A stretch of 64,000 nt of DNA, from assembly GCA_015062245.1 (NCBI GenBank), contig SUVA01000002.1, forward strand, positions 25,234 through 89,233. The letters are read 5' to 3'. The translations under genes and the position numbers were made by a program. Source of the DNA: Alphaproteobacteria bacterium. Its GTDB lineage: Bacteria > Pseudomonadota > Alphaproteobacteria > CAAHEQ01 > UBA3637. Below the pieces are notes generated by a model. The model did no database searches, had not been told where the DNA came from, and worked only from the letters and a program-made list of their open reading frames with translations. This document shows, one piece after another, positions 1 to 64,000 of the stretch; the first letter of the stretch is position 1; the number at the start of each line of letters is the position of its first letter.

Positions 1-1
1 C

Positions 2-118
2 GAAAGAGCAGGGGATGATAATTTGATTAAAGATAAAATGCGCCATACAATTCGCACGTTTTTAAATGAAAAGTTTGGTAAAAAACCCTTGATGGAAGTT
101 CATTTAATTCGTATTTGA
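2..118 (+). CDS. 3' end of an unidentified CDS running off the window start
   Basis: Open frame ending ...KPLMEVHLIRI* at 116-118; the rest of the gene is missing, so no product call. Confidence 0.25.
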   Translation, partial: ERAGDDNLIKDKMRHTIRTFLNEKFGKKPLMEVHLIRI

Positions 119-475
119 TACTTCAAAAGTATAAGGCGTATTTGCGTTTAAAATCAGTTGATTATTTTTAAAATCAAAGGATTTTATTTCACGCAGGGAT
201 TTGAAAAAATCATCTTCGGCCTGCATTTGTGGTATTGGGCCCATCATCATGGTTTGGCCTTGTAAATCCATTTGAATTTGATTTTCATTGATTTGATAAA
301 CGCCAAAATAATTATTGACGGCTTTACCGTAAAAGCGACCGTCCGCATCCAATGTTAAAGTGATGGGCATGGGTTGAGTCGGTTGGATTAAAACAAAATT
401 CTTTCCAACGGGCGTTTCAGCCTTTGGGGCACAGGCACATAAAAATAAGCCTAAAATGCAAATAAATTTTTTCAT
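104..475 (-). CDS. small lipoprotein, META/HslJ-like
   Basis: Lipobox-like N-terminus (MKKFICILGLFLCAC); motif pattern resembles DUF306/META domains. Confidence 0.45.
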   Translation of the reverse strand: MKKFICILGLFLCACAPKAETPVGKNFVLIQPTQPMPITLTLDADGRFYGKAVNNYFGVYQINENQIQMDLQGQTMMMGPIPQMQAEDDFFKSLREIKSFDFKNNQLILNANTPYTFEVSNTN

Positions 476-518
476 ACTTTTATAATAAATAATTTTTGTT
501 TAAATTTCAAGTATAAAA

Positions 519-542
519 AAAACACCCCGAAAAACGGGGTGT
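519..542. terminator. rho-independent terminator hairpin
   Basis: acaccccg-aaaaa-cggggtgt stem-loop flanked by A/T runs between two minus-strand genes. Confidence 0.5.
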
Positions 543-556
543 TTAAAATTTGTTTT

Positions 557-1003
557 TTATCTTCTGCCGAAGAAAACGCCACGTTTTAATGTTGCCAAAT
601 CTTTTTGATCAATCCCCAAAGTTTTAATGGCATCATCAATTTTTTTCTTTTCTTTGGCATCTTCGGCCAAGGCTCTTTTTTCGGCCTTTTCTTGTTCAGC
701 GTCAGGCAAAGCACTAATACCATCCATATTTGTTGGATAGAATGTCATAGAACCAGCCACACGAGCCGCAGTTTCAGAATATTTCTCATAAGCTTTGTTT
801 TCGCTTGTCAAACGTATATTCTCTTGTTTTAATTTGACATTTTCCTGAATTGATTTTTTAGCCACTTCTATGGCATCCTTTGTATTTTTGTTTTCCAAGT
901 TTACGCCCAAGGAAAAACCCGTTGCTAAACCTGTGGTTAAAAGTCCCAAAGCTAACAAGCCATTCAGGGAAGATTTCTTTTTGATTATACGATTTGGTTT
1001 CAT
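557..1003 (-). CDS. hypothetical secreted/lipoprotein with coiled-coil region
   Basis: Start moved to ATG at 1003, preceded by AAGGAG; signal peptide MKPNRIIKKKSSLNGLLALGLLTTG. Confidence 0.5.
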   Translation of the reverse strand: MKPNRIIKKKSSLNGLLALGLLTTGLATGFSLGVNLENKNTKDAIEVAKKSIQENVKLKQENIRLTSENKAYEKYSETAARVAGSMTFYPTNMDGISALPDAEQEKAEKRALAEDAKEKKKIDDAIKTLGIDQKDLATLKRGVFFGRR

Positions 1004-1057
1004 GATGTGTTCTCCTTTGCAAAGACTATTATACACCCAAAACCGTTTTTTGTCAAA

Positions 1058-2818
1058 TTACCTGCGTCCGAACAGCTTTTCAATATCGTTTAATTTCAAT
1101 GTGATATAGGTGGGACGGCCATGAATACATTGACCGGATGTGCCACATTCTTCCATTTGTCTGAGCAAAGCATTCATCTCATCAATTGTTAAAATTCGTC
1201 CCGCCCGTACCGATCCGTGACAGGCCATTTTGGCGCAAATATCTTTCATTTTATCCTGTAATAAAACGGTATCATCAAAAGTTTTCAAGGTATCGGCCAA
1301 ATCCTGAATGGTTTGTTTTAAATCAGCTTTATCCATCAATGCGGGGATTTCACGCACGGCAATGCTGTCGGGGCCAAAAGCGTCCAAAACCCAACCCATT
1401 TTATTTAATTCATCACTTCTGTCCATCAAAAGGGAAACTTCTTCGGGTTTTAAATCCACGATTTCGGGAACCAATAACAATTGAGTTTGAACCTTTTCGC
1501 CCAAGTTTTTCATCATTTTTTCATAGGTTAAACGTTCATGGGCGGCGTGTTGATCCACAATTAAAATGCTGTCGGTTGTTTGTGAAATAATATAGGTTTT
1601 ATGTAATTGCGCTTTGGCCAATCCCATAGGCGGAAAAACAACAATTTCGGTTGTTTTTTCTTCTTTGGGCTGATTTTGTGTTTTAACGCTGAAACTGTCC
1701 GACATTTGAAACATCGGTTGTGGCGATGGAATTGATTTTGGAATATGCGTTTTGGCCAAAGGTGTATAGGGTGTTGAATGTTCCTGATAACTGCCCAAAG
1801 CACCGATATGGATAGTGGTCGCCGTTTGTTGGGCGTGTTCGGCCAAGGCGTTGCGAATGCTGGCCACCATCAAGCCCCGAATTTTGCCGGCATCTTGAAA
1901 GCGAACTTCTGTTTTGGCCGGGGACACATTGACATCCAATAAACGATTGGGGAGAGATAAGAACAAAGCCAACACGGGATGGCCGTCACTGCCATGTCCC
2001 ATCAAACCCTGATAGGCACCCCGTACCGCCCCCAGTAAAACTTTATCTTTCACATAGCGACCATTGACATATAAATACTGTTCGGTGGATGTGGCACGTG
2101 TATAAGTGGGTAATCCCACAAAACCGGATAAGCGGATGTTGTCATGCTCTGTTTGAACGGCCACGGCATTTTCTTTAAACTGATGGCCGATAATCATAGA
2201 CACCCGATCAAATAAATTCTGGGTTGCCGGATAATTTAACAGCTTTTTATTTTCGTTTTCCAATGAAAAAGTGATATTCGGATAGCACATTGCCAAACGG
2301 TCCACAATATCACGGATGGCCATTTGTTCACTTTGATCGGATTTTAAAAACTTTAATCGGGCTGGCGTATTATAAAATAAATCCTGAACTTCAATTTTTG
2401 TGCCATAGTTGCATGAGCTTGGTTCGGGATTGTTTTTGACTCCGCCGTTGATTTGAATTTTCCACCCTGATTCGCTTTGTGGCGTGCGTGAAGAAATGGT
2501 CATTTTACTGACCGATGCGATGGATGGAAGTGCTTCCCCCCGAAATCCCAAAAAATTGATATTGACCAAATCGTCATCGGGTAATTTGCTGGTGGCATGG
2601 CGTTCTATGGCCAAACTTAATTCTTGGGGCGACATGCCTTTACCGTTATCCGATACACAAAAATAACTTTTACCCCCTTGTTCAATTTTAATATCAATCC
2701 GATTGGCTTTGGCATCAATGGCATTTTCAATCAATTCTTTGATGGCGCTGGCGGGGCGTTCTACTACCTCACCGGCGGCGATTTGATTTATCAGATTTTG
2801 GGGTAAAACACGCAACAT
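1058..2818 (-). CDS. mutL: DNA mismatch repair protein MutL
   Basis: N-terminal GHKL ATPase motifs (ELIENAIDA, DNGKGM) and conserved MutL C-terminal domain. Confidence 0.95.
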   Translation of the reverse strand: MLRVLPQNLINQIAAGEVVERPASAIKELIENAIDAKANRIDIKIEQGGKSYFCVSDNGKGMSPQELSLAIERHATSKLPDDDLVNINFLGFRGEALPSIASVSKMTISSRTPQSESGWKIQINGGVKNNPEPSSCNYGTKIEVQDLFYNTPARLKFLKSDQSEQMAIRDIVDRLAMCYPNITFSLENENKKLLNYPATQNLFDRVSMIIGHQFKENAVAVQTEHDNIRLSGFVGLPTYTRATSTEQYLYVNGRYVKDKVLLGAVRGAYQGLMGHGSDGHPVLALFLSLPNRLLDVNVSPAKTEVRFQDAGKIRGLMVASIRNALAEHAQQTATTIHIGALGSYQEHSTPYTPLAKTHIPKSIPSPQPMFQMSDSFSVKTQNQPKEEKTTEIVVFPPMGLAKAQLHKTYIISQTTDSILIVDQHAAHERLTYEKMMKNLGEKVQTQLLLVPEIVDLKPEEVSLLMDRSDELNKMGWVLDAFGPDSIAVREIPALMDKADLKQTIQDLADTLKTFDDTVLLQDKMKDICAKMACHGSVRAGRILTIDEMNALLRQMEECGTSGQCIHGRPTYITLKLNDIEKLFGRR

Positions 2819-3859
2819 TTATTTATCCTTTTGGGCTAATTCTTCCAATGGCCAACGGGGTCTGGCTTTAAAGTCAAAAGCATCCGTTAAACCGGCATTT
2901 AATCGTTGTAAACCGGCCCATGCAATCATCACGCCATTGTCGGTACACAGGCGAACGGGCGGTGCCGAAAAGTTCATTTGATGTTTTTGTGCCACATCCT
3001 CTAACATTTGACGCACGGCCGTGTTGGCGGCGACACCGCCCCCGACAACCAAGTCTTTGGCATTGGGAAAATCCTTTTTAAATAAACGGATGGCATGATT
3101 TAACCGATCACGCATTTGTTCCACCACGGCATATTGAAAGCTGGCACACATATCGTTTTGAAAAGTTTCGGTTATTTTACTTTGTTTATCCACAATAACC
3201 CGAACGGCTGTTTTTAAACCCGAAAATGAAAAGTCGCAATTATCACGTCCTTTCATGGGAATGGGTAATTGAAAAGCCTTTGGATTGCCCAAAACAGCCC
3301 TTTTTTCCAAATTGGGTCCGCCCGGATAACCGATATCCAACATCTTGGCCACTTTATCAAAGGCTTCACCGGCCGAATCATCAATAGTGGCGCCCAACTT
3401 TTTATACTTGCCAACACCCATCACTTCCAATAATTGACAATGACCGCCCGAGGTTAAAAGCAATAAATATGGAAATTCCACATCATTGGTCAGCATGGCT
3501 GTCAGGGCATGGCCTTCCAAATGATTGACCGCTATAAAAGGCAGGTTATGGCAAAAAGCAATGGCTTTGGCACTCATCACCCCCACCAAAACACCGCCGA
3601 TTAAACCGGGGCCGGCGGCCACAGCCACACCGGATAAATCCGAAAACTTGATGCCGGCCTGATTCATACATTCTTGAATCAACACATCACACTTTTCCAA
3701 ATGGGCCCGTGCGGCAATTTCGGGAACAACGCCACCGAAACGGCGGTGTTCGTCATATTGGGACCACACAACGGATGCCAACACTTCACGCCTGTCATTT
3801 ACCAAGGCGCAAGCTGTTTCATCACAACTGGATTCAATGCCAAGAACAATTTTTGTCAT
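2819..3859 (-). CDS. tsaD: tRNA N6-adenosine threonylcarbamoyltransferase TsaD
   Basis: Kae1/Gcp/TsaD family motifs (GIESSCDET, HxxGH). Confidence 0.95.
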   Translation of the reverse strand: MTKIVLGIESSCDETACALVNDRREVLASVVWSQYDEHRRFGGVVPEIAARAHLEKCDVLIQECMNQAGIKFSDLSGVAVAAGPGLIGGVLVGVMSAKAIAFCHNLPFIAVNHLEGHALTAMLTNDVEFPYLLLLTSGGHCQLLEVMGVGKYKKLGATIDDSAGEAFDKVAKMLDIGYPGGPNLEKRAVLGNPKAFQLPIPMKGRDNCDFSFSGLKTAVRVIVDKQSKITETFQNDMCASFQYAVVEQMRDRLNHAIRLFKKDFPNAKDLVVGGGVAANTAVRQMLEDVAQKHQMNFSAPPVRLCTDNGVMIAWAGLQRLNAGLTDAFDFKARPRWPLEELAQKDK

Positions 3860-3895
3860 AAAGTCATTATACCTTTTTTTGTAAAAAGAGTCAAA

Positions 3896-6151
3896 CTAAA
3901 TGTTCTTTTTTAAATTGGCGATTTGGGTGTTTGGGATATTTTCACCCGATTGAATTTTGGATACGATTGTTTGAACCTGTTCGGGGGTATAATGTTGATG
4001 GACAAAGTCAATGCGGTAAAAATCGCTTTGAACTTGTTCACGCAATTTTCCCATATAAAAAGGTTTACTTGAAATCAAGGTTAAAGCACAGTCTTTAATT
4101 TTTGCCCAATAAGAATCTGTTGCTTTTTTAATTGGAATAAAACAGGTTTGTTTTTGACAGTGTTTACAATTGTTTTTTATACAGTTGGCACTTTGGAATA
4201 AAGGAATATCCTGATAAACAACAGCCACGGTACTTATCGGACTTTTGTCATTGACGGCCATCATATTTTCCATTGTGTCCTCTATGGGTAAAGTAATACG
4301 TGAGGCGTTCATTTTCTGTGCCATTAAAACGGCTTGACTGTTCATGGTATAAAAGGCGTTGTCAAAGCTTAAATCAATACCCTTTTCGGGCAAAACATTT
4401 AATCCCCAAGGATTGCCAATTTCCCATTTACGATAGCCCAAGTTCAATAAATCTTTGATGATTTTATGGAAATTTTGTGAATTTCGGGCAATACTGGGTA
4501 AAGCCAAACGTACTTTGTTTTTGGGCAGTTTTTTAATCTGTTCAATGTTTATATCTGGGGTTAAAAGAACAATCACTTCATGAAAGGTTGATAAATCTGT
4601 TTGATTCAGGCAAATTAAATTATCCGTTTTTATCAGCCACTTTGTTGGTTGTTTTTTTCTGGGCTTTGGATTTTGAAGTTCTGTCTGTTTTTCTTTGATT
4701 TCAATGCGTTCATATAAATCACGGCGCAATTGATTTAAAACGGATGCCGGCACAAATAAACCATTGTTGTTTTCAATTTTGATATTTGGTTTAAAGTCGG
4801 TATCTTTATATTTTAAAAAGGCCTGTAAAACACTGTCATGGGCTTTTTGCGGATTTTGGGCCACATCAAAATGGCCATTTGATACAACCGATTGCCCACA
4901 GGCCGAAGCCGTTATTTTATCCGTTTCAATTTGAACCATTACATCAATGGGGTATCGGATTTTAAATTCATTGGGCTTTGGCTTTTCGTAATGATAGGTG
5001 GCTTTTACCTGACCGCTGGATGCCAAATAAATTTGCGTTCCTTTATCAATAAAGGGTGCGTTGTTCGGCAATTGTACTTGTACTTTTTGATGCGCTTTTG
5101 CTTCAAAAACCTGCCGACCGTTTGATATAATTTCCTGCACCGAAAAGCCAAAAGGTTTTTCCGTTCCCGGTATATCCAATTGCAAACCGTCATATTTTGA
5201 AAAAGAGTGCTTTGGGGTGAAGGTCATATATTGTTTGAAAACTTTTTCAGCCTGTCCGATGGGCAATCCTCTGTGTCCCACAAAATCGGTATCAATGATA
5301 TCATTGTTTTTGCCCAACAAATGAAAGGTTGTCCATGGGCGTGAAAAGATTTGTTTAATGTTTTCAGCTTTTGATTTATCCGCCCCTTTACCATCCAAGA
5401 TATGGCGATAATAATCCACAACGGCCGCCACATATAAATCTTTTTTCTTGCGTCCTTCTATTTTTAAAGAACAGATGGGTAATTTTAAAATATGTTCTTG
5501 CAACGCCATATCTTTCATGGAAAATAAATGAGCCTTTTTTTCGCCCCATTGGAATAAAGCGCGACACGGATAGGCACATTTGCCACGGTTGGCACTGCGC
5601 CCCGATTCTATGGATGAAAATTGGCACAAACCGCTGTAGGCATAACACAAAGCCCCATGCACAAAAATTTCAATTTCCAAATCCTTAATGGTGGCAATTT
5701 TTTCAATTTCGGGTAAAGTCAATTCTCGGGCCAAAACAACCCGTGTAAAGCCTAATTTTTTTAAAGCCAAAGCCCCGTCCACATTATGAACGGCCATTTG
5801 TGTGCTGGCATGCAGTTTTAAATTCGGATAGTGTTCTTTGATGATATGGGCCACACCGATGTCTTGCAAGATTATACCGTCCACTTGACAGGTATTACAA
5901 ACATCCAAAGTTCGCATCAATTCATCCAATTCTTTTTCCTGAATCAATGTATTGATGGTCACATAAACACACTTGTTTAAATGATGTGCATAGGCGGTCA
6001 ATTCGCTGAGTTGTTCGGGTGTAAAGTTGGTGGCGTTGGCACGTGCTGAAAAAGATTTTAAACCCAAATAAACGGCATCTGCCCCATAATAAAAGGCGGC
6101 ATACCCTGCATCTAAATCACCGGCCGGTGCCAAAAGTTCGTGTTTTTTCAT
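3896..6151 (-). CDS. peptidase U32 family protein (long form)
   Basis: U32 collagenase-like N-terminal domain (ELLAPAG...GADAVY...CAYPCR cysteines); start placed at MKKHELL ATG 6151; ~750 aa is long for the family. Confidence 0.8.
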   Translation of the reverse strand: MKKHELLAPAGDLDAGYAAFYYGADAVYLGLKSFSARANATNFTPEQLSELTAYAHHLNKCVYVTINTLIQEKELDELMRTLDVCNTCQVDGIILQDIGVAHIIKEHYPNLKLHASTQMAVHNVDGALALKKLGFTRVVLARELTLPEIEKIATIKDLEIEIFVHGALCYAYSGLCQFSSIESGRSANRGKCAYPCRALFQWGEKKAHLFSMKDMALQEHILKLPICSLKIEGRKKKDLYVAAVVDYYRHILDGKGADKSKAENIKQIFSRPWTTFHLLGKNNDIIDTDFVGHRGLPIGQAEKVFKQYMTFTPKHSFSKYDGLQLDIPGTEKPFGFSVQEIISNGRQVFEAKAHQKVQVQLPNNAPFIDKGTQIYLASSGQVKATYHYEKPKPNEFKIRYPIDVMVQIETDKITASACGQSVVSNGHFDVAQNPQKAHDSVLQAFLKYKDTDFKPNIKIENNNGLFVPASVLNQLRRDLYERIEIKEKQTELQNPKPRKKQPTKWLIKTDNLICLNQTDLSTFHEVIVLLTPDINIEQIKKLPKNKVRLALPSIARNSQNFHKIIKDLLNLGYRKWEIGNPWGLNVLPEKGIDLSFDNAFYTMNSQAVLMAQKMNASRITLPIEDTMENMMAVNDKSPISTVAVVYQDIPLFQSANCIKNNCKHCQKQTCFIPIKKATDSYWAKIKDCALTLISSKPFYMGKLREQVQSDFYRIDFVHQHYTPEQVQTIVSKIQSGENIPNTQIANLKKNI

Positions 6152-6176
6152 AAAAGATATTATACTATAACACCCC

Positions 6177-7304
6177 TTAAAAGTCAATTGCTTCTTGTTT
6201 TTTGGGGGTTAAATGAATCAATGTGATTTCGGCCGGTGCGAATAATCTGACCTGAGGTCCCCAATGGCCTGTGCCACGGGATACATAGATTTTGGCTTTG
6301 TCCATCATATTATACAGGCCAGCCAAATAACGATGGTTGGTGTAAGAGCTGAACAAATGAAACGGCCAAATTTGTCCACCATGGGTATGACCCGAAATTT
6401 GTAATTCAAAGGGCTTTTTTTTGAATTCCCCCGGTGTATGGCTTAATAAAACTTTAAATTGATTTTTTGTGGCCCGTTTAAAAGTCCGCACCAAATCAAT
6501 TTTTTTGCCCAATTTTTTCCACGATTGCCAATCGGCCACGCCACCGATATATAAATCATCATCCAAAGAACGGCCTTTATGATCCAAAACATGAAAGCCC
6601 AAATCCAAAAACTGACGGATGCATTTTTTATAGCCGATATAAAATTCGTGATTACCACTGACGGCAAAAACACCTTTTGAGGCCTTTAATTGTTTCAACA
6701 GCCCGATTTTGTTTTGAATACGTTCTGTTTTATCATCAATGGTATCCCCCACCAATAACACCGCCAAAGGATTTGTTTTATTTGTGCGCGCCACAATCTT
6801 TTTGATTTTTTTATCCAAAGTATTGCGTGTGATATGCAAATCCGTTAAAACAGCCAAAGTTTTTTCCTGTAAAATTTTATTGGATTCAATGAAGACTTCT
6901 TTTACATTCGGCACACGGGAACCTTGATAAAGGGCCCATGAAATCATGATACAGGCGATGAAAAAAGTCAAAGCATTGACATTGTTGATATTGGTAAAAA
7001 TGGATGGGAAAGAGGGGATAAACCAATCCAATCCCAACCATATTAAATCACGCAAAACGGTCAGCGAACTTAAAAAAAAGATAAAGACAAAAATTGTATT
7101 GCATATATGGTTCATCCAGTATCCCGCTTTTTTATAAAGCGGTAACAGGGGGTGCATAGCCAATAAGGGGGCCAAACACAACCCGATACACAACATGACA
7201 GGGTGTTCGCCGGCCATTGGTGTCAGGACAAAATAACGCATAAAAACGATACTGCCCCAACACAGGCTGAACCCACACATCAATAAGGACACCCAAACAT
7301 TCAT
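6177..7304 (-). CDS. membrane-anchored calcineurin-like metallophosphoesterase
   Basis: N-terminal TM helices plus GDxxD, GNHE and GHTHGGQ phosphoesterase motifs; paralog of 10851..11945. Confidence 0.8.
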   Translation of the reverse strand: MNVWVSLLMCGFSLCWGSIVFMRYFVLTPMAGEHPVMLCIGLCLAPLLAMHPLLPLYKKAGYWMNHICNTIFVFIFFLSSLTVLRDLIWLGLDWFIPSFPSIFTNINNVNALTFFIACIMISWALYQGSRVPNVKEVFIESNKILQEKTLAVLTDLHITRNTLDKKIKKIVARTNKTNPLAVLLVGDTIDDKTERIQNKIGLLKQLKASKGVFAVSGNHEFYIGYKKCIRQFLDLGFHVLDHKGRSLDDDLYIGGVADWQSWKKLGKKIDLVRTFKRATKNQFKVLLSHTPGEFKKKPFELQISGHTHGGQIWPFHLFSSYTNHRYLAGLYNMMDKAKIYVSRGTGHWGPQVRLFAPAEITLIHLTPKKQEAIDF

Positions 7305-7321
7305 TCTTTATTCCTTTAAAA

Positions 7322-9361
7322 TCAGAATAAACCGTTCCAATTATTGCTTGCCAAAATCGGGGCTACCACCAAAGAAACAATAATCATCAGTTTGATTAAA
7401 ATATTCAAAGCAGGACCCGATGTATCTTTAAACGGATCGCCAACGGTATCGCCCACAACGGTTGCTTTGTGTTGGCTGGTTCCTTTATGGCTGAAACGAC
7501 CGCATTCCACATACTTTTTGGCATTATCCCATGCTCCACCGGCATTGGACATCAATAATGCCAAGAACACACCGACAATTGTGGCGCCCAACAACATACC
7601 GCCCAAAGCTTCACGTCCCAACAAAAAGCCGGTAATCAACGGGGCGCTGATGGCCAACACACCCGGCATAATCATTTCACGCAAAGCAGCGCTGGTGGCA
7701 ATGGATACACAGCGGGCCGTGTTGGGTTGAACACCTTCTTCGCCCTGTAATAAACCTTTGATTGTGCGGAATTGATGGCGCACTTCTTTGACGATGGAAT
7801 AGGCGGCTCTGCCCACGGATTGCATAGTCATAGCGGCGGCCAACATCGGGATACATCCACCGATTAAAGTGCCGATAACAACCATTGGGTTGATCAGGTC
7901 AATACGTTCCAAATTGGCGGCCTGAATAAAGGCCACAAACAAAGCCAAAGCCGTTAAGGCGGCCGAACCGATGGCAAAACCTTTACCGATGGCGGCGGTT
8001 GTATTACCCAAAGAATCCAAATGATCCGTTATTTTACGGGTTTCAGGTCCCATATGGCTCATTTCGGCAATCCCACCGGCATTATCGGCAATCGGACCAT
8101 AGGCATCCACGGTCATGGTGACACCGACGGTGGCCAACATACCAACGGCCGAAATACCGATACCGTAAATGCCGGCACTCATATAGGCAATAAAGGTGGC
8201 CACACAAATACACAATACCGGTAAAACCGTTGAGGCCATACCGACGGCCAACCCCGAAATAATCACAGTGGCAGCCCCTGTACGGCTTTGGTGGGCAATT
8301 TTGCGCACGGGTCGTCCGGATGTATAATATTCGGCAAACAAACCGATTAAAGTACCGACAACCAAGCCTGAAATAACAGCGCCAAAAATCCCCCATGAAA
8401 TACCATTTAATCCAACGAACAGGGCGGATAATACCACAAACAAGACACCGGCCAACATCGTGGTTGCACGCAAAGCTGATGACGGTTTTAATTTTTTAAA
8501 CCAATGTAATGAACCCACACCGATTAAAGATGAAATCATACCAATAACGGCCAAGAATAAAGGCAGTTGTAATAATACCATTCTGTCAGCACCCAATGCG
8601 GATAAAGCTTTCTGTCCCATGGTGGCGGCAATGGCGGATGAAGCAATAATGGCCCCACAGTAAGATTCATAAATATCGGCCCCCATACCGGCAATATCAC
8701 CCACGTTATCGCCCACATTATCGGCAATCACACCGGGGTTGCGTGGATCGTCTTCGGGAATACCGGCTTCCACTTTTCCCACCAAATCAGATCCCACATC
8801 GGCGGCTTTGGTATAAATACCGCCACCCACACGGGCAAACAGGGCGATGGAACTGCATCCCATGGCAAAGCCGTTGATGTATTGCATACCTGATACTTCT
8901 TTGCCATAAATAAGGTACAAAATACCCAATCCTAATAATCCCAAGCCGGCCACGGATAACCCCATCACGGAACCCGAAAAATAGGATATTTTTAAAGCCC
9001 CTCGGATACCTTGTGCTTTGGCGGCCTGAGCCGTTCTGGAATTACCCTTTGTGGCGGCCATCATACCGAACAGGCCGGCAAAAATGGATGAAATTGCCCC
9101 ACAGATAAAGGCAAAAGCCGTCTGTAAATTTAATCCCCAGCCGATTAAAATAAAAATACCCAAAATGAAAAAGGCCAAAACCTTATATTCTTTCTTCAAA
9201 AAGGCCATAGCCCCGCTGTGGATTTGATGTTCAATGGCGGCCATTTTGGGGGTGCCATTGGGTTGGCGGGCAATATAAAAATAAATGGATATAGCCGTAA
9301 GCAATCCTAAAAGTCCCCAAACGGGTGCTGAAAAAACATAAGAAAAGACGGTATTTAACAT
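7322..9361 (-). CDS. hppA: K+/H+-translocating membrane pyrophosphatase
   Basis: Highly conserved H+-PPase motifs ([26 protein letters not shown]); multi-TM. Confidence 0.96.
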
Positions 9362-9492
9362 AAAATCTCCTTTAATAATCTATAAAAAAACGGCCCCAAG
9401 AACAAATATTTCGCATATGATACTATGTTCGTGATAAACCGATAACGGGCTTTTTACCATAATTTGAAAATACTGTCAAGATGTTTATGAAA

Positions 9493-10770
9493 TTATTTTT
9501 GACACATTGCATAAAATGAATCTGGTGAACCTGCCGTACAATTCATGCTTCCGCTTGAAACGAAAAAGAGACAACTTCCTGTCAGCCATACAGAACCACC
9601 AGTTATTTCTTGTTGTAATTTTTTCAAAACATCAGAACTGGGCACAGATGTTATTCTGTTCATTCCTTGTGCAAGGCACCAATTTGTTACACTCCATGAT
9701 GACATTTGAGTGCCGGAAATAACATAATTTTTTCCACTAACAGACATTGGATAAATAATAAAATCATTGATTTTTTGACAATAGCCGGGACCTTGAGTAT
9801 TATTTATAAAATGTCCATTTTGAAAGGCACAAAACTCATCTTTTAAACAATCAGAATTTTTTAAACAAGATGCGTTTGTTTCGGGTTCAATTTCACATTT
9901 TTGATTGTGGTTGCATAAGGCCCAGAATCCGTCTGATTTCCCGGCACTGGGCGATACAATGCCATCATACATAAACCAGCCCCTGATTGAATCAACAACT
10001 TCTTTTAACCAAACTTGCGTTCCACCTAATTTATATGAAACTTCTGATGGCGTGGATCTTGTTGCAGATTTCATATTTTGTGCAGAGCACCAATTTTGGG
10101 CACTCCACCATGTCATTGGATATCTGGAATGAACCCAACAATTTTTTGAATCGTTATAAAATGTTTTTGGTTTAAATTCTTTAATATCTTGACACCATCC
10201 GATTCCCGAGTCAGCAAAAGAATTAGGCCGTTCAAAGGCGCAAAATTTTCCATTGGGACAATCGCTATTTTGTTTGCAAGTTACTTTACATCCGGCACCG
10301 TCAAAAATACGATTGTAATTTATTGTACAATCGGCACAGGTGCAATCTTCTGAATAAGTTTTACAACCATCTATTGGTAAACACTTTAAACATTCTCCAT
10401 TGCTGAAATAAGGTGTTTCGCTCGGGCAAGGTTGACAGGTGTTATTGATACATAAGGGGTTTTGATCGGTTGGACAGGCTCCTTCGCCTTTTTGATAATC
10501 TGTCAAACATTCCACACATTTTGAAGAAACACTATCCCATGATTGATTTTCGGGACATTTACAGGGTGTATAAGTGGGATGAGGATTTCCTGTATTGGCA
10601 AAAGCGGTACCTTCCGGACAACAATATCCGTCCCTTGTTTCACTGTCTTCCACACAATCGCACATCATTTCCAAACAATCACCTTTATATTCAAAACCTT
10701 TGGTTATCCATCCGGCATAAACCATGGATGATGTCAACATCAAAGCCGTTAGTAATGATAAATATTTCAT
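9493..10770 (-). CDS. Sec-secreted cysteine-rich protein with two C-type lectin-like domains
   Basis: Signal peptide (VYA|G), strong AGGAG RBS, dense Cys-rich N-terminus, two modules with WxxAxxWCxxxG...W(L/I)..C...F(Y/W)AxCxx CTLD-like pattern; family member. Confidence 0.7.
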   Translation of the reverse strand: MKYLSLLTALMLTSSMVYAGWITKGFEYKGDCLEMMCDCVEDSETRDGYCCPEGTAFANTGNPHPTYTPCKCPENQSWDSVSSKCVECLTDYQKGEGACPTDQNPLCINNTCQPCPSETPYFSNGECLKCLPIDGCKTYSEDCTCADCTINYNRIFDGAGCKVTCKQNSDCPNGKFCAFERPNSFADSGIGWCQDIKEFKPKTFYNDSKNCWVHSRYPMTWWSAQNWCSAQNMKSATRSTPSEVSYKLGGTQVWLKEVVDSIRGWFMYDGIVSPSAGKSDGFWALCNHNQKCEIEPETNASCLKNSDCLKDEFCAFQNGHFINNTQGPGYCQKINDFIIYPMSVSGKNYVISGTQMSSWSVTNWCLAQGMNRITSVPSSDVLKKLQQEITGGSVWLTGSCLFFVSSGSMNCTAGSPDSFYAMCQK

Positions 10771-10850
10771 ATAATTCTCCTGTGATATCTTGTTTTTTAT
10801 ATTAAAACAATTTAAACTTTTCTTGTCAAGAAATATTTTAAAAGGAGCAA

Positions 10851-11945
10851 ATGATGGGATTGTGGCGGATTATTATGTTGACGGCAATGATGATAACGGG
10901 ATTGTCTGTTTTTTATTTGTCCTATCGGTTAGGGCGTTTTTCATTTTTTAAAGGAAGAAAGTTAAAATTTTTTGGTGGTGCGTTTTTTGTGGTAATGGGA
11001 TTTTCTTTAATGGGTGTTTTTTTGAACTTTATCAATGCGATAATTTGCGTTATTTATTTAACGCTGATATCATTAGTTTGTGATTTTTTATTTTGGATTT
11101 ATCAAAAAATATCCCGAAAAACATTGAACTATAACAGGTCTTTTCTTTTGGCATTGGTGCTGACTGTTTTTTCATTGTCTTTGGGGTGGTATAACGTCCA
11201 TTATGTGTGGCAAACCGATTATAAAATCCAAACCAACAAGAATATTCAAAACATAAAAATCGCAATGTTTGCGGATGCCCATATCGGCACAGCTTTTAAT
11301 GCAAAAGGTTTTGAAAAGCACTTGCAAAAAATCCAATCGCAAAATCCGGACATAGTGGTTGTGGTTGGTGATTTTGTGGATGATGATACCACACGTGCGG
11401 ATATGATAAAGTCGGTGGAAGCGTTGGGAAAAATCCAACCGCCCAAAGGCATTTACTTTGTTTTTGGCAATCATGATAAAGGATACTATGGCGCCCGTCA
11501 TCGTGGTTTTTCGGGGCAAGATTTGATAAACGAATTACAACAAAACGGCATTCGTGTGTTGCGTGATGAGGTTGTTTTAATTGATGATAACTTTTATTTA
11601 ATCGGGCGAAAGGACAAATCGCAGGGGCGTCAAAATATGGATGCGTTGACGGCCAATTTGGATAAAAGTAAATATATTTTGGTTTTGGATCATCAACCGA
11701 ACGATTATGAAAATCAAATAAGAGGTGGGGCAGATTTGGTTTTATCCGGTCATACACACGGCGGACAATTGTTTCCGTTTAATTATGTCGGTGAATATTT
11801 AAAAATCAATGATAAAACCTATGGCTATGAAAGGCGGGGACAGACGGATTTTATCGTCACATCAGGCATATCCGATTGGGCTATCCGCTTTAAAACAGGC
11901 ACCCAATCCGAATATGTGATAATTGAATTATCTGAAAAAGAATAA
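10851..11945 (+). CDS. membrane-anchored calcineurin-like metallophosphoesterase (paralog)
   Basis: AAGGAG RBS; TM N-terminus; GDFVDDD, GNHD, GHTHGGQ motifs. Confidence 0.8.
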   Translation: MMGLWRIIMLTAMMITGLSVFYLSYRLGRFSFFKGRKLKFFGGAFFVVMGFSLMGVFLNFINAIICVIYLTLISLVCDFLFWIYQKISRKTLNYNRSFLLALVLTVFSLSLGWYNVHYVWQTDYKIQTNKNIQNIKIAMFADAHIGTAFNAKGFEKHLQKIQSQNPDIVVVVGDFVDDDTTRADMIKSVEALGKIQPPKGIYFVFGNHDKGYYGARHRGFSGQDLINELQQNGIRVLRDEVVLIDDNFYLIGRKDKSQGRQNMDALTANLDKSKYILVLDHQPNDYENQIRGGADLVLSGHTHGGQLFPFNYVGEYLKINDKTYGYERRGQTDFIVTSGISDWAIRFKTGTQSEYVIIELSEKE

Positions 11946-11947
11946 GA

Positions 11948-13306
11948 TTATGCCGAAAAAAACAATACAACCAATACCAGCGGTGTCAGGTATCTGAGTA
12001 CCAACAAGAAGTATTTATTTAACCATTTGTTTTTGATTTTCAAATTATCCATAATCTGCGGGAAGATTTTCCATCCCATGAAAATACAATAAATCAATAC
12101 CAATAATCCCATGGTATAAGAACCGCTTAAATAATCCACAAAATCAAATAAATCTCGGCCCAGTAATTTTATTTGCCATTTTTTTGTAAATGAAGCCAAT
12201 ATTATCATGGAACAAAGGATGTTTGTAAAAGCGATACATAATGTTGCTTTCCATCGTTTCATATGCTTTTTTTCCATCAACAAATTGATGATGGGTTCAT
12301 AAATGGAAATTAAAGATGTCAGAGCCGCCACAAACAATAGGATAAAGAATAAGAACATGAAAAATGCCCCACCATTGACTTGATTAAAAACAAAGGGCAG
12401 GGTGATAAAGGTCAGGCCTGGGCCTTGATTGGCGGGCATATCAAAGGCAAATACAGCCGGTAAAATAATACAAGATGCTAATAATGCCACACAGGTATCT
12501 AATCCCACAATCCAACAGGCCGCTTTTTTGATATCCACATCCGGCTTTAAATAAGAACCGTAAATGAAGCATACGCCCATTCCCAAAGATAATGAATAAA
12601 TGGCTTGGCCCAGAGCCAATAAAGCGATATGTGCAAATTCTTTTAATTGAAAACCATCGCTATGAAAGCCTAACTTTGTCCAATCGGGGGTAAATAAAAA
12701 GGCGAAACCTTTGGATGAATTAGGTAATGAAAAGCTCCAAAACGCCATTAAAATCAACAGGACAAACAATATCGGCATTAAATAAAGTGATGCTTTTTCG
12801 ATTCCGCCTTTGACCCCTTTGATTAAAATAAAGCAACAACTGGCGACACACAAAATTCCCCAAAATAATTGTCCGAAATAAGATGAGGTCACTTTTTCAA
12901 AAAGTCCTTGGTTTACATTGACATCGGCCAGGTGAAATAAATTTTGTCCCGCTACAACCACATAAGAAAGCGTCCATCCGATAACAATCAGATAAATGCT
13001 GGATACCAAAATAATGTTTAAAATTGTTAAAAAACCGGCACTTTTTCCCCACATGGGTGATATTTTTTCGGGACAGACTTTTTGAAAGCCATTGATAAAG
13101 TTTGTTTGGGCTATTCGGCCAAAAGTCAATTTACTGCTTAGTAAAAAATAACCCAAAAAAATAACACAAAAAAGGTACATCAATAAAAAAGTTCCCCCGC
13201 TGTTTTGGGAAAGTAAATACGGGAAACGCCAAATGTTTCCCAAGCCGATAGCCGAACCGGCCGTGGCCAAAATGAAACCTAATTTTGATCCCCAATGAGC
13301 CCGCAT
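11948..13306 (-). CDS. sodium-dependent transporter, neurotransmitter:sodium symporter (SNF/NSS) family
   Basis: N-terminal WGSKLGFILATAGSAIGLGNIWRFPY signature of NSS family. Confidence 0.85.
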   Translation of the reverse strand: MRAHWGSKLGFILATAGSAIGLGNIWRFPYLLSQNSGGTFLLMYLFCVIFLGYFLLSSKLTFGRIAQTNFINGFQKVCPEKISPMWGKSAGFLTILNIILVSSIYLIVIGWTLSYVVVAGQNLFHLADVNVNQGLFEKVTSSYFGQLFWGILCVASCCFILIKGVKGGIEKASLYLMPILFVLLILMAFWSFSLPNSSKGFAFLFTPDWTKLGFHSDGFQLKEFAHIALLALGQAIYSLSLGMGVCFIYGSYLKPDVDIKKAACWIVGLDTCVALLASCIILPAVFAFDMPANQGPGLTFITLPFVFNQVNGGAFFMFLFFILLFVAALTSLISIYEPIINLLMEKKHMKRWKATLCIAFTNILCSMIILASFTKKWQIKLLGRDLFDFVDYLSGSYTMGLLVLIYCIFMGWKIFPQIMDNLKIKNKWLNKYFLLVLRYLTPLVLVVLFFSA

Positions 13307-14047
13307 TTAATCATCCTTGTTTGTTTTTTTGTTTGAAATGATTTGGTGAAACTGAATTAAAGCAATGGCGAACAGTAAGGGCAAAATTGCCTCACCAAAT
13401 TCTTCCAAAATTCTGAAAGCAAATCGGATGGGTTCATCCAATTGTTTGCCATAATGTTTGGCGTATTTTGACGGAAAGCGATCACAAAATTGTGTTGCAA
13501 TACCTAAGCCCCCAAAAGTCGCTATTGTCCAATAAAACGGTTCACGTTTGAAAAACCCGACAAACATTTTTTTAAAGTTTTTAATCAATAACCATAATAT
13601 TATTGATACCACTGATAAAATCAAAAATCCTGAAATAATTTTTTCATGCAAAGGATTGTTCGGGTTTGTGAAAAAACGGATTTTTATGGCGGTTGTATCG
13701 TGTTGGGTCAACCAATGTTGTAATCCCATTTCTCTTAACAGGGCAATCAACCACAAAAATACCAATGCCAAAAATGTTTTTTGCCTGGGGGTGTTTATGT
13801 AATCTTTTGCATATAAGATAACAGCAATAAAAGAAACAAAGTAACATAAGTAAGTTGTAACTTCGGAAACACCTGTTTTTTCAACGTCAAAAACACCCAA
13901 AAAACTGCGGAATAAATAGCAGGATGCAAAAAAGATAGTCAACAAAACGGCACTGAATATAGGTGAAAATGCATAATTTTGTATGCCGTATTTGTTTTTA
14001 TAAGTAATTGTTTTTGTTGCCATTTTTGTTCCTTTCATAAAAAGCAC
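13307..14047 (-). CDS. hypothetical integral membrane protein
   Basis: Multi-TM hydrophobic ORF, no recognizable family. Confidence 0.45.
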   Translation of the reverse strand: MLFMKGTKMATKTITYKNKYGIQNYAFSPIFSAVLLTIFFASCYLFRSFLGVFDVEKTGVSEVTTYLCYFVSFIAVILYAKDYINTPRQKTFLALVFLWLIALLREMGLQHWLTQHDTTAIKIRFFTNPNNPLHEKIISGFLILSVVSIILWLLIKNFKKMFVGFFKREPFYWTIATFGGLGIATQFCDRFPSKYAKHYGKQLDEPIRFAFRILEEFGEAILPLLFAIALIQFHQIISNKKTNKDD

Positions 14048-14115
14048 ATAACATTTTATGTTAAAAATTTTAAAAAGTCAATTTATCTTTATTTGTTTTG
14101 TTTTTGTAAAATGTC

Positions 14116-14144
14116 TTGCATTTAAAAAAAAAGTGGAGTATAAT
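14116..14144 (+). promoter_or_regulatory. sigma70-type promoter of tRNA-Pro (TTGCAT-17 bp-TATAAT)
   Basis: -35 TTGCAT 14116-14121, 17-nt spacer, -10 TATAAT 14139-14144, about 9 nt before the mature tRNA 5' end. Confidence 0.6.
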
Positions 14145-14153
14145 AGGCACATT

Positions 14154-14230
14154 CGGAGTGTAGCGCAGCCTGGTAGCGCACTTGTCTGGGGGGCAAGGTG
14201 TCGTGGGTTCAAATCCCGCCACTCCGACCA
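14154..14230 (+). tRNA. tRNA-Pro (anticodon GGG)
   Basis: Manual cloverleaf: acceptor CGGAGTG/CACTCCG, D-arm GCGC-AGCCTGGTA-GCGC, anticodon loop CTGGGGG, T-arm GTGGG-TTCAAAT-CCCGC, encoded CCA. Confidence 0.88.
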
Positions 14231-14404
14231 CTAAACACAAACGCCGAAAAATCGGCGTTTTTTCTTTTATTTTCAAGCACTTGCAAGAGTTCGAATGTTG
14301 AAAGCTAAAAAACAGCCATTTTCTTGAATTTACGAACTCTGGAACCAAAAAATCCTTATTTTTCAATACCTATCCATCGGGAAGCTAAAACTACTATCCC
14401 AGAA
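14221..14404 (+). repeat. cassette repeat R1 (contiguous with genuine tRNA-Pro 3' end)
   Basis: Shares ACTCCGACCACTAAACACAA, hairpin, GTTCGAAT, CAGCCATTTTC..TTTACGAACTCT..CCAAAAAATCC..CAATAC..GGGAGCTAAAA..TCCCAGAAA blocks with R2-R4. Confidence 0.8.
14241..14266 (+). terminator. rho-independent terminator after tRNA-Pro (also first element of repeat R1)
   Basis: acgccgaaaaatcggcgt hairpin followed by TTTTTTC. Confidence 0.6.
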
Positions 14405-14406
14405 AT

Positions 14407-15156
14407 TTACAACTTTTTATATATACTCATAACATGAGTAGAACAACCTATCATATCTGGACGTTCTGCTATCTGTAATTGTATTTGTTTGATTTTATTA
14501 AAGCTTGTTTTATCTAACTTATTTGTATATTCTTTTAATATTTCAAACAAGCCATCCAAGGATACATCGGATATGTGTTTTAATTTCGTCTTAGAAACCA
14601 GTTTGTGAAAGTCATTTACAAAATATGTTTCATAGATATCTTTTTCTACATGCTTTTTCTTAAAAGCGTTATAATTACCCTTTATCAATCCAAAACGGTA
14701 AATTATCGGTGTATTGGTTAGATAGTTAAATAACACTATTCCATTTTTCATACATATTCTATATGCTTCTTTAATTGCTTGAATTTTCTCATCTTCTTTA
14801 AATAAATGGGAGATAGGGCCATTTACAAAGACCACATCAAAGCAATCCGATTTTATAGATTTTAATTTTACAATATCACCACATAAAGTATCAAAATTAG
14901 AAGTTTTAATGCGTTTTGAAAGTCTATCCAAATTTTCTTGAAATAAATCTATCGCTGTAACGTGTTTTGCAAATTTAACTATCTCCGGCGAATAAGACCG
15001 AATTCCGGCTCCAATTTCTGCAACAGAGTTATGTTTCTTAATATACTTTTTTAGATAGTTAATTGTTACAAATCGTTCTAATAAAACATTGTTTTCTTCA
15101 ATTTTTTCACTTTTATTGCGTGTTTTATAAAACTTATATAGATTTTCTTTATCCAT
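14407..15156 (-). CDS. class I SAM-dependent methyltransferase (cassette 1)
   Basis: Motif I VAEIGAGIRSY, downstream D/E and VVFVNGPISH motif IV-like. Confidence 0.75.
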   Translation of the reverse strand: MDKENLYKFYKTRNKSEKIEENNVLLERFVTINYLKKYIKKHNSVAEIGAGIRSYSPEIVKFAKHVTAIDLFQENLDRLSKRIKTSNFDTLCGDIVKLKSIKSDCFDVVFVNGPISHLFKEDEKIQAIKEAYRICMKNGIVLFNYLTNTPIIYRFGLIKGNYNAFKKKHVEKDIYETYFVNDFHKLVSKTKLKHISDVSLDGLFEILKEYTNKLDKTSFNKIKQIQLQIAERPDMIGCSTHVMSIYKKL

Positions 15157-15211
15157 GATATACTCCCTTTAGAGCAGTTCTATCACAAATGGTATAAAAA
15201 AGCAATATCAA

Positions 15212-15416
15212 AGTTCGTGAATTGCGCATCCGTTCCGACCACTAAACACAAAGCATCAGAAATGGTGCTTTTTTATTTATTTTACAAGGTGTTGTGCGGG
15301 TTCGAATCTCCAACCGTCAAAATCAGCCATTTTCTTGAATTTACGAACTCTGGAACAAAAAAGTCCTTTAAAATCAATATAGGAAGTCTGGGAGCTAAAA
15401 TTACTGTTCCAGAAAA
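15212..15416 (+). repeat. cassette repeat R2
   Basis: Begins AGTTCGTGAATTGCGCATCCGTTCCGACCACTAAACACAA (degenerate tRNA T-arm/acceptor 3' half); same block order as R1. Confidence 0.8.
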
Positions 15417-15422
15417 AATGGC

Positions 15423-15451
15423 TTGACTTTCCTTATCTTTATATGTAAACT
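15423..15451 (+). promoter_or_regulatory. candidate sigma70 promoter for NUDIX/HAD cassette (TTGACT-17-TAAACT)
   Basis: Located directly after R2; AAGGAG RBS at 15472 and ATG at 15484 follow. Confidence 0.4.
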
Positions 15452-15483
15452 GGTTCTAGATTTTTCTAAAAAAGGAGTTTTAA

Positions 15484-15912
15484 ATGTCTGAAAATACTGT
15501 TTTTGTGGGATGTGGTGTTATTTTGCTTAACTCAAAAGGTCAATTTTTAATGATGAAACGCACCAGTAAACACGGGCAAGGGACTTGGGGCTTACCTGGT
15601 GGGCACATGGAATTTGGTGAAACATTTGAAACAGTGGCTATTCGTGAGGTTTCTGAAGAATTAGGTATTGAAATTCATAATCCGCACGTTTTAGGCGTTA
15701 CCAACAACTTCTTTCCAAATGAAAACAAGCATTCTGTTAGTATTATTTTGATTGCAAGGTTAGAAAATCAAGAACCAAAGAACATGGAACCACATAAATG
15801 TTCAGAATTGCGTTGGTGTGACGATTGGGAACATTTACCGGCTCCTGTTTTTATCCCTTATAATAAGTATATTTCCTTAAAACAAATAAGAGAATATTTT
15901 GAAAGTAAATAG
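15484..15912 (+). CDS. NUDIX hydrolase (cassette 2)
   Basis: NUDIX box GGHMEFGETFETVAIREVSEELGI. Confidence 0.85.
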   Translation: MSENTVFVGCGVILLNSKGQFLMMKRTSKHGQGTWGLPGGHMEFGETFETVAIREVSEELGIEIHNPHVLGVTNNFFPNENKHSVSIILIARLENQEPKNMEPHKCSELRWCDDWEHLPAPVFIPYNKYISLKQIREYFESK

Positions 15913-16615
15913 CCATATTCCGAATTTAAAGACCAAAACACATCTGATTTTTGATTTAGATGGGACCTTGATTGATTCTTTAAATATCTGGAATGTCATT
16001 GATCAGGCTGTTTTAAAAGGCCTAAACATTGTTGTCCCTTTGGATATTCTTCAACAAGAGCATACGATTTTTTTTAAAAAAGAAAATAGCTATATTCATT
16101 ATGCACAATTTTTAATTAAAAATCATCACTTAGAAATTACACCAGAAGAATTTCTGAAGATGCGTTGGCAAATAGCAGATAGCATTTTAACAGAACAAGT
16201 TGATTTTAAAAATGGTGTTGTAAAGATCCTTAAAAAATTAAAAGAACAATATGTACTTATATTAGCAACCAGCTCTACAAAACATATTCTATCGATTTAT
16301 GCACACCAAAATCAAAAAATGGCAAAAAGGTTATGTTTAGAAACTTTCTTTGATATGATATTGACACAGGAGGATATTCCTTTTGGAAAGGGAAAGCCTG
16401 AACCAGATATTTATTTGACTGTTCTGAAAAAATATTCTGTTAAACCTGAAAAATGCCTTATTTTTGAAGATTCATTGGAGGGTGTACAAGCCGCTTATCA
16501 CTCTGGCATAGATGTCATTCATGTAAATGATCCATTTATTCCTTTTGAGGATAAAAAATCAATACAGAAATATACCCCTTATCATTTGAAGAAATGGTCA
16601 GATTTTAAGATATAA
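15899..16615 (+). CDS. HAD-superfamily hydrolase (beta-phosphoglucomutase-like; cassette 2)
   Basis: Motif I LIFDLDGTLIDS; 14-nt overlap with NUDIX gene suggests an operon. Confidence 0.8.
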   Translation: MKVNSHIPNLKTKTHLIFDLDGTLIDSLNIWNVIDQAVLKGLNIVVPLDILQQEHTIFFKKENSYIHYAQFLIKNHHLEITPEEFLKMRWQIADSILTEQVDFKNGVVKILKKLKEQYVLILATSSTKHILSIYAHQNQKMAKRLCLETFFDMILTQEDIPFGKGKPEPDIYLTVLKKYSVKPEKCLIFEDSLEGVQAAYHSGIDVIHVNDPFIPFEDKKSIQKYTPYHLKKWSDFKI

Positions 16616-16625
16616 AATATTTTCT

Positions 16626-16832
16626 GAGCTCGTGAATTGCGCATTCATTCCGACCACTAAACACAAGTCGTCTCAAAAGGCGACTTTTTCTTTATTTTAC
16701 AAGCACTTATAAAAGTTCGAATGTTCAACTGTCAAAATTGGCTATTTTCAGCCATTTACGAACTCTTGAACCAAAAAATCCTTATTTTTCAATACTTGTC
16801 CTCTGAGAGTTCCAAACTACCATCCCAGAAAA
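16626..16832 (+). repeat. cassette repeat R3
   Basis: GAGCTCGTGAATTGCGCATTCATTCCGACCACTAAACACAA + hairpin gtcgtctcaaaaggcgac + conserved blocks. Confidence 0.8.
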
Positions 16833-16900
16833 TAGGTAATATTTTCAAATTTGTTTACAATATTATTGCTATTTTTGAAATAACATAGTATTCTAACCAT

Positions 16901-18562
16901 ATGTTAAGGCCTATAAAAGATTTTTTTATATTACAAATATTAAAAAAGAATAAAACACAGTTACAATTTCTTCTGCTCTTTTTGATGTTCTTCTTTTCTG
17001 TTTTGCAAGTGTATACTGAACCAGTACTTTTTAATGTTTGTTTTCTTTCTTTTTTTGCATTTGTTTGGTTTCTATTAGCGATAAAAAGACAGGTTATTTT
17101 TACTTTATATTTTTTTCTTGTTTTTTCCCCTGGATGCCTGCACTTCGTCTACCAACTTATATTTCGTCATCCAATAGATGATGCATCCATTGAGCAGGTA
17201 TTCATCTCTAATATTGCAATTAGTTTTGCTTTTTTAAAATCTCATCCTATATTGCTATGTTGTATTCCGTTAATTTTACTGCTTTTTGTACTTTTTTCGC
17301 ATATTTCGCATTTAATTGCTTCTCTCCAAATTTCATCCAGTAAGTACATACGTTTTTTAAGTACGTTGATGCTTTTGTGGCTAATAGTATTTTTATTGTT
17401 CTCTCATGGAAGTATATATCGTGTTGTCTTTGACGGATATCTTTCCTATAAAGCCGACTGTGCTTTTGTAGCGGATATAGTTGAAAAAAAACTCAACACT
17501 ACTTTTTCAAATGTAAAAATATCAGAGGATCAAACGGTTATTGTCGTGATAGGGGAATCCGAAACAAGAACGATGTTATCCTTGTATGGATATCAAAAAG
17601 ATACAACACCCCATTTATCTGACTTAAAAGATAAACTGATTGTTTTTTCTGATGTGTTCTCTCCACATTCCCATACAGCGACTGTTTTGGACAAAGCTTT
17701 ATCCCTAAAATCATTTAGTGACACTCCGAATAATTTTGGATCTGTTATTGATTTGTTTTCTCAAGCAGGGTTTGAAGTCTGGTGGCTTTCAACTCCACCT
17801 TTAAGAGACGTATGGTCTGGTTCAACAATGGCTATTTTATCAAATGCTGCACATCATAAATTTTTTCTAAATAAAGGTATATCATGGGATAGACATGACA
17901 TTGACTTATTACCAAAAATCAAAGAAGCAATTCTTCAACCCACTCCCAAAAAATTAATTTTTGTACATTTATTAGGGAGTCATGGAGCATATACGGATAG
18001 ATATCCAGAATCATTACGACGTCTTGATTTGACACCATATGAGAATACTATTTATTCAACAGATTACTTTATGAATGAAATAATCAATTTTTTAGAAAAA
18101 GAAAATATAAAAAACACGAAACTTCTTTATTTTTCGGATCATGGTGATGCACCACAGTGTCAATGTCATACAGAAGCGTTAGGATATCCAGAAATGTTTG
18201 AAGTCCCTTTTTATCTTTGGCTCAGTCCTGATATTAGAAATAAGTTTAAGTTAAATAAAGATATGCTTACAAAACCCTATAATACAGAACATTTGATTCA
18301 CTCGATTGCTGATTTGGCAAAAATTTCATCGGATGAAATTGATATACAAAAAAGCATTTTTAATCAAAATAGGAGAGGATTATATATTATGTTAGATGGT
18401 AAAAAATATGCTATTTCTTCGGATTTAATCTTTGAAGTTTCTCATCCTATAACAAGAGGAAAGGTAGTTGATTTTTCTGAGCATTACTTAAAAATCAAGT
18501 GGTATTCTTCTGGTGAGATAGAAACATGGGAAAATAAAAATTCAATTTGGCAAAAAATATAA
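16901..18562 (+). CDS. sulfatase-family membrane protein, phosphoethanolamine/phosphoglycerol transferase (EptA/OpgB)-like (cassette 3)
   Basis: Five N-terminal TM helices followed by alkaline-phosphatase/sulfatase-fold domain (VIGESETR.., DHGD motifs). Confidence 0.7.
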   Translation: MLRPIKDFFILQILKKNKTQLQFLLLFLMFFFSVLQVYTEPVLFNVCFLSFFAFVWFLLAIKRQVIFTLYFFLVFSPGCLHFVYQLIFRHPIDDASIEQVFISNIAISFAFLKSHPILLCCIPLILLLFVLFSHISHLIASLQISSSKYIRFLSTLMLLWLIVFLLFSHGSIYRVVFDGYLSYKADCAFVADIVEKKLNTTFSNVKISEDQTVIVVIGESETRTMLSLYGYQKDTTPHLSDLKDKLIVFSDVFSPHSHTATVLDKALSLKSFSDTPNNFGSVIDLFSQAGFEVWWLSTPPLRDVWSGSTMAILSNAAHHKFFLNKGISWDRHDIDLLPKIKEAILQPTPKKLIFVHLLGSHGAYTDRYPESLRRLDLTPYENTIYSTDYFMNEIINFLEKENIKNTKLLYFSDHGDAPQCQCHTEALGYPEMFEVPFYLWLSPDIRNKFKLNKDMLTKPYNTEHLIHSIADLAKISSDEIDIQKSIFNQNRRGLYIMLDGKKYAISSDLIFEVSHPITRGKVVDFSEHYLKIKWYSSGEIETWENKNSIWQKI

Positions 18563-18575
18563 ATTTATTTGCTCT

Positions 18576-18783
18576 GAGTTCGTAAATTGCGCATTCACTC
18601 CGACCACTAAACACAAAGCATCAGAAATGGTGCTTTTTTCTTTATCTTACAAGGCCTTGTTCGGGTTCGTATGTTCAACTGTCAAAATCAGCCATTTTCA
18701 ACCATTTACGAACTCTTGAGTCAAAAAATCCTTTGTTTTCAATACCTGTCCCTTGGGAGCCTAAAACATAAATCCCAGAAAAT
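18576..18783 (+). repeat. cassette repeat R4
   Basis: GAGTTCGTAAATTGCGCATTCACTCCGACCACTAAACACAA; hairpin identical to R2 (agcatcagaaatggtgct). Confidence 0.8.
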
Positions 18784-18822
18784 AGACCTAAAAATTTAAT
18801 TTATTTTTCCTTACAAAATATG

Positions 18823-18851
18823 TTGACATTAGCGTGATTTTTTGATTAAAT
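18823..18851 (+). promoter_or_regulatory. candidate sigma70 promoter (TTGACA-17-TTAAAT) for small cassette ORF
   Basis: Consensus -35 and acceptable -10 with 17-nt spacing directly after R4. Confidence 0.4.
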
Positions 18852-18884
18852 GAAATCATTATCAATTTTAGTGAAAGGAAAAAA

Positions 18885-19100
18885 ATGTTTAATAATCGAC
18901 CTCGAGTAAGGGTTGCTTTTTCAAAAAAGTCTATTCAAAAGATAAAAGAAGCAATAGAAAATCTTAACTCTTTGCAACCAGTTTTACCCCTTCCTAAAAA
19001 AGAGTCAACCAGAGAAGAATGGCTAGAAAGACAACATAAAATTTTATCTTATCAACCTCCACGTCCTGTATCTTTTAGGGGTAGACAAAGGGGTGAATAA
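18885..19100 (+). CDS. hypothetical small protein (cassette 4)
   Basis: 71-aa ORF with GGA-rich RBS region, bounded by R4 and partial R5; no homology recognized. Confidence 0.3.
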   Translation: MFNNRPRVRVAFSKKSIQKIKEAIENLNSLQPVLPLPKKESTREEWLERQHKILSYQPPRPVSFRGRQRGE

Positions 19101-19123
19101 TTTTCATGTAAAACGGTTGGACT

Positions 19124-19160
19124 AAGCTCGTAAATTGTACATCCATTCCGACTATTCTTT
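19124..19160 (+). repeat. truncated cassette repeat R5 (tRNA-3'-end-like part only)
   Basis: AAGCTCGTAAATTGTACATCCATTCCGACTATTC aligns to the first 35 nt of R2-R4. Confidence 0.6.
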
Positions 19161-19214
19161 CTAAGAATAATTAAACTTACAGATAAATTCTCTTGAAAAA
19201 AAGAAAGGAATAAA

Positions 19215-19781
19215 ATGAAAATAGAATGGAAAATTGATAAGTTATTAGCACCTTTACCAGCTGCGCTAGTTTCGTGTGGAACGATGAAAAAAGCGAACGT
19301 TTTAACTGTTTCGTGGACAGGTTTTTTAAACTCTGAACCGTTGATGACCTATGTTGCTATTCGACCTTCTCGCTATTCGTATCGTTTAATTAAACGTGGC
19401 AAAAGTTTTGTTATTAATATTCCTAATAAAAAATTATTACACTGCGTAGATGTATGCGGTCTTAAAAGTGGTAAAGATACAGATAAATTTGCTGAATGTG
19501 GCATAACAGCCGTTGAAAGTAAGATGGTTTCTGCGCCGTCTATTTTAGAGTGTCCTATTTCTATAGAGTGTGAAGTTTGTGATATTTTAAAAAATCCATC
19601 ACATGATGCTTTTATTGCAAAAGTGAAAACTATTACTATAGACGATCAATATATGGAGGGTCGCAAATTTAATTTTGTTAAGGCCGGTTTGATAATGTCG
19701 GCACATCGACAATACTTTGAAGTGGGTGATTTTTTAGCTGATACTTTCTATACAGCACAAGAAAATTCTAAGAGTAAATAA
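19215..19781 (+). CDS. flavin reductase-like (NADH:FMN oxidoreductase, HpaC/RutF family) protein (cassette 5)
   Basis: Flavin_Reduct domain pattern (LVSCGT...NVLTVSW...P...VAIRPSRYS). Confidence 0.75.
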   Translation: MKIEWKIDKLLAPLPAALVSCGTMKKANVLTVSWTGFLNSEPLMTYVAIRPSRYSYRLIKRGKSFVINIPNKKLLHCVDVCGLKSGKDTDKFAECGITAVESKMVSAPSILECPISIECEVCDILKNPSHDAFIAKVKTITIDDQYMEGRKFNFVKAGLIMSAHRQYFEVGDFLADTFYTAQENSKSK

Positions 19782-19886
19782 TATAATTGAAAATCTATGT
19801 CAACTATGAAATAAGCTTTTGTAATTTGCGCAAAAGTAAATCTTTGGATTTTACAAAGTATCAATTGGCGTATGGGAAGAAAGTTT

Positions 19887-20339
19887 TTACTTTTTTTGCT
19901 TATTTCTTTCGGAAAGAGAGTTTTCGTATTTTTCAAAATTTTTAAAAAGAAATATTGTTGGGAAAATCAAAAGAAATATACCCAAAATGATAAGAGGTAA
20001 GGCAAATTTTTCCGGAAACGTTTTTATATGGGAAATGAAATAAAAAAAGATTGTTAAACTGCCCAAAAAAGTTAAAATTTCAGCTGCCAGGTAAAAGTTT
20101 CTGCGACGAATTTCTTCCCATGATTTCCCGAATAAAAGCGGAGTATGACGATATGTGGCAAGGTTTCTGCTCATTAAAGAGAAAAAGAGAAAAATTGGAT
20201 AAAAAGGAATGAATATCCAACCAAAAATATAAATTATTTTATCCGCCCAATTTTTTTTAATAATTTTTTCCCGATGTGTATTAAAAAACGGACCTATAAG
20301 CCAAAGCAAATATATTAGTATTAATAATAAAAACTTCAT
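19887..20339 (-). CDS. hypothetical membrane protein
   Basis: Four predicted TM segments; 4-nt overlap with upstream small ORF, likely co-transcribed downstream of gyrA. Confidence 0.4.
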   Translation of the reverse strand: MKFLLLILIYLLWLIGPFFNTHREKIIKKNWADKIIYIFGWIFIPFYPIFLFFSLMSRNLATYRHTPLLFGKSWEEIRRRNFYLAAEILTFLGSLTIFFYFISHIKTFPEKFALPLIILGIFLLIFPTIFLFKNFEKYENSLSERNKQKK

Positions 20340-20542
20340 TGTTTCTTCTTTTTATGCTTACATTTTTCGCAGGTGCATTTGATATGCTCTTCTTGGCAGT
20401 GCTGATGTTCGGCACTTTGGCACACATTACAGTTTTTGTGGTGGTGCTTTAATTTATTTTTTAACCACTTTTTCGGCCCCTTTAATAACAGCAAGGGGAA
20501 CAATAAAATCGCCACAGTACAACAAAACGGACAAGGACACAT
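20336..20542 (-). CDS. small Cys/His-rich protein (putative metal-binding)
   Basis: 68 aa with CPCPFCC, HHH, CNVC, HQHC, CTCEKC clusters and Lys-rich tail; starts 2 nt after gyrA stop. Confidence 0.35.
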   Translation of the reverse strand: MCPCPFCCTVAILLFPLLLLKGPKKWLKNKLKHHHKNCNVCQSAEHQHCQEEHIKCTCEKCKHKKKKQ

Positions 20543-20543
20543 A

Positions 20544-23315
20544 TTATGATTCCTCGCTTGTTGTGTTTTCTGTTATAATTTCTTGTTCAGATTCTTCATC
20601 ACTTTCCATATAGGGCACCGTTGTGGCGGATACCACTTTTTCTTTTTTGCCATCCAAACGGAAAACAATCACGCCCATGGTCGCACGTCCCGCAATACGA
20701 ATATCATTCACACGGGTGCGGATAATCTGACCGCCGTCTGTGACCAACATTAAATCATCATCTTTGTTGACCGGCATTGATGCAATCACATGGGCCGCAC
20801 GTTTGCCTTCATCCGTTTTGATGTTGGTGACGCCTTGTGTCCCGCGTGAGGTAATACGGTATTCATAGGCGCTGGTGCGTTTACCATAACCGGCACTGGT
20901 TAAAGTCAAGATGAATTCTTCATCATTGGCCATCTTTTCAAATTCTTCGGCCGTTAAAGTGGTATTTGTTGTGCTTTCCACTTCCACTTTATCATCTTCG
21001 GTGGCCAAACCTTCGGCACGGCGACGGGCAGCAGCTTCTTTCAAATAAGCATCACGCTTATCAATTTCGGCTTTGGCATGTTTCAACACGCTCATAGACA
21101 TCACTTCATCATCGCCGACTAATTTCATCCCACGCACACCGGTGGAAGCCCGTGAGGCAAAGACGCGCACGTCATCCACGGGGAAGCGCACGCATTTGCC
21201 GTTTTTGGCGCACAACAGGATATCCTGATTGTCATCACAAATGGCCACACCGACCAACTTGTCGCCTTCGTCCAGCTTCATGGCGATTTTACCGTTTTGA
21301 TTGACACGCCAAAAATCGGACAGCTTATTACGGCGAACGGTTCCTTTGCTGGTGGCGAACATAACGGTCAATTTATCGCATTCTTCTTCTGTTTCGGGTA
21401 AAGTCATAATGGTTGAAATTGTTTCGCCCTGTTGCAATGGCAATAAATTGATTAAAGCCTTACCCAAGCTTTGCGGGCTTCCTTCGGGTAAACGATAGGT
21501 CTTCATCTTATACACAATACCACGGGTTGAAAAGAACAACAACGGACTGTGCGTGCATGCCACAAACAAATTGGTAACGGTATCTTCATCACGGGTGGAC
21601 ATACCCGAACGACCTTTTCCGCCACGGTGTTGGGCACGATAGGTATCCAATTTCACCCGTTTGATATAGCCGGTATTTGTTATGGTTACGACCATCTGTT
21701 CACGGGGAATCAGATTTTCCATATCTTCTTCAAATTCGGCATCTTCAATGGTTGTACGGCGTTCTTCGGGGAATTGTTCTTTAACCTTTAACAATTCTTC
21801 ACGAATGATGGCCAAGATTTTTTCACGGCTGGACAATACGGACAAAAAGCCTTTAATCAAAGCGGCCAATTCGCCCACTTCGGCATGAATTTTATCACGT
21901 TCCAAACCGGTTAAACGGCTGAGCTTTAATTCCAAAATAGCTTTGGCTTGGGCTTCACTCATCATATAAACGCCGTTTTCCACTTTGCGATCGGGTTCGT
22001 CAATCAATTCAATTAAAGCTTCTACGTCCTTGGCGGCCCAATGCTCACGCATCAATTGTTCACGGGCTGTGTTGGGATCAGGGGCAGTTTTAATCATTTC
22101 CACCACTTTATCCAAGTTTGCCACGGCAATGGCCAAGCCGACCAAGACATGAGCCCTATCACGGGCTTTGTTTAATTCAAAGGCAGTACGACGACGCACG
22201 ACTTCTTCACGGAAATCCAAAAAGGCCGAAATGATTTGCTTTAAGTTCATCAATTCGGGGCGTCCGTTATTTAACGCCAACATATTCATACCAAAGCTGG
22301 TTTGCAATGGTGTATATTTATACAACTGATTTAAAACGACATCAGGGAAGGCATCTTTTTTCAATTCCACCACCACACGTACACCCTGACGGTCGGATTC
22401 ATCACGTAAATCGGAAATGCCGTCAATGACTTTGTCTTTGACCAATTGGGCAATTTTCATAATCATTTCGGCTTTGTTGACCTGATAGGGGATTTCGGTA
22501 ATGATAATGGCTGTTTTGTCTTTTTTGATTTCTTCAATGGAACAACGTCCCCGCATGATGACGGAACCACGCCCTGTTTCATAGGCGCTTCTGGCACCGC
22601 CACGGCCCAAAATAACGCCACCGGTTGGGAAATCGGGGGCAGGCACATACCCCATCAATTCATCAATTGTAATTTCGGGGTTATCAATCGTGGCCACACA
22701 GGCACCCAAAACTTCCGACATATTATGCGGGGGCATATTGGTGGCCATACCCACAGCAATACCGCCCGAACCGTTGACCAAGATATTCGGGAAACGAGCC
22801 GGCAACACAGTCGGTTCTTCACACGATTCATCATAGTTAGGCATAAAATCAACGGTATCACGATCAATATCTTCCAACAACCAATGAGCCGATTGGGCCA
22901 ATCTGGCTTCGGTATAACGCATGGCGGCGGCCTTATCCCCGTCCATAGAACCGAAGTTCCCCTGAGGGCTGATAAGCGGAACACGCATTGAAAAGTCCTG
23001 AGCCATACGCACCATAGCTTCGTAAATTGAGCTGTCACCATGGGGGTGATATTTACCCATCACATCACCGACGATACGGGCGGATTTGCGGAAAGGCTTG
23101 TTGTATTCATAACCGTTTTCGTGCATAGAAAACAAAATACGGCGATGCACCGGTTTTAAACCATCCCGCACATCGGGCAGGGCACGTGCCACAATCACGC
23201 TCATGGCATAATCCAAATAGGATTTACGCATTTCTTCTTCAATGCCTGTTTGTAAAATATCGCTGGCAACAACACCCGTTGTCAATGCCGTTTGTTCATT
23301 TAATTCTTCGGTCAT
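20544..23315 (-). CDS. gyrA: DNA gyrase subunit A
   Basis: Canonical GyrA N-terminus ([23 protein letters not shown], active-site Tyr region) and C-terminal beta-pinwheel repeats; acidic tail. Confidence 0.97.
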
Positions 23316-23736
23316 TTTTACCTCACTTTAAAAAACGTTTTTATATATGCTCCAACCTAGCATTTTCCAAACAAAAATGCAAGCAAAAAATAGAGAATTT
23401 TATCTATAACTTAAATGGTTTATTTAAAAATTAGTATCCCATCTGTGTACACCATTCAGGGGTATATGAATAATTAGCAGGATAATAGTTTATAGAAGCA
23501 TTGTGCCAATATCCAGAAGCGATCTACACTTGAGGTGCAAAGAAGAACCGTTTGGATATTTTGGGATAAAAGATACAGAACCTAAATGAAAATCAATTAC
23601 ACCATGGAATATCAGCATTAGCTATAATTTAAGCCAATTTCATTTCTAAACTTTTCAGTATCTTACTTCAAAAAAGTTTTTACATATGTTCTAGCTTTTT
23701 CCTCATCAAGCTAATTTTTTTGATGTAAAAATAAAA

Positions 23737-25941
23737 CTAGTTCATCCAACTGCAATCGTTTACCTTGTTTACAATGGACATATCTGTGCTTCCCGCAGAA
23801 CCGCAATAATACAGGTTTTGAATTGTACCAGTGTAAAAACCTTGACAATATGCTTTTTTACTTCCTTGCAGATAGGCATTGGTTATGTTACCCGGTGTGG
23901 AAGCTATTATACAATTACATTCTCCACAACTGGCAAGACCATACTCTCCCCCATAAGCAATCAAAGTGCCAATTGTTGCTTCCCCATACACATTGTATAA
24001 TCCACCATTTTTAATCTCTATTTTAGAAGCCTGTAAAGAACCATCGTTTTGCAAGTTTCCTTTTTCTATTTCTATATTTGTTGCTTCCAATGTTTTGACA
24101 GTACTGTATATGCTGTTTGAATTGAGTATACATGTTTCAGGGGTGAAAACTCCACCTGCTGCTGTTATTGGCCCTGAAAAAATTGAACATGTTATATTTT
24201 TTGCAGAGAGTTTTCCTGAATTGTCTAATCCTTTGGCAGCTTTTACATTTATTTTATTTGTTGCAGTTATTGTTCCTGTGTTTCTTATTGCATAAAGATC
24301 TTTGGATAGATTTCCTGTTTCAAAACTTTCTTCTTCCCCCACTACAGTGATATTGTCGGAATTGATTGTTCCGTAATTTGTAATTCCAACGTTAATCATT
24401 TGAGCACTTGCATCTATATCGGAAATATTTAAAGTTCCTCTGTTAATTATTGAAGCATTCGTGGTAAGAGAATCCGAATAAATTGTTCCGTAGTTTTGAA
24501 CAGAATAAGCATTGTCGTTATTACCATCACTTCTTATAAGAATACTATTGACTTTTAAGGTTTTTCCTTCTGACACTGATACCTGCAGAACAGATTGATC
24601 GGAAAATGATAATTTGCATTCGGAAATGTCTAAATCTTTTTCGACGTTTAATCTGCCGTTATATTTTATGGTTTCATTATCTTTCATTAAAAATGTTCCG
24701 TTGGTCCCCGAACTTTCTTTGTCGAGAACATAACCAGCATCAAGCATTTTCAAACAACATTGATTTTCACCGCATCCATCGTCTTCAACGCAATTATTTC
24801 CATCCAGTTTATAACCTTTTTCACATTTTATCGGCAACCCGCTTTCGTTGCACTCCGTCACATTTGCACCACAAGGCGTGCAGGTATTTCCATTTAAATA
24901 ATAGCCAGTTTGACAGGCTGTTGGTTTGCCCGTTGAATCACAGCTGAGCACACCTGTACCACAGGATGTGCAAGAATTTCCATTTTTATAATAGCCGGCT
25001 TGGCAGGTAAAGCCATTTGAAGTACAACTAGCCACACCTGTTGTCGGACATTGAACACAAGAATTACCGCTTAAATAATAACCACTTTTACAAGAGGTTG
25101 GTTTGCCCGTTGAATCACAGCTGGCCACACCTGTGCCACAGGATGTGCAAGAATTTCCATTTTTATAATAGCCGGCTTGGCAGGTAAAGCCATTTGAAGT
25201 ACAACTAGCCACACCTGTTGTCGGACATTGAACACAGGAATTTCCATTTAAATAATACCCCTCTTCACATTCTGTCGGATTGCCATTTTCATCACAAGTA
25301 ACGACACCTGTGCCACAGGAAGTGCAAGTATTACCGTTTTTATAATATCCTGATTCGCATTCAAATCCATCGTCTTTGCAATCCATACTGTTCTCTGGGC
25401 ATTCAATACAATTACCATTTGACAAAAAATACCCGTCAACACAACCTATCGGATTAAAATCACTGTCGCAAACGGCGTTCGCCGGACATTCCCGAGGTTG
25501 ACTATCTTTATCCGGTGTTGTTGATGAATCGGCCTCAGGAAACTTTAAAAAATAAAAGGTAACATTGCTGGTTGATTCACATTCGTCTTTTGTATATCCG
25601 GCACCTATATCAAATTCAGTCAAAACCCCACACAAAGAAGAACTATTCGTTTTTACATCAATCCAAAACCAATCTTTGTTTTTATCACCAACCCCATTTT
25701 CAATCGTAAATATCGTATCGTAGGGACCTTTTTCCGTTCGTGGCATCCGTTCACCGGCATGCGCATTCATAGAAAGTAAGCGAGAATTTTTAATAGCTGT
25801 CAATCTTTGGGCCAATGTATGGGTTTGGCTTTCCAATCTGGCCTCTTGCCACAGACGAATACCAGCCACCGTAATCAATGCAATAATAACCAATACGGAT
25901 AAAACTTCTAATATTGAACGGCCAAATTGTGCTTTTTTCAT
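23737..25941 (-). CDS. type IV pilin-like N-terminus / Cys-rich GYY-CxxC repeat / beta-helix-like large surface protein
   Basis: GGAG RBS; leader MKKAQFG|RSILEVLSVLVIIALITVAG with G(-1) and E(+5); 59-aa tandem Cys-rich repeats (CxxC..GYYxNGNxC); C-terminal NxGT(I/L)-type repeats; paralog of 30944..33169. Confidence 0.75.
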   Translation of the reverse strand: MKKAQFGRSILEVLSVLVIIALITVAGIRLWQEARLESQTHTLAQRLTAIKNSRLLSMNAHAGERMPRTEKGPYDTIFTIENGVGDKNKDWFWIDVKTNSSSLCGVLTEFDIGAGYTKDECESTSNVTFYFLKFPEADSSTTPDKDSQPRECPANAVCDSDFNPIGCVDGYFLSNGNCIECPENSMDCKDDGFECESGYYKNGNTCTSCGTGVVTCDENGNPTECEEGYYLNGNSCVQCPTTGVASCTSNGFTCQAGYYKNGNSCTSCGTGVASCDSTGKPTSCKSGYYLSGNSCVQCPTTGVASCTSNGFTCQAGYYKNGNSCTSCGTGVLSCDSTGKPTACQTGYYLNGNTCTPCGANVTECNESGLPIKCEKGYKLDGNNCVEDDGCGENQCCLKMLDAGYVLDKESSGTNGTFLMKDNETIKYNGRLNVEKDLDISECKLSFSDQSVLQVSVSEGKTLKVNSILIRSDGNNDNAYSVQNYGTIYSDSLTTNASIINRGTLNISDIDASAQMINVGITNYGTINSDNITVVGEEESFETGNLSKDLYAIRNTGTITATNKINVKAAKGLDNSGKLSAKNITCSIFSGPITAAGGVFTPETCILNSNSIYSTVKTLEATNIEIEKGNLQNDGSLQASKIEIKNGGLYNVYGEATIGTLIAYGGEYGLASCGECNCIIASTPGNITNAYLQGSKKAYCQGFYTGTIQNLYYCGSAGSTDMSIVNKVNDCSWMN
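24958..25312. repeat. near-identical 177-bp tandem repeat (2 copies; diverged copies flank to ~24840-25340) inside pilin-like gene
   Basis: acaggatgtgcaagaatttccatttttataatagccggcttggcaggtaaagcc... recurs at 24961 and 25138 (period 177 bp = 59 aa). Confidence 0.85.
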
Positions 25942-25992
25942 AAAAAATTCTCCCTTGTTTTTTTTATTGTAAAAAATTTCAATCCTTTTTGC

Positions 25993-26026
25993 AATAAAAA
26001 AAACGCCTCTTGAATAAAAAGGGCGT
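25993..26026 (-). terminator. rho-independent terminator downstream of infB
   Basis: acgcc..ggcgt hairpin with T-run on minus strand. Confidence 0.45.
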
Positions 26027-26045
26027 TTTTTGTTTTGATTTGTTT

Positions 26046-28445
26046 TTATTTTGCCACGAATTTAACGGCAGTTTTTTCAATTTCAAACGATTCAATGACA
26101 TCACCGATTTTAATATCGTCATATTTGGCCAATTTAACACCGCATTCAAAGCTTTCTTTGACCTCTTTGACATCATCCTTCATACGCTTTAATTGATCCA
26201 AATCACCCGTAAAGATAACAACGTTATCACGCAACAATCTGACCTTGGAACCACGTTTAATCAAACCGTCCGTTACCATACAGCCGGCAATTTTGCCCAC
26301 TTTGGAAATGGAAATAACCTGACGGATTTCGGCATGACCCAAAATCTTTTCGTGTTCTTCGGGTGTTAGCAAACCTTCCACAGCCTTTTTCATATCATCA
26401 GCCACATCATAGATGATGGAATAATAACGAATATCCACACCATCACGTTTGGCCATATCACGGGCGGCCGGATTGGCACGAACGTTAAAGCCGACAATAA
26501 TGGCATGGCTGGCACGGGCCAAAGTGATATCTGTTTCATTGATGGCACCCACGGCCGCATGCATAATATTGACTTTGACTTCGTCATTTTTGATTTTGGA
26601 TAAAATACCCACCAAAGCTTCCACAGAACCTTGCACATCGGCTTTAATCAAAACGGGCACTTCTTTCATTTCGCCGGCTTTAATTTTGGCCAACAAACCT
26701 TCGGTACCGCCCAAGCGTTTAATGTTCAACAATTCACGGGCTTTGCGACCACGATAGGCCGAAATTTCACGGGCGGTATTTTCATCTTTTACCACCACAA
26801 AATCATCACCGGCCGATGGTGTACCGTTCAAACCGACCACTTCCACCGGTTGAGCCGGAACAGCCGTTGTCAGCTTTTCCTCTTTGGCGTTTGTTAAAGA
26901 ACGTACACGTCCCCATTGTTGCCCTGTTACAAAAATATCACCGATATGTAAAGTGCCTGTGCGCATCAAGACGGTGGCCACAGATCCACGTCCTTTATCC
27001 ATACGGGCTTCCACCACGATACCTTCGGCCGGTCCCACCTGCGGGGCTTTTAAATCCAACATTTCGGCCTGTAATAAGATGGCTTCTACCAATTTATCCA
27101 AATTCAATCTTTGTTTGGCGGAAACTTCCACTTCCAATACATCACCGCCCATGGATTCAACGGCAATACCGTGTTGCAATAAATCGGTGCGCACACGTTG
27201 CGGATTGGCTCCCGGTACATCAATTTTGTTGATGGCCACAATGACGGGGACTTTGGCTGCTTGGGCATGGTGAATAGCTTCCACGGTTTGGGGCATCACA
27301 CTATCATTGGCGGCCACCACCAAAACCACGATATCTGTGATTTGGGCGCCACGGGCACGCATGGCAGTAAAAGCCTCATGCCCCGGTGTATCAATAAAGG
27401 TAATCCTTTGTTGATTGGCCAAAACAACCTGATAAGCACCGATATGCTGTGTAATACCACCGGCTTCACCTGTGGCCACATGTGTGGAACGCAAAGCATC
27501 CAATAAAGATGTTTTACCATGATCCACGTGTCCCATAACCGTTACAACGGGCGGACGGGGCAGGTATTGGTCTTGGGGGATTTCTTCACGTTTTAAAACA
27601 TTTTCCACATCAGATTCGGCCACACGCTGTTTAACACGGTGTCCCATTTCGGTAACAACCAATTCGGCCGTATCGGCATCAATGGTTTGTGTGATGGTTA
27701 CCATCATGCCCATTTTCATCAAAGTTTTTACAACATCAGCGCCTTTTTCGGCCATACGCACAGCCAATTCCTGAACGGTAATTGTTTCGGGAATAATCAC
27801 ATCATGAATCACTTTTTCGGCTGGTCCTTTTTGGGCGTTTAAAAATTTTTGATATTGTTTTTCACGGGCCCGTTTGATGGATGCCAAAGACCGTCTGTGG
27901 CGACGTGGACCGTTTTCATCATCACCGTCATCATCATCAACGGGTTGATATTGTTTATAGGCGTTTAAGTTCACTTTTCCCTGACGTTTTTGTTCAAAGG
28001 ATGATTTTTTATTCATCATTTGTTCAAATTCTTTTTGTTTTTTAGGGGATAATTCGTCTTCTTTTTCGTTTGAATTATTGCGTTTTCTATCGCTGTAATT
28101 TTTGGCTGATTCAATGCTTTCTTGTTGGGCCTGTTTTTGTGCCTGTTCGGCCTGACGTTTGGCTTCTGCCAAAGCCTTTCTTTCGGCTTCTTGACGGGCT
28201 TTTTCTTCTTTTGCCTTACGTTCCATTTCCAATTGTTTGGCATGTTCGGCCACTTTTTGGGCTTCTTGCAATAATTTTAATTTTTGTGCAGCATTTTCGG
28301 ACAATTGAGCCGGTTTTTGTTCGGTATTGATAACACGGCGTTGTTTGCGAACCTCCACCTGAACGCCGGTGCGTGTGCCGGCATTGGGGCGTAAAGTGCC
28401 GCCCAAAGAAAGTGTTTTTCCGGATAAAGTCAATTTTTCACTCAT
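26046..28445 (-). CDS. infB: translation initiation factor IF-2
   Basis: G-domain motifs ([21 protein letters not shown]); start moved to MSEKLTL ATG at 28445 behind AAGGAGG RBS. Confidence 0.95.
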
Positions 28446-28779
28446 GGATACCTCCTTGATTAAACAGGATTTGTTTTTCGGGATAATGCACCAATTTGGT
28501 TTTGACATCATCCATTAAATTTTCGGGGATTTTAACCGTCCCCTTGGCGGCTTTAAAAAAGATACGTTTTTCAATTGCTTTTGCTAAACAATCACAGTTG
28601 GCATGCAACCACATCCCACGGCCGGGTAGAACTTCCCGATCGTCAAAACGCACAACCTGACCCGGTCGCCCCACGAATCTTAACATTTGTTCACGTGGGG
28701 CAATCGTTTTGCATACAAAACAGGTGCGTGTTCCGACAACCGTTTTGGGATTTTTATTTCTGTGATTGTGTCTCTTCAC
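28438..28779 (-). CDS. ylxR: YlxR/DUF448 family RNA-binding protein (start uncertain)
   Basis: RTCFVCK...GRGMWLHA motif of YlxR family between nusA and infB. Confidence 0.65.
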
Positions 28780-30268
28780 TAAACCAATGCTCCCGCGCTT
28801 TCATAATCATCTCATTTGCTTGTTTTTCCGTCATATCACCGGCAATTTCCATTAATTCATCACCGGCTAAATCGGCCAAATCATCCAAGCATTTGATACC
28901 TTTGTCGCCTAATTTAACCAATAATTCGTTGGTCATGCCTTCAAATTCGGTTAAATCTTTGGCCAAATTCAATTCTTTCAAACGTTCGGCAATTTGGGCT
29001 TCTTTGGCAACCAAATAGGCCTTGGCACGATTTTGTAATTCTGTGGCCAATCCTTCGTCAAAACCTTCAATGTCTGTCAATTCTTCCAAAGCAATATAGG
29101 CAATATCTTCAACAGATGCGAAACCTTCTTGAATCAACAAATGCGCCATCATATCATCAATGTCCAAAGCCGACATAAACAATTCCACACGTTCTTTTGT
29201 TTCGTTTTGACGGTGTTCGGCTTCTTGGGCTTCGGTCATCATGTCAATATGCCAGCCGGTCAATTGGCTGACCAAGCGGATATTTTGACCACGGCGACCG
29301 ATGGCCAAAGACAATTGATCTTCATTCATCACCACTTCCACGCTTTTGCTGTCTTCATCAATCACAATTTTTAACACTTCGTTGGGGGCCAAAGCATTGA
29401 TGATAAAGGTGGCAGGGTCAGCTGACCAAGTAACCACATCAATTTTTTCACCCTGTAATTCGGCCGTAACAGCCTGAACACGAATACCACGCATACCGAT
29501 ACAAGCACCACGGGCATCAATGGTTGAATCAGATGCATAAACGGCGATTTTGGAACGGGAACCGGCATCACGGGATACAGCTTTAATTTCAATACTGCCA
29601 TCATAAACTTCGGGGACTTCGGCTTTAAACAAAGCAGTCACAAAATCCGGATGAGAACGGGTTAAGAAAACCTGCGGTCCTTTAATTTCGGGACGCACAT
29701 CCAACACCAAGGCACGAATGCGGTCGCCCACACGATAAGATTCACGGGGAATCAGTTCATCACGACGCAATAATGTTTCCACATGCCCGACTTCTACAAT
29801 CAGGTTGCCGGCTTCCACACGTTTGACCAAGCCGTGAACGATTTGACCTTTTTTGTCTTTCATGGCTTCATATTGTTGATTACGTTCGGCATCACGCACT
29901 TTTTGCATAATCACCTGACGGGCGGTTAAAGCGGCGATACGGCCAAAATCCATGGGGGGCAAAGCATCAATGATTTCTTCACCCAATTTTGCAAACTTGT
30001 TGTTTTTGCGGGCTTCGGCCAAAGAAATTTGTTTGAATTCATCATCCACATTTTCCACGATGGTCAAAACACGTACCATTTCAATGGAACCGTCTGTCGG
30101 ATCAATGTGCGTGCGAATATCATATTCAGGACCGTATTTTGTACGACCAGCTTTGGAAATACCTTCTTCCATGGCGTGCAGAACAGCCAATTTATCAATC
30201 CCTTTTTCATGGGCCAACACATCGGCCATTTGAATCAGTTCTGGTCTGGGTAAAGTTGCATTTTGCAT
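28754..30268 (-). CDS. nusA: transcription termination/antitermination factor NusA
   Basis: NusA N-terminal, S1 and tandem KH domains (GRRGQNIRL), C-terminal acidic repeats. Confidence 0.95.
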   Translation of the reverse strand: MQNATLPRPELIQMADVLAHEKGIDKLAVLHAMEEGISKAGRTKYGPEYDIRTHIDPTDGSIEMVRVLTIVENVDDEFKQISLAEARKNNKFAKLGEEIIDALPPMDFGRIAALTARQVIMQKVRDAERNQQYEAMKDKKGQIVHGLVKRVEAGNLIVEVGHVETLLRRDELIPRESYRVGDRIRALVLDVRPEIKGPQVFLTRSHPDFVTALFKAEVPEVYDGSIEIKAVSRDAGSRSKIAVYASDSTIDARGACIGMRGIRVQAVTAELQGEKIDVVTWSADPATFIINALAPNEVLKIVIDEDSKSVEVVMNEDQLSLAIGRRGQNIRLVSQLTGWHIDMMTEAQEAEHRQNETKERVELFMSALDIDDMMAHLLIQEGFASVEDIAYIALEELTDIEGFDEGLATELQNRAKAYLVAKEAQIAERLKELNLAKDLTEFEGMTNELLVKLGDKGIKCLDDLADLAGDELMEIAGDMTEKQANEMIMKAREHWFSEETQSQK

Positions 30269-30270
30269 TT

Positions 30271-30756
30271 TTATTTTGCTCCTTTTTTGTTGTTAAAAAT
30301 TTCTTCGGGGAATGTCAGTTTTGCCTTGTTGACATCATCAAAAGGCAAATCAATGATTTTTCCCTCAAAGTCCAGTTGAATGAAGCCGTCTTTAAAGCCT
30401 TTCAGAGTTCCTTTAAAACGACGGCGTCCGTTGATTTCGTGATTTAATTCAATTTTGGCCTGTTCGCCGATAAAACGGGTGTAATCATCGGCTTTAACCA
30501 AAGGTCTGTCAATACCGGGGGATGAAACTTCCAACACCCATTTACCGGCAAACGGATCAGCGATATCCAATAAAGCGCTGGCTGTATGACTGATACGTGA
30601 ACAATCATCCAAAGTCATTTCTTGCCTGTCTTTGCGTTCGGCCATAATCTGCAAAGTTTGCATAGCACTTCCTTGAACGGATATGCGAACGATATCATAG
30701 CCCATATCGTTCAGGGCTGGTTCCACGGCATTTTGTACTTTTGTAATCAATTCCAT
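30271..30756 (-). CDS. rimP: ribosome maturation factor RimP
   Basis: RimP family (LEVSSPGIDRPL); start moved to MELITKV ATG at 30756 behind AAGGAA. Confidence 0.88.
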   Translation of the reverse strand: MELITKVQNAVEPALNDMGYDIVRISVQGSAMQTLQIMAERKDRQEMTLDDCSRISHTASALLDIADPFAGKWVLEVSSPGIDRPLVKADDYTRFIGEQAKIELNHEINGRRRFKGTLKGFKDGFIQLDFEGKIIDLPFDDVNKAKLTFPEEIFNNKKGAK

Positions 30757-30943
30757 TTTTTCGTTCCTTTTGTTAAAAAAGTGGGGCTTTTTCAAGTCCC
30801 ACTCTCTAAAAAACACAGAAAGTATGGCTATTATATGTAAAAAAATGATGTAAGTCAAGCGTTTTTTTTAAAAAAAGTAGTTGCATTTTAGCAAAAAATG
30901 TTTTAAGCTCTGAAAAAAAGGGTTTTCTTATGGAGGTTTTCTT

Positions 30944-33169
30944 ATGAAAGAACACAGCGAAAATTTTAGACTTGTTTTAAAAATTACGGTTATTTCGTTT
31001 TTGATTCTTTTTTTTGCTGGCAGTATTTATTTGTGGCGTGCGACACATTTAAAATCCGAAGCACGTGCAATTTCACGCTATTTAATCAGTATTAAGACAA
31101 CTCGTGAAGAAACAATGTCATCGCATGCCGATGAAAAATTTACCCAAACAGAAAGCGGTCCTTATGGTACAACCTTCACTGTTGAAAACGGTATCGGGAA
31201 AAAGAACAAGGATTTTTTCTGGATTAGTACTGAGGTCTACAGTTCTTCTTTGTGTGAGTATTTGGCAAAAGTAAAACTTGGAGCATTAAAAGTAGACAAA
31301 TCAAAGTGTGATACCTCAAATGAAGTTGTTTTCTATTTTGCAAAATTTAAAAGTAAAACGAAAGGTTCACCGGATATGGACAGTCAACCTAAAGGATGTC
31401 CCAAAAATGCCGAATGCGATGATCAGGACAATATTTTAAGTTGTAATGAAGGTTTTTATTTGTCCGATGACAAATGTTTAAAATGTCCTGCAAACAGCAT
31501 CAATTGTGAATATGAAAGTTTTGAATGTCAGGTTGGTTTTTATCGTTCGCAAGGGGATTGTGTGCGTTGTGGAACAGGGGTTATGGCCTGTAATGACAAT
31601 GGTGAACCGACAGAATGTATGACTGATTTTTACCCAATGGATGGCAGATGCGTTCCCTGTTCTGAATTGGGTCCCGGTTTTTGTACAAATTCTTCCGGCG
31701 CTTCTTTGCCGGCGTCTTCGTCTGTCTCTTCAACTTATAAACCGGTTCCGCCTCCGACTCGTCCTGTTGAAAAACCGATAAAAACAAAAACGGAAACATT
31801 AAAAACACCGGAATGTCAGGATGGATATTATCGTAAAGGCGGTTCTTGCGTTGCCTGTCCTTCTTATTATAAAACCTGCGATAAAAACACAGGCTACTTT
31901 ACCTGTCAAGACGGCTATGTGAAAAATGCCGACAGAATGGCTTGTGTTAAAGAAGAAAGCTGTTCTTCAAAGGCAGACAATATCCGTTTGTCTGATTCTG
32001 GGATACGTGTTTCCGTTGAAGGTGATACAATTGTTTTGTCAAATAATCAAACTTCTCAACCGGCTGTTATTTCTCAGGATTTGGATTTTTCGGGATGTAA
32101 TGTCAAAATAAATACAGCCTCTGAAACGCATTTGTTGGGAAATATTTATGCCAAAAATTTGACGATATCTTCACCGGGGAATAGAATTTATACCTACCGT
32201 TCATCAGATGTTGCGCCGACAATATCTTCCGGTAAAAAGATTGTTTGTTCGGGGGATTTAAAAATAAACGGTTCATTTTATTCTGATCGTTCGGTGGATG
32301 TGGCCGGTAATTTGATTATTACGGAATTTATGCAAATGACATCTTCTAATGTTCATATTGCGGGTTATGTATCCGGTGATAGTATATCTACGGCAAAACA
32401 GGTGAAAACCCCCATTACGGTGGAAGGCTATGTTTCCGTTTCGGATTTAGTGCATAACGTAAAAAGCGGAGATTATATCAATGCATCTGTTATTTCGGCA
32501 GGGGAAGCGGAAAATAACATTATGGTTGAACAAATTGCGTTGAATGGAAAATTGGTTTCTAAAAACGGGGATATTATTGTTACCGACAGCCGAAAAAAAG
32601 ATAAAAACCAAGATAATTTGTTCACCGTGCATGTTGATTTCGGTTCTGAACTTTCTGTTTTGAACGGCAGTATGAGTATTGTATCCGGTTTGGATGTTTT
32701 GAATTTGGGCAATATCCACATTGCACGTAATTTGGATGTGGCTATCAGTGGTATTTTCCGCAACTGGAATCAGTTGTATGTTGGTGGTTCTATGACGGCA
32801 AATACAGACATTCGCTTGGCCGGTATCACGCATCCTAATGGAAATAAAATCAATTCACAAACATTGGTTTGTGGTTCTGTTTTCGGTTCAGGTAAAATTC
32901 AATTGAATACCGTTGCTTCTTTGGCGGTGGGTTCAAGTATTTCAACATCTATGAAAACACAGGTTATTAAATATACAGGCGCCTGTGAGCAAGGTGAAGG
33001 AAAACTTTCGGCCGGACGAGCTGCTTACTATGTTCAAAATTATGAAACATATTTAAATAATGGTCAATGTCTTTTGAATAAAAAATCAGAAGAAGGAAGT
33101 TTTTCTGCAAACACCCAAGATAATTGTCAAAATATTTCTTGGTGTCAAAAAAATCGTTATTGCAACTAG
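30944..33169 (+). CDS. pilin-derived (degenerate prepilin motif) Cys-rich / beta-helix-like large surface protein, paralog of 23737..25941
   Basis: GGAGG RBS; N-terminus SENFRLVLKITVISFLILFFAGSIYLW aligns to the pilin leader of its paralog but G(-1) is F and E(+5) is K; shared head domain (ESGPYGTTFTVENGIGKKNKDFFWI), CxxC/GFY repeats, Pro-rich linker, NxG-type repeats. Confidence 0.72.
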   Translation: MKEHSENFRLVLKITVISFLILFFAGSIYLWRATHLKSEARAISRYLISIKTTREETMSSHADEKFTQTESGPYGTTFTVENGIGKKNKDFFWISTEVYSSSLCEYLAKVKLGALKVDKSKCDTSNEVVFYFAKFKSKTKGSPDMDSQPKGCPKNAECDDQDNILSCNEGFYLSDDKCLKCPANSINCEYESFECQVGFYRSQGDCVRCGTGVMACNDNGEPTECMTDFYPMDGRCVPCSELGPGFCTNSSGASLPASSSVSSTYKPVPPPTRPVEKPIKTKTETLKTPECQDGYYRKGGSCVACPSYYKTCDKNTGYFTCQDGYVKNADRMACVKEESCSSKADNIRLSDSGIRVSVEGDTIVLSNNQTSQPAVISQDLDFSGCNVKINTASETHLLGNIYAKNLTISSPGNRIYTYRSSDVAPTISSGKKIVCSGDLKINGSFYSDRSVDVAGNLIITEFMQMTSSNVHIAGYVSGDSISTAKQVKTPITVEGYVSVSDLVHNVKSGDYINASVISAGEAENNIMVEQIALNGKLVSKNGDIIVTDSRKKDKNQDNLFTVHVDFGSELSVLNGSMSIVSGLDVLNLGNIHIARNLDVAISGIFRNWNQLYVGGSMTANTDIRLAGITHPNGNKINSQTLVCGSVFGSGKIQLNTVASLAVGSSISTSMKTQVIKYTGACEQGEGKLSAGRAAYYVQNYETYLNNGQCLLNKKSEEGSFSANTQDNCQNISWCQKNRYCN

Positions 33170-33187
33170 GTTATTTTGATTAAAAAC

Positions 33188-33216
33188 TTGACATCTCCGT
33201 TTAAATTCGTTATAAT
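33188..33216 (+). promoter_or_regulatory. consensus sigma70 promoter TTGACA-17-TATAAT upstream of DUF4167 gene
   Basis: Perfect -35 and -10 hexamers with 17-nt spacer, 60 nt upstream of ATG 33277 (GAGGA RBS). Confidence 0.55.
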
Positions 33217-33276
33217 GAATTCGTTTTTAAGCGGGGATGAATTTTTCCCCAAGATTTTACAAAATTTAGAGGATAT

Positions 33277-33714
33277 ATGAAAAACCAACATAATAAGGCG
33301 CGTCGCCACAATAATAATCGTTCTGTTCGTTCCTATCAAACGCAACAAATTTTTCGCTATACAAATTTTGATTCCAATGGACCCTTGGGAAAATTGCGTG
33401 GCACAGCCCTTCAATTGGCCGAAAAGTATCAATCTGCCGCTAAAGATGCGCAAATGCAAAGTGATGACATTTTAATGCAAACATACCAACAATATGCCGA
33501 TCATTATTTTCGTTTGCAGGCAATCGCCATTGAAAATGAACAGGCTTTAAAACCAAAGGCTAAACCGACACCTGAGGAAACACAAGAGGCCATTCAGGTT
33601 GAAGAAAATAGCGAAAAAGAAACGATTGAATCTTTGCCCGAAAACACGCAAGAAACGCCATCTGATACAATTGATGCTTCTGTTTTACCACCTGAGGCCC
33701 CCATACAAGAATAA
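33277..33714 (+). CDS. DUF4167 domain protein
   Basis: N-terminal R/N-rich segment then QIFRYTNFDSNGP..YQQYADHYFR, typical of the alphaproteobacterial DUF4167 family. Confidence 0.7.
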   Translation: MKNQHNKARRHNNNRSVRSYQTQQIFRYTNFDSNGPLGKLRGTALQLAEKYQSAAKDAQMQSDDILMQTYQQYADHYFRLQAIAIENEQALKPKAKPTPEETQEAIQVEENSEKETIESLPENTQETPSDTIDASVLPPEAPIQE

Positions 33715-34095
33715 TTATTTTTCCAATATAGCGAATGCCATCGCCTCGGCATCATCAGACAGGCTGATATGGATTTGAAATTTACGACATTTAAAACGTT
33801 TTTGAATGTTCTTTTTAAGGTTGTCGGATAAATTGACGGTTGGTGCGCCGTTTTTGTCGTTTAAAATTTCAATGTCTTGCCAATTCATAAATGAACCGAT
33901 TCCTGTGCCACAGGCTTTTGAAAAAGCCTCTTTGGCGGCAAAACGTTTGGCCAAAAAGTTTATTTTCCTTTTGCCTTTTAATGTGTTGGCAAAATCCGAT
34001 TCCGCAACAGTAAAAACACGCTTGATAAAAGTATCTGTGCATGCTTTTTGAAAACGTTTAATATCCAAAATATCGCATCCGATGCCTAAAATCAT
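33715..34095 (-). CDS. acpS: holo-[acyl-carrier-protein] synthase
   Basis: MILGIGCDI..RFAAKEAFSKA motifs of AcpS. Confidence 0.88.
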   Translation of the reverse strand: MILGIGCDILDIKRFQKACTDTFIKRVFTVAESDFANTLKGKRKINFLAKRFAAKEAFSKACGTGIGSFMNWQDIEILNDKNGAPTVNLSDNLKKNIQKRFKCRKFQIHISLSDDAEAMAFAILEK

Positions 34096-36221
34096 TGGCC
34101 GTTTTCCTTTGCAACTGAAACTATTTTGGGGTGTTTTTGTAATTTTTCCATCACTACTTTTAAATGCTTTGAATTTTTAACCTGAATATCGGCCACCACT
34201 TCGGTGGTTTTATCGGTTTGTGCCATAGTATTTATATGCGCCACATGAACCTTTTGTTTTGTCAGGCAATCCAAAACACTCCCCATTGTTTTAGGGCCTG
34301 TTTTCCAAATAATTTGAATGCGGGCCGGTTGTTGATTTTTGTTTTTATCGGATAAATTCCATTCCACTGCCACCCATTTTTCGGGGGATTTTTTGTATTG
34401 TCCCAAAACACCACAATCCCGTGTATGAATAACATATTGGTTCTTTTTTGTTTCAATGGCAACGATGGATTCGCCCACCACGGGATGGCAACAGGTGCCC
34501 AAGGTAAATTTATCTTTTTGAGCTAAGCCCAAAATGGGGGCAATTTGCGGTGTTTTTTTAAATTGCTTAAATAATCCCAATGTTCGTTGATAAAAGGTAG
34601 ATTTTATATTTGGATACATGGTGTTTAATATCTTTTGAACGGTTATTTTTTCTTTGGCCGTATCATCCAATAAAGCCTCCACTGACTTATATTTTAAAGG
34701 CTTTAAGCAATTTTTTAAATCTGATTTTGTAAAATTCAGATGCGCTTTATCACAGGCTTTTTTGATTTCTGATAGAATTTCTTCCCGCTTTTGATTTGTT
34801 TGTTGTTGGCGTAAATTGGCCAAAATTTTTGATCTGGCTTGGGCGGTGACCACTTGATTTAGCCAGGATTTATCCGGTTGGACTTTCCCTGTTAAAAGAT
34901 GAATACTTTCTCCATCCTTTAAAACATAACCGATACTTTCTTTATGTCCGTTGACGTTGGCGCCAATACATGTGTTGCCTAAATTTACCCCCATTTGATA
35001 GGCAAAATCCAATACAGTTGCACCACGTTTTAATGAAAAAAGTTGCCCCTGTTCAGAAAAGACAAAAATTTTATCCTGATAAAGTGCCATTTTGGTATGT
35101 TCCAAAAATTCTTTTGGGTTTTTGGCCGTGGCAATCAAATCCAATAACTCTTTCATCCATTGGTATTGTTTGGCATCACGATGAAAGCCCTGTTTGTATT
35201 CCCAATGGGCCACCAATCCAAAATCAGCCTCTTGATTCATTTCATAGGTTCTGATTTGAATTTCCAATCGTTGATTATTGGGGCCCAAAATACTGGTATG
35301 TAAAGAACGATAGCCACTGTCTTTTGGATTGGATATATAATCTTTAAATCTGCCACCGGGGATGGCGTGAAAATTGGTATGAATAATACCCAAGGCTTTA
35401 TAGCAGTCGGGTATTTTTTTGACCAAAACACGCAATCCGATAATATCAAAGATTTCCTCTATGGCACCGTTGTGTTTTTGTAGTTTTTTCCAAACAGAGT
35501 AGGGGCTTTTTTTTCGCCCGATAACCTCTGCTTTTAACTTGTTGTCATTTAATAGTTTTTGAAATTGACGAATTAGGGTGTTGATTTTGTTTTTTCCCTT
35601 GCTTTCAAAATCATTCAGTTGTTTTACAACTTTTTGATAAGCCTCTGGGTATAGATTTTGAAAACATAAATCTTCCATTTCCGTTTTTATCTTATGCAAA
35701 CCGATTCGTTCGGCCAACGGCACATAGATATTTAATGTTTCCATGGCAATACGTTTGCGTTTGCTTTCGGCGTTACAAGCGGATAAAGTGCGCATATTGT
35801 GTAATCGGTCAGCCATTTTTATCATTAAAATGCGAATGTCTTTGCTGGTTGCCAAAACCAGTTCCTGAAAGTTTTGTGCTTGTTTGGCATCTTCATCAAT
35901 CAGTTGAATTTTATTTAATTTCGTAACACCTTCTACTAAGTCGGCCACCTGATGAGAAAATAAAGTTTCAATATCCTGATAGGCGGTAGGGGTATCTTCC
36001 ACCGTATCATGTAAAAGGGCCGCCATAATTGTATCGGCATCCATCTTATATTCAATTAAAATTTGGGCCACGGATGTCGGATGATAAAAATAAGGTTCAC
36101 CCGATTCCCGTCTTTGGTCATGGTGAACTTTGCTGGCCAAAACATAGGCACGAATCAAGGAATCTTCATCAGCCGAAGGTTGGTAAGATTTGACTTTTTC
36201 AATTAATTCGTATTGCCTCAC
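34092..36221 (-). CDS. rsh: bifunctional (p)ppGpp synthetase/hydrolase RelA/SpoT homolog
   Basis: HD hydrolase motif (HDTVEDT), synthetase domain (GRxKxxYSxxxK), TGS and ACT domains; rpoZ immediately upstream. Confidence 0.95.
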   Translation of the reverse strand: MRQYELIEKVKSYQPSADEDSLIRAYVLASKVHHDQRRESGEPYFYHPTSVAQILIEYKMDADTIMAALLHDTVEDTPTAYQDIETLFSHQVADLVEGVTKLNKIQLIDEDAKQAQNFQELVLATSKDIRILMIKMADRLHNMRTLSACNAESKRKRIAMETLNIYVPLAERIGLHKIKTEMEDLCFQNLYPEAYQKVVKQLNDFESKGKNKINTLIRQFQKLLNDNKLKAEVIGRKKSPYSVWKKLQKHNGAIEEIFDIIGLRVLVKKIPDCYKALGIIHTNFHAIPGGRFKDYISNPKDSGYRSLHTSILGPNNQRLEIQIRTYEMNQEADFGLVAHWEYKQGFHRDAKQYQWMKELLDLIATAKNPKEFLEHTKMALYQDKIFVFSEQGQLFSLKRGATVLDFAYQMGVNLGNTCIGANVNGHKESIGYVLKDGESIHLLTGKVQPDKSWLNQVVTAQARSKILANLRQQQTNQKREEILSEIKKACDKAHLNFTKSDLKNCLKPLKYKSVEALLDDTAKEKITVQKILNTMYPNIKSTFYQRTLGLFKQFKKTPQIAPILGLAQKDKFTLGTCCHPVVGESIVAIETKKNQYVIHTRDCGVLGQYKKSPEKWVAVEWNLSDKNKNQQPARIQIIWKTGPKTMGSVLDCLTKQKVHVAHINTMAQTDKTTEVVADIQVKNSKHLKVVMEKLQKHPKIVSVAKENGQ

Positions 36222-36249
36222 TCTCTGTTTCCCCCCTTTGGACGAGAAT

Positions 36250-36618
36250 TTAGCCTTCTACTTCGTGATCCCCTACCACTTGGAAAGCATCAGAAGCGAC
36301 AAATTCCGTATCGGCATACATTGGTGATTCGCCGGCAATTTCGGCTTCCACTTCTTTTAAATCCTGTGCTTCAACGGCGTCTTGAACATTGGTGGCGTAG
36401 CGTTGCATGTTGGCAATAACAGATTCACGCAATTGATTTGTGTCAATAGTACCTGATTCAATTTCACGCAAAGATAAAACTGAATTTTTGTCATCTTCAC
36501 GATCCAAAGCCGATGGAACGCCGGCCTCCAAAGATTTTGTGCGACCAGCCGCCAACAAGACTAAATCAAAGCGATTGGGAACCTTATTGATGCATTCTTC
36601 AACAGTAACACGAGCCAT
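36250..36618 (-). CDS. rpoZ: DNA-directed RNA polymerase subunit omega
   Basis: MARVTVEECI..NRFDLVLLAAGR signature. Confidence 0.9.
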   Translation of the reverse strand: MARVTVEECINKVPNRFDLVLLAAGRTKSLEAGVPSALDREDDKNSVLSLREIESGTIDTNQLRESVIANMQRYATNVQDAVEAQDLKEVEAEIAGESPMYADTEFVASDAFQVVGDHEVEG

Positions 36619-36781
36619 TTATAATCCTTTCAAAAATGTTCAGATATGAGGAGTATACAATTTTTTTTTCAAAAAATCAAGACTTTTTATCAAAAACAGC
36701 CTTGCACTTTGTTTCAGATTTTTATACAATATCCAAAAATGAGTTAAAAAATAACATAAAAAAACAAAGAGGAGGTCAATA

Positions 36782-38002
36782 ATGGCTAAGGGACAATCAA
36801 GTGTCGGTAATGTTTTGTTTCGTTTTTTTTGGTGGGTGGTACAACTGATAAACCCACGTTGGTCGCATCGTTTGATGTATTGGGGATTGCGTGACGGGGC
36901 TTTTCCACGTCAGCCGGCCAATGATCCTGCTTTGCAAATCAATTTATGGGGACATTTGTTTCGTTCTCCTGTTGGTATAGGCGAAGGCGTTGACAAACGT
37001 GGCAATGTTTTGGATTCGTTGATTTCTATGGGTTATTCCTTTGGTGAGTTCGGTCCTTACACTTTGGAAAAAGAAATGCCGGAGAAAAAAAGACTTTATC
37101 TGAAAAAACAAAAAGCTGTTGTTACCTTGTGCCGTGGTTATCGCAATCCTGGTATAATGCGTATTTTGCCGTGGTTTGTAAAAAGGCGTTATTTGCCCCA
37201 TTATGTGGGGGTTGATGTGGCTATTCCCACCGATTCGGAAGAACAAAACATCAAACAAGGGCGTCATTTTACCTATCAGGAAGAATTTGTTTTGATGGCT
37301 CAAAAGCTATCGCCGTACTGTGATTACATTACATTGAATTTTTCGCATCCGAATTCTGAATTGGCGATGATGATTGTGGATGCGGCCAGCATTGTGCCGA
37401 TTATTAAATCCGTCAAGGAAGCAGTGCGTTTGGCGGCTCCTATTCAAACGCCGCCCGTTTTGGTAAAAGTGCCTTTGGATATTACAATTCAAGAGGTTTC
37501 TTTGGTAATTCAAAACTTGATGGAAGGTGGGGCTGATGGCGTGATTATCGGTGGTCCGCTTTCATTGGATAAAAACACCAAGGTTTTGCCCGAATCAGCG
37601 CCCGATATTTTTCAAAATGGTATGATGTTTGGTGGTCCGTTACAAGAACGTATGTTGGCTTTGATTGCCCAATTTTACCGTCAATCTCAGGGGCGGTTGC
37701 CGATTGTGGCTTATGGTAGTGTTTTTACACCTGAAGATGCTTTTCGTATGATTTGTGCAGGGGCCAGTTTGATACAATTGGACGCAGCCAGTTTAACTTA
37801 TGCCGGTCCGGCAATTGTTTTTAATATTCATAAAGGATTGGTAAAACTTTTATCGGAAAAAGGTTTTTCCAAAATTGAACAGGCTATCGGTTGTGATTTA
37901 AGGGCTCAGGTTGACTTGACCACCCCTGCGGTTGCGCCTTCTGCTTCAATGCCGGTCTCTTCTGCGCCGAATCATCCTTTTCCAGGGCAAAACAATCAAT
38001 AA
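36782..38002 (+). CDS. pyrD: dihydroorotate dehydrogenase (quinone), class 2
   Basis: N-terminal membrane-association segment; LFRSPVGIGEGVDKRG...GFGEFGPYT matches the PyrD NPxGLAAGxDK..G..E.GT.T block; SHPNS in place of the SSPNT active-site region. Confidence 0.72.
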   Translation: MAKGQSSVGNVLFRFFWWVVQLINPRWSHRLMYWGLRDGAFPRQPANDPALQINLWGHLFRSPVGIGEGVDKRGNVLDSLISMGYSFGEFGPYTLEKEMPEKKRLYLKKQKAVVTLCRGYRNPGIMRILPWFVKRRYLPHYVGVDVAIPTDSEEQNIKQGRHFTYQEEFVLMAQKLSPYCDYITLNFSHPNSELAMMIVDAASIVPIIKSVKEAVRLAAPIQTPPVLVKVPLDITIQEVSLVIQNLMEGGADGVIIGGPLSLDKNTKVLPESAPDIFQNGMMFGGPLQERMLALIAQFYRQSQGRLPIVAYGSVFTPEDAFRMICAGASLIQLDAASLTYAGPAIVFNIHKGLVKLLSEKGFSKIEQAIGCDLRAQVDLTTPAVAPSASMPVSSAPNHPFPGQNNQ

Positions 38003-38018
38003 ATGAAAGGAATTCGGA

Positions 38019-38789
38019 ATGAGTAAAGTTGCTGTTTTAATTCCGACACGTTTAAAGTCAACACGTTTGCCCAATAAACCATTGGCCATTATCAATGGCA
38101 AGCCTTTGTTGCAACATGTGTATGAACACGCATTGAAAGTTCATCCCAAAGAAGATATTTATATTGCAGCCGGAGATCAGGAAATCGTGGATTTAGTCCA
38201 AAGTTTCGGGGCGCAAGCCGTTCTAACCGATGCGAATTTACCATCAGGAACGGATCGTATTGTGGCGGCCATGAAACAAATTGATCCGAACGAAGAAAAA
38301 TATGATACGGTTGTAAATTTTCAAGGCGATGGTATCAATGTGGATCCGGCATTAAATTTGCGTTTGGTTGAATTATTGGAAAAAACAGGGGCCGATTGGA
38401 TGACGGTCGGTAAAAAAATCACCGATCCGAAGGATATTCAAAATCCGGCAATGGTTAAAATTGCCATGGGTTTGTCGGAAGGTCAGGATTATGCGCCGGC
38501 GCTTTATTTTTCACGTTCGCCCATTCCGTTTAATCGGGATGCAGATGCCTGTACTCAGGCCTATTGGCATATTGGTATTTATGTGTATCGCCTGAACGCT
38601 TTGAAAAAGTTTGTTGCTTCACCTGAAGGGGTATTGGAAAAAACGGAAAAGTTGGAACAATTGCGTGCGTTGGAAAACGGTATGCGTATATATGCGTTGA
38701 TTGTGCCGTCTGTCAAGTTGATAGAGGAAGCGCCGGCTGATATCAATACGCCCGAAGAATTGGCCGAAGCACAAAAGTTTTTGTTTTAA
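38019..38789 (+). CDS. kdsB: 3-deoxy-manno-octulosonate cytidylyltransferase (CMP-KDO synthetase)
   Basis: VLIPTRLKSTRLPNKPL N-terminus and overall KdsB pattern. Confidence 0.9.
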   Translation: MSKVAVLIPTRLKSTRLPNKPLAIINGKPLLQHVYEHALKVHPKEDIYIAAGDQEIVDLVQSFGAQAVLTDANLPSGTDRIVAAMKQIDPNEEKYDTVVNFQGDGINVDPALNLRLVELLEKTGADWMTVGKKITDPKDIQNPAMVKIAMGLSEGQDYAPALYFSRSPIPFNRDADACTQAYWHIGIYVYRLNALKKFVASPEGVLEKTEKLEQLRALENGMRIYALIVPSVKLIEEAPADINTPEELAEAQKFLF

Positions 38790-38807
38790 TAAATTGACGG
38801 GGGAGTA

Positions 38808-40790
38808 ATGATTTATTTAACTGGTGATCATTTACCGATTAAAACGATTCGTCAGGTGGCCAAAAAATTAAAGGTTCCTTTGTGGCCAAATAACGAAAAA
38901 CCTTTAATTAAATATGGTTTGGAACAAAGTTTTCCTAAAAAATTGGCGGTTTTGGCAAAAGATTTGGGGGAAGACAAATTGTCCGAGCTTTTCTTTTTGC
39001 CTGTTTCTTCGGTGATTGATGCATCGGCTTTGCCTGAATCAATCGAATCGTTTTTGAAAAAAAGTGCTCAGACATCTTTGCCGAATACTTTAAGCTTTTT
39101 ATTGACCTGTCCTGTGATTTACAGTGCAAACATTGCCCAAATTTTTATGCGGGCGTTAAATCGTCATTTGCATTTTTCCAGATCTCAGTTTGAAAATGTC
39201 CACTTTGCCTTACATGAATCTATTGTGAATGGCTTGATTCACGGCAATTTACACGTGAACAGTTCTATGCGTCAATCGGCCCGTGATTTTGTGGAATATG
39301 CCCGTTTATTGCACGATCGTTTAAATGATCCGTCTTATGCCAATAAATCGTTGAGCATTGTGGCCAGTTGGGATAAGAAAAAACTGGAAATTAAAATCCG
39401 TGATGAAGGCGATGGATATACGTCTGTCAGTACACCGAATACAACTTCGTGTGTTTATGCCAAATCGGGCAGAGGTCTTCGCATTATTGCGGGAACGGCT
39501 GATTCTTGTACCATAGAAGATTTTGGTCGGGAAGTAACGCTTTCGTTTTTATTGACGGATACACCGGCATCGCATTGGGTTGAAAATTATCAAGATGATA
39601 ATCAAACAACATTGTCTCGGGATATTTTGGCCTCTGAACTTAATTCCTGTCGTGTTTTGGTGATAGAAGATAACCCGTCTAATCAGGCTGTTTTGGCCCG
39701 ATTGCTCAGTATTATGGGAATCAATCAGGTTGCCATGGCCAACGATGGTGTGGCCGGTTTGGAAAAAGTGGGCGAATTCAAGCCGGATTTGATTGTATTG
39801 GATATTACAATGCCCCGAATGAACGGTTATGAAGTTTTGCACGAATTGAAAAAAGATAAAGCGACTTCGGATATTCCTGTTTTGATTCAAACGGCGGCGG
39901 ATAATCGTGAGGCACGGGAAAAAACATTCAGTTCTGGTGCGACGGATTTTATTACAAAACCGATCAATCCTTTGGAATTTTTTGCCCGTGTGCGTGTTCA
40001 TTTGGAAAACCGTTTGTTGATTCAAAATTTGGAAAAACAATTATCCCAAATTGAAACCGAGTTGGCGTCTGCCCAAAAAATGCAAGTGGGTATTTTACCG
40101 TCCAAAAAAGATTTAGAAGAAGTCAGAAAAAAATACCGTTTGGATGTGGCTCAATATTTTGCCCCGTCCTCGGCTTTGGGGGGGGATTTTTGGCAAACAT
40201 ATCCGATATCGGCTTCTAAATTATGTGTATATTTATGTGATTTTTCAGGGCACGGTATGGCGGCTGCCTTAAATACTTTCCGCTTGCACGCTTTGTTTTC
40301 GCAAATGAATAAGCGTTTGTTGGATCCGGCTGAGGCTTTGAAAAAGTTAAATAAGCAACTTTATTCTTTATTGCCCCGTGGTCAGTTTGCCACATTGTTT
40401 TTAGGGATTATTGATATCAAAAAAAGGGAAATGATTTATTCAGGTGCAAGCGCCCCCAAACCTTTATTGGTCAATAAAGGGCGTAAGTTGTTTTTGCATA
40501 CTGAAGGGATGCCCTTGGGAATTATGGCAAATCCAAAATATAAAAACTATAAGGTTAAGATGAATCCGAATGATGTTTTGTTGTTATACAGTGATGCTTT
40601 GATTGAAACGCCCAATGCCCAAGGTGAACGTTTGGGCTATGAAGGGCTTCAAAAAATGGTTGTGCCGATGATGCGTCAAACGGATGTGAATCAGATTATG
40701 AAAGACATTATGCAGGCCTTTTTTAACTATGCGCCACCGCCACCATCTGATGATGTAACGGCTGTTTTATTTCGTGCGGGGGAAAAATGA
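38808..40790 (+). CDS. fused partner-switching regulator: RsbW-like HATPase + response-regulator receiver + PP2C (SpoIIE/RsbU-like) phosphatase
   Basis: N box (HESIVNGLIHGN), G1 (IRDEGDGY), G2 (SGRGLRII); REC (VLVIEDN...D.ITMP..NGYEVL..K); PP2C motifs (GDFWQ..., LYSDALIE, SDDVTAV). Confidence 0.78.
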   Translation: MIYLTGDHLPIKTIRQVAKKLKVPLWPNNEKPLIKYGLEQSFPKKLAVLAKDLGEDKLSELFFLPVSSVIDASALPESIESFLKKSAQTSLPNTLSFLLTCPVIYSANIAQIFMRALNRHLHFSRSQFENVHFALHESIVNGLIHGNLHVNSSMRQSARDFVEYARLLHDRLNDPSYANKSLSIVASWDKKKLEIKIRDEGDGYTSVSTPNTTSCVYAKSGRGLRIIAGTADSCTIEDFGREVTLSFLLTDTPASHWVENYQDDNQTTLSRDILASELNSCRVLVIEDNPSNQAVLARLLSIMGINQVAMANDGVAGLEKVGEFKPDLIVLDITMPRMNGYEVLHELKKDKATSDIPVLIQTAADNREAREKTFSSGATDFITKPINPLEFFARVRVHLENRLLIQNLEKQLSQIETELASAQKMQVGILPSKKDLEEVRKKYRLDVAQYFAPSSALGGDFWQTYPISASKLCVYLCDFSGHGMAAALNTFRLHALFSQMNKRLLDPAEALKKLNKQLYSLLPRGQFATLFLGIIDIKKREMIYSGASAPKPLLVNKGRKLFLHTEGMPLGIMANPKYKNYKVKMNPNDVLLLYSDALIETPNAQGERLGYEGLQKMVVPMMRQTDVNQIMKDIMQAFFNYAPPPPSDDVTAVLFRAGEK

Positions 40791-41473
40791 TTCGTCTGTA
40801 TGTCAAGGATGATTTAAAAAAGGATATTTTGGTTGAATTGTCTGTCTTTCAGGCGCATTACCTGTGTCATGTGATGCGTCAAAAAGAGGGCGCTGAAATT
40901 TATTGCTTTAACTCTCGTGATGGTGAATGGTCGGCCCATTTGAAATGTGTCAAGAAAAAGGCATTTTTAAACATTCAAAAACAGATAAAAAAACAAACAA
41001 ATTTATCCGAATGTATCTTATGTCCGGCCTTGATAAAAAAAGAGGCGATGGATTTTGTATGGCAAAAGGCCACAGAATTGGGGGTTACACAAATATACCC
41101 GATTATAGCCGAACGCAGTGTGGTGCATAAATTCAACTTGGATCATGCCATGTCGGTTGTTTGTGAGGCTTGTGAACAATGTGAAAGAATGGATGTGCCC
41201 CAAATTATGCCGGCGGATACTTTGGAAAATGTTATAAAAAAATTAAAAGATAAAAACAGTATTATATGGATGAGTGAACGAGGTAAAACTTCGGATTTTG
41301 ATTTTGAAAGGGTTCCTGCTTTTTTTGTGGGGCCTGAGGGTGGTTGGAGCGAAAAAGAACAACAGATTTTAAAGCAAAATGCCGATTTTGAATGGCATTT
41401 GGGTCAAACGATTTTAAGGGCAGAAACGGCCAGTTTATCGGCTTTGGCTGTCTATCAGGCAAAAAAGAAATAA
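40787..41473 (+). CDS. rsmE: 16S rRNA (uracil1498-N3)-methyltransferase
   Basis: RsmE family C-terminal SPOUT motifs (FFVGPEGGWSEKE, LG.TILRAETA). Confidence 0.85.
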   Translation: MIRLYVKDDLKKDILVELSVFQAHYLCHVMRQKEGAEIYCFNSRDGEWSAHLKCVKKKAFLNIQKQIKKQTNLSECILCPALIKKEAMDFVWQKATELGVTQIYPIIAERSVVHKFNLDHAMSVVCEACEQCERMDVPQIMPADTLENVIKKLKDKNSIIWMSERGKTSDFDFERVPAFFVGPEGGWSEKEQQILKQNADFEWHLGQTILRAETASLSALAVYQAKKK

Positions 41474-41529
41474 AAGTGCTTGCATTTTATTTTTTTTGTC
41501 GCTAGTATAAAAGAAAAAGAGGGTGAAAC

Positions 41530-42453
41530 ATGAAAAAATTTTTTCTTTGTTTAAGTGTCAGTGCGATGGTGATGTTTTCGGTCACAGCTGACGCCAGTAC
41601 TTATCCCACTCAGATTTGTCGTGGGCGTGCCTGTCAACCGGTCAGCTTTTCGCCCAAAAATCAATTGCTGGATGAATTGGCAACGTTGTTTCCATCCACT
41701 ATTCAACAAATTGTTTTTTGTGAGGCGGATCCAGCTTCACGTACTTGTATCAAAGACGGACTGGAATTTTTTGGTTATTCATCGGCGGCAACGATTCGTT
41801 TTAATGTACCTTTTGCCCGTATTGTTCATGTTGAACCCCGTTCAAATGGTTATGGTTTGACCTTGGATTATCAGGTTCAGGCCAACGGCTTTTATCCGAC
41901 CTGTACGGTTTCGGATGGATCTTTATCATTATATCGCCGTGGAATTATGCAACTTTCATCCCCGTTGTTTTCATGTCAGTTGACCCGTTCGGGAACCAGC
42001 CGTATTTCCATTCAATTTCAATTGGATTATATTGATTTTGAACAGCGTCGTATGGGTGCTTTTTACACAACCTATGTGGATGGTGAAGTCATTGGCAGCG
42101 GTTCGGGATATGCCGTATTACGTTTATCAAAAGAGCGCCGTATTATGGAACAACGTCCCATTACGCCCGATCCATGGAAAGCCGGTCAACCCACACCAAT
42201 GATGCGGTTGCGTTCTGGTCAAGTGGCCATGCCGAATATGTTGGGTGGCGACATGATGAATTCTCATAATATTCAAACCAATCAAGCCCAATGGGGGATT
42301 GATTCTGTTGATTCTCAGGCCTCTGGTATGGGTGGTTGGTATTTGAATAATGCGGGTGCCTATACCCCAATGGCGGCCCCTGATACCACATGGCGTGGTA
42401 AATTATCAAATTATTGGGATAAATTGTTAAAAATTATTTATTTGGAACCATAA
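41530..42453 (+). CDS. hypothetical secreted protein
   Basis: Sec signal peptide (MKKFFLCLSVSAMVMFSVTADA); no recognizable domain. Confidence 0.5.
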   Translation: MKKFFLCLSVSAMVMFSVTADASTYPTQICRGRACQPVSFSPKNQLLDELATLFPSTIQQIVFCEADPASRTCIKDGLEFFGYSSAATIRFNVPFARIVHVEPRSNGYGLTLDYQVQANGFYPTCTVSDGSLSLYRRGIMQLSSPLFSCQLTRSGTSRISIQFQLDYIDFEQRRMGAFYTTYVDGEVIGSGSGYAVLRLSKERRIMEQRPITPDPWKAGQPTPMMRLRSGQVAMPNMLGGDMMNSHNIQTNQAQWGIDSVDSQASGMGGWYLNNAGAYTPMAAPDTTWRGKLSNYWDKLLKIIYLEP

Positions 42454-43709
42454 TGATAAACATTACAACTTTAAAAAACGGTATCCGTGTTATTACGGAA
42501 GAAATAGAAAATGCACAAACAATTTCTTTGGGAACTTGGGTGGGTGTCGGCTCACGTTATGAAACACGTTCGGAAAATGGCATCTCACACTTTTTGGAAC
42601 ATATGGCCTTTAAGGGAACCAAGACACGTTCAGCCCTGAAAATAGCCCAAGAAATTGAAAATGTCGGTGGTTATATCAATGCCTATACCGGCAAAGATAT
42701 GACGGGTTATTATGTGCATTTGTTAAAGGAAAATATGCCCACAGGTGTGGATATTATTTCGGATATCATCCAACATGCCACGATGGAACAAAAGGAATTA
42801 GATACTGAAAAAGGTGTGATTTTACAGGAATTGAGTATGTATAAGGATCGTCCTGATTATGTGGTAGCACAAAATTTTGATGAAACGGCCTATGCCGATC
42901 AACCGTTTGGGCGTGATATCGGGGGTGATCCTGAGGTTATTCGCACAATGACCAGCGAAAAGATGTTGGAATATATGCATCGCCAATATACATCCAATCG
43001 TATGATTATCAGTGCTTCGGGTGCTGTAAAACATGATGATTTTGTGGCCCGTTGTGAAGCATTGTATAATGATGTCAATACACATGTTGGTCAGGAATGT
43101 GAACCCGCTAAATATACCGGTGGGGCCAGCTATGTCAACCGTGCCAATGAACAGGTCAACTTGTTGTTGGGTTTTGAAGGTGAAAATTACACATCCCCCA
43201 ATCGTTGGACTTCCAAGATTTTGGCAATGATTTTGGGTGGTGGAATGACCTCTCGTTTATTTCAACAAATTCGTGAAAAGCGTGGCTTGGTGTATGTGAT
43301 TCGCGCTTCATCGGATTGTGATTCGGATACGGGTATTTTCAATATCTATGCCGGAACGGGTGAAAAGGAAGTGGGCGAATTGATGCCTGTTTTGTGTGAT
43401 GAGCTTTTGCGTGTGGCCGATACTTTGACGGATGCGGAAATTGATCGGGTTAAAACGCAAATCAAGGCCCGTTTGTTGATGCAATCCGAAGAAATTTCAT
43501 CCCATGCCGATCGTAATGCCCGATTGATGTTAAATTACGGTCGCATTGTTTCGGACGAAGAAATTTTGAATCAGGTAATGTCTGTCCAAAAATCGGATAT
43601 CGCTGATTACGCCCGTCAATTGTTTGTGAAAAAACCGACAGTGGCGGCATTGGGTCCGATTCAAAACCTGATGAGTTATGATGATATTTGCCATCGGTTG
43701 AAAGGCTGA
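42453..43709 (+). CDS. M16 family zinc peptidase (pitrilysin/processing-peptidase-like)
   Basis: Inverted zinc-binding motif HFLEHMAFKGT...E; typical M16 two-domain length. Confidence 0.9.
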   Translation: MINITTLKNGIRVITEEIENAQTISLGTWVGVGSRYETRSENGISHFLEHMAFKGTKTRSALKIAQEIENVGGYINAYTGKDMTGYYVHLLKENMPTGVDIISDIIQHATMEQKELDTEKGVILQELSMYKDRPDYVVAQNFDETAYADQPFGRDIGGDPEVIRTMTSEKMLEYMHRQYTSNRMIISASGAVKHDDFVARCEALYNDVNTHVGQECEPAKYTGGASYVNRANEQVNLLLGFEGENYTSPNRWTSKILAMILGGGMTSRLFQQIREKRGLVYVIRASSDCDSDTGIFNIYAGTGEKEVGELMPVLCDELLRVADTLTDAEIDRVKTQIKARLLMQSEEISSHADRNARLMLNYGRIVSDEEILNQVMSVQKSDIADYARQLFVKKPTVAALGPIQNLMSYDDICHRLKG

Positions 43710-43710
43710 T

Positions 43711-44358
43711 ATGCCCGATTTTAAATACGAATCTGCGCTGGGTGATTTTCGCCAAATAGCCGGTTTGGATGAAGCGGGCAGGGGCCCTTGGTGTGGTCCC
43801 GTTGTGGCCGGATGTGTGATGTGGGTGAACGGTTGCCCTGATGATTTAATGCAACAAATCAACGATTCAAAAAAACTGACAGGGGCAAAGCGTGAGGCAT
43901 TGTTTGATAAAATTATTGCTTCCACACCGGCCTATGGTATCGGTCAGGCAAGTGCCAAAGAAATTGATGAATTGAATATCTTACAGGCTTCTTTTTTGGC
44001 GATGCAACGGGCCTATGACGATATGCTTCAAAAAGGTTTTCAACCCACCCATATTTTAATTGACGGCAATCGTTTACCCCAAAAAACACCTGTGCCGGCT
44101 CAGGCAATTATCGGTGGTGATGCCAAAAGTCTTTCCATTTCGGCGGCCAGTATTTTGGCCAAAGTAACACGTGACAGAATTATGACCGATTTGGCCAAAC
44201 AATATCCGGCCTATGGTTGGGATAAAAATGCGGGTTACGGCACCAAGATTCATCAACAGGCCCTGCAACAATATGGTATTACACCGCATCATCGTTTAAG
44301 TTATAAACCCATTCAAAAAATAAAACAATCGCTTGACAAAGACGATAAAGTTTTATAG
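43711..44358 (+). CDS. rnhB: ribonuclease HII
   Basis: IAGLDEAGRGPWCGPVVA...ILIDG..K motifs. Confidence 0.9.
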   Translation: MPDFKYESALGDFRQIAGLDEAGRGPWCGPVVAGCVMWVNGCPDDLMQQINDSKKLTGAKREALFDKIIASTPAYGIGQASAKEIDELNILQASFLAMQRAYDDMLQKGFQPTHILIDGNRLPQKTPVPAQAIIGGDAKSLSISAASILAKVTRDRIMTDLAKQYPAYGWDKNAGYGTKIHQQALQQYGITPHHRLSYKPIQKIKQSLDKDDKVL

Positions 44359-44395
44359 TATGGGGATAAGTAAACAAAAAAGGAGATATCGCACA

Positions 44396-45712
44396 ATGCG
44401 TTTAAACCACGATAAAGGGCAAAATAAATGGACCTTGTACACACACACACACACACAAGTAATTCCTGAAAAGACAAAAGCCACCGAAGGTGGCCGTTCA
44501 ATGGTTGAAATGTTGGGAACTTTGGCGATTATAGGGGTGCTATCCATAGGTTCTATTTGGGCCCTTTCGGGTGTGATGAATCGCTTTCGTGCCAATGATT
44601 TATTGGAAGAAGCCTCGGCCCGTGCCATGCGTGTATCCGAACAAATTAAAAAAGGGCGTAAAACATTAAGCCTTGGTAAATTTTTACATAACGAAACGAT
44701 GGGCGGTACTTTTTCCAAACAGGTTTTTACTTCAGGGCTTTATCAACAATTTGCAATTCAGGTATCCGATGTAAATAAAGCCGTTTGTGAAAGGGTTTTA
44801 AATTCTATTACCGAAAATACCCCTTTGCGCCGATTGTCATTGGTGAATTCCCCAACGGTTGCCATCACCGAATGTAATGATGAAAATACGTTTTTGATGG
44901 TTTATAACAGCTCTATCAAAGGGGAAGAACAGGATAAAAAATATTGCGAATCTGATAAAGATTGTGATACGGTTTGTGGAGAATGTAATGAAAATCATAT
45001 ATGCCGTAATGAATGTGAAATTCCAAGACCTGATTTAAATTCTGATTTTGGTCAAGAATGTGGCGAAAATGAATGTGTTGTTTATGATGAAGAAAGTCAG
45101 AGTTGTAAATATAGCTGTGAACGTGTGGAATATTTGGAAGGAACTTACAATTCAGGAAATTCATATATTGATACAGGAATAAAATATGATTGGAGTAAAG
45201 ATTTTTACATGAATATAACAGCTTCTGTTCCCAGTGCAAATGCACGTTTTTGTTTGATTGGGGATTATGCAGCGCAAGGAATAAATTTGGAAAAATCAAA
45301 TAATAAATTGCGTGTTTACGGGCATGGAGGAACTCCAAACAATAACTCTGTAAATGATTTACCAAAAGATAATCAAAAATTCAATGTTCAATGGAGAAGA
45401 AGTATTTCTAATTCAGATGTGGATGTTATTTTAACAACAGATGAATACACAGAAACAATATCAAGAATAGGTATAACTTTTCAAAATGTTTCAAGTTCCA
45501 GCTTGAAAATTTTTACTGATAATCGTTTATCAGGAACATTTATTACACCTGGTGAAAGAATATATTCTTTATATATAAAATTAGGGGAAAATATTCGTGA
45601 TTTCATTCCTGTTATTTCGCCTGATGGTGAACCATGTATGTTTGACAAAGTCAGTAAAAAGCTATTCCGTAATTCAGGAACAGGAACTTTTAAAACAAAT
45701 TTAGATGAATAA
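44396..45712 (+). CDS. type IV pilin-like N-terminus / Cys-rich / C-terminal beta-sandwich-like domain protein
   Basis: AGGAG RBS 10 nt before ATG 44396; leader ...KATEGG|RSMVEMLGTLAIIGVLSIGSIWALSGV (G-1, E+5); Cys-rich CDTVCGECNENHICRNECE segment; ATG 44333 rejected because it lies inside rnhB. Confidence 0.7.
   Translation: MRLNHDKGQNKWTLYTHTHTQVIPEKTKATEGGRSMVEMLGTLAIIGVLSIGSIWALSGVMNRFRANDLLEEASARAMRVSEQIKKGRKTLSLGKFLHNETMGGTFSKQVFTSGLYQQFAIQVSDVNKAVCERVLNSITENTPLRRLSLVNSPTVAITECNDENTFLMVYNSSIKGEEQDKKYCESDKDCDTVCGECNENHICRNECEIPRPDLNSDFGQECGENECVVYDEESQSCKYSCERVEYLEGTYNSGNSYIDTGIKYDWSKDFYMNITASVPSANARFCLIGDYAAQGINLEKSNNKLRVYGHGGTPNNNSVNDLPKDNQKFNVQWRRSISNSDVDVILTTDEYTETISRIGITFQNVSSSSLKIFTDNRLSGTFITPGERIYSLYIKLGENIRDFIPVISPDGEPCMFDKVSKKLFRNSGTGTFKTNLDE
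44439..44456 (+). repeat. (AC)9 dinucleotide tract inside the leader-peptide coding region (YTHTHTQ)
   Basis: acacacacacacacacac read directly; in frame between start codon and prepilin cleavage motif. Confidence 0.9.
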
Positions 45713-46414
45713 TTATCTTTGTCTTAATACCGTAAAAGGGATTTTCTTGCGATTATCTGAGCTACTTTTGCACGCAATCCTTGAATTTCGGCTGTCAAAA
45801 GTTGCATTTGTTGCATATTTTATAAGTTTTAAAACGCCTGACTTATCATTTCTATACTTTGCTCTTTGTTGTATTTCTGAAACAGTCATACCTGCATCAA
45901 CCAACATTTTCCCAAATTTAAGGAAATCTTCTTCTTTACAATCAAATAAATTGCCAATAACCGTATCGTGGCAATGCCCTTCAATACGGGGGTTAGCCCC
46001 TTTATCCAACAAAAATTTAAAAACATCCTCTGAGTTTCGCCATAATGCACGATGTAAAAAAGTTTGAAGTTGTATGCTGAGGGCTTCCGGTACTTCCCAA
46101 GACGGAATCATATAGGGCTTATTCACGTCAATTTTATCTTTCTCTAAAGCTCTTTTTGCCGATACAACATCATTATTATCAATGGCAATCAATAAATCAG
46201 AATCAATTTGTTGAAGTGTATAATAATACGCATCATATCTGTGTGGTTCAAAGAATTCAAGTTTTACATCCGGTTTGAGAGGAATTATTGTTTGCGGGTG
46301 GTCGCTTTTTTTTATCAGTAAAAACCAAGGTTGACGATATTCTCTCCAATTTCTCATAATTTTTCTCCTTTTATTTTTATTAAGAATAGTAACATAAAAA
46401 GCGTTTTGTGTCAA
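45713..46414 (-). CDS. hypothetical protein, ankyrin-repeat-like
   Basis: Helix-turn-helix repeat pattern (LHRALWRNSEDVFKFLLDKGANP; LFDCKEEDFLKFGKMLVDAGM); weak. Confidence 0.4.
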   Translation of the reverse strand: MTQNAFYVTILNKNKRRKIMRNWREYRQPWFLLIKKSDHPQTIIPLKPDVKLEFFEPHRYDAYYYTLQQIDSDLLIAIDNNDVVSAKRALEKDKIDVNKPYMIPSWEVPEALSIQLQTFLHRALWRNSEDVFKFLLDKGANPRIEGHCHDTVIGNLFDCKEEDFLKFGKMLVDAGMTVSEIQQRAKYRNDKSGVLKLIKYATNATFDSRNSRIACKSSSDNRKKIPFTVLRQR

Positions 46415-46580
46415 GTTTTTTTATCACAGATTGGGGGGTGATTTTAAACAATTGAGGTATGTAATTTGGCTGACGCACAATTTATCCCTCATTATATTCG
46501 GGACCGCCTACGGCGTCCTGTCTACGGGACACGAATGCGTCCCTTGCCACCGGACTCGGCAAAAGGCTTGCAAACAAAAG

Positions 46581-46604
46581 AAAAAAACCTCATTTGATTG
46601 AGGG
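46581..46604 (-). terminator. rho-independent terminator of tRNA-Phe
   Basis: cctca-tttgat-tgagg hairpin followed by T7 on the minus strand, immediately 3' of the tRNA. Confidence 0.55.
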
Positions 46605-46614
46605 CTTTAAAAGA

Positions 46615-46690
46615 TGGTGCCTGGAGACGGAATCGGACCGCCGACACAGAGATTTTCAGTCTCTTGCTCTACCAACTGAGCTATCCAGGC
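46615..46690 (-). tRNA. tRNA-Phe (anticodon GAA)
   Basis: Reverse complement GCCTGGATAGCTCAGTTGGTAGAGCAAGAGACTGAAAATCTCT...GGTCCGATTCCGTCTCCAGGCACCA folds as a cloverleaf; anticodon loop CTGAAAA. Confidence 0.92.
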
Positions 46691-46703
46691 GAATAATGAA
46701 CAC

Positions 46704-46732
46704 ATTTTAACCAACTTTGAATTAAATGTCAA
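46704..46732 (-). promoter_or_regulatory. sigma70 promoter of tRNA-Phe (TTGACA-17-TAAAAT on minus strand)
   Basis: Read on reverse complement, about 13 nt upstream of the tRNA 5' end. Confidence 0.55.
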
Positions 46733-46770
46733 GCACTTTTTAAATAAAAAGATTTATTTTAAAGTGTTTT

Positions 46771-47208
46771 TTAATAATTCATCCGTGGGGGCAGGTTGCG
46801 TAATCTGACCAAATAAGGCTTCATAGGCTTATCACGGCTGATTAAATGTCCCAAATACCACACACTTAAAAACGACATGGCTTTTTGGGCGGCATCCAAT
46901 TTTTTGCCGACCGTATCGGCTGTTTCAAATTGTTGGCGAAATTGAGAAATGTTTTTAATAAACAGCTGATGGCTGGCAATATGTTCTTCCATTTCGGGAT
47001 AACGGATACGTTCCATAATATCCTCTTCGTGTGAAAAATGATTGCGCACGTAATCATAGCAAGCCTGAAACATTTTTTCCATACCTTCAATATGTCGATT
47101 TTTAATATCATCAGAAGCCTGATTGATGACTTTTAAAAAAGCCTGATGTTCGCTATCCAAAGGTGGATAGTTCAAACTCATTTGTTCCCGCCAAGTTATT
47201 ACTGCCAT
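46771..47208 (-). CDS. hemerythrin-like (bacteriohemerythrin) protein
   Basis: H..xxH/E iron-ligand spacing (DSEHQAFL, HFSHEEDIMERIRYPEMEEHIASHQ). Confidence 0.72.
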   Translation of the reverse strand: MAVITWREQMSLNYPPLDSEHQAFLKVINQASDDIKNRHIEGMEKMFQACYDYVRNHFSHEEDIMERIRYPEMEEHIASHQLFIKNISQFRQQFETADTVGKKLDAAQKAMSFLSVWYLGHLISRDKPMKPYLVRLRNLPPRMNY

Positions 47209-47229
47209 TTTTCCCCCTTTTTTTTGTTT

Positions 47230-48330
47230 TTAGTTACTGAACAAAAAGTGCACGACATCCCCGTCTTGCATAATGTAGTTTTTACCTTCTTGACGCAATA
47301 ATCCTTTTTCCCGTGCGCCACTTTCGCCACGATGTGCAACGTAATCTTTATAAGAAACCACTTCGGCCCGAATAAAACCTTTTTCAAAATCCGAATGGAT
47401 AATGCCGGCGGCCTGAGGTGCCAAAATGCCCTTACGCATGGTCCATGCATGGGCTTCTTTGGGGCCGGAAGTAAAGAATGTTTCTAATCCCAATAATTTA
47501 TAACCGGCCTTGATAATGCGGTCTAAACCCGTTTCGGTTAAACCTAATGTTTCCAAAAATTCGGGTTGTTCTTCGGGGGGCAATTGGGCGATTTCCTGTT
47601 CAATGCCGGCGCAAATCACAACCGACGAGTTGCCTTGTTTTTGTGCCATTTCGGCCACCCGTTTGGAAAATTCATTGCCTGAGGCGGCTGAATTATCATC
47701 CACGTTACACACATATAAAACAGGTTTTGCCGTCAATAAGGCCAATTGATTAAATAATTTTAAATCTTCGGCATCGGTGGGTTTTGCCAATCGGGCAGGT
47801 TGACCGTTTCTTAAAAATTGTAAAGCCGGTTCAATCACCTTGACCCAAGCCTTTGATTCTTTGTCGCCTGTCTGGGCTTTTTTGGCCACACCATTTAAGC
47901 GTTTTTCCAAACTTTCTAAATCCGCCAACATCAATTCGGTTTCAACCGTTTCGGCATCACGGATAGGATCAATGGAACCTTCCACATGGACAATATCCGA
48001 ATTTTCAAAGCAACGCAGAACATGGATGATGGCATCCACTTCACGAATGTTGCCCAAAAATTGGTTGCCCAAACCTTCGCCTTTGCTGGCCCCTTTGACC
48101 AAGCCGGCAATATCCACAAATTCCAACTGAGTCGGTACGATTTTGGCAGATTTATCAATTTCGGCCAAAACGTTCAAGCGTTCATCCGGCACAGCCACAC
48201 GGCCGATATTCGGTTCAATCGTGCAAAACGGATAGTTGGCCGCTTGAGCATTGACCGTTGCCGTTAAAGCGTTAAATAAAGTTGATTTCCCGACGTTGGG
48301 TAATCCGACAATTCCACAGTTAAATCCCAT
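47230..48330 (-). CDS. ychF: ribosome-binding ATPase YchF
   Basis: GIVGLPNVGKSTLFNALT P-loop, TGS C-terminus. Confidence 0.95.
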   Translation of the reverse strand: MGFNCGIVGLPNVGKSTLFNALTATVNAQAANYPFCTIEPNIGRVAVPDERLNVLAEIDKSAKIVPTQLEFVDIAGLVKGASKGEGLGNQFLGNIREVDAIIHVLRCFENSDIVHVEGSIDPIRDAETVETELMLADLESLEKRLNGVAKKAQTGDKESKAWVKVIEPALQFLRNGQPARLAKPTDAEDLKLFNQLALLTAKPVLYVCNVDDNSAASGNEFSKRVAEMAQKQGNSSVVICAGIEQEIAQLPPEEQPEFLETLGLTETGLDRIIKAGYKLLGLETFFTSGPKEAHAWTMRKGILAPQAAGIIHSDFEKGFIRAEVVSYKDYVAHRGESGAREKGLLRQEGKNYIMQDGDVVHFLFSN

Positions 48331-48438
48331 ATTAAATCCTTTGTTTTTGGTATTATCCTATATTTTGTTTTAATTTTCAAGATTTTTCTTGTCATTTAAA
48401 AAAAATAATGTTAAAACTAATACAACAAAGGGGGCTTT

Positions 48439-49680
48439 ATGCGTTTAAAATCTGTTTTATTTTGTTTTTCGTTGGTGTTTCCTTATTTTGTTCAGGCGCA
48501 AAATTATGACGAAACGGATGCGTGTTATGAGGCGGTTTTGCGTGCCGAACAACAAAGAGATTTGCAAATCTATACCCAATGTGGTTTTGATGATGCCAAT
48601 CGTGCTTTAATCAGATGGTCGTCCTGGGTTGTTCAAAACAATGCTTATCAGGCAATGTATGAATTATGTGTGCGCTATCCCAATACACAAGAAGGGGTAA
48701 AACTTTGTCAGACATCGGCTATGGCGGGAAACGGTCCAGCTTTGTTGTTACAGGCAAATCAGTTTTATGATCAAAAAAAATATATTCAGGCTTTGCAAAG
48801 CTATACTCAAGCTTTAAAAAGTCCATTGTTGACGGAAGAAGAAAAAGGCCAAGTCAGTGAAAAAATAGGTATTTTGTATTTGGATAAGAGCAGTCCTTAT
48901 TACAATCCGCAAAAAGGATGGCCCTTAATTGAAAGGGCAACACAACAACGTTCCGCTTTGGCCAATAATATTGTTGGTGTTTATTCAATGCTTGGTTTAG
49001 AGGGTCAAAAAATCAATTTGGAAAAAGCCTTTGAATATTTGTGGCGTTCTGTTTTGCTCGGATGCCCGAATGCCGAAGAAAATCTGGGATTGTTTTATTT
49101 GTTGCATGAAAAGAAAATCACCCCGAATGATTTAAAAGATTTGGTGGGGGATAAAATTTTAACTTGTCAAAACGATATTGTTTCGGACGCTACAACTTTA
49201 TCCGGTAAAAAATTTATTCAAACGGATTGTGATTGTGGAAAAACAATGATGATGGAAGAATTGATTGCCAATCAACCATATCGTTTGATGTTGGTTGATC
49301 AAGATAATGGAGTGGCTGTTTTAAAGGATTCTAATAACCGTCAATTTTCTGTTTCACTCAATAAGACTTTGCCGGATGGTTATTCTGTGGCGGAAATCCG
49401 TAAAACGGCGGTTGTGTTGATGAAAAATAAAATGCGTCAAACCTTAAATCTTGCCCCCGATGAAGGTTGCGTTGAATATTGTTCAAACAAACAAGGTAAA
49501 GCACAAAAATCAGATAAACCTGATGTAAAACCGTATCGTTTAACATTTACACCATCGGAATGTTCCAGTATTTTATATTATGCGGAACGCTTGGTGGATA
49601 CAAACTTGCCTTTTGTCGGAAAACAAGAGTGCGGTTTTTCAAATGATTTGGATACGGCCACACAATTGTTATTGCAATAA
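48439..49680 (+). CDS. secreted Sel1/TPR-like repeat protein
   Basis: Signal peptide (FVQA|QN); repeated A..Y...A...G...A...LG..Y helical motifs. Confidence 0.5.
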   Translation: MRLKSVLFCFSLVFPYFVQAQNYDETDACYEAVLRAEQQRDLQIYTQCGFDDANRALIRWSSWVVQNNAYQAMYELCVRYPNTQEGVKLCQTSAMAGNGPALLLQANQFYDQKKYIQALQSYTQALKSPLLTEEEKGQVSEKIGILYLDKSSPYYNPQKGWPLIERATQQRSALANNIVGVYSMLGLEGQKINLEKAFEYLWRSVLLGCPNAEENLGLFYLLHEKKITPNDLKDLVGDKILTCQNDIVSDATTLSGKKFIQTDCDCGKTMMMEELIANQPYRLMLVDQDNGVAVLKDSNNRQFSVSLNKTLPDGYSVAEIRKTAVVLMKNKMRQTLNLAPDEGCVEYCSNKQGKAQKSDKPDVKPYRLTFTPSECSSILYYAERLVDTNLPFVGKQECGFSNDLDTATQLLLQ

Positions 49681-49775
49681 TTTTTATCAAATTTTACATC
49701 CAAAACTTGACTTTTGTATCAAAATACACTATGTCTATTGCATAATATAATATAGACAGAAAAGGAATTTGAAAT

Positions 49776-59608: not shown

Positions 59609-62272
59609 TTAGTTGGCTTTTTTGGCTTTCACTGCGGCTTGAGCAGCGGCCAATCTTGCCAACGGCACACGATATGGCGAGCAAGAAACACCATTCAAGT
59701 ACTGATTCAAGTACATGATGGAGTTGGCATCACCACCGTGTTCACCACAAATACTCAGGTAAATGTTCGGATTGGTCTTTTTGCCTTCGGCACAGGCCAT
59801 CTGAATCAACTTACCAACACCTGTGGTATCCAAGGATTGGAACGGATCACGGTCATAGATTCCCTTTGTCACGTATTCGGGCAAGAAGGAACCGGCGTCA
59901 TCACGGCTCATACCCAATGTTGTTTGGGTCAAGTCGTTTGTTCCGAATTCAAAGAAGTCAGCCAATTCTGCAATTTCACCAGCCAACAAAGCAGCACGGG
60001 GCAATTCAATCATTGTACCCACTTCGTATGCCACTTTTTTGCCTGTTTCGGCAAAGACTGTGGCGGCTGTTTCATCAATTGTCTTTTTGCAGATTTCCAA
60101 TTCTTTGCGTGAAGAAATCAACGGAACTTCGATTTCGGGCAACACTTTCACGCCGGCATCGGCCACTTGGATAGCGGCTTCAATAATGGCGCGGGTTTGC
60201 ATTTCACAAATTTCCGGATACACCACAGCCAAACGGCAACCACGCAAGCCCAACATTGGGTTGGCTTCGTGTAAAGCGGCTGTACGGGCACGAATTTCTT
60301 CAACTGTTAAGCCCATTTGAGCGGCCAAAGCTTCTTGTTCAGCCGGTTTGTTGGGCAAGAATTCATGCAACGGCGGATCCAATAAACGAATTGTCACGGG
60401 CAGACCGTCCATAATTTTGAACAAAGCCACAAAGTCTTCACGTTGGAACGGCAACAATTTGGCCAAAGCAGCACGACGACCGGCTTCATCTTTTGCCAAA
60501 ATCATTTCACGCATGAAGTTAATACGGCTGGGGTCAAAGAACATGTGTTCTGTACGGCACAAACCGATACCTTCGGCACCAAAATCTTTGGCGGTTTTGG
60601 CATCAGCGGGTGTTTCGGCATTGGCACGAACTTTCAATGTACGGATTTCATCCACCCATGTCATAAATTCACCGAAGTCGCCGGCCATTTCCGGATTGAC
60701 CAAGGGCAATTCACCGGCCATCACTTGACCTGTTGTACCGTCAATAGAAATCATTTCACCGGCCTTTAATGTAACAGAACCGGCTGTCAATGTTTGGGCG
60801 GCATAGTCAATGCGCAAATCGGCCACACCGGACACGCAGGGGATACCCATACCACGGGCAACCACGGCGGCGTGAGATGTCATACCACCACGGGCGGTCA
60901 ACACACCTTGGGACACATGCATACCGGCAATATCTTCCGGAGATGTTTCCACACGCACCAACACCACTTTTTTACCTTCGGCAGCTTGGGCTTCGGCATC
61001 AGCAGCACTGAACACGATTTGACCAACGGCAGCACCGGGGGAAGCCGGCAAACCTGTGGCAATCACTTCGCGTTTGGCGGATTTGTCAAACATCGGGTGC
61101 AATAATTGATCCAAATGTCCGGGTTCAACACGTGTGACGGCTTCTTCTTTTGTAATCAAGCCTTCATGCACCATGTCAACGGCCACTTTCAAGGCTGCCA
61201 AACCGGTACGTTTACCATTACGTGTTTGCAACATCCAGAGTTTTCCGTTTTCAACAGTAAATTCCATATCTTGCATATCTTTGTAATGTTGTTCCAATTT
61301 ATGACGAATGGCATCCAATTCAGCATAAACGACAGGGAATTCTTCTTCCATACAGGGCAAATCCAAACCACGGCGTTCATTACCGATTTTGGAAATTTGT
61401 TGCGGTGTACGAATACCGGCCACCACGTCTTCACCTTGGGCGTTTTTCAAATATTCACCATAGAAATAGTTTTCACCGGTGGCGGCATCACGGCTGAAAC
61501 ACACACCTGTGGCGGAGTTATCGCCACTGTTTCCAAACACCATGGATTGAACGTTCACAGCGGTACCCCAATCGGCGGGAATGTTGTTCAGTTTGCGATA
61601 AAAGATGGCACGTTCGCTCATCCAAGAACCGAACACGGCACCGATAGCACCCCACAATTGTTCGTTCACGTCTTGGGGAACGGGTTTACCTTCGGCGATA
61701 CCGATTTGTTTGTATTCGGCAATCACGGCCTTTAATTGTTCAACGGTCATTTCGCTGTCATGTTTATAACCGTTTTCTTCACGCACACGGTCCAAAACAG
61801 CTTCAAATTTGTGGATATCCACACCCATGGCTGTATCGGAATACATTTGAATGAAACGACGATAGCTGTCATAGGCAAATTTGGGGTTATTTGAAACTTT
61901 GGCCAAACCTTCAACTGTTTGGTCGTTCAAGCCCAAATTCAAAATTGTATCCATCATACCCGGCATGGAAACACGAGCACCGGAACGCACCGAGAACAAC
62001 AACGGATTTTCGGGATCGCCGAATTTTTTACCCATAACGGCTTCCACACCCTTTAATCCTTCCAACACTTGTTGTTTTAAATCTTCGGAATATGTTTTGT
62101 TGTTTTTGTAATAGTAAACACAGGCTTCTGTTGTAATTGTAAAGCCCGGGGGCACAGGCACGCCGATACTGGACATTTCGGCCAGATTAGCACCTTTACC
62201 GCCCAATGTTTCACGCATGGTGGCATCGCCTTCGGCCTTGCCATCACCAAAAGTATAAACCCATTTTGTCAT
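59609..62272 (-). CDS. ppdK: pyruvate, phosphate dikinase
   Basis: Full-length PPDK: ATP-grasp N-terminus, central phospho-His domain (GGMTSHAAVVARGMG), C-terminal PEP-utilizing TIM barrel. Confidence 0.97.
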   Translation of the reverse strand: MTKWVYTFGDGKAEGDATMRETLGGKGANLAEMSSIGVPVPPGFTITTEACVYYYKNNKTYSEDLKQQVLEGLKGVEAVMGKKFGDPENPLLFSVRSGARVSMPGMMDTILNLGLNDQTVEGLAKVSNNPKFAYDSYRRFIQMYSDTAMGVDIHKFEAVLDRVREENGYKHDSEMTVEQLKAVIAEYKQIGIAEGKPVPQDVNEQLWGAIGAVFGSWMSERAIFYRKLNNIPADWGTAVNVQSMVFGNSGDNSATGVCFSRDAATGENYFYGEYLKNAQGEDVVAGIRTPQQISKIGNERRGLDLPCMEEEFPVVYAELDAIRHKLEQHYKDMQDMEFTVENGKLWMLQTRNGKRTGLAALKVAVDMVHEGLITKEEAVTRVEPGHLDQLLHPMFDKSAKREVIATGLPASPGAAVGQIVFSAADAEAQAAEGKKVVLVRVETSPEDIAGMHVSQGVLTARGGMTSHAAVVARGMGIPCVSGVADLRIDYAAQTLTAGSVTLKAGEMISIDGTTGQVMAGELPLVNPEMAGDFGEFMTWVDEIRTLKVRANAETPADAKTAKDFGAEGIGLCRTEHMFFDPSRINFMREMILAKDEAGRRAALAKLLPFQREDFVALFKIMDGLPVTIRLLDPPLHEFLPNKPAEQEALAAQMGLTVEEIRARTAALHEANPMLGLRGCRLAVVYPEICEMQTRAIIEAAIQVADAGVKVLPEIEVPLISSRKELEICKKTIDETAATVFAETGKKVAYEVGTMIELPRAALLAGEIAELADFFEFGTNDLTQTTLGMSRDDAGSFLPEYVTKGIYDRDPFQSLDTTGVGKLIQMACAEGKKTNPNIYLSICGEHGGDANSIMYLNQYLNGVSCSPYRVPLARLAAAQAAVKAKKAN

Positions 62273-62472
62273 ATTTTCTTCCTTGGTTTAAATTAAAAAA
62301 ACCACCCGAATGAAACCACCCAAAGTGGAAAATCCTCTTTTTTTATGAAAAGTCTTTTACCATTTTTTCAAATAAAATGCAAGGTTTTTTTAAAGCTTTC
62401 AGCTCTTTGTATTGAAAAATAATTGACAAAAAACATTTATGTGATATAATTGCCTTATCAAAAGGAGAACAA

Positions 62473-63009
62473 ATGTCATCTTTCAATCAATGTAATTTAG
62501 ATGTAAAAAATACCGTCAAATCAACATTAAAGCGTGCTCAAAAATGGCTTTTGGCGTCTTATCCGTCTGATGTCAGACAGGATAGTAAAGTCAAAATTGA
62601 TGTTCGCCATGCGGGTGAAAAAACGCCTTTTGCACAGTTGGAAACATTTGATGAAAGGGTATATGCGTCTAAAAAAATTGATTACACGAAAGAACCTGTT
62701 TTTGTTCAAATCAGACGTGGTCAGACAAATATTGTTTTGGAACATCACTTTTCGGGGTCAAAAACTCAACCTAAAAAAGAATCGTATTCTATTTTTATTC
62801 AGGCCAGAAACGGCGATATTTATCGTGTTGTTGAAACCCCCGATGGTCAGGTTGTGGATGGGGGAAATCCTTTATTGGTAAGGGCAGCGCAACAGGATAG
62901 AGATTTTTCAAAACTGATTGATTTTGTAAAAGCCGGTAATCCCGTGGAAAATAAAGGAAAATGGGATTTGAATCAGCTGATGATTCAGAGCAGGTTAAAA
63001 ACAAGATAA
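62473..63009 (+). CDS. hypothetical protein
   Basis: 178-aa ORF with plausible AAAGGAG RBS; no homology recognized. Confidence 0.45.
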   Translation: MSSFNQCNLDVKNTVKSTLKRAQKWLLASYPSDVRQDSKVKIDVRHAGEKTPFAQLETFDERVYASKKIDYTKEPVFVQIRRGQTNIVLEHHFSGSKTQPKKESYSIFIQARNGDIYRVVETPDGQVVDGGNPLLVRAAQQDRDFSKLIDFVKAGNPVENKGKWDLNQLMIQSRLKTR

Positions 63010-63214
63010 TCTTTGTTGTTTTTGGGGTTGACCTGAGAATCCATAGGGTGATTCCTTATGGATGCCCGAAAGGTTAGGCATAACAGTAGAGGAAAACATC
63101 TGTATGATAAAAATGGTATAAAGATGGTATAATAAAAAAACCCCCCAATCAGTAAGTAAGAGACTAATGTTTAAACATTGGGGGGCTGGAACAATTTGCC
63201 AGGTATAAAACAAA

Positions 63215-63511
63215 TTATTCCAAAACAGGCAGGGCTTTTACCAACTTAATCGGTAAATTGTATTCACGAATAATGGCTCCGTCATTTGTTTCAACGACCA
63301 AAACGCCCTTTTGTCCTTTTAAATCCGAACGAATCGCCGGATGAATATAATTTAACATAACCGGATTTTTTTCATCCCGATATAAAAGGGCATTTTCCCC
63401 ACCGTCATAAACCATATACGGTGAAGACACGCCACCTATGCGGGCCCGAATTAAAAACATCAGGCGACCTGAGCCGTTTTTCAAAATGTTAAAGCTGGTT
63501 TCACGTTCCAC
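63215..63511 (-). CDS. hypothetical protein, co-transcribed with STAS gene
   Basis: 98-aa ORF starting 3 nt after upstream stop; no homology recognized. Confidence 0.4.
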   Translation of the reverse strand: MERETSFNILKNGSGRLMFLIRARIGGVSSPYMVYDGGENALLYRDEKNPVMLNYIHPAIRSDLKGQKGVLVVETNDGAIIREYNLPIKLVKALPVLE

Positions 63512-63513
63512 TT

Positions 63514-63819
63514 TTAATCCTCAAAATCATACAGGGTGTCAAAGCGTGCGGCGTATAACACGTCTTTTACTTTTCCTTGGGCGCCCTTAATCACCAAATT
63601 GACCTTTTTGGCAACGGCTTCGTCATGGGCAATCACCAACATTCCCAAAGCGGCAGAATCCAAAAATTCACATTCGGACATATTCAATACGATATGTTTT
63701 TCATATCCTGTTTTAATCATAGAAACGATTTCAAAAAAAGTGTCATGATCACGGAAAGTAAAGGATCCGGACAACAAAACTTCCTTGCCGTTTTTTAAAT
63801 TTGTCATCTTATAGTTCAT
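63514..63819 (-). CDS. STAS-domain anti-sigma-factor antagonist (SpoIIAA/RsbV-like)
   Basis: STAS pattern (LSGSFTF...ECEFLDSAALGMLV). Confidence 0.7.
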   Translation of the reverse strand: MNYKMTNLKNGKEVLLSGSFTFRDHDTFFEIVSMIKTGYEKHIVLNMSECEFLDSAALGMLVIAHDEAVAKKVNLVIKGAQGKVKDVLYAARFDTLYDFED

Positions 63820-64000
63820 GGTTTAATCTCCTTCCACATTGATAATGGCTTATTTTTTTGCGTTCGTCAAGTTCTTTTTTGCTTTTTTGTCTTTTTTTTG
63901 AAAAATCATATAATTTGGTGTCCGCCCCGCTTTGATTCCCTTTTGTTCATAGCGGGTGGTAATCCAACCCTTTGGCGGGGTGTGAATATCACGTTTTGTT

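What the first reader, a model, noticed from the sequence alone, without database searches (positions are those of the whole stretch)
9493..10770. Sec-secreted tandem C-type-lectin-like, Cys-rich protein; five-member eukaryote-like cysteine-rich family
9493..10770 lacks the pilin leader and has a classical signal peptide. It shares the Cys-rich style and carries two CTLD-like modules (MTWWSAQNWCSAQNM...GFWALC and MSSWSVTNWCLAQGM...SFYAMCQK). With 23737, 30944, 44396 and 58150 it forms a dispersed five-gene family. The family combines three N-terminal export modes (prepilin, degenerate prepilin, Sec) with swapped C-terminal modules (CTLD, beta-helix, beta-sandwich). The domain shuffling suggests an adhesin or effector repertoire aimed at a eukaryotic host.
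Basis: partly seen in the sequence, partly recalled or inferred. Interest (0 to 1): 0.55.

Follow-up and report, generated by a model that had tools for sequence, protein, structure and literature searches.

The report
Secreted bacterial protein with two lectin-fold tips
A gut alphaproteobacterium encodes a secreted, disulfide-rich protein that ends in two compact C-type-lectin-fold domains; the same unannotated binding module also sits on pilin-like carriers in this lineage, so this is a new variant of a familiar adhesin design, not a new kind of system.

Summary
The ORF is real: minus strand, 9493..10770, 425 aa, 36 Cys. All 36 Cys are kept in a 93.6%-identical orthologue, and dN/dS is 0.10. 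It has a Sec-type signal peptide and no pilin leader.

It ends in two tandem copies (35% identical, E 3e-19) of a ~130-aa cassette: a small disulfide knot followed by a compact C-type-lectin-like domain (CTLD).
- Pfam and NCBIfam do not see the cassette.
- AlphaFold2 models it at pLDDT 95, and every top Foldseek hit is a CTLD.
- A 57-sequence profile hits almost only CTLD chains in the PDB (best E 2e-4).
- It has no Ca2+/sugar motif and no long loop.

The "five-gene family" is a mosaic, not one homologous family.
- A shares only the cassette with E.
- B, D and E share a pilin-like N-terminal domain.
- B and C are paralogues.
- Elsewhere, the C-terminal modules of B and D occur in giant pilin-led proteins that also carry the cassette.

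The cassette defines at least 502 protein clusters. All sources that carry a name are gut or rumen Alphaproteobacteria MAGs.

Most likely function: a constant N-terminal carrier presenting C-terminal binding tips, that is, an adhesin-type repertoire. A eukaryotic target is not supported by any test.

The parts
9493..10770 (-). Whole gene A: 425-aa secreted, Cys-rich protein (stop codon 9493-9495)
   Evidence: ORF call. The identical protein is called on 8 metagenome contigs in the same synteny. The orthologue in L001 is 93.6% identical, with dN/dS 0.10 and all 36 Cys conserved.
10801..10829 (-). Promoter-like site: TTGACA (10829-10824), 17-nt spacer, TTTAAT (10806-10801)
   Evidence: Read directly from the sequence. 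The consensus scanner does not list it, because it requires A at position 2 of the -10 hexamer. This is a match to consensus only, not evidence of function.
10776..10781 (-). Shine-Dalgarno AGGAGA, 5 nt before the ATG
   Evidence: Read directly from the sequence.
10714..10770 (-). Sec-type signal peptide, aa 1-19 (MKYLSLLTALMLTSSMVYA)
   Evidence: n/h/c layout with V-Y-A before Gly20, no lipobox, no pilin motif. The same signal peptide is conserved in about 24 homologue clusters. No dedicated signal-peptide predictor was available.
10516..10713 (-). Family-specific N-terminal head, aa 20-85 (GWITKG.EYKGDCLEMMCDCVED...TYTPCKCPENQSWD), 9 Cys in aa 20-90
   Evidence: It is shared at 40-80% identity by about 24 protein clusters whose C-termini differ. 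W2, C13, E15, M16, C18, C20, C31, C32 and C51 of the mature protein are invariant in 17 sequences. There is no Pfam hit. The AF2 model is poor (pLDDT 54).
10291..10515 (-). Cys-rich spacer, aa 86-160: CxxC-type repeats (CVECLTD...C...CQPCP; 10 Cys in aa 91-160)
   Evidence: The repeat recurs 2-4 times in homologues such as P0009 and P0014. The only database signal is a sub-threshold NCBIfam Myxo_Cys_RPT hit (E 0.006), and it lies at aa 164-177, in the knot of cassette 1, not in this spacer. AF2 confidence is below 50.
9901..10290 (-). Cassette 1, aa 161-290: disulfide knot (about aa 161-205; C..N.DC..G.FCAF...G.G.C) plus compact CTLD (about aa 206-290; MTWWSAQNWC...VWL...FWALC)
   Evidence: Independent HMM E 6e-23. 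AF2 pLDDT 95.4, pTM 0.89, with strand and helix order beta1-alpha1-alpha2-beta2-beta3-beta4-beta5. Foldseek top-50 hits are all CTLDs in the PDB and in BFVD. The knot gives only sub-threshold Dickkopf_N and CarbpepA_inh hits.
9496..9900 (-). Cassette 2, aa 291-425: knot plus compact CTLD (MSSWSVTNWC...VWL...FYAMCQK), forming the C-terminal tip
   Evidence: 35% identical to cassette 1 (E 3e-19). Independent HMM E 1.5e-20. It was not modelled separately.
58153..58572 (-). The only other copy of the cassette in the window: C-terminus of gene E (aa 240-379), behind a pilin-like N-terminal domain
   Evidence: Independent HMM E 3e-24; alignment.
59170..59289 (-). Context: pilin-like leader and hydrophobic helix of gene E (…QKG|RSMVEMLGVLAIIGVLSVGG…)
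   Evidence: The motif is read. Pfam N_methyl and TIGR02532 hits are below threshold. At least 7,887 related clusters exist, and JGI names some of them PulG or PilE.
44396..44566 (+). Context: pilin-like leader and helix of gene D (…EGG|RSMVEMLGTLAIIGVLSIG…)
   Evidence: D~E N-terminal domains match at E 1e-19.
25849..25941 (-). Context: pilin-like leader and helix of gene B (MKKAQFG|RSILEVLSVLVIIALITVAG)
   Evidence: B~E N-terminal domains match at E 1e-14.
45098..45709 (+). Context: C-terminal module of D. Elsewhere it follows CTLD cassettes in a single protein.
   Evidence: phmmer hits P0032 aa 1444-1637 (E 1.7e-22) and P0073. P0032 carries five cassettes.
23740..24756 (-). Context: C-terminal module of B (paralogous in C). 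Elsewhere it is repeated in giant cassette-bearing proteins.
   Evidence: phmmer hits P0085 (E 6.6e-20) and P0059 (E 2.8e-16). Each of these has four cassettes.

Best explanation
Gene A encodes an extracytoplasmic, disulfide-bonded ligand-binding protein built as a carrier plus tips.

Proposed mechanism:
1. The Sec pathway exports the protein and signal peptidase I cuts after Ala19.
2. The 36 cysteines are oxidised in the periplasm.
3. The constant N-terminal head (aa 20-85), shared by at least 8 paralogues in the sister genome, is the common part that handles export, retention or presentation.
4. A Cys-rich spacer holds out two tandem knot-plus-compact-CTLD cassettes, which are the binding surface.

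The CTLDs lack the Ca2+/sugar motif and the long loop region. Binding is therefore expected to be Ca2+-independent and directed at a protein or a non-canonical glycan.

The protein is one member of a lineage-wide kit in gut and rumen Alphaproteobacteria. In that kit the same cassette, nearly always at the extreme C-terminus, is mounted on three alternative N-terminal carriers, most often a pilin-like one. That is an adhesin or recognition repertoire.

Shown: the gene is real and under constraint, the domain architecture, the CTLD fold, module sharing, and repertoire size. Inferred: disulfide formation, surface exposure, the carrier role of the head, and binding as the function.
For: Real, constrained gene:
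- dN/dS 0.10, and all 36 Cys conserved.
- The identical protein occurs on 8 contigs in the same synteny.
- There is a good Shine-Dalgarno sequence and a promoter-like site.

Export:
- The N-terminus is Sec-like.
- SecA and an outer-membrane beta-barrel protein are encoded in the window, so the cell is diderm.
- The even Cys count (36) and the 8.5% Cys content fit an oxidised extracytoplasmic protein.

CTLD:
- AF2 pLDDT 95.4.
- All top-50 Foldseek hits are CTLDs, with TM 0.46-0.61 and probability 0.99-1.0, in the PDB. These include the adhesive-fibre tip Bd2740 of Bdellovibrio. The top hits in BFVD are CTLDs as well.
- The 57-sequence profile hits 39 PDB sequences, about 36 of them CTLDs, with best E 2e-4.
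- The Cys in helix alpha1 and the Cys in strand beta5 are invariant, and the Trp of strand beta2 is nearly invariant.

Carrier-plus-tip logic:
- The head is conserved at 40-80% identity in front of unrelated C-termini.
- In 133 of 153 proteins the last cassette ends within 5 aa of the C-terminus.
- 67 of the 150 best representatives are pilin-led.
- Modules are recombined between proteins.
- Paralogues are gained and lost between sister species, and one locus holds three in tandem.

Precedent: functional modules grafted on pilins for tip display (PMC8179133), and a Ca-free C-type lectin fold as the tip of Bdellovibrio recognition fibres (PMC10769870).
Against: - No binding, localisation or expression data exist.
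- The head has no recognisable fold (pLDDT 54) and no known anchoring motif. How a Sec substrate would cross or attach to the outer membrane is therefore unknown.
- No type IV pilus, type II secretion or Dsb genes lie in the window.
- Foldseek E-values are only about 1e-2, and Pfam Lectin_C is not reached.
- The CTLD fold also serves non-adhesive roles.
- The orthologue pair shows no sign of the diversifying selection often seen in recognition proteins.
Confidence: 0.55

Rival explanations
1. A is an exoprotein or tip-docked adhesin of a type IV filament. After Sec export, the conserved mature N-terminus (GWITKG.DYKGDC...) docks on a minor-pilin complex of the same machine that assembles the pilin-like proteins B, D and E. 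The protein is then carried through the secretin and either released or displayed. This is how TcpF and CofJ use their N-terminal export signals on type IVb pili.
For: - A-head and pilin-led proteins coexist in one genome and draw on one module pool.
- The first 19 mature residues are among the most conserved of the head, yet AF2 models them at pLDDT below 50. That resembles the disordered export signals of TcpF and CofJ (PMC10120004, PMC6048534, PMC9565799).
- The lineage has an extraordinary number of pilin-like proteins (at least 7,887 clusters).
Against: - A is not in a pilus operon; its neighbours are housekeeping genes.
- No filament machinery has been seen so far.
- The N-terminal segment contains two invariant Cys, so it is probably disulfide-locked rather than a free peptide.
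- A low pLDDT from a 17-sequence alignment is weak evidence of disorder.
Confidence: 0.15
2. A stays in the cell envelope, in the periplasm or on the inner face of the outer membrane. There it has a structural or peptidoglycan/glycan-binding role and is not a surface adhesin.
For: - A plain Sec signal takes a diderm protein only as far as the periplasm.
- No outer-membrane targeting signal is recognisable.
- dN/dS is as low as for neighbouring housekeeping genes.
Against: - The same cassette sits at the far C-terminus of pilin-led proteins up to 6,368 aa with 20 copies. That makes sense for outward display, not for a periplasmic role.
- Presence/absence variation and tandem paralogues are typical of surface repertoires.
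Confidence: 0.12
3. A is a classical Ca2+-dependent carbohydrate-binding C-type lectin, acquired from an animal host and aimed at host glycans. This is the strong form of the first reader's 'eukaryote-like' idea.
For: The best structural and profile matches are animal CTLDs such as CLEC2D, langerin, CD69 and CD94. The organism comes from animal gut or rumen samples.
Against: - There is no EPN, QPD or WND motif.
- The long loop region that builds the Ca2+ site is absent; the beta2-beta3-beta4 strands are joined by loops of 2-4 residues.
- Identity to animal CTLDs is only 8-19%, and Pfam Lectin_C is not reached.
- The fused N-terminal knot and the 502-cluster bacterial radiation argue for an old bacterial family.
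- The PDB is dominated by animal CTLDs, which biases the hit list.
Confidence: 0.06
4. A is the receptor-binding part of a secreted toxin or effector, as the CTLD-fold domains in pertussis toxin S2/S3 are (from my own knowledge, not checked here).
For: It is a secreted, Cys-rich protein with a CTLD binding module. Its N-termini are constant and its C-termini variable, which recalls polymorphic toxins.
Against: - No catalytic or toxin domain is present in A, nor in the homologues scanned against Pfam.
- There is no partner gene; the flanks are housekeeping genes and syntenic across samples.
- No immunity-like small ORF is present.
Confidence: 0.04

Closest known systems
C-type lectin-like domain (CTLD) superfamily, Ca-independent forms such as the NK-receptor type (CD69, CLEC2D/LLT1, CD94) and compact forms such as the Link module
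   Same: - Same secondary-structure order, beta1-alpha1-alpha2-beta2-beta3-beta4-beta5.
- Conserved Cys in alpha1 and in beta5.
- Trp-containing beta2 (VWL, equivalent to WIGL).
- Foldseek TM 0.46-0.61, and profile E down to 2e-4.
   Different: - It does not reach the Pfam Lectin_C or Xlink thresholds.
- The core is only about 85 aa, with no long loop region and no Ca2+/sugar motif.
- It is always preceded by a 4-Cys knot (C..N.DC..G.FCAF..G.G.C) not described for CTLDs in the libraries searched.
Bdellovibrio bacteriovorus MAT fibre Bd2740 (PDB 8oks; PMC10769870)
   Same: It is a bacterial, Ca-free C-type-lectin-fold domain at the extreme C-terminal tip of one member of a multi-gene repertoire. 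That repertoire has constant N-terminal parts and varied tips and is used for target recognition. Bd2740 is also a direct Foldseek hit (rank 17, TM 0.52/0.61).
   Different: - No sequence similarity was found outside the fold.
- MAT proteins are trimeric fibres with their own N-terminal architecture, whereas A has a Cys-rich head and spacer.
- Oligomeric state was not tested here.
- The host organism is not known to be predatory.
Modular type IV pilins (Streptococcus sanguinis PilB with a vWA module, PilC with a lectin module; PMC8179133, PMC9934059)
   Same: The design is a carrier module plus a grafted binding module. The cassette of A is carried by pilin-like N-termini in E and in 67 of the 150 best representatives.
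   Different: - A itself has a Sec signal and no pilin module.
- The pilin-like leaders here have Arg, not Phe or Met, at +1, and they miss the Pfam and TIGRFAM cut-offs.
- Some pilin-led relatives are far larger than the most extreme modular pilin cited in PMC8179133 (860 residues): 6,368 aa with 20 cassettes.
Intimin/invasin C-terminal CTLD adhesin tips
   Same: A bacterial surface protein whose outermost C-terminal domain is a compact, Ca-independent CTLD that binds a protein receptor.
   Different: - Intimin and invasin are anchored by an N-terminal outer-membrane beta-barrel with Ig-like spacers. A has none of these.
- They did not appear among the top-50 Foldseek hits.
Type IVb pilus exoproteins TcpF and CofJ (PMC10120004, PMC6048534, PMC9565799)
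   Same: Sec-exported, non-pilin colonisation proteins whose mature N-terminus is the recognition element for a pilus machine. This is a possible model for the role of the conserved A head.
   Different: - TcpF and CofJ are single genes inside the pilus operon, whereas A is one of many dispersed paralogues among housekeeping genes.
- There is no sequence similarity.
- The A head is Cys-rich rather than a short free peptide.

Membership tests
CTLD superfamily (fold level) | Alpha/beta fold with order beta1-alpha1-alpha2-beta2-beta3-beta4-beta5, superposable on solved CTLDs | tested here: met
   The AF2 model of aa 160-290 has pLDDT 95.4. All top-50 Foldseek PDB hits are CTLDs, with TM 0.46-0.61 and probability 0.99-1.0 but E only about 1e-2. 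The named hits among the BFVD top 50 are C-type-lectin-like viral proteins.
CTLD superfamily (fold level) | Conserved disulfide between helix alpha1 and strand beta5 (C1-C4) | tested here: met
   The Cys in WWSAQNWC (alpha1) and in ALC (beta5) are invariant in 57 sequences. They are C228/C286 and C365/C423 in A.
CTLD superfamily (fold level) | Hydrophobic core motif of beta2 (WIGL-type Trp) | tested here: met
   VWL / YWL; this Trp (W95 of the module) is at least 90% conserved. HMMER aligns it with the WIGL-equivalent region of CLEC2D and langerin.
CTLD superfamily (fold level) | Detectable sequence-profile relationship to known CTLDs | tested here: met
   The 57-sequence profile searched against PDB sequences gives 39 hits, about 36 of them CTLDs, with best E 2e-4. 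An earlier 5-sequence profile found none.
Pfam Lectin_C (PF00059) / Xlink (PF00193) | Score at or above the family gathering threshold | tested here: not met
   A, E and the other three proteins have no such hit. Of 57 cassette sequences, only 2 give weak Lectin_C hits (best E 0.009) and 2 give weak Xlink hits.
Classical Ca2+-dependent carbohydrate-recognition domain (C-type lectin proper) | Long loop region carrying the EPN/QPD and WND Ca2+/sugar-binding motifs | tested here: not met
   A has no EPN, QPD, WND, EPS or EPD. In the model, beta2-beta3-beta4 are joined by loops of 2-4 residues, so there is no long loop.
Sec/SPase I-exported protein | Tripartite signal peptide (basic n-region, hydrophobic h-region, small residues at -3 and -1) and no lipobox | tested here: met
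   MKYLSLLTALMLTSSMVYA|G: K2, h-region hydropathy 1.58, V-Y-A before the cut, no Cys before residue 32. This was judged by inspection only; no SignalP-type predictor was available.
Type IV pilin / pseudopilin (incl. modular pilins) | Class III signal peptide: Gly at -1, Glu at +5, followed by a ~20-aa hydrophobic alpha1-N helix | tested here: not met
   Not met for A: it has no G|xxxxE motif and no helix-grade hydrophobic stretch. B, D and E do have the motif (G|RSMVEML...), but N_methyl and TIGR02532 score below their cut-offs.
Bdellovibrio MAT (mosaic adhesive trimer) fibres | Trimeric fibre with a conserved N-terminal region and intertwined beta-rich shaft | not tested
   Only the tip fold matches (8oks). 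No multimer modelling was possible. No sequence hit to MAT proteins appeared in any search.
T4bP exoproteins (TcpF/CofJ type) | Encoded in the pilus operon, with a disordered N-terminal export signal that binds the minor pilin | tested here: not met
   The operon criterion is not met: the flanks are H+-PPase, metallophosphoesterase and an SNF symporter. N-terminal disorder is inconclusive (pLDDT below 50 for mature residues 1-19 in a weak model). Binding cannot be tested with these tools.

The most novel reading that the evidence does not exclude
This gut and rumen alphaproteobacterial lineage may run one type IV filament machine as a general display and secretion platform for an exchangeable library of disulfide-rich binding modules.
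- Some modules would be fused directly to unusual Arg(+1) pilins, in proteins up to 6,368 aa with 20 CTLD cassettes.
- Others, like A, would be Sec-exported and docked to the filament through a conserved N-terminal head that acts as a family-wide export or docking signal.

That would generalise the one-pilus-one-exoprotein mechanism of TcpF and CofJ to a multi-gene repertoire. It would also extend the known size range of pilin subunits by nearly an order of magnitude.
Probability: 0.15. Interest if true: 0.7.

Novelty: new variant of a known kind. Interest (0 to 1): 0.42.

Why it matters
The cassette defines at least 502 clusters at 50% identity (98 of them at E <= 1e-10). It is invisible to Pfam, NCBIfam and PHROGs, so proteins such as this one are filed as 'hypothetical'.

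Recognising it as a knot-plus-compact-CTLD binding module gives a first functional handle on a poorly known group of animal-gut Alphaproteobacteria, known here only from MAGs and metagenome contigs, and shows three things:
- These bacteria invest heavily in a combinatorial surface or secreted recognition repertoire.
- The CTLD fold has radiated widely in these bacteria as a C-terminal tip domain, paralleling the Bdellovibrio MAT fibres and the modular pilins.
- Pilin-like carriers in this lineage can bear very long module arrays.

It also raises a concrete physiological question: how does an organism from an anoxic habitat oxidise 18 cysteine pairs per protein?

The design principle is known, so the finding is of moderate rather than high surprise.

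Tried and rejected
- Pfam, NCBIfam and PHROGs scans of all five proteins gave no above-threshold hit for A. The only signals were sub-threshold: Dickkopf_N, Myxo_Cys_RPT, VSP and N_methyl.
- The first 5-sequence cassette profile searched against PDB sequences found nothing relevant. Only the 57-sequence profile worked.
- The search for homologous proteins with the 5-sequence profile returned only 13 hits because of its word filter. The exhaustive search was needed.
- A full-length alignment for modelling the whole of A failed: MAFFT placed the cassette fragments on the head region, so alignment A4 was discarded.
- The AF2 model of the N-terminal head and spacer (aa 20-165, 17 sequences) was poor (pLDDT 53.9). 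No fold search was run on it, and the head remains unassigned.
- D's C-terminal module searched against PDB sequences gave no hit.
- Pfam on A-head homologues gave only a sub-threshold VWA_2 hit for P0007 (E 0.0055), although NCBI names P0023 'VWA domain-containing'.
- A search for a conserved partner gene next to family members in 14 loci found only the paralogues themselves and ordinary synteny.
- A literature search for this lineage together with pilins found nothing relevant.
- Rejected: not a gene. Purifying selection, conserved Cys and recurrence across samples argue against it.
- Rejected: lipoprotein. There is no lipobox.
- Rejected: DGR variable protein. This was only considered from general knowledge; no reverse-transcriptase hit appeared among the 31 larger window ORFs scanned.
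- Rejected: prophage or mobile island. The flanks are housekeeping genes and syntenic in a sister species.
Full report
**Observation.**
The window has an ATG-to-stop ORF at 9493..10770 on the minus strand. It encodes 425 aa with 36 Cys (8.5%). Five nucleotides upstream of the ATG lies AGGAGA, and further upstream TTGACA-17 nt-TTTAAT.

The N-terminus MKYLSLLTALMLTSSMVYA|GW looks like a Sec/SPase I signal. It has one Lys, a moderately hydrophobic core (Kyte-Doolittle 1.58) and V-Y-A before the cut. It has no lipobox and no G|xxxxE pilin motif. Genes B, D and E carry G|RS(M/I)(V/L)E(M/V)L followed by helix-grade hydrophobic stretches (2.3-2.9). No signal-peptide predictor was available, so this rests on inspection.

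They belong to two tandem repeats, aa 161-290 and 291-425, that are 35% identical (E 3e-19).

**The gene is real and constrained.**
- The identical protein is called on 8 contigs from at least five metagenome samples, in the same SNF-symporter / metallophosphoesterase / A / H+-PPase context.
- A 98% variant forms a 15-member cluster.
- A sister-species MAG (JAZKXR01, about 89% nucleotide identity, syntenic) has an orthologue at 93.6% amino-acid identity. All 36 Cys are kept. dN/dS is 0.10, within the range of the neighbours (0.03-0.19).

**Anatomy.**
1. Signal peptide, aa 1-19.
2. A head, aa 20-85 (GWITKG.EYKGDCLEMMCDCVED...TYTPCKCPENQSWD). It is conserved at 40-80% identity in about 24 protein clusters that then diverge completely.
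3. A CxxC-type Cys-rich spacer, aa 86-160, whose unit is repeated 2-4 times in some homologues.
4. Two cassettes. Each is a 4-Cys knot (C..N.DC..G.FCAF...G.G.C) followed by MxWWSAxNWCxAQ...VWL...ALC.

The head and spacer have no database match. AlphaFold2 modelled them poorly (pLDDT 53.9).

**What the cassette is.**
Pfam, NCBIfam and PHROGs do not recognise it. The knot gives only sub-threshold Dickkopf_N and carboxypeptidase-inhibitor hits. Only 2 of 57 family members give weak Lectin_C or Xlink hits.

An exhaustive HMMER search of 1.84 billion representatives with a 5-sequence profile found 502 clusters at E <= 1e-3 and 98 at E <= 1e-10. With a 57-sequence alignment, AlphaFold2 modelled cassette 1 at pLDDT 95.4 and pTM 0.89. 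The element order is beta1, alpha1 (WWSAQNWCSA), alpha2, beta2 (VWL), beta3, beta4, beta5 (ALC).

Every one of the top 50 Foldseek hits in the PDB is a C-type-lectin-like domain: CD94/NKG2A, CD69, LOX-1, Ly49, langerin, CLEC-2 and the Bdellovibrio Bd2740 tip. TM is 0.46-0.61 and probability 0.99-1.0, but E is only about 1e-2. The viral library likewise returned C-type-lectin-like proteins.

Independently of any model, the 57-sequence profile searched against PDB sequences gave 39 hits, about 36 of them CTLDs, with best E 2e-4. The Cys of alpha1 and of beta5, which form the canonical CTLD disulfide, are invariant, and the beta2 Trp is nearly so.

The domain is compact. Beta2-beta3-beta4 are joined by loops of 2-4 residues, so there is no long loop region, and A has no EPN, QPD or WND motif. 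It is not a Pfam Lectin_C member and not a classical Ca2+-dependent sugar-binding lectin.

**The 'five-gene family'.**
- Within the window the cassette occurs only in A (twice) and at the C-terminus of E. This holds with an HMM built solely from 104 sequences of other genomes (6e-23, 1.5e-20 and 3e-24; nothing else among 455 ORFs).
- B and C are paralogues (1e-76).
- D~E (1e-19) and B~E (1e-14) share a pilin-like N-terminal domain of about 150-200 aa.
- A versus B, C or D shows only weak Cys-driven similarity.

So the five are not one family by descent. They are nevertheless linked through a common module pool. D's C-terminal module recurs at the end of P0032 behind five cassettes (E 1.7e-22). 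B's C-terminal module recurs, repeated, in P0085 and P0059, each of which carries four cassettes.

**Scale and carriers.**
- Among the 150 best cassette-bearing representatives, 67 start with the pilin-like leader, 21 with a signal peptide followed by FAFGGG...GVDAIGVH, and 13 with another signal-peptide-like N-terminus. The remaining 49 are unclear or truncated.
- In 133 of 153 proteins the last cassette ends within 5 aa of the C-terminus.
- Extreme cases are P0027 (6,368 aa, 20 cassettes) and P0028 (4,335 aa, 13 cassettes, from a yak-rumen Alphaproteobacteria MAG).
- The pilin-like domain of E has at least 7,887 related clusters (capped). JGI names some of them PulG or PilE.
- The sister genome has at least 8 A-head paralogues, three of them in tandem. 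One (293 aa) is inserted next to the A locus and is absent from the window.
- All sources that carry a name are MAGs labelled Alphaproteobacteria. The one whose record title names a habitat is from yak rumen.

**Context.**
All five genes stand alone among housekeeping genes: MutL, TsaD, H+-PPase, GyrA, IF-2, NusA, SpoT, SecA, PPDK and others. An outer-membrane beta-barrel protein indicates a diderm cell. No pilus, type II secretion or Dsb gene is in the window. A-D have GC3 of 0.24-0.30, against 0.39-0.48 for four core genes; E has 0.43.

**Mechanism.**
- Shown: a constrained gene; a Sec-like leader; an even and fully conserved Cys set; two CTLD-fold tips; a constant head in front of variable C-termini; cassette reuse on pilin-like carriers; and paralogue turnover.
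- Inferred: Sec export, periplasmic oxidation, outward presentation with the head as common carrier, and Ca-independent binding by the CTLDs to a protein or an unusual glycan.
- I put this adhesin- or recognition-type reading at about 0.55.
- Precedents are modular pilins (PMC8179133) and the Ca-free C-type-lectin tip of Bdellovibrio MAT fibre Bd2740 (PMC10769870).
- The main gap is how a Sec substrate with no known anchor would reach or stay on the surface.

**Rivals.**
- (a) A filament-dependent exoprotein or tip-docked adhesin, with the head acting like the N-terminal export signals of TcpF and CofJ (PMC10120004, PMC6048534, PMC9565799). This is attractive because A-head and pilin-led proteins share modules and a genome, but A is not in a pilus operon and no machinery was seen (0.15).
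- (b) An envelope-resident protein (0.12).
- (c) A classical host-derived Ca-dependent lectin. This is contradicted by the missing motifs and loop and by the deep bacterial radiation (0.06).
- (d) A toxin binding subunit, with no catalytic partner found (0.04).

**Comparison and novelty.**
It works like known carrier-plus-tip adhesins. At fold level it belongs to the CTLD superfamily. It fails membership of Pfam Lectin_C and of the Ca-dependent lectins, and A fails the pilin definition. The knot-plus-compact-CTLD cassette is an unannotated domain family. Its deployment on three carriers, including very large Arg(+1) pilin-like proteins, is a new variant of a known kind. Nothing tested here bears on whether the target is a eukaryotic host.

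**Dead ends.**
These are listed under 'tried and rejected'. The main ones are the unassigned head, the failed full-length alignment, and the untested beta-helix and beta-sandwich labels for B/C and D.

Noticed in passing
window 25849-25941 (-), 44396-44566 (+), 59170-59289 (-): The pilin-like leaders of B, D and E read G|RS(M/I)(V/L)E(M/V)L. They have Arg rather than the usual Phe or Met at +1 after the cleavage Gly, and they keep Glu at +5. Leader lengths differ widely (about 7, 33 and 16 aa). Pfam N_methyl and TIGR02532 score below threshold, so standard annotation misses them.
   Followed up: partly
proteins P0027 (6368 aa) and P0028 (4335 aa; = L008 36-11711+, yak-rumen MAG): These are giant proteins that begin with the pilin-like leader and carry 20 and 13 knot-CTLD cassettes. 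They are far larger than the most extreme modular pilin cited in PMC8179133 (860 residues).
   Followed up: partly
representative proteins e.g. P0062, P0091, P0095, P0133 (not in window): A third recurrent N-terminal carrier for the cassette has a signal peptide ending ...SAFAFGGGG, followed by a conserved ...Y(K/R)GGVDAIGVH... segment. It occurs in 21 of the 150 best representatives. Its function is unknown, and it is absent from the window.
   Followed up: no
L001 2923-3804 (+); L006 1912-6047 (+): The sister species has an extra 293-aa A-head paralogue between the SNF-symporter and metallophosphoesterase genes. In the window those two genes are only 2 nt apart (11945/11948). Another locus in the sister species has three A-head paralogues in tandem. 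Together these show gene gain and loss within the family.
   Followed up: partly
window genes A-D vs 7322-9361, 20544-23315, 26046-28511, 49776-52415: Third-codon-position GC of A, B, C and D is 0.24-0.30, against 0.39-0.48 for H+-PPase, GyrA, IF-2 and SecA; E has 0.43. This could reflect low expression or a different history. It was not analysed further.
   Followed up: no
window 23737-25941 (-) and 30944-33169 (+): B carries about eight tandem Cys-rich repeats (C..C...V..C...G.P..C..GYY..GN.C) with a sub-threshold hit to the Giardia VSP family (E 1e-3). C is its paralogue, but its leader is degenerate, with no G|RS..E motif. It may no longer be processed as a pilin.
   Followed up: no
window 13307-14047 (-), 41530-42453 (+), 45713-46414 (-), 48439-49680 (+): Four sizeable ORFs (246, 307, 233 and 413 aa) have no Pfam hit at E <= 1e-3.
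   Followed up: no
window 14001-20000 and 54001-56000: These stretches are markedly AT-rich (GC 0.30-0.32, against a window mean of 0.39). They overlap a methyltransferase/HAD/sulfatase-family group and the 3' part of a 953-aa fused GT2-GT2-pyruvyl-transferase gene (53282-56143).
   Followed up: no
window 9493-10770 and the whole repertoire: These are secreted proteins with up to 8.5% Cys (18 presumptive disulfides in A), from an organism found in anoxic gut or rumen samples. No Dsb-type oxidase gene is in the window, so how these proteins are oxidised is unexplained.
   Followed up: no

Follow-up and report, generated by a model that had tools for sequence, protein, structure and literature searches.

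A tRNA-Pro-anchored array of small gene cassettes with att-like repeats and its probable growth by serial site-specific integration

How did four small cassettes, bounded by long related repeats, come to stand behind a tRNA-Pro gene in an uncultured rumen alphaproteobacterium? The locus lies in a window of 64,000 nucleotides (the whole stretch of DNA that was analysed, to which all positions refer), where a repeat search recovered a direct-repeat family of four copies of 213 nt (14197-14409, 15208-15420, 16623-16835, and 18573-18785) and a fifth, truncated copy of 36 nt (19117-19152). These are R1 to R5 in Table 1. Pairwise identity among the copies is 65-81%. An nhmmer profile built from the same four copies recovered R1 to R4 at E = 3e-59 to 4e-68, and in the rest of the 64 kb its one comparable find was R5 (E = 0.002). 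The tRNA-Pro-anchored array of the original prediction was thus confirmed by ARAGORN, Rfam, repeat search, and nhmmer. R1 had been thought to begin after the tRNA; the register of the repeat instead opens within the tRNA, whose final 8 nt, TCCGACCA (14223-14230), are contained in every full repeat as the common core, as shown by alignment of 25 repeat copies.

Table 1. Features of the tRNA-Pro array and its distal flank
Feature	Position	Strand	Evidence
tRNA-Pro(GGG), array anchor	14154..14230	+	ARAGORN; Rfam tRNA 59.8 bits
R1, P'-type arm: CTAAACACAA, terminator hairpin 14239-14260, M2 GAGTTCGAATGT, inverted M3 ATTTACGAACTC, GGGA/TCCC hairpin	14231..14409	+	repeat search; nhmmer E = 2.7e-59; terminator scan; alignment
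Cassette 1: SAM-dependent methyltransferase, stop codon abuts R1 end	14407..15156	-	Pfam Methyltransf_11/25
R2: P arm 15211-15233, core TCCGACCA 15234-15241, P' arm, terminator 15250-15271	15211..15420	+	repeat search; nhmmer E = 4.7e-64; regex and terminator scans
Cassette 2: NUDIX hydrolase 15484-15912 overlapping HAD-IA phosphatase 15899-16615	15484..16615	+	Pfam, NCBIfam
R3: P arm 16626-16648, core 16649-16656, P' arm, terminator 16665-16686	16626..16835	+	repeat search; nhmmer E = 4.8e-65; regex and terminator scans
Cassette 3: membrane sulfatase-family, phosphoethanolamine-transferase (CptA/EptA)-like	16901..18562	+	Pfam Sulfatase 1e-34
R4: P arm 18576-18598, core 18599-18606, P' arm, terminator 18615-18636	18576..18785	+	repeat search; nhmmer E = 3.9e-68; regex and terminator scans
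Cassette 4: 71-aa ORF	18885..19100	+	ORF list; called as gene in public contigs
R5: P arm 19124-19146, core TCCGAC 19147-19152, then unrelated sequence	19124..19152	+	repeat search; regex scan
Flavin reductase, immediately outside array	19215..19781	+	Pfam; homologue search

The repeat consists, in this order, of a 23-nt arm, the 8-bp core, a terminator hairpin, and a conserved arm of about 130 bp which holds an inverted GAGTTCG/CGAACTC pair. In the alignment the 23-nt P arm of the internal copies differs from the true tRNA T-arm, the exact match to the tRNA being restricted to TCCGACCA behind the P arm, and the conserved arm of about 180 nt (P') follows. In the terminator hairpin four of nine pairs show compensatory changes that preserve it, and it appears to be under selection. 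The T-rich tail behind it is similar to the one that follows tRNA-Phe elsewhere in the window. Taken together the repeat has the look of a complete att (recombination) site, and its 213 bp are within the range of classical attP sites, that of phage lambda being about 240 bp. By their composition the copies fit classical att sites at a tRNA 3' end, with tRNA-core-P' as attL, P-core-P' in the internal copies, and P-core-B' in the last one; tRNA-Pro and the P' arm of R1 would form the attL-like junction. Contrary to the earlier view of an unrecognised system, the mechanism has a precedent, since this is the anatomy of classical site-specific integration at the 3' end of a tRNA gene.

The distal end of the array agrees with this pattern. 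In a regex scan the P arm followed by TCCGAC(CA) was found to end the array of the window and about 10 arrays or array fragments (named loci L012, L013, L014, L018, L019, L025, L030, L059, and L109), and past each of these ends the sequence is unrelated and has another terminator, specific to the species. As the terminal copies run into unrelated flank, homology stops with the tRNA 3' end, which is the expectation for P-core-B'. R5 is best read as an attR-like array end and not as a decayed repeat. The flavin reductase next to it was probably acquired too; its best non-self homologues are at most 51% identical and come mostly from Clostridia among the matches listed. A pattern search gave a weak P-arm-like match with three mismatches at 19817-19832, which alone is not significant. 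The regions on both sides of the array, previously described as conserved and housekeeping, do not lie side by side in the closest relatives.

Pfam and NCBIfam agree with the cargo identities originally given (methyltransferase, NUDIX, HAD, sulfatase, small ORF, and flavin reductase), with the sulfatase-family protein scoring 175 bits against the NCBIfam CptA subfamily, under the cut-off of 404. The 71-aa ORF had no match in Pfam, NCBIfam, or PADLOC. The rule that repeats start a few nucleotides after a cargo stop codon holds for forward cargo (R3 begins 11 nt past the HAD stop codon) and fails for the methyltransferase, which is on the minus strand, so that R1 abuts its stop and R2 lies beside its start. 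Promoter-like sequences were found upstream of the cargo of cassette 2 by a promoter scan (TTGACT-17-TAAACT, 15423-15451) and by eye upstream of the 71-aa ORF (TTGACA-17-TTAAAT). The earlier statement that each cassette has its own promoter depends on consensus matches, and these are not enriched (22 found, 27.9 expected from shuffles); a -35-like hexamer (TTGAC, TTGAT, or TTGCA) lies 3-12 nt past the repeat end in 8 of about 12 forward cassettes across species.

In thirteen related gut or rumen Alphaproteobacteria MAGs the repeat was found behind tRNA-Pro(GGG), and in one case behind tRNA-Pro(CGG), whose 3' end is identical. These arrays hold 1-4 or more cassettes, and almost all cargo families are limited to one array. 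An identical, syntenic array fixed in the relatives was looked for and not seen; the repeat behind tRNA-Pro is shared and the cargo is almost entirely different, which upholds the earlier view of a cassette-accretion locus as opposed to a static intergenic repeat. Another finding was that a few cassettes recur. The fam4 gene has different neighbours in the three arrays that contain it (L016, L028, and L059), and the fam10 cassette is present in two (L025 and L028) with 85% nucleotide identity, repeat included; in L028 both are fused and the repeat between them is deleted. Cassettes thus appear to move as units. In locus L029 tRNA-Pro(CGG) is followed by a P' arm but by neither cassette nor attR, for which a model of serial integration must assume a deletion. 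All 11 public contigs of the organism itself match the window at 99.96-100% identity and therefore represent one clone; the array does not vary among them, and there is no sign of current mobility.

The arms are not tied to tRNA-Pro. In two metagenome relatives, L065 and L140, the arms GTTCGTAA...TTACGAAC, the terminator, and TTTTCAATAC are retained, and the cores are 3' ends of tRNA-Glu (CTGCCA and TCGCCA); both loci are located downstream of tRNA-Glu genes, L065 directly behind. In L045 the core is CCAACCA. The same arms thus occur with cores swapped to the 3' ends of other tRNAs.

No recombinase is encoded in cis. Probes for XerD, IntI1, and resolvase (phmmer) had no match below E = 1, either in the window or in some 40 loci that bear the repeat or are related, and Pfam found no recombinase among about 40 cargo and unknown proteins, which included 10 window ORFs otherwise without identification; this bears out the statement that the window lacks an integrase. 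Searches of IMG/VR and of phage and plasmid collections gave no helper element carrying the repeat, and circular or empty-site junctions were not seen.

The locus is explained, with moderate confidence, by tandem accretion of recombinase-less mini integrative elements, each inserted in turn through site-specific recombination at the very 3' end of tRNA-Pro. A free element would be a small circle of cargo and one attP-like site of about 213 bp, composed of a P arm of about 23 nt (GAGCTCGTGAATTGCGCATTCAT), the 8-bp core TCCGACCA, and a P' arm of about 180 nt. A recombinase from elsewhere, most likely a tyrosine integrase, would exchange strands within the core. Its putative binding sites might be the GAGTTCG(T)AAAT motifs, three per site (one direct in P, one direct and one inverted in P'), an idea which is speculative because the motif of the P arm is 11 nt from the core and the tRNA T-loop 8 nt, so that the registers differ. 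Integration would rebuild the tRNA, with P' supplying a new terminator. Cassettes of about 0.5-2 kb would enter one after another, each new insertion shifting earlier ones downstream, and the oldest would be the most distal if entry is at the tRNA-proximal site. At the array end the P-core junction would be joined to the original tRNA flank (B'), which corresponds to R5. Each cargo gene would bring its own promoter, and the hairpin of the next repeat would terminate transcription. As no recombinase was found in the window or at any repeat locus, the enzyme and its class, the circular forms, the role of the motifs, and any current mobility are matters of inference.

A rather unlikely alternative is that the repeats of about 200 bp are portable homology, serving as anchors for RecA-dependent cassette swapping after uptake of foreign DNA by transformation, gene transfer agents, or vesicles, with no dedicated recombinase. 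The lack of a recombinase near the arrays, repeat identities (65-94% over about 200 bp) that might suffice for homologous exchange, and deletions between repeats such as the L028 fusion would be in accordance with this. It leaves unexplained, however, the entry of the first cassette into a naive tRNA locus, the roughly 10 arrays where P arm and core are joined to unrelated native terminators, and the same arms around cores that fit tRNA-Glu or a different tRNA, and it gives no reason for arm conservation across species with fully diverged flanks.

That the units are eroded integrase-bearing islands or prophages at tRNA-Pro, with cassettes which were never mobile and an inert array, is unlikely. 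Serial tRNA integration with decay is well documented; tycheposon islands, in which tRNAs are partial and integrases fragmented, are an example (bioRxiv 10.1101/2020.12.28.424599). In addition, the contigs of the organism all have the same array, and L025 is a messy, N-gapped array with partial repeats. Random erosion is nevertheless not expected to yield units as regular as the approximately 25 cassettes in at least 9 species which each keep a full P-core-P' site, with cargo fitting tightly (stop codon 3-15 nt from the P arm, or abutting P' when the gene is reversed). Moreover, no integrase fragments were seen in the repeat-bearing loci, and one single-gene cassette was found again in different arrays.

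It is improbable that the terminator and the following 130 bp or so are a native insulator, promoter, or small-RNA module spread with pieces of tRNA by local duplication. Such a module could account for the functional-looking, compensated terminator in every copy, the -35-like hexamer often just past the repeat end, and the tail similar to that of tRNA-Phe, but not for core swapping to other tRNAs or for unrelated, species-dependent cargo between the copies. Repeats of the same array are not mutual closest relatives: in a neighbour-joining tree the P' arms do not separate into tRNA-proximal and internal copies, and the nearest neighbour is often from another species. The 130-bp part is absent from terminal copies, and the repeat has no match in Rfam and no covariation outside the terminator.

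An integron remnant, that is, an attC cluster lacking the integron-integrase (CALIN), is suggested by same-direction repeats between small, mostly single-gene cassettes with no adjacent integrase, but is highly improbable, as the repeat is 213 nt long and not 57-141 nt, contains a tRNA 3' end, folds as single-stranded DNA into several small hairpins in place of a single imperfect one (z = -1.9 and -2.7), which speaks against the attC logic first proposed, and by eye has neither R''/L''-L'/R' symmetry nor a GTTRRRY core, and as integrons, In0, and CALIN were absent from all 243 alpha-proteobacterial genomes of a survey (PMC4889954). The layout is integron-like, yet the repeats are not attC sites. 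Integrons and sedentary chromosomal arrays including CALIN likewise have ordered same-direction small cassettes bounded by related recombination sites, cargo highly variable between relatives, and a recombinase outside the cassette. Unlike theirs, the anchor here is a tRNA gene and not attI beside intI, IntI was not found, and the cassettes, with putative promoters and terminators of their own, may be inverted. Having att-like repeats without a recombinase gene, the array therefore resembles integron-like gene collecting, in a bacterial class reported to be without integrons.

For serial integration of recombinase-less elements the closest known kinds are CIME-type tandem accretion and tycheposon islands. 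CIMEs, as known with ICESt1/ICESt3 in Streptococcus, are integrated, lack integration and transfer genes, and keep intact attL/attR-type sites (PMC6323972); their arrays too arise via successive site-specific integration at one site, with the recombinase supplied by another element, as would be the case here. Whereas CIMEs are multi-kb islands, the units here have 0.5-2 kb and one or two genes, stand up to four or more in a row at a tRNA 3' end, each have a full attP-like site including a terminator, and occur in uncultured gut Alphaproteobacteria with no helper ICE or integrase found. Tycheposons of Prochlorococcus integrate serially at tRNAs, newer ones pushing older ones deeper, with partial tRNA copies at the junctions and adaptive or accessory cargo (bioRxiv 10.1101/2020.12.28.424599). 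In contrast to the elements here they have their own tyrosine recombinase and replication genes, and their attachment sites are typically about 40 nt within the tRNA, whereas the repeat extends about 180 nt beyond it with a conserved motif architecture.

Dehalococcoides is reported to have several tandem islands at the 3' end of a small stable RNA gene, ssrA (tmRNA), with each junction marked by a direct repeat of this 3' end (PMC3146451). The cassettes here are smaller than these islands, their repeats are long and modular, and an integrase is absent. The islands reportedly go together with ssrA-specific integrases and with direct repeats that are short. IMEX elements and pdif modules are small gene modules bounded by recombination sites, with the recombinase encoded elsewhere in the cell, and resemble the cassettes in this. 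Their sites are 28-bp dif-like XerC/XerD sites, while the targets here are tRNA 3' ends and not dif; by eye, one P-arm variant, and not the other, has a superficial resemblance to dif in TGCGCAT.

The array behind the tRNA-Pro(GGG) gene is real and more than a product of chance. A repeat search of the window yielded a four-copy direct repeat (R1 to R4) and, from a family of 36-nt repeats, a fifth copy (R5). A profile built from the four copies and run against the 64 kb found R1 to R4 again with E values of 3e-59 to 4e-68 and R5 with E = 0.002, the pairwise identity of R1 to R4 being 65-81%. This profile search revealed no comparable copy elsewhere in the 64 kb, the next matches being a likeness in terminator plus T-tail behind tRNA-Phe and tRNA-Leu. 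The cargo genes listed below are those of the original prediction, whose calls held.

Positions of the tRNA gene, the repeats and the cargo genes in the window
Feature	Position	Strand	Remark
tRNA-Pro(GGG), intact	14154-14230	+	ARAGORN, Rfam
Repeat R1, 213 nt	14197-14409		repeat search of window
SAM methyltransferase	14407-15156	minus	
Repeat R2, 213 nt	15208-15420		repeat search of window
NUDIX	15484-15912		overlaps HAD phosphatase
HAD phosphatase	15899-16615		overlaps NUDIX
Repeat R3, 213 nt	16623-16835		repeat search of window
Sulfatase-family membrane protein, CptA/EptA-like	16901-18562		
Repeat R4, 213 nt	18573-18785		repeat search of window
71-aa ORF	18885-19100		
Fifth copy R5, from 36-nt repeat family	19117-19152		repeat search of window
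Flavin reductase	19215-19781		beyond R5

The array has a G+C content of 30-33%, compared with 36% on the SNF side and 45-47% at gyrA. In a shuffle comparison six terminator-like sites were seen where 2.4 were expected, and the four terminators of the repeats stood out. The promoters assigned to each cassette by the original prediction were not borne out by hexamers, as 22 promoter-like hexamers were seen in the AT-rich stretch versus 27.9 in shuffles, which is no excess. The rule that each repeat follows the stop codon of a cargo gene fails for the methyltransferase, which is encoded on the minus strand so that R2 adjoins its start codon. A reading as a defence island was dropped, the PADLOC matches being generic and at domain level only.

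When 25 repeat copies were aligned, taken from related genomes as well as the window, the repeat could be divided into a left or P arm, a core, and a right or P' part. The P arm has 23 nt and occurs in two variants, GAGCTCGTGAATTGCGCATTCAT and GAGTTCGTGATTTGTGAGCTGAT, both of which are unlike the true T-arm segment TCGTGGGTTCAAATCCCGCCAY and 3 nt shorter. The core TCCGACCA is an exact match to the 8 nt at the tRNA 3' end and recurs at 15234, 16649, and 18599, with TCCGAC at 19147; directly after it stands the invariant CTAAACACAA. The terminator hairpin of the repeat is found in three mutually compensated versions (GTCGTC/GGCGAC, AGCATC/GGTGCT, and ACGCCG/CGGCGT), with double changes at four of nine pairs. 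The right arm of about 130 nt carries GAGTTCGAATGT and, about 45 nt further on, its counterpart in inverted orientation, ATTTACGAACTC; AAAAAATCCTTT..TTTTCAATAC and a GGGA-N14-TCCC hairpin come after it. The motif is present a third time, in direct orientation, in the left arm (GAGTTCGTAAAT), the sequence there being identical to the reverse complement of ATTTACGAACTC in R4, and the three GAGTTCG(T)AAAT copies are candidate sites for protein binding. In sequence they are similar to the universal T-loop GGTTCRAATCC; the copy in the left arm stands in another register to the core than the real T-loop, and a link between motif and T-loop is therefore treated as speculation. The total length of about 213 bp is close to that of lambda attP.

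Three other identities of the repeat were considered and dropped. Only the tRNA passed Rfam at permissive thresholds, two further matches below threshold overlapping the tRNA and its terminator, so the repeat has no Rfam family and the arm of about 130 bp is no known RNA. The repeat is noncoding because a 55-aa ORF in R3 is interrupted in R1. A minus-strand ORF of 70-117 aa (14070-14366 in the window, with equivalents in nine other loci) crosses the tRNA and is kept across these ten loci only because it overlaps repeat and tRNA; annotation pipelines could mistake it for a gene. As to a dif/Xer site, inspection by eye gave a TGCGCAT likeness alone, in one P-arm variant. Behind the tRNA-Phe gene at 46615-46690 a terminator tail without the arm motifs (TTTTTTTCTTTTGTTTGCAAGCC, 46551-46603, minus strand) resembles the repeat stretch which follows the terminator (profile positions 47-97, E = 8e-4), and the cassette site may copy a native tRNA terminator style.

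The order of these parts differs between the two ends of the array. The first repeat had originally been taken to start after the tRNA, while its register in fact begins inside the tRNA. The last copy, located by a fuzzy search for left arm plus core, consists of the left arm and TCCGAC(CA) only, in the window as well as in the retrieved loci L012, L013, L014, L018, L019, L025, L030, L059, and L109. Unrelated sequence follows at once, with a different terminator in each species, for example CAATGGAAAAATCCTGTCTATCAGGGCTTTTTT in L014 and CAAAAGGGCCTCAATTGAGGCCCTTTT in L019. Thus element-derived sequence adjoins the tRNA and an unrelated flank stands after the last repeat, which is the asymmetry of attL and attR. 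The order tRNA-core-P', P-core-P', P-core-B' is the signature of site-specific integration, and R5 (19124-19152) is an attR-like junction, with B' as the putative original tRNA flank and terminator. Since homology breaks at the tRNA 3' end, the exchange is placed within or just left of TCCGACCA, and since the right arm is missing from the distal end of the array it is not a native feature of the tRNA locus. An empty site would read tRNA-TCCGAC and then TATTCTTTC.

The further copies expected in relatives were found by a scan for TCCGACCACTAAACACAA in one genome per GTDB species. It yielded 20 loci, 15 of which were true repeats by profile, from 13 metagenome-assembled genomes (MAGs) labelled Alphaproteobacteria; the other five were chance matches in unrelated phyla. 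The MAGs came from goat, yak, sheep, roe deer, and cattle rumen and from human gut. Their repeats lie behind tRNA-Pro(GGG), and once, in L029, behind tRNA-Pro(CGG), whose 3' end is identical. The genes upstream of tRNA-Pro differ in every species and flanking genes are not shared. The arrays hold from one to four or more cassettes: one each in L018 and L019, two in L013 and in UBA3768 (L021 and L030), and four in L014 and in the window. Cargo differs as well, almost all of the about 150 ORF families in the loci occurring a single time. It is of accessory type and includes LemA with DUF3137, a Ham1 ITPase, an esterase with an isochorismatase, two periplasmic binding proteins, a GFO/IDH oxidoreductase with a GT4 glycosyltransferase, a PMT_2 glycosyltransferase, and many proteins without a family. 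Cargo genes stand in either orientation; when reversed, the stop codon abuts the right end of a repeat, as with the methyltransferase of the window. Between species the arrays differ in cassette number and cargo. Within the organism all 11 public contigs encoding cargo proteins of the window, from rumen-type samples, were 99.96-100% identical to it; they are therefore one clone and uninformative on dynamics. What seemed to be a strain polymorphism in UBA3768 was dropped as an artefact, since contigs are stored in 8-kb tiles.

Several of these loci show peculiarities of their own. The tRNA-proximal repeat of L012 is split by an insertion of about 90 bp between profile positions 97 and 98 (3545-3635), and a lone right-arm fragment (positions 150-211) lies past its terminal junction (5941-6001). 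In L014 (1634-5873) the four repeats alternate as a-b-a-b subtypes, with 91% and 94% identity within subtypes, and cassettes 2 and 3 encode paralogous periplasmic binding proteins, a pattern which suggests duplication within the array or capture of related cassettes more than once. In L029 the right arm is cut to profile positions 4-165 (5410-5617) behind tRNA-Pro(CGG), directly upstream of recA, with neither cassette nor terminal junction, and may be an attL-like remnant after deletion.

That cassettes behave as units is seen from two cargo families. In L016 a repeat stands on either side of the fam4 gene, in L059 a variant repeat comes after it, and in L028 it lies directly behind the fam10 cassette, the repeat between them being deleted down to GTCTTGGCTCG. 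L025 and L028 share the fam10 cassette, repeat included, at 85% identity. A neighbour-joining tree of the right arms does not separate tRNA-proximal from internal copies, and the nearest neighbour is often from another species, R3 of the window pairing with the first repeat of L019, for example. Related units were recognized in seven metagenome contigs among the at least 120 loci listed from a loose pattern scan. One lies behind tRNA-Glu(TTC) with the core CTGCCA (L065), another downstream of tRNA-Glu(CTC) with the core TCGCCA (L140), and a third has the core CCAACCA (L045); all three retain the terminator and TTTTCAATAC as well as the pair GTTCGTAA...TTACGAAC. Such conserved arms, joined to a core matched to the tRNA, are as expected of a recombination site, and hard to reconcile with a regulatory repeat or a local duplication. 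In L140 (1378-1545, minus strand) 18 nt of the tRNA-Glu(CTC) 3' end (AAATCCCGTTAGGGTCGC) are directly repeated so as to flank an insert of only about 130 nt right behind the tRNA; the arrangement resembles a miniature attL/attR pair left by a different integration.

No recombinase came to light near these sites. Probes for XerD, IntI1, and resolvase, with approximate query sequences which make the result a lead and not a database finding, gave no phmmer match at E < 1 in the window or in any repeat-bearing or related locus, all translated in six frames. Pfam recognized no recombinase among about 40 cargo and uncharacterised proteins, and no recombinase was seen in about 25 cassettes from at least nine species. 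The cargo of window and relatives contained no recombinase, relaxase, or T4SS domains, only metabolic and envelope genes and unknowns. The repeat gave no blastn match in phage and plasmid collections. In IMG/VR viral contigs it was not found either: of the loci from four pattern scans (0, 4, 102, and at least 120), the profile recognized none of the four in the second scan and none among the 222 listed from the last two. The recombinase searches covered the window and the repeat-bearing loci, and an enzyme acting in trans is inferred, as are circular forms and present-day activity. Cassette accretion behind a tRNA with the recombinase located elsewhere, as originally proposed, is supported by the comparative evidence.

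The mechanism is best read as tRNA-targeted site-specific integration in a new variant form, and an origin of the array by such integration is considered probable. The element would comprise a single P-core-P' site of about 213 bp along with cargo and a promoter of its own. Miniature circles of this kind would enter the tRNA-Pro 3' end by conservative site-specific recombination, with the recombinase supplied in trans and probably a tyrosine integrase. Integration would rebuild the tRNA and give it a new terminator, repeated events would build the array, and any two cores could recombine to release one or several cassettes.

Of the other explanations, exchange of cassettes by homologous recombination alone is unlikely, since it leaves the first insertion, the attR-like ends, and the core swapping without explanation. 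Erosion of integrase-bearing islands to the present units appears no better founded and is likewise doubtful, the regular complete sites and the recurring single-gene units finding no explanation there. A static regulatory repeat is quite improbable. An integron or CALIN can hardly be at hand: attC sites are 57-141 nt long, show R''-L''/L'-R' symmetry, have a GTTRRRY core, and fold into one imperfect hairpin, while the repeat has 213 nt, folds as single-stranded DNA into several small hairpins (z = -1.9 and -2.7), and by eye has no GTTRRRY/RYYYAAC pair in its consensus. An integron further has intI beside attI and a Pc promoter; the approximate IntI1 probe found no intI at E < 1, and what lies upstream of the tRNA is a different set of genes in each species. 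From the integron analogy originally drawn, the layout as a cassette array stands and the attC site falls.

Site-specific integration, as preferred here, has its nearest likeness in CIMEs (cis-mobilizable elements), which are devoid of integration and transfer genes and have intact att sites (PMC6323972). The present units also lack integration and transfer genes, and full P-core-P' sites flank each cassette. The array fits as well the pattern of the ssrA-anchored islands of Dehalococcoides (PMC3146451). Compared with these systems, the units are very small and of integron-like size, every unit carries a long modular site with a built-in terminator, the cassettes surveyed contain no recombinase, and the host clade differs. 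Tycheposons bear a tyrosine recombinase and replication or packaging hallmark genes, in contrast to the cargo here. In function the array works like a sedentary chromosomal integron, without belonging to that family. Full-text searches of the literature, with incomplete coverage, found no account of such arrays in these bacteria.

None of the 243 alpha-proteobacterial genomes surveyed by Cury et al. contained integrons, In0, or CALIN, which was called "extremely puzzling" (PMC4889954). If the present reading is true, an uncultured host-associated branch of the Alphaproteobacteria stockpiles single-gene cassettes in another way, behind a tRNA, with long modular att sites and a recombinase in trans. 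Tentatively, gut and rumen Alphaproteobacteria might have independently evolved a gene-capture platform in the role of integrons, with tRNA 3' ends as dock, a portable site of about 210 bp with an exchangeable core of 6-8 bp, and an unrecognised chromosomal recombinase in trans, retargetable to Pro, Glu, and other tRNAs. The cassettes would be self-contained expression units, each with its own predicted promoter and with the next site lending the terminator. Among the cassettes of the window is a gene resembling the phosphoethanolamine-transferase family, to which EptA, MCR, and other enzymes that modify lipid A belong. Arms with a swappable core suggest how elements targeting tRNAs switch their target. 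A compact candidate recombination substrate of about 210 bp is now defined and open to experiment; finders of islands, integrons, and ICEs which are keyed to integrases would be expected to miss such arrays.

The array stands in a junction peculiar to the organism. In the nearest relative, GCA_045611705.1 with 98% GyrA identity, homology with the window breaks off at 14087 and, at the opposite end, near 20350, and in a relative with 93% GyrA identity it ends at 19904. Neither breakpoint position has tRNA-Pro or the repeat in these two relatives, and no tRNA-Pro or repeat was found near gyrA in relatives at 98, 93, and 91% identity. As homology stops at both sides, 14088-19903 (5.8 kb, tRNA included) is an organism-specific junction, which is backed by independent assemblies. 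With tRNA-Pro, array, and flavin reductase it joins two gene blocks which lie at separate loci in the closest relatives (L156, L158, and L159); the array may mark a rearrangement breakpoint, or tRNA and array may have moved as a block. The best non-self homologues of the flavin reductase are at most 51% identical, with shown source names mostly from Clostridia and none close outside the clone, and because of these distant homologues the gene was probably acquired and of foreign ancestry. A left-arm-like match with three mismatches (TTTTGTAATTTGCGCA, 19817-19832), which alone is not significant, lies 36 nt past its stop codon, and the gene could be a fifth, degraded cassette.

The 238-aa protein adjoining the tRNA (13310-14023, minus strand) matches neither Pfam nor NCBIfam; its family, with 190 homologues, is specific to the clade. 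In the closest relative the neighbour of its gene is not tRNA-Pro, and in L157 a homologue lies just downstream of a tRNA-Thr gene. Two large proteins of the window (58150-59289 and 23737-25941, minus strand) have a type IV pilin-like N-terminus (…EMLGVLAIIGVLSVGG), with a weak N_methyl motif in one, and such an N-terminus is shared by a cargo gene beside the repeat in L026 (1-378). The roughly 250 bp directly preceding the gene at 58150-59289 (59309-59559) share 73% identity with intergenic sequence next to gyrA in L158 (4592-4833).

Follow-up and report, generated by a model that had tools for sequence, protein, structure and literature searches.

The segment at positions 15212-15416 of the window (the whole 64,000-nt stretch of contig SUVA01000002.1 that was analysed) is R2, the second of four full direct repeats of about 215 nt that lie downstream of a tRNA-Pro(GGG) gene. 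We consider it probable that this repeat is an att-type junction site of mini-cassettes that carry no recombinase, are serially integrated at tRNA 3′ ends and are mobilised in trans. A sequence-only reading had judged the repeats not to be passive duplications, and this is borne out by their attL-like, internal and attR-like forms, by the shuffled cassettes between them in different genomes, and by a core sequence that co-varies with the anchoring tRNA.

A repeat array downstream of tRNA-Pro(GGG)

The array begins within the tRNA gene, the 3′ half of which is overlapped by the first repeat, R1. Its features are as follows.

14154..14230, + strand: genuine tRNA-Pro(GGG), the anchor on the attB side (ARAGORN; Rfam tRNA, 59.8 bits)
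14197-14409 (listed part 14205..14409), + strand: R1, attL-like junction (alignment)
14407..15156, - strand: cassette 1 (span about 14410-15207), SAM-dependent methyltransferase of 249 aa (Pfam PF08241, E = 2.8e-12; GC 0.28)
15208..15420, + strand: R2, internal attP-like junction (alignment)
15484-15912 and 15899-16615, + strand: cassette 2, a Nudix hydrolase and a HAD hydrolase (Pfam)
16623..16835, + strand: R3, internal junction (alignment)
16901..18562, + strand: cassette 3, membrane protein of the sulfatase/phosphoethanolamine-transferase family, 553 aa (PF00884, E = 1e-34)
18573..18785, + strand: R4, internal junction (alignment)
18885..19100, + strand: cassette 4, a 71-aa ORF without a family match
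19124..19154, + strand: R5, truncated attR-like copy made of a P arm AAGCTCGTAAATTGTACAT and a degenerate core TCCGACTA, followed by unrelated sequence
19215..19781, + strand: flavin reductase-like gene (Pfam PF01613; GC 0.32)
19793..19832, + strand: R6, relic with a degenerate extended P arm CTATGTCAAC...TTTGTAATTTGCGCA and without a core

Alignment of the four full repeats placed the described elements where the sequence-only reading had put them. Each repeat had been said to start with a degenerate copy of the T-arm/acceptor 3′ half of tRNA-Pro followed by its trailer. In agreement with this, the 18-mer TCCGACCACTAAACACAA, composed of the tRNA 3′ end and the trailer, occurs exactly four times in the window (mean of 0.07 occurrences in shuffles; four occurrences reached in 0 of 100). 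Two further copies, R5 and R6, had been missed by that reading. R6 was found by local alignment to the extended P arms of four other loci (L003, L017, L031 and L036), with a score reached in 0 of 500 shuffles. The flavin reductase-like gene between R5 and the R6 relic is probably an older fifth cassette.

The common core, TCCGACCA, is identical to the last 8 nt of tRNA-Pro(GGG) (14223-14230). It is found four times in the array, with a degenerate fifth copy, and the tRNA itself is intact (59.8 bits). The window therefore shows a hallmark of the att sites of tRNA-targeting elements, namely direct repeats of a tRNA 3′ end with a rebuilt intact tRNA at one end. A terminal P arm and core joined to an unrelated flank, as expected of an attR site, is seen in R5 and also in L007, L014, L032, L039, L068 and L073, and the break is at the CCA end in all these terminal copies. 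The order of elements in the window fits the expected arrangement of tRNA-core-module-cargo-[P-core-module-cargo]n-P-core-native flank.

Anatomy and conservation of the repeat

Four parts can be distinguished in each repeat: a P arm, a core of 6-8 nt, a covarying intrinsic terminator, and a block of invariant spacing. The conserved P arm reads G[CT]TCGTRAATTGCGCAT, and the spacing-invariant block contains GAGTTCGAAT together with its inverted copy (motifs 2 and 3 below). All of the following parts are on the + strand.

14205-14216: R1, genuine T-loop GGGTTCAAATCC
14231-14240: R1, trailer CTAAACACAA
14239-14260: R1, terminator hairpin
14287-14296: R1, motif 2, GAGTTCGAAT
14328-14339: R1, motif 3, ATTTACGAACTC
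14377-14402: R1, terminal GGGA/TCCC hairpin
15211-15229: R2, P arm with motif 1
15234-15241: R2, core, then the trailer
15250-15271: R2, terminator
15298-15307: R2, motif 2, GGGTTCGAAT
15339-15350: R2, motif 3, ATTTACGAACTC
15388-15412: R2, terminal hairpin
16626-16644: R3, P arm
16649-16656: R3, core
16665-16686: R3, terminator
16713-16722: R3, motif 2
16754-16765: R3, motif 3
16803-16828: R3, terminal hairpin
18576-18594: R4, P arm
18599-18606: R4, core
18615-18636: R4, terminator
18663-18672: R4, motif 2
18704-18715: R4, motif 3
18753-18778: R4, terminal hairpin

Motif 2 occurs in the variants GGGTTCGAAT and AGTTCGAAT, and the inverted ATTTACGAACTC follows about 40-41 nt downstream. The second T-loop-like site and its inverted copy, as described from the letters of the window, are thus present. 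Motif 3 has the reverse complement GAGTTCGTAAAT, and motif 1 of R4, at the start of the tRNA mimic, has exactly this sequence.

We aligned 47 non-redundant repeats of other genomes. Motifs and spacing are kept throughout this set, although part of the conservation seen in the two search patterns is ascertainment, as the copies were found with them. The distance from the P arm to the end of the core is 27 nt in 22 of 22 copies, while those from the core to motif 2 (57 nt) and from motif 2 to motif 3 (40 nt) are each kept in 43 of 48. Spacing is fixed in this way despite a divergence of about 20% between copies. Such fixed spacing with free spacer sequence is what would be expected of a protein-DNA assembly.

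The hairpin that follows the core has stems of different sequence in the window, namely ACGCCG/CGGCGT in R1, AGCATC/GGTGCT in R2 and R4, and GTCGTC/GGCGAC in R3. Over the 47 copies, pairing is kept at 98.8% across nine base-pair positions, four of which show double compensatory changes; at least five alleles of the stem exist, and the number of independent events is accordingly small. The observed pairing and covariation was reached in 0 of 1000 column shuffles, and slid controls showed 30-55% pairing. The hairpin is therefore conserved in other genomic copies along with the motifs, as had been anticipated, and the proposal that its stems differ yet pair under selection on structure was supported. 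Its assignment to a recombination structure was not: the stem is followed by a T-run, an intrinsic terminator was called in all four window copies, and the covarying hairpin is that terminator and no evidence for such a structure. The stem formed by motifs 2 and 3 and the terminal GGGA/TCCC stem are invariant, with no covariation beyond shuffles in the 47 copies. These two stems are conserved as sequence, not demonstrably as structure, and a protein-binding role of motifs 2 and 3 is plausible.

Other functions of the repeat were considered and rejected. As for a structured RNA, Rfam finds the tRNA alone in the array, and of the stems proposed by RNAalifold (the terminator, the invariant motif 2/3 stem and a GGG/CCC stem) only the terminator shows covariation. 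A small protein encoded by the repeat is contradicted by the reading frames, none of which is open in more than 23 of the 47 copies, and by the hairpin alleles, which would change the peptide completely. The promoter-like sequence TTGAAG-17-TCAATA within the module has a poor -10 element and was not called by the promoter scan.

Junctions at the end of the tRNA sequence

Partial copies of the repeat stop at model position 56, which is the last base of TCCGACCA, in six to seven independent cases. To the right of the CCA, one type of P arm and core joins at least three unrelated module types or unique flanks. The core is followed by the standard module, by an RtT-like element of type 2, by an insert of a third type, or by unique sequence that resembles a native tRNA trailer and terminator; module types have no conserved sequence in common to the right of the core. 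The core follows the target: it is TCCGACCA in the tRNA-Pro arrays (about 35 copies) and CCAACCA in the tRNA-Met arrays (6 copies), whose anchoring tRNA has the end GCAACCA and thus shares CAACCA with the core. The P arm, in contrast, does not change between the two kinds of arrays, and its distance to the junction is 12 nt throughout. Taken together, the unchanging arm, the match of the core to its target and the joining of heterologous partners at a single nucleotide position argue for site-specific exchange, with a crossover within the last 6-8 nt of the tRNA and not in the GTTCGAAT motifs.

This result bears on two earlier suggestions. The symmetry of the T-loop had been proposed as the integrase target, but the dominant junction lies at the end of TCCGACCA. 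Likewise, junctions had been expected within the GTTCGAAT cores; this fails for the dominant class, which falls after the CCA, and is correct for a rarer second class, in which a 91-nt structured insert begins exactly after the GAGTTCG of motif 2. There are three such cases: in L001, in L036 and in a diverged module that follows the tRNA-Phe of the window itself. An informal check by eye gave no clear sign of dyad symmetry about the core. Single-strand hairpin sites of the IS200/IS605 or integron type were rejected on inspection of the alignment, since the P arm variants have no conserved pairing and motifs 1 and 3 show no covariation.

An alternative without any dedicated enzyme is that the repeats of about 215 bp serve as portable homology, through which RecA inserts circular DNA (Campbell-type), deletes cassettes, or swaps them once foreign DNA has been taken up. 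Homologous recombination has left its trace in the modules. Each module consists of invariant blocks between variable blocks, the alleles of the variable blocks are discrete and of equal length, and the modules are mosaics of these alleles with breakpoints in the conserved blocks; homologous exchange between modules therefore also operates. The stability of the arrays within species and the lack of a cis-encoded recombinase in about 40 cassettes are likewise in line with such a process. However, it does not predict breakpoints that recur exactly after the CCA between right-hand partners without mutual homology, nor a core that changes with the anchoring tRNA beside a constant P arm. Truncated copies made of P arm and core are unexpected from single-crossover homologous insertion, and the P arm, which departs by indels from the genuine tRNA, is nevertheless conserved across species. 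We therefore regard portable homology as an unlikely explanation of the arrays as a whole. The mosaic modules do not co-segregate with the right-hand cassette either (modules linked to cassette F2 are 73-77% identical), which contradicts the idea that a module moves together with that cassette.

A serine recombinase clade linked to the P arm

Neither the window nor a 94.8-kb contig of the same species encodes a recombinase, and the annotation lists none between a point about 3.5 kb to the left of the window and one about 5 kb past its right end. Among about 75 ORFs in and around the arrays of other loci (57 searched against Pfam, 8 against PHROGs and the rest covered by precomputed Pfam results), recombinase families had no match with the sole exception of contig L067. 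The roughly 40 cassettes contain no recombinase and no remnant of one. A recombinase hidden among the unannotated cassette proteins was considered and set aside, as Pfam and PHROGs gave no matches.

Contig L067, which was reached through a search for homologues of cassette F1, carries an array segment with a large serine recombinase. This protein has resolvase, recombinase and zinc-ribbon domains, and its catalytic domain matches the TP901-1 integrase. The element that bears it ends in a canonical P arm and TCCGACCA. Two related recombinases were found from the protein alone: that of L068 (74% identity) is followed by GTTCGTGAATTGCGCACAGTGCTCAACCA 60 nt past the stop codon, and that of L073 (70% identity) by GCTCGTGAATTGCACACAAAGCCTCGCCA about 25 nt past the stop codon, with a trailer and terminator after the core in both. 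A P arm and a tRNA-like core, succeeded by a trailer with terminator, are thus located directly 3′ of this clade (70-75% identity) in three of three loci, these being three short metagenome contigs, none from the species of the window. The cores of L067, L068 and L073 resemble the ends of tRNA-Pro, tRNA-Met and tRNA-Glu, respectively. The occurrence of a degenerate 17-mer at the recombinase loci is not expected by chance, and the P arm is absent from more distant homologues of the recombinase (41% identity). From this linkage we infer that the clade is the best candidate for an enzyme acting in trans, and its gene would occupy the cargo position of an autonomous member of the family. For known large serine recombinases, attP sites of about 50 bp suffice without a long arm, and to our knowledge none needs an arm of 185 nt.

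Another alternative is that a classical tyrosine integrase, encoded elsewhere in the genome or on a helper element, acts at these sites, and that the serine recombinase elements are passengers at an insertion hotspot. The 3′ ends of tRNA genes are reportedly classical targets of tyrosine integrases, and a 6-8-bp block of identity is typical of the overlap region of tyrosine recombinases; the arrays show both, and their long arm with two direct motifs and one inverted motif resembles arm-type sites. Nevertheless, no PF00589-type protein is present in any locus examined, and among recombinases only the large serine recombinase shows a recurrent link with the P arm. A tyrosine integrase thus seems improbable to us, and we retain the serine recombinase clade as the candidate.

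Cassettes and their cargo

The GC content of the window cassettes is 0.28-0.32, compared with 0.35-0.47 in the flanks. The array is surrounded by housekeeping genes (H+-PPase, gyrA, IF2, nusA, relA and secA). Across all arrays we distinguished 40 cassettes with a median length of 766 nt (range 294-1732) and a mean GC content of 0.32, and 36 of them contain a single ORF. The cargo is miscellaneous: it includes GNAT, ASCH, Dam, Ham1 and LemA proteins, glycosyltransferases, binding proteins, a Y-family polymerase and many unknowns. Genes are found in both orientations, 27 co-oriented with the tRNA and 15 opposed to it.

Promoters lie close to the cassette boundaries. In 8 of 12 opposite-strand cassettes, a near-consensus TTGACA-17-TAnAAT promoter is located 9-12 nt from the P arm, and its sequence is kept across unrelated cargo. 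Co-oriented cassettes often have TTGAC[TA] 5-17 nt past the module; in the window, the promoter scan found the promoter-like TTGACT-17-TAAACT at 15423-15451, just inside cassette 2. Promoters inside the cassettes, combined with the terminator of the module, suggest that each cassette is a self-contained, terminator-insulated expression unit.

Distribution and turnover

An exact search with the 18-mer identified 13 species-level Alphaproteobacteria MAGs from rumen, goat, sheep, yak and human gut samples. All 13 have tRNA-Pro(GGG), and several show two to four matches per 8-kb block. A second search, with a pattern from the distal end of the repeat, identified 24 metagenome contigs; many of these terminate at the repeat, as would be expected if such repeats break assemblies. 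Further 18-mer matches in contigs of Acidobacteriota, Virgibacillus, Alloprevotella, Acaryochloris and Avamphibacillus were attributed to chance, as the repeat is absent from all of them. A phage origin was also rejected: neither the two repeat patterns nor the recombinase had any match in viral_contigs. A profile search revealed arrays of two to five copies downstream of tRNA-Pro(GGG). Related modules were also found after tRNA-Pro(CGG), tRNA-Met, tRNA-Glu and tRNA-Phe genes, sometimes beside housekeeping genes such as recA.

In comparisons between species, blastn aligns nothing at the DNA level except the tRNA and the repeat, at 70-89% identity. The genes on either side show no synteny and mostly belong to different families. 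Homologous cassettes (F1, F2, F10/F13, F16, F20, F29 and F32) have other positions and other neighbours in other genomes. For example, F2 is the first cassette in L045 and L050, internal in L017 and the last in L014, while F1 follows F13 in L005 and F2 in L045. F29 and F32 are bounded by repeats in L036 and L043, but UBA3768 has them in a 13-kb island with few repeats. L017 has lost the repeat between F2 and F1 through a deletion that begins within motif 1. In same-species contigs from different samples (sets of 18 and 10), the array is identical throughout; these contigs showed no polymorphism indicative of present-day activity, and neither an excised circle nor an empty site was observed.

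Proposed model

In the model that we favour, a circular cassette would carry a P arm of about 30 nt with the sequence G[CT]TCGTRAATTGCGCAT, followed by 4-5 nt and by a core of 6-8 nt that has the same sequence as the target tRNA at its 3′ end (TCCGACCA in the case of tRNA-Pro). A P′ module of about 175-185 nt and one or two cargo genes with their own promoter would complete the circle. Recombination within the core would rebuild the tRNA, put the module right after it and shift earlier cassettes downstream. The start of the module, a short trailer and the intrinsic terminator, would then end the tRNA transcript and insulate each cassette. The 12-mer GAGTTCGTAAAT, which is common to the P arm and has direct and inverted copies in the module, may provide binding sites for a protein. 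The enzyme would be supplied in trans, and the best candidate is the clade of large serine recombinases encoded directly upstream of a P arm and core.

A wider claim can be made only tentatively, and we think it somewhat doubtful. The arrays may represent an undescribed platform for gene capture, in which promoter-bearing single-gene mini-cassettes are exchanged at several tRNA 3′ ends by dedicated serine recombinases in trans. Its site of about 215 bp would combine a recombinase half-site, a tRNA-matched core, a terminator and an accessory block of constrained spacing centred on the 12-mer GAGTTCGTAAAT, and the system would be integron-like but of independent origin. If the favoured model holds, an uncultured lineage of gut and rumen bacteria would capture accessory genes singly through a modular system that unites features of integrons, SCC islands and tRNA-targeted islands. 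It would also offer a defined pair of recombinase and site, with a P arm, a core apparently re-matched to tRNA ends, and a small backbone of terminator and promoter. Finally, it would explain the assembly breaks at tRNA loci in genomes that bear such arrays, and would connect tRNA-linked repeats of the RtT type with mobile DNA.

Comparison with known systems

No known system fits the arrays as a family: they have no intI or attC, no remnants of a tyrosine integrase and, for the window repeats, no Rfam match, and SCC elements have much shorter direct repeats. The SCC and pseudo-SCC composite islands are the closest functional analogue. SCC elements follow one another head to tail at a single conserved gene, whose 3′ end is their target and supplies the short direct repeats that flank each of them; many members lack a recombinase and are served in trans by enzymes of the large serine family (PMC7029136). 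In SCC these are the CcrAB and CcrC serine recombinases, with attB at the 3′ end of rlmH/orfX. The arrays share the serial insertion at a conserved gene 3′ end and the members without a recombinase, and may share the link to a serine enzyme. In contrast to SCC, their targets are tRNA genes (at least Pro and Met, probably Glu), their cassettes are 0.3-1.7 kb with one gene instead of tens of kb, their repeat is about 215 nt with a terminator and a conserved block instead of an 18-nt direct repeat, and their host is an alphaproteobacterium.

In tycheposons, additive flexible genomic islands and CIME accretion, partial tRNA copies separate successive insertions, older elements are displaced inward by new ones, and members that have decayed or lack an integrase are retained (bioRxiv 10.1101/2020.12.28.424599; PMC4119200; PMC5704250). 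The target and the tandem growth are the same as in our arrays. However, those elements normally carry or carried a tyrosine recombinase, whereas here the many cassettes retain no trace of any recombinase and the candidate enzyme is a serine recombinase. Their repeat is a partial tRNA only, whereas here it extends 185 nt past the tRNA.

Like integrons, the arrays consist of small, mostly single-gene, miscellaneous cassettes (GNAT, Nudix, methyltransferases) with conserved repeat borders, and the enzyme is not encoded in the cassettes. No intI adjoins the array, however; the genes upstream encode a membrane protein and an SNF transporter and differ between species. The attC sites of integrons are imperfect palindromes (R''-L''/L'-R') with GTTRRRY cores that are kept as a structure, whereas motifs 2 and 3 here (GTTCGAA/TTCGAAC) are 40 nt apart and invariant, with no covariation beyond that in shuffles. 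The cassettes also differ from those of integrons in having their own promoters, in occurring in both orientations, and in being anchored at a tRNA 3′ end.

In the E. coli tyrT operon, there are reportedly repeats downstream of a tRNA gene that each contain a copy of the tRNA 3′ end. The RtT family (RF00391) resembles our arrays in this mimic of a tRNA end within repeats downstream of a tRNA. The repeats of our arrays might be RtT-like tRNA-flank modules for expression or processing, composed of a terminator, a regulatory block and an RNA 3′-end mimic, which were duplicated to insulate or regulate accessory genes and have no role in mobility. The terminator under structural selection, the promoters at fixed positions just inside the cassette boundaries and the presence of related modules after several tRNA genes would suit such a function. 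The P arm, however, is kept beside opposite-strand cassettes, where the transcript cannot include it, and duplication leaves the unique cargo, the linkage between core and tRNA and the linkage to the recombinase unexplained. Together with the lack of an Rfam match for the window repeats (none to RF00391 at E ≤ 1 in 13500-20500), these points make a purely regulatory module very improbable, and the att-type junction site remains our preferred reading. RtT units adjoin each other without intervening cargo, whereas cargo genes separate the window repeats. A weak similarity to RtT was detected in the related type-2 flank element of L014, which aligns to RF00391 over its full length; its score of 27.2 bits (E = 0.0024 when 351 nt were searched) is below the gathering score of 45.

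A diverged module copy at the tRNA-Phe gene and a 91-nt insert

A diverged copy of the module, the block that follows the core in the repeats of the array, lies downstream of another tRNA gene of the window:

46440-46606 (-), diverged module copy downstream of tRNA-Phe (46615-46690)

This copy comprises the trailer, the terminator and the sequence CTTTTGTTTGCAAG...GAGTCCG, and the usual place of motifs 2 and 3 is taken by a structured insert of 91 nt. A mimic of the tRNA-Phe 3′ end was sought downstream of the copy and was not found. Beyond the insert are TTGACA-17-TACTAT and then a 233-aa gene of low GC content. The 91-nt element was found in three unrelated contexts, two of them in other loci:

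L001, 3546-3635, 91-nt element
L036, 942-1031, 91-nt element
Window, about 46470-46560 (-), 91-nt element in the tRNA-Phe module copy

The element (GTGGCAAGG...GCGTCAGCCAAATTACA) is inserted exactly 3′ of the GAGTTCG of motif 2 in all three contexts. The stem sequence of its first hairpin differs among the three copies while pairing is kept. The element had no match in Rfam.

A conserved ORF beside the serine recombinase gene

Directly upstream of the large serine recombinase gene, three loci encode a conserved ORF of 58 aa:

L067, 638-814, 58-aa ORF
L068, 5486-5662, 58-aa ORF
L073, 371-547, 58-aa ORF

The end of this ORF, AAATCCCAGAAAAnAGyTCGTAAATT, equals a fusion of the usual module end with the beginning of the P arm (the degenerate tRNA 3′-half mimic). 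The ORF could encode a directionality or regulatory factor, or it could be a trace of cargo replacing the recombinase gene.

Variation and possible decay of the arrays

One contig carries a long island between two repeats:

DFFU01000013.1 (L015 and L019), 16.9-30.3 kb, low-GC island of 13 kb

The island has no internal repeats and encodes homologues of cassette families F15, F29 and F32 and of Nudix, which are repeat-bounded cassettes in other genomes. This pattern suggests a loss of junction repeats by decay and the merging of cassettes into an island of the conventional kind. In a metagenome contig from the window's species (L056, 12-461), the Nudix cassette gene is broken into ORFs of 75 and 54 aa, which may reflect a variant in the population whose gene has become a pseudogene, or else a misassembly. 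An rve-family IS transposase gene (L067, 6147-7166 (-)) is inserted in an array directly 3′ of a P arm and core.

A second type of tRNA-flank element

Another type of tRNA-flank element was found in five loci:

L014, 5409-5526 (-)
L041, 3137-3276 and 4624-4764
L003, about 6800-6900
L048, 2917-3020
L067, 4037-4170

The element includes a terminator, and its last part is a near-perfect copy of the tRNA-Pro 3′ end (AAATCCCGCCGCTCCGACCA). It aligned to the full length of Rfam RtT (RF00391), at only 27.2 bits (gathering score, 45).

Other features of the window

The low-GC stretch at 53000-56272 (0.29-0.31) encodes a 953-aa multi-domain glycosyltransferase whose gene adjoins tRNA-Leu(TAG) (56189-56272 (-)); no module was detected in this stretch. 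A 734-aa ORF (23737-25941 (-)), without a match in Pfam, contains a tandem repeat (24886-25347; 177-nt unit, 2.6 copies, 86% matches). A Cys/His-rich, lysine-tailed ORF (20336-20542 (-)) of 68 aa, versus 59 aa in the gene call of the public contig, occupies the interval that separates gyrA from the gene for a small membrane protein.

Follow-up and report, generated by a model that had tools for sequence, protein, structure and literature searches.

Genes A (23737..25941, minus strand; an open reading frame of 734 aa encoding a hypervariable A-type modular pilin-like protein) and B (30944..33169, plus strand; 741 aa, the conserved B-type paralogue) bracket the rimP-nusA-ylxR-infB operon in the window, by which we mean the whole 64-kb stretch of DNA analysed. 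We consider it fairly probable that they are ancient paralogues from a lineage-restricted family of modular proteins built on a type-IV-pilin-like carrier, with A, which has been relocated and is variable, as a putative adhesin.

Two old paralogues around an unrelated operon

An earlier note had placed two open reading frames on either side of rimP, nusA, ylxR and infB, and its coordinates are upheld; the four operon genes (26046..30858; Pfam assignments on identical contigs) are all on the minus strand. Although A follows infB on the same strand, it is a transcription unit of its own: the infB intrinsic terminator (25991..26031, minus strand; hairpin and U8; RNA fold -12.5 kcal/mol, z -3.63) and then a separate promoter and RBS precede it. 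The promoter scan placed this sigma-70-type promoter (TTGCAA-17-TACAAT, then an AAGGGAG RBS) at 25966..25994 on the minus strand, and its sequence is kept (72/79 nt) 5' of P0002 at the unrelated locus L011. The divergent promoter region between rimP and B spans 30757..30943, and in this intergenic region the scan found a TTGACT-17-TATAAT site at 30858..30830 on the minus strand. The true rimP start is probably the ATG at 30756, with a product of 161 aa, the length found in gene calls on contigs identical to the window. The operon is context only, functionally unconnected with the paralogues, and the placement of A and B around these essential genes is incidental.

To judge by their sequences, A and B are old paralogues. 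BLASTP aligns their first ~330 aa at 38% identity (E 2e-73), and both carry the reported head motif, with GPY[DG]T.FT[IV]ENG[IV]G.KNKD.FWI at aa 72 followed by SSSLC at aa 100. CxxC and G[YF][YF] repeats are also present in both, as described (C..C count 8 in A and 4 in B), whereas the NxGT(I/L) repeats attributed to the pair occur four times in A (shuffle mean 0.05) and not once in B. The C-terminal halves gave no BLASTP alignment, and a profile-profile comparison of the C-terminal modules could align no more than their first 58 columns (hhalign, 42% probability, E 2.7e-4). The A/B split is older than the species split.

The earlier note had further proposed that the inverted paralogues could act as recombination substrates, inverting the rimP-infB segment or converting each other; this would amount to a switch around an essential operon. 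The two genes are indeed mutually inverted, have a homologous 5' part of 330 aa in common, and the A-type gene appears once to have switched side and orientation. Their DNA, however, is too divergent: the best-matching stretches, 145-160 nt long, reach 65-68% identity, no exact match exceeds 16 nt, and megablast found no match between A and B. Further, the junction-spanning contigs (L004-L010, L012, L020, L021 and the window; eleven independent contigs, representing at least four strains) show one orientation and no chimeric heads, no invertase, integrase or other recombinase gene lies nearby, and a simple inversion between the heads could not turn a tandem layout into the bracketing one. The inversion switch is thus refuted at assembly level, and we find it barely credible; by nucleotide comparison and orientation, A and B are an ordinary old duplication. 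The notable dynamics are instead the relocation of A and the replacement of 3' modules at its locus.

Relocation of A and replacement of its 3' modules

Comparison of synteny with relatives confirmed the bracketing for the window but did not extend it to five related lineages (L001, L013, L016, L017/L018 and L019), in which both paralogues lie on one side of the operon, in tandem after rimP (B -> A' -> DUF4167), with a gap of 9-14 nt between B and A'. From this gene order, the adjacent pair B -> A' is the ancestral layout, and the bracketing the result of a species-specific relocation of the A-type gene. In the window species this gene moved, in inverted orientation, to the slot between infB and gyrA, where it has its own promoter, and carried its old 3' tip and flank along. 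Relocation is supported by a P0028-type tip relic and a 3' element that lie beside gyrA in the window, and by the clean junction of B with the DUF4167 promoter.

The A locus is a replacement hot spot at which whole alleles and 3' modules are exchanged between strains within flanks that are at least 99% identical. Three alleles occupy the A slot: that of the window, P0001 (shorter by 59 aa) and P0004, which has a different C-terminal module. L012 is 99.8% identical to the window in nusA, 99.6% in ylxR and 99.0% in infB, as against 88.5% in the infB-A intergenic region, 93.6% in the A head and 86.4% in the A repeats; there is no identity in the C-terminal module, which is swapped for non-homologous sequence, or in the spacer, and 98.7% upstream of gyrA. 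For the same pair, dS is 0.147 in the A head and 0.044 in infB. One 177-nt repeat unit is missing from the alleles of L020 and L021. Such repeats are gained or lost at this locus, and displaced 3' tips accumulate downstream as orphans.

Between the stop codon of A and the start codon of gyrA lies a spacer of 421 bp (23316..23736) that, as the earlier note had described, has no long open reading frame; that note's suggestion of a decayed relic also proved right, since translations and tblastn revealed orphan 3' relics beside the gyrA upstream region. The clearer of these (23431..23550, minus strand; RFFFAPQV, one in-frame stop, then IASGYWHNASINYYPANYSYTPEWCTQMGY and a stop) corresponds to the tip at the C-terminus of P0028-type modules, with tblastn E values of 2.8e-10 and 2.3e-12. 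Its stretch 23493..23431 matches the last 20 codons and stop of P0028 in L013 (85.7% over 63 nt, E 4e-15), and the relic also matches an orphan tip in L017 (86% over 57 nt, E 1e-12). A shorter relic (23593..23628, minus strand; IIANADIPWCN and a stop) resembles the C-terminal tip of P0003/P0004 (LIPNTDIPWCSE and a stop; tblastn E 0.002-0.02) and has a nucleotide match to L012 5655..5676 (86% over 22 nt, E 0.016); the evidence for this relic is weak. Just upstream of gyrA, a 3'-flank element containing TTTGGAAAATGC (23353..23421, minus strand) travels with A-type genes: it is single copy in the window, is 77% identical (E 2e-9) to a stretch of L001 (13132..13204) that lies 3' of P0005, and an 18-nt piece of it lies downstream of P0002 in L011. 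Orphan tips were seen in L001 as well as in L017. The orphans are short, contain stops and share no homology arm with the expressed gene, which makes them relics and not a store of usable cassettes.

A conserved N-terminal part, C-terminal modules that are non-homologous between near-identical strains and 3' remnants downstream would also be expected if A were a polymorphic-toxin-like effector, an analogue of CdiA, Rhs or MafB with a swappable C-terminal toxin, the orphan tips being displaced toxin ends. We regard this as very unlikely, as no immunity-like ORF follows A (the spacer has stops in every frame), toxin, TPS, Rhs, PAAR and pretoxin domains were not found, the alternative modules are large domains, rich in beta-structure or in Cys, and not toxins of 100-200 aa, and the orphans have just 11-40 codons. 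It is likewise improbable that the pair simply reflects the ordinary, ancient duplication of a secreted protein of uncharacterised type, with no special significance in its neighbourhood and variation. The duplication does predate speciation and family genes are dispersed among housekeeping genes, but allele replacement within 99%-identical flanks, a threefold excess of dS, variation in repeat number and the recurrence of orphan tips in three lineages would be left unexplained.

Architecture of A and its family

The prepilin-like site of A is intact, as claimed earlier: its class-III-like signal (residues 1-29; 25855..25941, minus strand), read from the sequence, consists of the leader MKKAQFG followed by RSILE, whose Glu occupies +5, and a hydrophobic tract. 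In the head module (aa 1-150; 25492..25941, minus strand), a long helix at the N-terminus leads into a small beta-sheet; AF2 (pLDDT 90, pTM 0.77) modelled these as helix 4-61 and strands 68-71, 77-82, 91-97, 116-120 and 126-132. There follows a Cys-rich stalk of CxxC/GYY beta-hairpin repeats (aa 151-395; 24757..25491, minus strand), which includes a 177-nt tandem repeat at 24886..25347 (2.6 copies, 86% matches; TRF) and scores 18.5 against Pfam Giardia VSP (PF03302), below the cut-off of 31.4. The C-terminal beta-rich module (aa 396-734; 23740..24756, minus strand) contains the four NxGT[IL] motifs and ends in a Cys/Trp tip, DCSWMN and the stop. AF2, run on shallow alignments of 11-12 sequences, predicted regular beta-hairpins for the stalk (pLDDT about 80) and an all-beta C-terminal module (pLDDT 30-90). 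For this module Foldseek gave only weak matches (TPS-type beta-helices, tapirin), and the beta-helix-like fold proposed before is not established (Foldseek against PDB, E at least 0.017). P0001-P0007 are family members; the non-family database matches of A are of the CxxC Cys-rich type, including Entamoeba and Paramecium proteins.

A head profile search returned ~100 representative proteins or clusters, with the head N-terminal in every one; the family is small, uncharacterised and restricted to lineages of uncultured Alphaproteobacteria. G(-1) and E(+5) occur together in 93/99 representatives, and four of the remaining six are N-terminally truncated. The signal consensus is [EQ]-S-G before the predicted cleavage point and R-[ST]-h-h-E after it (R at +1 in 86/93, S/T at +2 in 92/93), and leaders are 5-74 residues long. 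A motif scan of the window found two further pilin-like genes with G followed by RSMVE: one at 44396..45712 (plus strand), with a (CA)9 tract (44440..44457; repeat search) within its leader codons, and one at 58150..59289 (minus strand; 379 aa), whose translation is Cys-rich in part and has WWSA..WC..G in its C-terminal module, with N_methyl and TIGR02532 matches below threshold.

The family gives weak, recurrent matches to PpdD/GspH/N_methyl/TIGR02532 and to a Geobacter pilin, but did not pass the curated prepilin HMMs (A, 16.9 bits, PpdD-like; relatives, 12.7-16.8 bits; cut-offs 16.3 and 21.2). One of the best-ranked Foldseek matches is the minor pilin PilW of C. difficile (TMq 0.44-0.48); against PDB, no match of the head or whole model fell below E 1e-3, and ARPC2 ranks above pilins. 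Arg at +1, where Phe, Met or Leu is canonical, weighs against the pilin reading. Genes for a prepilin peptidase, an extension ATPase, a platform protein and a secretin are all missing from the 64-kb window and from the 10 kb on either side of the family genes in L001, L002 and L011-L019. Because no filament machinery was found, it is only by inference that we place these proteins on a filament.

Gene B and the nature of the N-terminus

B has a head module (aa 1-150; 30944..31393, plus strand) 39% identical to that of A in the alignment, Cys-rich repeats (31394..31963, plus strand) with a linker rich in Ser, Pro and Thr set between them at about aa 241-290 (translation, BLASTP alignment and Cys profile), and a C-terminal module (aa 341-741; 31964..33166, plus strand) that ends in NISWCQKNRYCN and a stop and has no NxGT[IL]. 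It matches P0043 exactly and has full-length orthologues in P0044 (73%), P0045 (50%) and P0046 (48%); mean column identity of the C-terminal module among four orthologues is 73%. The earlier note had read the B signal as a decayed version of that of A. B indeed lacks G(-1) and E(+5), its N-terminus MKEHSENF-RLVLK having F at -1 and K at +5 at the aligned position, but this N-terminus is not decaying, since K(+5) is fixed in 4/4 orthologues and purifying selection acts over the full length (dN/dS 0.12-0.15). Phe likewise replaces Gly(-1) in B of L019. With Phe at -1, cleavage of the window B by prepilin peptidase is unlikely.

Selection on a B that is missing both residues would also suit proteins that are not pilins at all but type II (signal-anchor) inner-membrane or periplasmic proteins, in which the N-terminal helix would no more than look like a class III signal, with R(+1)/E(+5) as an intrahelical pair and neither cleavage nor filament. 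The nearly invariant +1 Arg, the HMM scores below threshold, the non-significant structural matches to pilins and the lack of filament machinery near any family gene examined point the same way. Nevertheless, G(-1)/E(+5) is present in all but two complete family N-termini behind leaders of variable length, as expected of a processing site and not of a plain anchor; a helix of about 55 residues with a small sheet corresponds to the lollipop layout of pilins, and a disulfide-rich stalk of 700-2300 aa with strain-variable tips is implausible if confined to a diderm periplasm. We therefore see a simple anchor as possible though doubtful.

On the preferred pilin-like reading, the carrier would consist of a short hydrophilic leader ending in Gly, R-[ST]-x-x-E and about 20 hydrophobic residues, which would form the first part of a 55-residue helix (approximate length) that packs against a head made of a small beta-sheet. 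Grafted onto it would be the disulfide-rich beta-hairpin repeat stalk (TNFR/furin/VSP-like), capped by a beta-rich C-terminal module with a Trp-Cys tip. A-type proteins might be cut after Gly by a prepilin-type peptidase and displayed as variable adhesins, either along a type-4-filament-like structure or at its tip. B, without Glu5, could be a non-polymerising partner: a GspK/PilK-like cap or, in cases such as the window in which Gly(-1) is missing too, a membrane-anchored form.

Comparison with known systems

The class III signal and modular pilins have been defined (PMC8179133). Like modular type IV pilins such as S. sanguinis PilB/PilC, ETEC CofB and T. thermophilus ComZ with its beta-solenoid module (PMC8179133), the present family has bulky C-terminal modules on a pilin-type carrier, a short leader ending in Gly, Glu at +5, a hydrophobic alpha1N and a long helix with a small sheet, and module content that varies between relatives. 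Unlike them, it has Arg at +1 and stays below prepilin HMM thresholds, is far larger (700-2300 aa) with its long disulfide-rich repeat stalk, and its genes are scattered among housekeeping genes with no pil/com/gsp cluster or machinery found.

Filament tip complexes are capped by a subunit without Glu5 (GspK, PilK-PilX; PMC10191384). The B clade resembles these in having Lys at +5 (4/4 orthologues) and in lying directly upstream of an E5-bearing partner gene in five lineages. It differs in that B has no GspK-type alpha-domain or HMM match, has also lost Gly(-1) to Phe in the window and L019, and is 740 aa long with its own stalk and beta-rich module.

A conserved 5' part with swapped 3' modules and displaced 3' remnants is the pattern of cdiA and rhs loci (PMC6336857). 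The A locus, too, receives new 3' modules behind a conserved 5' part, old 3' ends pile up downstream in 5'-to-3' order, and alleles are strain-specific between conserved flanks, but it has no toxin/immunity pairs and its orphans are short and stop-containing.

Finally, A shares with eukaryotic Cys-rich repeats (Giardia VSP PF03302, TNFR/ELAPOR, furin-like/R-spondin Fu) the CxxC and G-Y-Y periodicity and, in its AF2 model, a beta-hairpin ladder. Foldseek similarity of A to R-spondin Fu1-Fu2 is E 0.28 or worse and, in contrast to the eukaryotic proteins, the repeats are here joined to a bacterial pilin-like head.

Organization of the locus and similarity of A and B

Two divergently oriented genes stand on either side of the rimP-nusA-ylxR-infB operon. 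ORF A (23737..25941, minus strand, 734 aa) lies between gyrA (20544..23315, minus) and the operon (infB, ylxR, nusA and rimP, 26046..30858, all minus), and ORF B (30944..33169, plus, 741 aa) is followed by DUF4167, acpS and spoT. On sequence grounds, we interpret B and A as the conserved and the variable member of a pair within a lineage-restricted family of modular pilin-like proteins that carry an Arg(+1) signal. An earlier note had described them as paralogues sharing a head domain, CxxC/GYY repeats and NxGT[IL] repeats, and this observation was largely real: both ORFs exist, in each protein the head motif is found at residue 72 and SSSLC follows at residue 100, both have CxxC/GYY repeats, and the first ~330 residues align by BLASTP (38% identity, E 2e-73). 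The likeness does not extend to the C-terminal halves, which gave no BLASTP match, nor to NxGT[IL], of which A has four copies (0.05 on average after shuffling) and B none. An hhalign comparison of B-type with A-type C-terminal modules aligned the first 58 columns only, around a shared DLDxSxCxL start (probability 42%). No further head paralogue was found when A and B were searched against the window by tblastn.

A lies on the infB strand, yet it stands outside the infB operon: the 3' end of infB forms a hairpin followed by U8 (-12.5 kcal/mol, z -3.6), after which come TTGCAA-17-TACAAT, an AAGGGAG ribosome-binding site and the ATG of A. The mechanical ORF list overextends both rimP (30271..30858; 195 aa from TTG) and infB (26046..28511; 821 aa, running into ylxR). 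On identical contigs the two genes are called at 161 and 799 aa, respectively, and with the shorter rimP the divergent region between rimP and B measures ~187 nt, not 85 nt.

The same note had proposed that the inverted paralogues serve as substrates for inversion or gene conversion. Such a recombination switch round an essential operon, its original hook, would have been a more striking claim, but it fails. The best DNA segments shared by A and B reach 67.6% identity over 145 nt and 65.6% over 160 nt, the longest common word is 16 nt, and megablast returned no match; at 65-68% identity the genes are too diverged for homologous recombination between them, and we rejected inversion by this route. 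We also collected contigs of independent samples through exact-protein look-up. Contigs L004-L010 match the window at 100% identity, L020 and L021 at ~99.2%, and the flanks in L012 at 99-99.8%; the order gyrA(-) A(-) infB..rimP(-) B(+) DUF4167(+) was the same in 11 contigs at every spanned junction, as read from assemblies, which give the majority form. No recombinase gene was found among the larger ORFs of the window with Pfam and NCBIfam; near-identical inverted repeats, a recombinase and both orientations, the marks of an invertible segment, are all missing at A/B. The nucleotide comparison and the orientation check both fell on the side that the note itself had named as speaking against a switch.

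A pilin-like signal with Arg at position +1

A begins with a hydrophilic leader, MKKAQFG/R (the slash separates positions -1 and +1), whose Gly directly precedes the hydrophobic tract RSILEVLSVLVIIALITVAGI, with E at +5. A profile of the head (aa 1-150), searched against 1.84 billion representative proteins, gave 100 matches (45 below 1e-10) in proteins of about 100 to 2356 aa, the head being always N-terminal. We compiled 99 family representatives, namely 93 head-profile matches and six family members, with three multi-stretch matches set aside. The motif [EQ]-S-G/R-[ST]-h-h-E-h-h occurs in 93 of the 99, after leaders of 5-74 residues; all 93 have G(-1) and E(+5), 86 have R(+1) and 92 have S or T(+2). 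Arg(+1) stands where prepilin models expect Phe, Met or Leu. A and B matched neither PF07963 (N_methyl) nor TIGR02532, and their relatives scored 14.2-16.8 bits against a cut-off of 21.2 for the former and 12.7-13.7 against 16.3 for the latter. No Pfam or NCBIfam family threshold was passed by A or B, the only subthreshold matches being to Giardia VSP and prepilin-type models. The sole named family member comes from an Alphaproteobacteria MAG, and a narrowed alignment scan of genome contigs recovered the already known MAG alone.

A motif scan of the window revealed two further G/RSxxE genes, 44396..45712 and 58150..59289. The first, a G/RSMVE pilin-like gene on the plus strand, is listed as 44333..45712, but its real start is the ATG at 44396, the TTG at 44333 being the -35 box of a TTGACA-17-TATAGT promoter. 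Within its leader codons (LYTHTHTQ), upstream of the G/RS site, a (CA)9 tract (44440..44457) is a candidate slipped-strand phase-variation switch, and a remnant of the promoter, ATG and (CA)n of this gene is found in the related contig L011 (2152..2277). The second (minus strand) encodes a 379-aa pilin-like protein, KRSQKG/RSMVEMLGVLAIIGVLS, ending in a ~110-aa WWSA..WC..G...ALCQE module. The WWSA..WC module occurs twice in a 425-aa Cys-rich protein with a Sec signal (9493..10770, minus) and also ends the family members P0002, P0006 and P0007. It matched nothing in Pfam or, by sequence, in the PDB; a possible kinship with C-type lectins or DUF1566 was dropped because Pfam gave no support.

Conservation of B and variability of A

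The orthologues of B are full length, with 73, 50 and 48% identity, and dN/dS is 0.12-0.15, alike in head, repeats and C-terminal module. Lys occupies +5 in 4/4 members of the B clade, while -1 is Gly in P0045 and P0046 and Phe in B and P0044. What had been taken for decay of the B leader is, given K(+5) in all four, instead an old and fixed state. Between B and P0044 (L019) dS is 1.24, ~3x that of nusA (0.41) and above that of rimP (0.74) in the same genome pair. Constraint on codon usage in nusA could explain this, and so could a B allele that is older or was imported.

The picture for A comes from L012, a contig of the same species. Its nusA, ylxR and infB are 99.8, 99.6 and 99.0% identical to those of the window, and identity is 88.5% in the infB-A intergenic region, 93.6% in the A head and 86.4% in the A repeats (to window 25248). 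The next ~1.7 kb shows no similarity to the ~1.86 kb of the window that holds the A C-terminal module and most of the spacer, and upstream of gyrA identity is 98.7%. The protein of this allele, P0004, differs from A in its Cys-rich insert and in its beta-rich module. In this strain pair dS of the A head (0.147) is threefold that of infB (0.044), a sign that the allele was imported. The A allele of L020 and L021 is that of the window with one 177-nt unit of a tandem repeat (24886..25347) missing. These comparisons mark A as hypervariable and suggest that it evolves by replacement of its 3' module together with gain or loss of repeats.

Synteny and relocation of A

In five related lineages the paralogues are neighbours, both on the same side of the operon. 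In L001 rimP is followed by a B orthologue, P0005 (A-type) and DUF4167; in L019 P0044 is followed by an A-type gene 14 nt on; a B-type end precedes P0003 and DUF4167 in L016, and P0006 and DUF4167 in L017/L018; and in L013 P0028 precedes DUF4167. In the species of the window B directly abuts the DUF4167 promoter region, and the A-type gene is inverted between infB and gyrA. By synteny, then, the bracketing of the operon by A and B is a derived state. In a neighbour-joining tree of head domains the B clade (B, P0044, P0045 and P0046) is separate from the A clade, so the duplication predates these species.

It is the variable member, A, that was relocated next to infB, carrying along pieces of its former 3' end. 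The suggestion that the gyrA-A spacer may hold a decayed relic was borne out: window 23493..23431 matches the last 20 codons and stop of P0028 with 85.7% of nucleotides identical (E 4e-15), the protein-level match (E 2.3e-12) being interrupted by a single in-frame stop, and 23421..23353 matches sequence just downstream of P0005 in L001 (77%, E 2e-9). A further A-type copy, P0002, lies beside rpsU in L011; it resembles A in its promoter region (72/79 nt) and head (95.8% nt), and a 40-nt stretch of DUF4167 promoter sequence (90%, E 8e-10) lies downstream of it. This A-like promoter and DUF4167 flank of P0002, together with the old 3' pieces beside A, indicate that A-type genes took their flanks with them when they were copied or moved. 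At the relocation junctions we found neither a mobile-element gene nor a long repeat.

The spacer also holds IIANADIPWCN before a stop, like the tip of P0003/P0004, although this match is weak (E 0.002-0.02). Orphan tips were found in other lineages as well, downstream of P0005 in L001 (...PSWCTTNGYSCGN, stop) and of P0006 in L017 (...YSYTPEWCTQMGY, stop). The beta-rich modules of A, B, P0003/P0004 and P0028, and the orphans, end in short Trp-Cys tips (DCSWMN, NISWCQKNRYCN, DIPWCSE, TPEWCTQMGY and PSWCTTNGYSCGN, each before a stop), and it is these tips that survive as orphans (window 23431..23628; L001 13205..13388; L017 about 4074..4130). A disulfide lock, a sorting signal and a recombination anchor are possible roles.

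Family genes adjoin core information-processing operons at unrelated loci (secE-nusG-rplK, rpsU-proS, sufBCD and rimP/infB; sites at L001 1076..2792, L002 10001..13327, L011 5853..7991 and L014 10001..10600). Downstream of infB, where the window has its A-type gene, L001 has zeta-toxin and APH genes instead.

Predicted structure and filament machinery

An AF2 model of the head, built on a shallow alignment of 11 sequences, has a helix at residues 4-61 and a five-stranded sheet (pLDDT 90, pTM 0.77). In full-length A, a beta-hairpin ladder is predicted at residues 156-386 (pLDDT about 80), followed by a beta-rich C-terminus of mixed confidence (pLDDT 30-90, shallow alignment). Foldseek against the PDB gave nothing below E 1e-3 for head or whole model. 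Above this value the head came closest to ARPC2 and to PilW, a minor pilin of C. difficile (TMq 0.44-0.48), and the whole model to TPS-type beta-helices, furin repeats of R-spondin and tapirin; the C-terminal module of A matched HxuA (E 0.019), tapirin (TMq 0.20), and FHA and HpmA (both E about 0.5). A PDB sequence search with the head reached a Geobacter pilin at E 0.3-1.1 only. Giardia VSP (PF03302) scored 18.5 bits with A and 9.0 with B, below the 31.4 cut-off. The nearest non-family relatives of the A stalk (P0008-P0042) are VSP/TNFR/ephrin-receptor-like repeats, including Entamoeba, Paramecium and many unnamed metagenome proteins, so that the stalk repeat may have come from protist surface proteins or may mimic them.

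Neither the window, its right end included, nor the sequence flanking nine related loci yielded an A24 peptidase, T2SSE ATPase, platform protein or secretin, and Pfam and NCBIfam detected no T4P, T2SS or Tad gene among the larger window ORFs. The sole T2SS-like hint, a GspC HR-domain match (E 0.0037, 16.9 bits against a 101.6 cut-off) in a 413-aa protein with a Sec signal adjoining secA (48439..49680, plus), is probably chance. Since neither prepilin peptidase nor assembly genes were found in the window or near the family genes examined, cleavage, filament incorporation and adhesion of A and B are what we infer. The rival to the pilin reading takes the N-terminal segment for a signal anchor; weighing the missing machinery together with the nearly unvarying G(-1) and E(+5) of the family, we regard it as unlikely, with an appreciable share of the probability nonetheless.

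Two low-GC islands (14000..20000 and 54000..56000; 30-32% against about 40%) hold a methyltransferase, a HAD hydrolase, a sulfatase-family protein and a 953-aa GT2 and pyruvyl-transferase fusion (53282..56143), which are likely surface-polysaccharide genes and possibly acquired.

Comparison with known systems

A bolder reading, to which we attach little probability, is that the G/R[ST]xxE proteins form an undescribed type-4-filament-like display branch of host-associated uncultured Alphaproteobacteria. A dedicated peptidase would accept Arg(+1), the Glu5-less B would prime or cap, hypervariable A with its protist-like Cys-rich stalk would exchange tip modules by 3' displacement like that of polymorphic toxin loci, and (CA)n would switch some paralogues. 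If true, this would amount to antigenic or adhesive variation for life with a eukaryotic host or in the gut.

At cdiA and rhs loci 3' ends are displaced step by step (PMC6336857). The orphan tips at A-type genes match this process, here without toxin or immunity genes: Pfam and NCBIfam detected no polymorphic toxin domain (TPS, Rhs/YD, PAAR or toxin) in A or B, and the 421-bp spacer contains no immunity ORF. The orphan remnants are the one feature that the A locus has in common with CdiA/Rhs polymorphic toxin loci, and we do not place it in that class. If the functional reading is true, displacement of 3' modules that leaves orphan remnants extends beyond toxin systems and shapes adhesin-like genes too.

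Type 4 filament tip complexes are capped by a subunit without Glu5 (PMC10191384). This, together with the tight adjacency of B to an A-type gene in relatives, led to the idea of B as a partner or cap. B shares the absence of Glu5 with GspK/PilK-type cap minor pilins; it has F at -1 in the window and no GspK/PilX match in NCBIfam or Pfam, and is not assigned to them.

The family N-termini fit the class III signal peptide as defined (PMC8179133), except for the Arg at +1. Some 100 protein clusters now labelled hypothetical could receive a common description, and, if the functional reading holds, current HMMs overlook Arg(+1) class III-type signals and the concept would widen to very large modular pilin-like proteins with a near-invariant Arg(+1). 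In architecture, a head (aa 1-150), then a Cys-rich stalk and a beta-rich module, with extensions beyond the head of up to about 2200 aa in the family, these proteins resemble modular pilins (Raynaud et al. 2021), in which a pilin module is followed by extra modules, provided that the head is a genuine pilin module.

Follow-up and report, generated by a model that had tools for sequence, protein, structure and literature searches.

In-frame 177-nt repeats of four-cysteine modules in the gene of a pilin-like protein from an uncultured alphaproteobacterium

Introduction

A gene located between gyrA and infB encodes a pilin-like protein whose middle part is built from in-frame 177-nt repeats, each specifying a pair of four-cysteine modules. 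The explanation that we consider rather probable as a whole is that of a length-variable, disulfide-rich stalk, in which a conversion between modules M4 and M6 took place, the repeats serve as a recombination hinge and the protein is displayed in a pilin-type manner. Taken alone, the repeat is an ordinary in-frame, recombination-prone repeat in a surface-protein gene and stands for a fairly ordinary bacterial route to surface-protein variation. More useful than the repeat is its setting, namely an Arg at position +1 of the pilin-like segment, an unannotated head and eukaryote-like Cys-rich stalks.

Gene context and protein layout

The window, meaning the complete 64-kb stretch of DNA analyzed here, derives from an uncultured gut/rumen alphaproteobacterium. 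The gene of the 734-aa protein lies on the minus strand (23737-25941), as given by the ORF list, an exact cluster look-up and its homologues. It is flanked by gyrA (20544-23315) on one side and infB (26046-28511) on the other, and the cluster look-up identified its product as MBE6445989.1, a hypothetical protein of an Alphaproteobacteria MAG. Plus-strand ORFs across the repeat (e.g., 24606-24947) were rejected as real genes, since the minus-strand ORF has many homologues. Promoter and terminator scans gave signals at background level.

From the N- to the C-terminus, the protein displays a pilin-like leader and helix, a head, eight four-Cys modules and a beta-rich domain, all of them encoded on the minus strand. 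The class III (prepilin-type) signal-like leader MKKAQFG↓RSILE together with the long alpha-1 helix comprises aa 1-60 (25762-25941) and was assigned by the invariance of G7 and E12, a pilin profile and the AF2 model. The globular head, a 4-5-stranded sheet with a short helix that is conserved in the family, spans aa 61-150 (25492-25761; AF2 and head profile). It is followed by the Cys-rich stalk with modules M1-M8 at aa 152-386 (24784-25488; module alignment, AF2 and Pfam VSP) and by the beta-rich C-terminal domain at aa 415-734 (23737-24699; AF2 strands).

The four-cysteine modules and the 177-nt array

The stalk has as its structural unit a four-cysteine module, 26-30 aa long, of the pattern C-x2-C-x6/7-C-x6/8-C-x2-GYY-x-NGN, which is present eight times: M1 (25411-25488), M2 (25327-25410), M3 (25237-25326), M4 (aa 236-264; 25150-25236), M5 (25060-25149), M6 (aa 295-323; 24973-25059), M7 (24883-24972) and M8 (24793-24882), all on the minus strand. 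The four cysteines and the GYY are conserved among the modules, and in the AF2 model these form regular beta-hairpins (pLDDT 74-81). Among the later modules, type A (CxxCP, 28-29 aa) alternates with type B (CxxCG, 30 aa), resulting in a 59-aa super-unit. The array is in frame with the minus-strand ORF (177 nt equal 59 codons). Across family members the number of modules ranges from 3 to 8, M1 counted, with 3-6 of them in the relatives of the 734-aa protein.

On the DNA level, a repeat search placed the reference super-unit 1 (177 nt, 59 aa) at 24881-25057, super-unit 2 at 25058-25234 (92% to super-unit 1) and super-unit 3 at 25235-25411 (63% to super-unit 1), again on the minus strand. TRF reported the region 24886-25347 with a period of 177, 2.6 copies, 86% matches and a score of 677, as well as an 87-nt sub-period inside the array (64%). 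Direct repeats with a length of 35 nt or more form just two families in the 64-kb window, one of them being this array, which therefore lies far outside what chance would give. The earlier note had described two adjacent, near-identical 177-bp units with more diverged flanking copies. The tandem repeat holds, but the near-identity does not: in that register (24961-25137 and 25138-25314) 153 of 177 positions are identical (86%), and only 101 nt are exact. The diverged flanking copies are borne out by the third in-register copy (63%), and the translated module that was quoted is correct (aa 265-323). Pairwise comparison located the exact 101-nt tract at 25136-25236 (copy 1, M4 and the first 14 nt of M5) and at 24959-25059 (copy 2, M6 and the first 14 nt of M7), both on the minus strand.

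Origin of the mosaic identity

M4 and M6 show no difference over 87 nt (pS 0), whereas M5 and M7 differ at 14 of 90 nt (pS 0.33, pN 0.10) and M3 and M5 at 25 of 90 nt (pS 0.55). The B modules adjoining the identical A modules therefore differ at 16-28% of their sites. A relative of the protein (P0002) contains a homogenized B pair of its own (97%). From this distribution we infer that gene conversion over a short tract, or recombination that leaves an equivalent patch, may have homogenized M4 and M6, which would fit the sequence better than a fresh duplication of the whole unit. The converted tract is read from a single gene, and two crossovers with a paralogue outside the present sample would leave the same appearance.

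The earlier note had proposed recent unequal crossing-over or slippage, and a duplication of this kind, encompassing all 177 bp of the unit, would have produced two near-identical units that have diverged since. This would account for the period-177 array with its high similarity in the best register and for the existence of an allele that differs by exactly one unit. However, such an event should leave equally similar halves, and the exact 101-nt tract amid halves with a pS of 0.33-0.55 argues for short-tract conversion. Furthermore, the closest relative of M5 is found in another gene, as the M5-type module of paralogue P0003 shares 88% of its nucleotides compared to 84% for M7, and M5 is no simple hybrid of M7 and M3. 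We therefore regard the duplication as improbable. An origin of M5 as an M7/M3 crossover hybrid was rejected as well, because M5 has its own residues and codons, which it shares with P0003. The presence of this module in P0003 indicates that the two-unit arrangement did not arise just recently, and a deletion is the preferred reading of the short allele. Strong purifying selection, acting on a module that is structurally essential, might also be held responsible for M4 and M6 being exactly identical, with no part played by recombination, and the modules are indeed structurally constrained in their four cysteines and the GYY. Selection on the protein, however, leaves synonymous differences, and here none of about 20 synonymous sites has changed, beside neighbors with a pS of 0.33-0.55. 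In addition, the corresponding, orthologous-type A modules of the relatives P0003 and P0005 share no more than 75-80% identity. With a pS of 0 beside a pS of at least 0.33, this explanation is effectively refuted.

Possible variation in repeat number

A 675-aa allele (P0001) is present on two JGI contigs from different metagenome samples and corresponds to the window gene shortened by exactly 177 nt; the 734-aa long allele was found on four other contigs. Both alleles share a prefix of 806 nt and a suffix of 1323 nt, the sum of which equals the length of the short allele (2028 nt) plus 101, and this places the deletion junction somewhere inside the pair of 101-nt tracts. One of the contigs (L002) is, apart from the 177-nt unit, identical to the window over 4387 nt. 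Thus, of the repeat-number variation that had been suggested earlier, a form shorter by one unit does occur in other samples, but it could result from assembly collapse. As judged from the sequence, the 675-aa allele would be the expected product of recombination, and a collapsed assembly loop would give an identical sequence.

That the repeat number is fixed as in the window, and that the 675-aa form merely reflects a short-read collapse of the 76-nt loop between the 101-nt tracts, is a serious possibility, to which we assign a chance clearly below even. Contigs of 4.4-4.8 kb from short-read metagenome assemblies are the sole source of the short allele. In contig L012, the sequence begins within the first 101-nt tract, 79 nt before the tract end, a typical de Bruijn break, which indicates that assemblers struggle at this repeat. 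Contig L001 becomes a ~70%-identical gyrA after 1.8 kb, suggesting a chimeric or strain-mixed assembly, and the flanks of L002, being 100% identical to the window, provide no independent strain marker between the alleles. On the other side, the same short form was obtained from two independent samples. At 101 nt, the tract stays below the maximum k-mer length of common metagenome assemblers for 150-nt reads, so that it should be resolvable. Moreover, the number of modules clearly varies among diverged family members, and the locus is demonstrably recombinogenic, as described below. A 63-nt piece of the exact tract had no match in the JGI metagenome_contigs collection, though the pattern is present in contigs L001-L003, the samples of which are evidently absent from that collection. 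The head profile likewise detected no relative there, and hence no further alleles.

Paralogues, a chimeric locus and the spread of the family

A paralogue of 741 aa with the same head and Cys modules is encoded at 30944-33169 on the plus strand, across the infB-nusA-rimP operon from the 734-aa gene (BLASTP, 38% identity over 332 aa, E = 2e-73). Here, the pilin motif has lost both Gly(-1) and Glu(+5) (MKEHSENFRLVLK). Two more distant pilin-like Cys-rich proteins are encoded at 44486-45712 on the plus strand (GGRSMVEMLG...) and at 58150-59289 on the minus strand (KGRSMVEMLG..., N_methyl 16.7 bits, cut-off 21.2).

A conspecific contig (L009), the infB of which is 98-100% identical to that of the window, carries a different gene at this locus. 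Nucleotides 1-700 are 88-98% identical to the window gene and the remainder is unrelated to it, while the 3' ~1250 nt are 85-98% identical to the gene of paralogue P0003. The locus of this contig is a chimera of the window gene and a paralogue; the zone of the breakpoint falls within the repeats or directly behind them. Conspecific genomes appear to differ at this locus in the number of units and in whole 3' cassettes.

A profile of the head retrieved 197 cluster representatives among 1.84 billion. So far, the family has been traced only to MAGs of uncultured Alphaproteobacteria and to metagenome contigs, and it constitutes an undescribed family of modular pilin-like proteins in uncultured gut/rumen Alphaproteobacteria.

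The pilin-like N-terminus and the head

The leader MKKAQFG↓RSILEVLSVLVIIALITVAG is short and basic, with Gly(-1) and Glu at +5, followed by about 20 hydrophobic residues (alpha-1N), as in pilins. G7 and E12 are invariant in family alignments of 8 and 44 sequences, and the family profile aligns in register with the G↓FTLIE of about 20 type IV pilins of known structure (best E = 7.7e-5). This agrees with the earlier view of a pilin-linked protein. In type IV pilins, the +1 residue is usually Phe or Met and becomes N-methylated. Here, it is not hydrophobic: the 734-aa protein has an Arg at this position, as do 70 of 76 family members (the others K 3, H 2, Q 1). The curated models stay below their cut-offs: for the 734-aa protein, N_methyl (PF07963) gave no match and PRK10506 gave 16.9-20.2 bits (cut-off 158), and relatives and paralogues reached 14.2-16.8 bits for N_methyl (cut-off 21.2) and 13.7 bits for TIGR02532 (cut-off 16.3).

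The AF2 model of the head (pLDDT 93.9, pTM 0.82) displays a helix at residues 6-60 with a pLDDT above 95 and strands at 68-71, 77-82, 91-97, 116-120 and 126-132. A Foldseek search of this model against the PDB returned nothing at E ≤ 1e-3. The best pilin was PilW of C. difficile (TMq 0.43-0.44, E 0.8-3.3), ranked behind ARPC2, which as the top match was taken as a generic helix-on-sheet resemblance. Among the 30 larger ORFs scanned in the 64-kb window, no pilus or T2SS component was detected, a prepilin peptidase included.

These data also bear on the reading that the 734-aa protein is no pilin subunit at all, but is held by a signal-anchor helix and is periplasmic, located in the inner membrane or otherwise released, with the repeats acting as a spacer. 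The prevailing Arg at +1, the scores of the curated models, the structural search and the lack of pilus genes within the window would all fit such a protein, and so would the neighboring paralogue, in which Gly(-1) and Glu(+5) are gone and yet the rest is kept. Against it stand the invariance of these two residues in the family alignments and the hydrophobic alpha-1N in register with solved pilins. Also, an N-terminal helix of 55 residues that packs against a sheet corresponds to the architecture of pilins, and two chains of the minor pilin PilW are the only bacterial filament proteins among the structural matches. We consider the signal anchor unlikely, and a pilin-type display is preferred.

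Relationship of the stalk and the C-terminal domain to known families

The repeat region alone matches the Pfam family VSP (PF03302) with 34.4 bits (E = 1.5e-8, cut-off 31.4) at model positions 228-322 of 397. The whole 734-aa protein reaches 18.5 bits (E = 1e-3), which is below the cut-off of 31.4, and it is not a member of the VSP family. Ephrin_rec_like/GCC2_GCC3 (PF07699) gave no Pfam match for the repeat region or the di-module, and Furin-like (PF00757) none for the repeat region, even at E ≤ 10. A distant homologue (P0008) does pass the Ephrin_rec_like threshold (26.0 versus 23.1 bits), and the di-module profile matches the cysteine-rich domain of EphA2 weakly (E = 0.007, 20 bits). A PDB sequence search with the whole protein found nothing, and with the repeat region only the EphA2 cysteine-rich domain (E = 0.063).

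Structurally, the Foldseek matches to R-spondin Fu1-Fu2 have E-values of 0.29-0.7, probabilities of 0.44-0.75 and TM scores (target) of 0.32-0.39 for a model stalk with a pLDDT of 74-81. The full-length model gave nothing at E ≤ 1e-3, every structural E-value being at least 0.04. The structural matches to furin repeats of R-spondin and to the Eph cysteine-rich domain are therefore not significant. A homology to CCP/sushi domains (di-module profile, E = 1.7e-4) was rejected, as only a short 'F.C..GY..G..C' motif is shared over several weak stretches. The DUF4215/myxococcal cysteine-rich repeat (PF13948) scored 15.4-15.5 bits (cut-off 27).

The C-terminal domain has no Pfam match, and NCBIfam gave none for this domain or for the repeat region. 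Its AF2 strands have a moderate to low pLDDT, and Foldseek returned weak, non-significant matches to the beta-helices of TPS and GlmU. Judged by the model, the domain is probably beta-helix-like and a putative binding module. Literature searches on rumen Alphaproteobacteria yielded nothing relevant on bacterial pilins of a VSP-like or Cys-rich kind.

Proposed mechanism and its implications

In the explanation preferred here, the 177-bp repeat would encode a 59-aa double module of one A-type and one B-type four-cysteine beta-hairpin, and these double modules would build a disulfide-rich stalk between the pilin-like anchor and head and the beta-rich C-terminal module. The short conversion tract homogenizing M4 and M6 would have created a perfect direct repeat of 101 nt, on which unequal homologous recombination or slippage during replication would be likely to act. 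Such events could remove or add one 59-aa unit, leaving the frame and the cysteine pattern intact. This may alter the length and the surface of the stalk, the putative function of which is to hold the C-terminal module off the pilin base. The repeats might also act as a homology hinge for the exchange of 3' cassettes between paralogues. By analogy to modular pilins, the protein would be displayed by a type IV filament or a pseudopilus, probably at the tip.

More speculatively, the family could be a bacterial analogue of the variant surface protein families of protists, i.e., a pilin-anchored multigene family using its repeats as recombination hinges for antigenic or receptor variation, which at present appears doubtful. 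If true, the defining marks of this family would be a private head domain, present in ~200 clusters, and a leader of the form G↓R-S/T-x-x-E, and strains would vary the length of the stalk and swap C-terminal binding cassettes between paralogues flanking the infB operon. On a type IV filament, this would result in variation of antigens or receptors at the level of the population. If read-level data confirm the variation in unit number and cassettes, the locus would be a strain marker, and the disulfide-rich repeats would exemplify both an adjustable spacer and a hinge for module exchange.

Comparison with known systems

The VSPs of Giardia possess a C-terminal transmembrane helix and a conserved cytoplasmic CRGKA tail. 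The present family resembles them in its CXXC-rich, GYY-type tandem modules and in being a multigene family with variable extracellular parts. In contrast, the 734-aa protein ends with ...VNKVNDCSWMN, has neither a C-terminal hydrophobic helix nor a CRGKA tail, carries its sole hydrophobic helix at the N-terminus as a pilin-like anchor, occurs in a bacterial host and shows no sign of a one-at-a-time switching of expression. With the Ephrin-receptor, Ephrin_rec_like and furin-like repeats of R-spondin, the modules have in common short disulfide-bonded beta-hairpins and a C..GY/F motif followed by CxxC, but they are shorter than the Ephrin-receptor and furin-like domains, with four Cys in 26-30 aa.

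Variable repeat numbers of surface proteins and gene conversion of pilins are known from the Alp/Rib-type tandem repeats and from pilE/pilS of Neisseria, respectively. In-frame tandem units with long nucleotide identity, as in variable-number repeats of surface proteins, are present here as well, and the likeness includes the mosaics between paralogues and would extend to the loss or gain of whole units via identical tracts. Unlike the Alp/Rib type with its long arrays of identical units, only two or three similar units are found, and these are Cys-rich hairpin modules. Unlike pilE/pilS, neither a silent-cassette locus nor a dedicated recombination signal was identified.

A close framework is given by the modular type IV pilins, of which more than 1,200 proteins with 264 architectures, multi-repeat ones included, have been described, together with the concept that they are presented at filament tips (Raynaud et al., 2021, PMC8179133). 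Like PilB and PilC of Streptococcus sanguinis and CofB of ETEC (PMC8179133), the 734-aa protein has a small N-terminal pilin-like module followed by bulky non-pilin modules, and it shares the class III signal-like leader and, in the model, the long alpha-1 helix and the small sheet. It differs from them by the Arg instead of Phe/Met at +1 and by a head for which no signature of Pfam or InterPro type reaches the threshold, and its presentation on a filament is a predicted one. The grafted part differs as well, consisting of eight four-Cys modules and a beta-rich domain. If confirmed, the family would add to the known modular pilins architectures that are missed by current signatures.

The repeat array and its host protein

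The repeat lies within a gene on the minus strand (23737-25941; 734 aa), which has gyrA (20544-23315) and infB/nusA as neighbors. Its product is MBE6445989.1 from an Alphaproteobacteria MAG. Tandem Repeats Finder reported a period-177 array at 24886-25347 (2.6 copies, 86% matches, score 677) with an 87-nt sub-period inside (64%), and a direct-repeat search placed in-register 177-nt copies at 24881-25057, 25058-25234 (92%) and 25235-25411 (63%). Besides the 177-nt array, the whole window has just one other family of direct repeats that are 35 nt or longer. The repeat is genuine, non-random and in-frame. The earlier note had called its units almost identical, which is too strong, since 24961-25137 and 25138-25314 match at 153/177 positions (86%), and the exact part is a tract of 101 nt (24959-25059 equals 25136-25236).

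In the translation, aa 152-386 comprise eight four-cysteine modules (M1-M8) of 26-30 aa with the pattern C-x2-C-x6/7-C-x6/8-C-x2-GYY-x-NGN. In M2-M7, modules of type A (CxxCP, 28-29 aa) and of type B (CxxCG, 30 aa) follow one another in turn, which results in the super-unit of 59 aa or 177 nt. The modules are preceded by MKKAQFG↓RSILEVLSVLVIIALITVAG and a conserved head of ~150 aa and are followed by a beta-rich region of ~320 aa. A full-length AlphaFold model based on an 8-sequence alignment (mean pLDDT 69.6) predicts a helix (aa 10-60), a small sheet (aa 68-132), a regular run of beta-hairpins (aa 156-386, pLDDT 74-81) and a beta-rich C-terminus of lower confidence.

Origin of the near-identity

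On codon level, M4 (25150-25236) and M6 (24973-25059) differ at 0/87 nt (pS 0), M5 (25060-25149) and M7 (24883-24972) at 14/90 nt (pS 0.33, pN 0.10), and M3 and M5 at 25/90 nt (pS 0.55). A fresh duplication of the whole 177-nt unit is a poor fit, because both halves would then be equally similar; recent unequal crossing-over or slippage, to which the near-identity had first been attributed, is disfavored by halves with pS of 0 and 0.33. Purifying selection as the cause of the M4/M6 identity is rejected, given zero synonymous change beside pS values of at least 0.33. What does agree with the mosaic is the transfer of a short patch between two older units, either as a gene-conversion tract or through a double recombination with the same effect. 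An M5-type module is also present in the gene of the related protein P0003 (88% on nt level), therefore the two-unit arrangement is not brand new.

The gene of another relative, P0002, is located at a different locus (metagenome contig L007, 4001-6139) and carries B-type modules at aa 206 and 265, one 177-nt period apart, which are 97% identical on nt level and identical on protein level. P0002 has homogenized these two modules independently. The equivalent A modules of P0003 and P0005 share only 75-80% identity with each other. Taken with the P0002 pair, this makes homogenization of the stalk recurrent and lineage-specific within the family.

Probable copy-number variation

The patch homogenizing M4 and M6 would create a recombination substrate, and recombination or slippage between the exact tracts would subsequently lead to the loss or gain of one unit. 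The closest database protein, P0001, has 675 aa (734 - 59) and is found on two JGI contigs from different samples. Its DNA equals the 734-aa gene minus exactly 177 nt, and the shared prefix (806 nt) and suffix (1323 nt) add up to 2028 + 101, therefore the junction can lie anywhere within the 101-nt tract. Such a sequence would be expected if the two exact tracts had recombined or if slippage had occurred from one to the other. Apart from the missing unit, contig L002 is 100% identical to the window over 4387 nt, and contig L001 has one SNP before it diverges inside gyrA. The long allele is present on four other contigs, one of them a 113-kb NCBI MAG contig. However, a collapsed assembly loop would result in the same short sequence, and contig L012, which begins with the final 79 nt of the first tract, shows that assemblers break at this point. 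The variation in repeat number and size proposed in the earlier note thus has a candidate allele, which we tend to regard as real. Across diverged family members, the number of modules, M1 included, ranges from 3 to 8.

As a separate observation, L001 drops to ~70% identity inside gyrA (~3960-4772) after ~3.9 kb of near-identity to the window. Either the assembly is chimeric, or this gyrA is recombinant or divergent.

Locus mosaicism and paralogues

On contig L009 (Logan SRR24653860), compared with window positions 23737-29300, infB is 98-100% identical, therefore L009 stems from the same species. The gene downstream of infB is 88-98% identical to the window gene over the first ~700 nt and unrelated afterwards; its 3' ~1250 nt are 85-98% identical to the P0003 gene, whose 5' part reaches only 62-68% in this comparison. 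The parental transition falls at ~nt 700-1080 and starts at the end of M3, where M4 would begin. Judged from these alignments, the chimera represents a strain-level cassette replacement with a transition zone starting in the Cys repeats. Because of this position, the repeats would seem to serve both as a spacer of variable length and as a hinge at which cassettes are exchanged.

The P0003 and P0006 genes are located at the DUF4167/ACPS locus. In the window, the infB-nusA-rimP operon separates this locus from the gene studied here, and the locus holds a fourth family member (30944-33169, plus strand, 741 aa; 38% identity over 332 aa, E = 2e-73). This member has kept the head and Cys modules, but its pilin motif no longer has Gly(-1) and Glu(+5) (MKEHSENFRLVLK); thus, paralogues are found on both flanks of this translation operon. 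Scattered among housekeeping genes, 44486-45712 (plus strand) and 58150-59289 (minus strand) encode another two Cys-rich proteins, each with the pilin-type leader G↓RSMVEMLG. The latter ends in a WWSAYSWCKGNG... segment that P0002, P0006 and P0007 also have at the C-terminus. This segment resembles C-type lectin-like domains, but Pfam listed none.

Elsewhere in the window, a low-GC island (14150-18800, GC ~0.31) contains four direct repeats of ~190-213 nt with 68-81% identity (14197-14409, 15208-15420, 16623-16835, and 18573-18785). The 3' end of tRNA-Pro(ggg) (14154-14230) extends into the first of them, and in every copy a terminator-like hairpin comes after a tRNA-3'-end-like CACTCCGACCACTAAACACA. 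Between the copies lie three gene cassettes, which consist of an unannotated ORF (14407-15156), two unannotated ORFs (15484-16615) and a sulfatase-family protein (16901-18562), respectively. Serial integrations at tRNA-Pro may have given rise to this island, or it may be a cassette array.

A pilin-like head

We call the product type IV pilin-like, and it may be displayed on a filament, with evidence on both sides. In favor, G7 and E12 are invariant in an alignment of 44 family heads, and the profile of this alignment lines up in register with ~20 type IV pilins of solved structure (Geopilin, 7.7e-5; PilA, TcpA, PilE, PpdD). A confident head-only AlphaFold model (pLDDT 93.9, pTM 0.82) places an N-terminal helix of 55 residues on a sheet with 4-5 strands. 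On the contrary, the +1 position, normally an N-methylated Phe or Met, is an unusual Arg in 70 of 76 family members (P0047-P0124; aa 7-12 of the window gene), the consensus of the prepilin-type motif being G↓R-S/T-[MILV]-[LIV]-E. All scores of curated pilin HMMs were under the cut-off, and Foldseek of the head yielded no significant pilin, the best being C. difficile PilW (TMq 0.43-0.44). HMM scans of the 30 larger ORFs found no pilus or T2SS gene in the 64-kb window, whose other genes are housekeeping (mutL, tsaD, H+-PPase, relA/spoT, secA, sodB, PPDK). A weak outer-membrane beta-barrel match at 57305-58093 hints at a diderm organism, which we assume here.

From 1.84 billion clusters, the head profile retrieved only 197 representatives at E<=1e-3 and 54 at E<=1e-10, with widely variable length and C-terminal content. 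Relatives traceable to genomes belong to other Alphaproteobacteria MAGs.

Comparison with known systems

The earlier note had likened the repeats to several Cys-rich families. The Pfam VSP model scored 18.5 bits on the whole protein, under the cut-off of 31.4, and 34.4 bits on the 246-aa repeat region alone (E = 1.5e-8, model positions 228-322 of 397). Ephrin_rec_like, GCC2_GCC3 and Furin-like gave no Pfam match to this region even at E<=10, and DUF4215 and cEGF stayed sub-threshold. A di-module profile matched the EphA2 cysteine-rich domain (E = 0.007) and, via a short motif only, CCP domains; Foldseek matches to NELL2 EGF repeats, R-spondin Fu1-Fu2 and Eph ectodomains were all non-significant. 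Taken together, these results suggest that the modules fall within the large and diverse group of disulfide hairpin repeats of CXXC, furin-like or VSP-like type. The protein itself is not a VSP family member, and in contrast to VSPs it is devoid of their C-terminal anchor.

The proposed mechanism, in which local homogenization creates a recombination substrate and units are then lost or gained, is among the known ways in which surface proteins vary. The family of the host protein and the mosaicism of its locus are new, though not categorically so. The architecture described here agrees with that published for modular pilins, in which bulky functional modules are mounted on a small pilin module, probably at the tip of the filament (PMC8179133).
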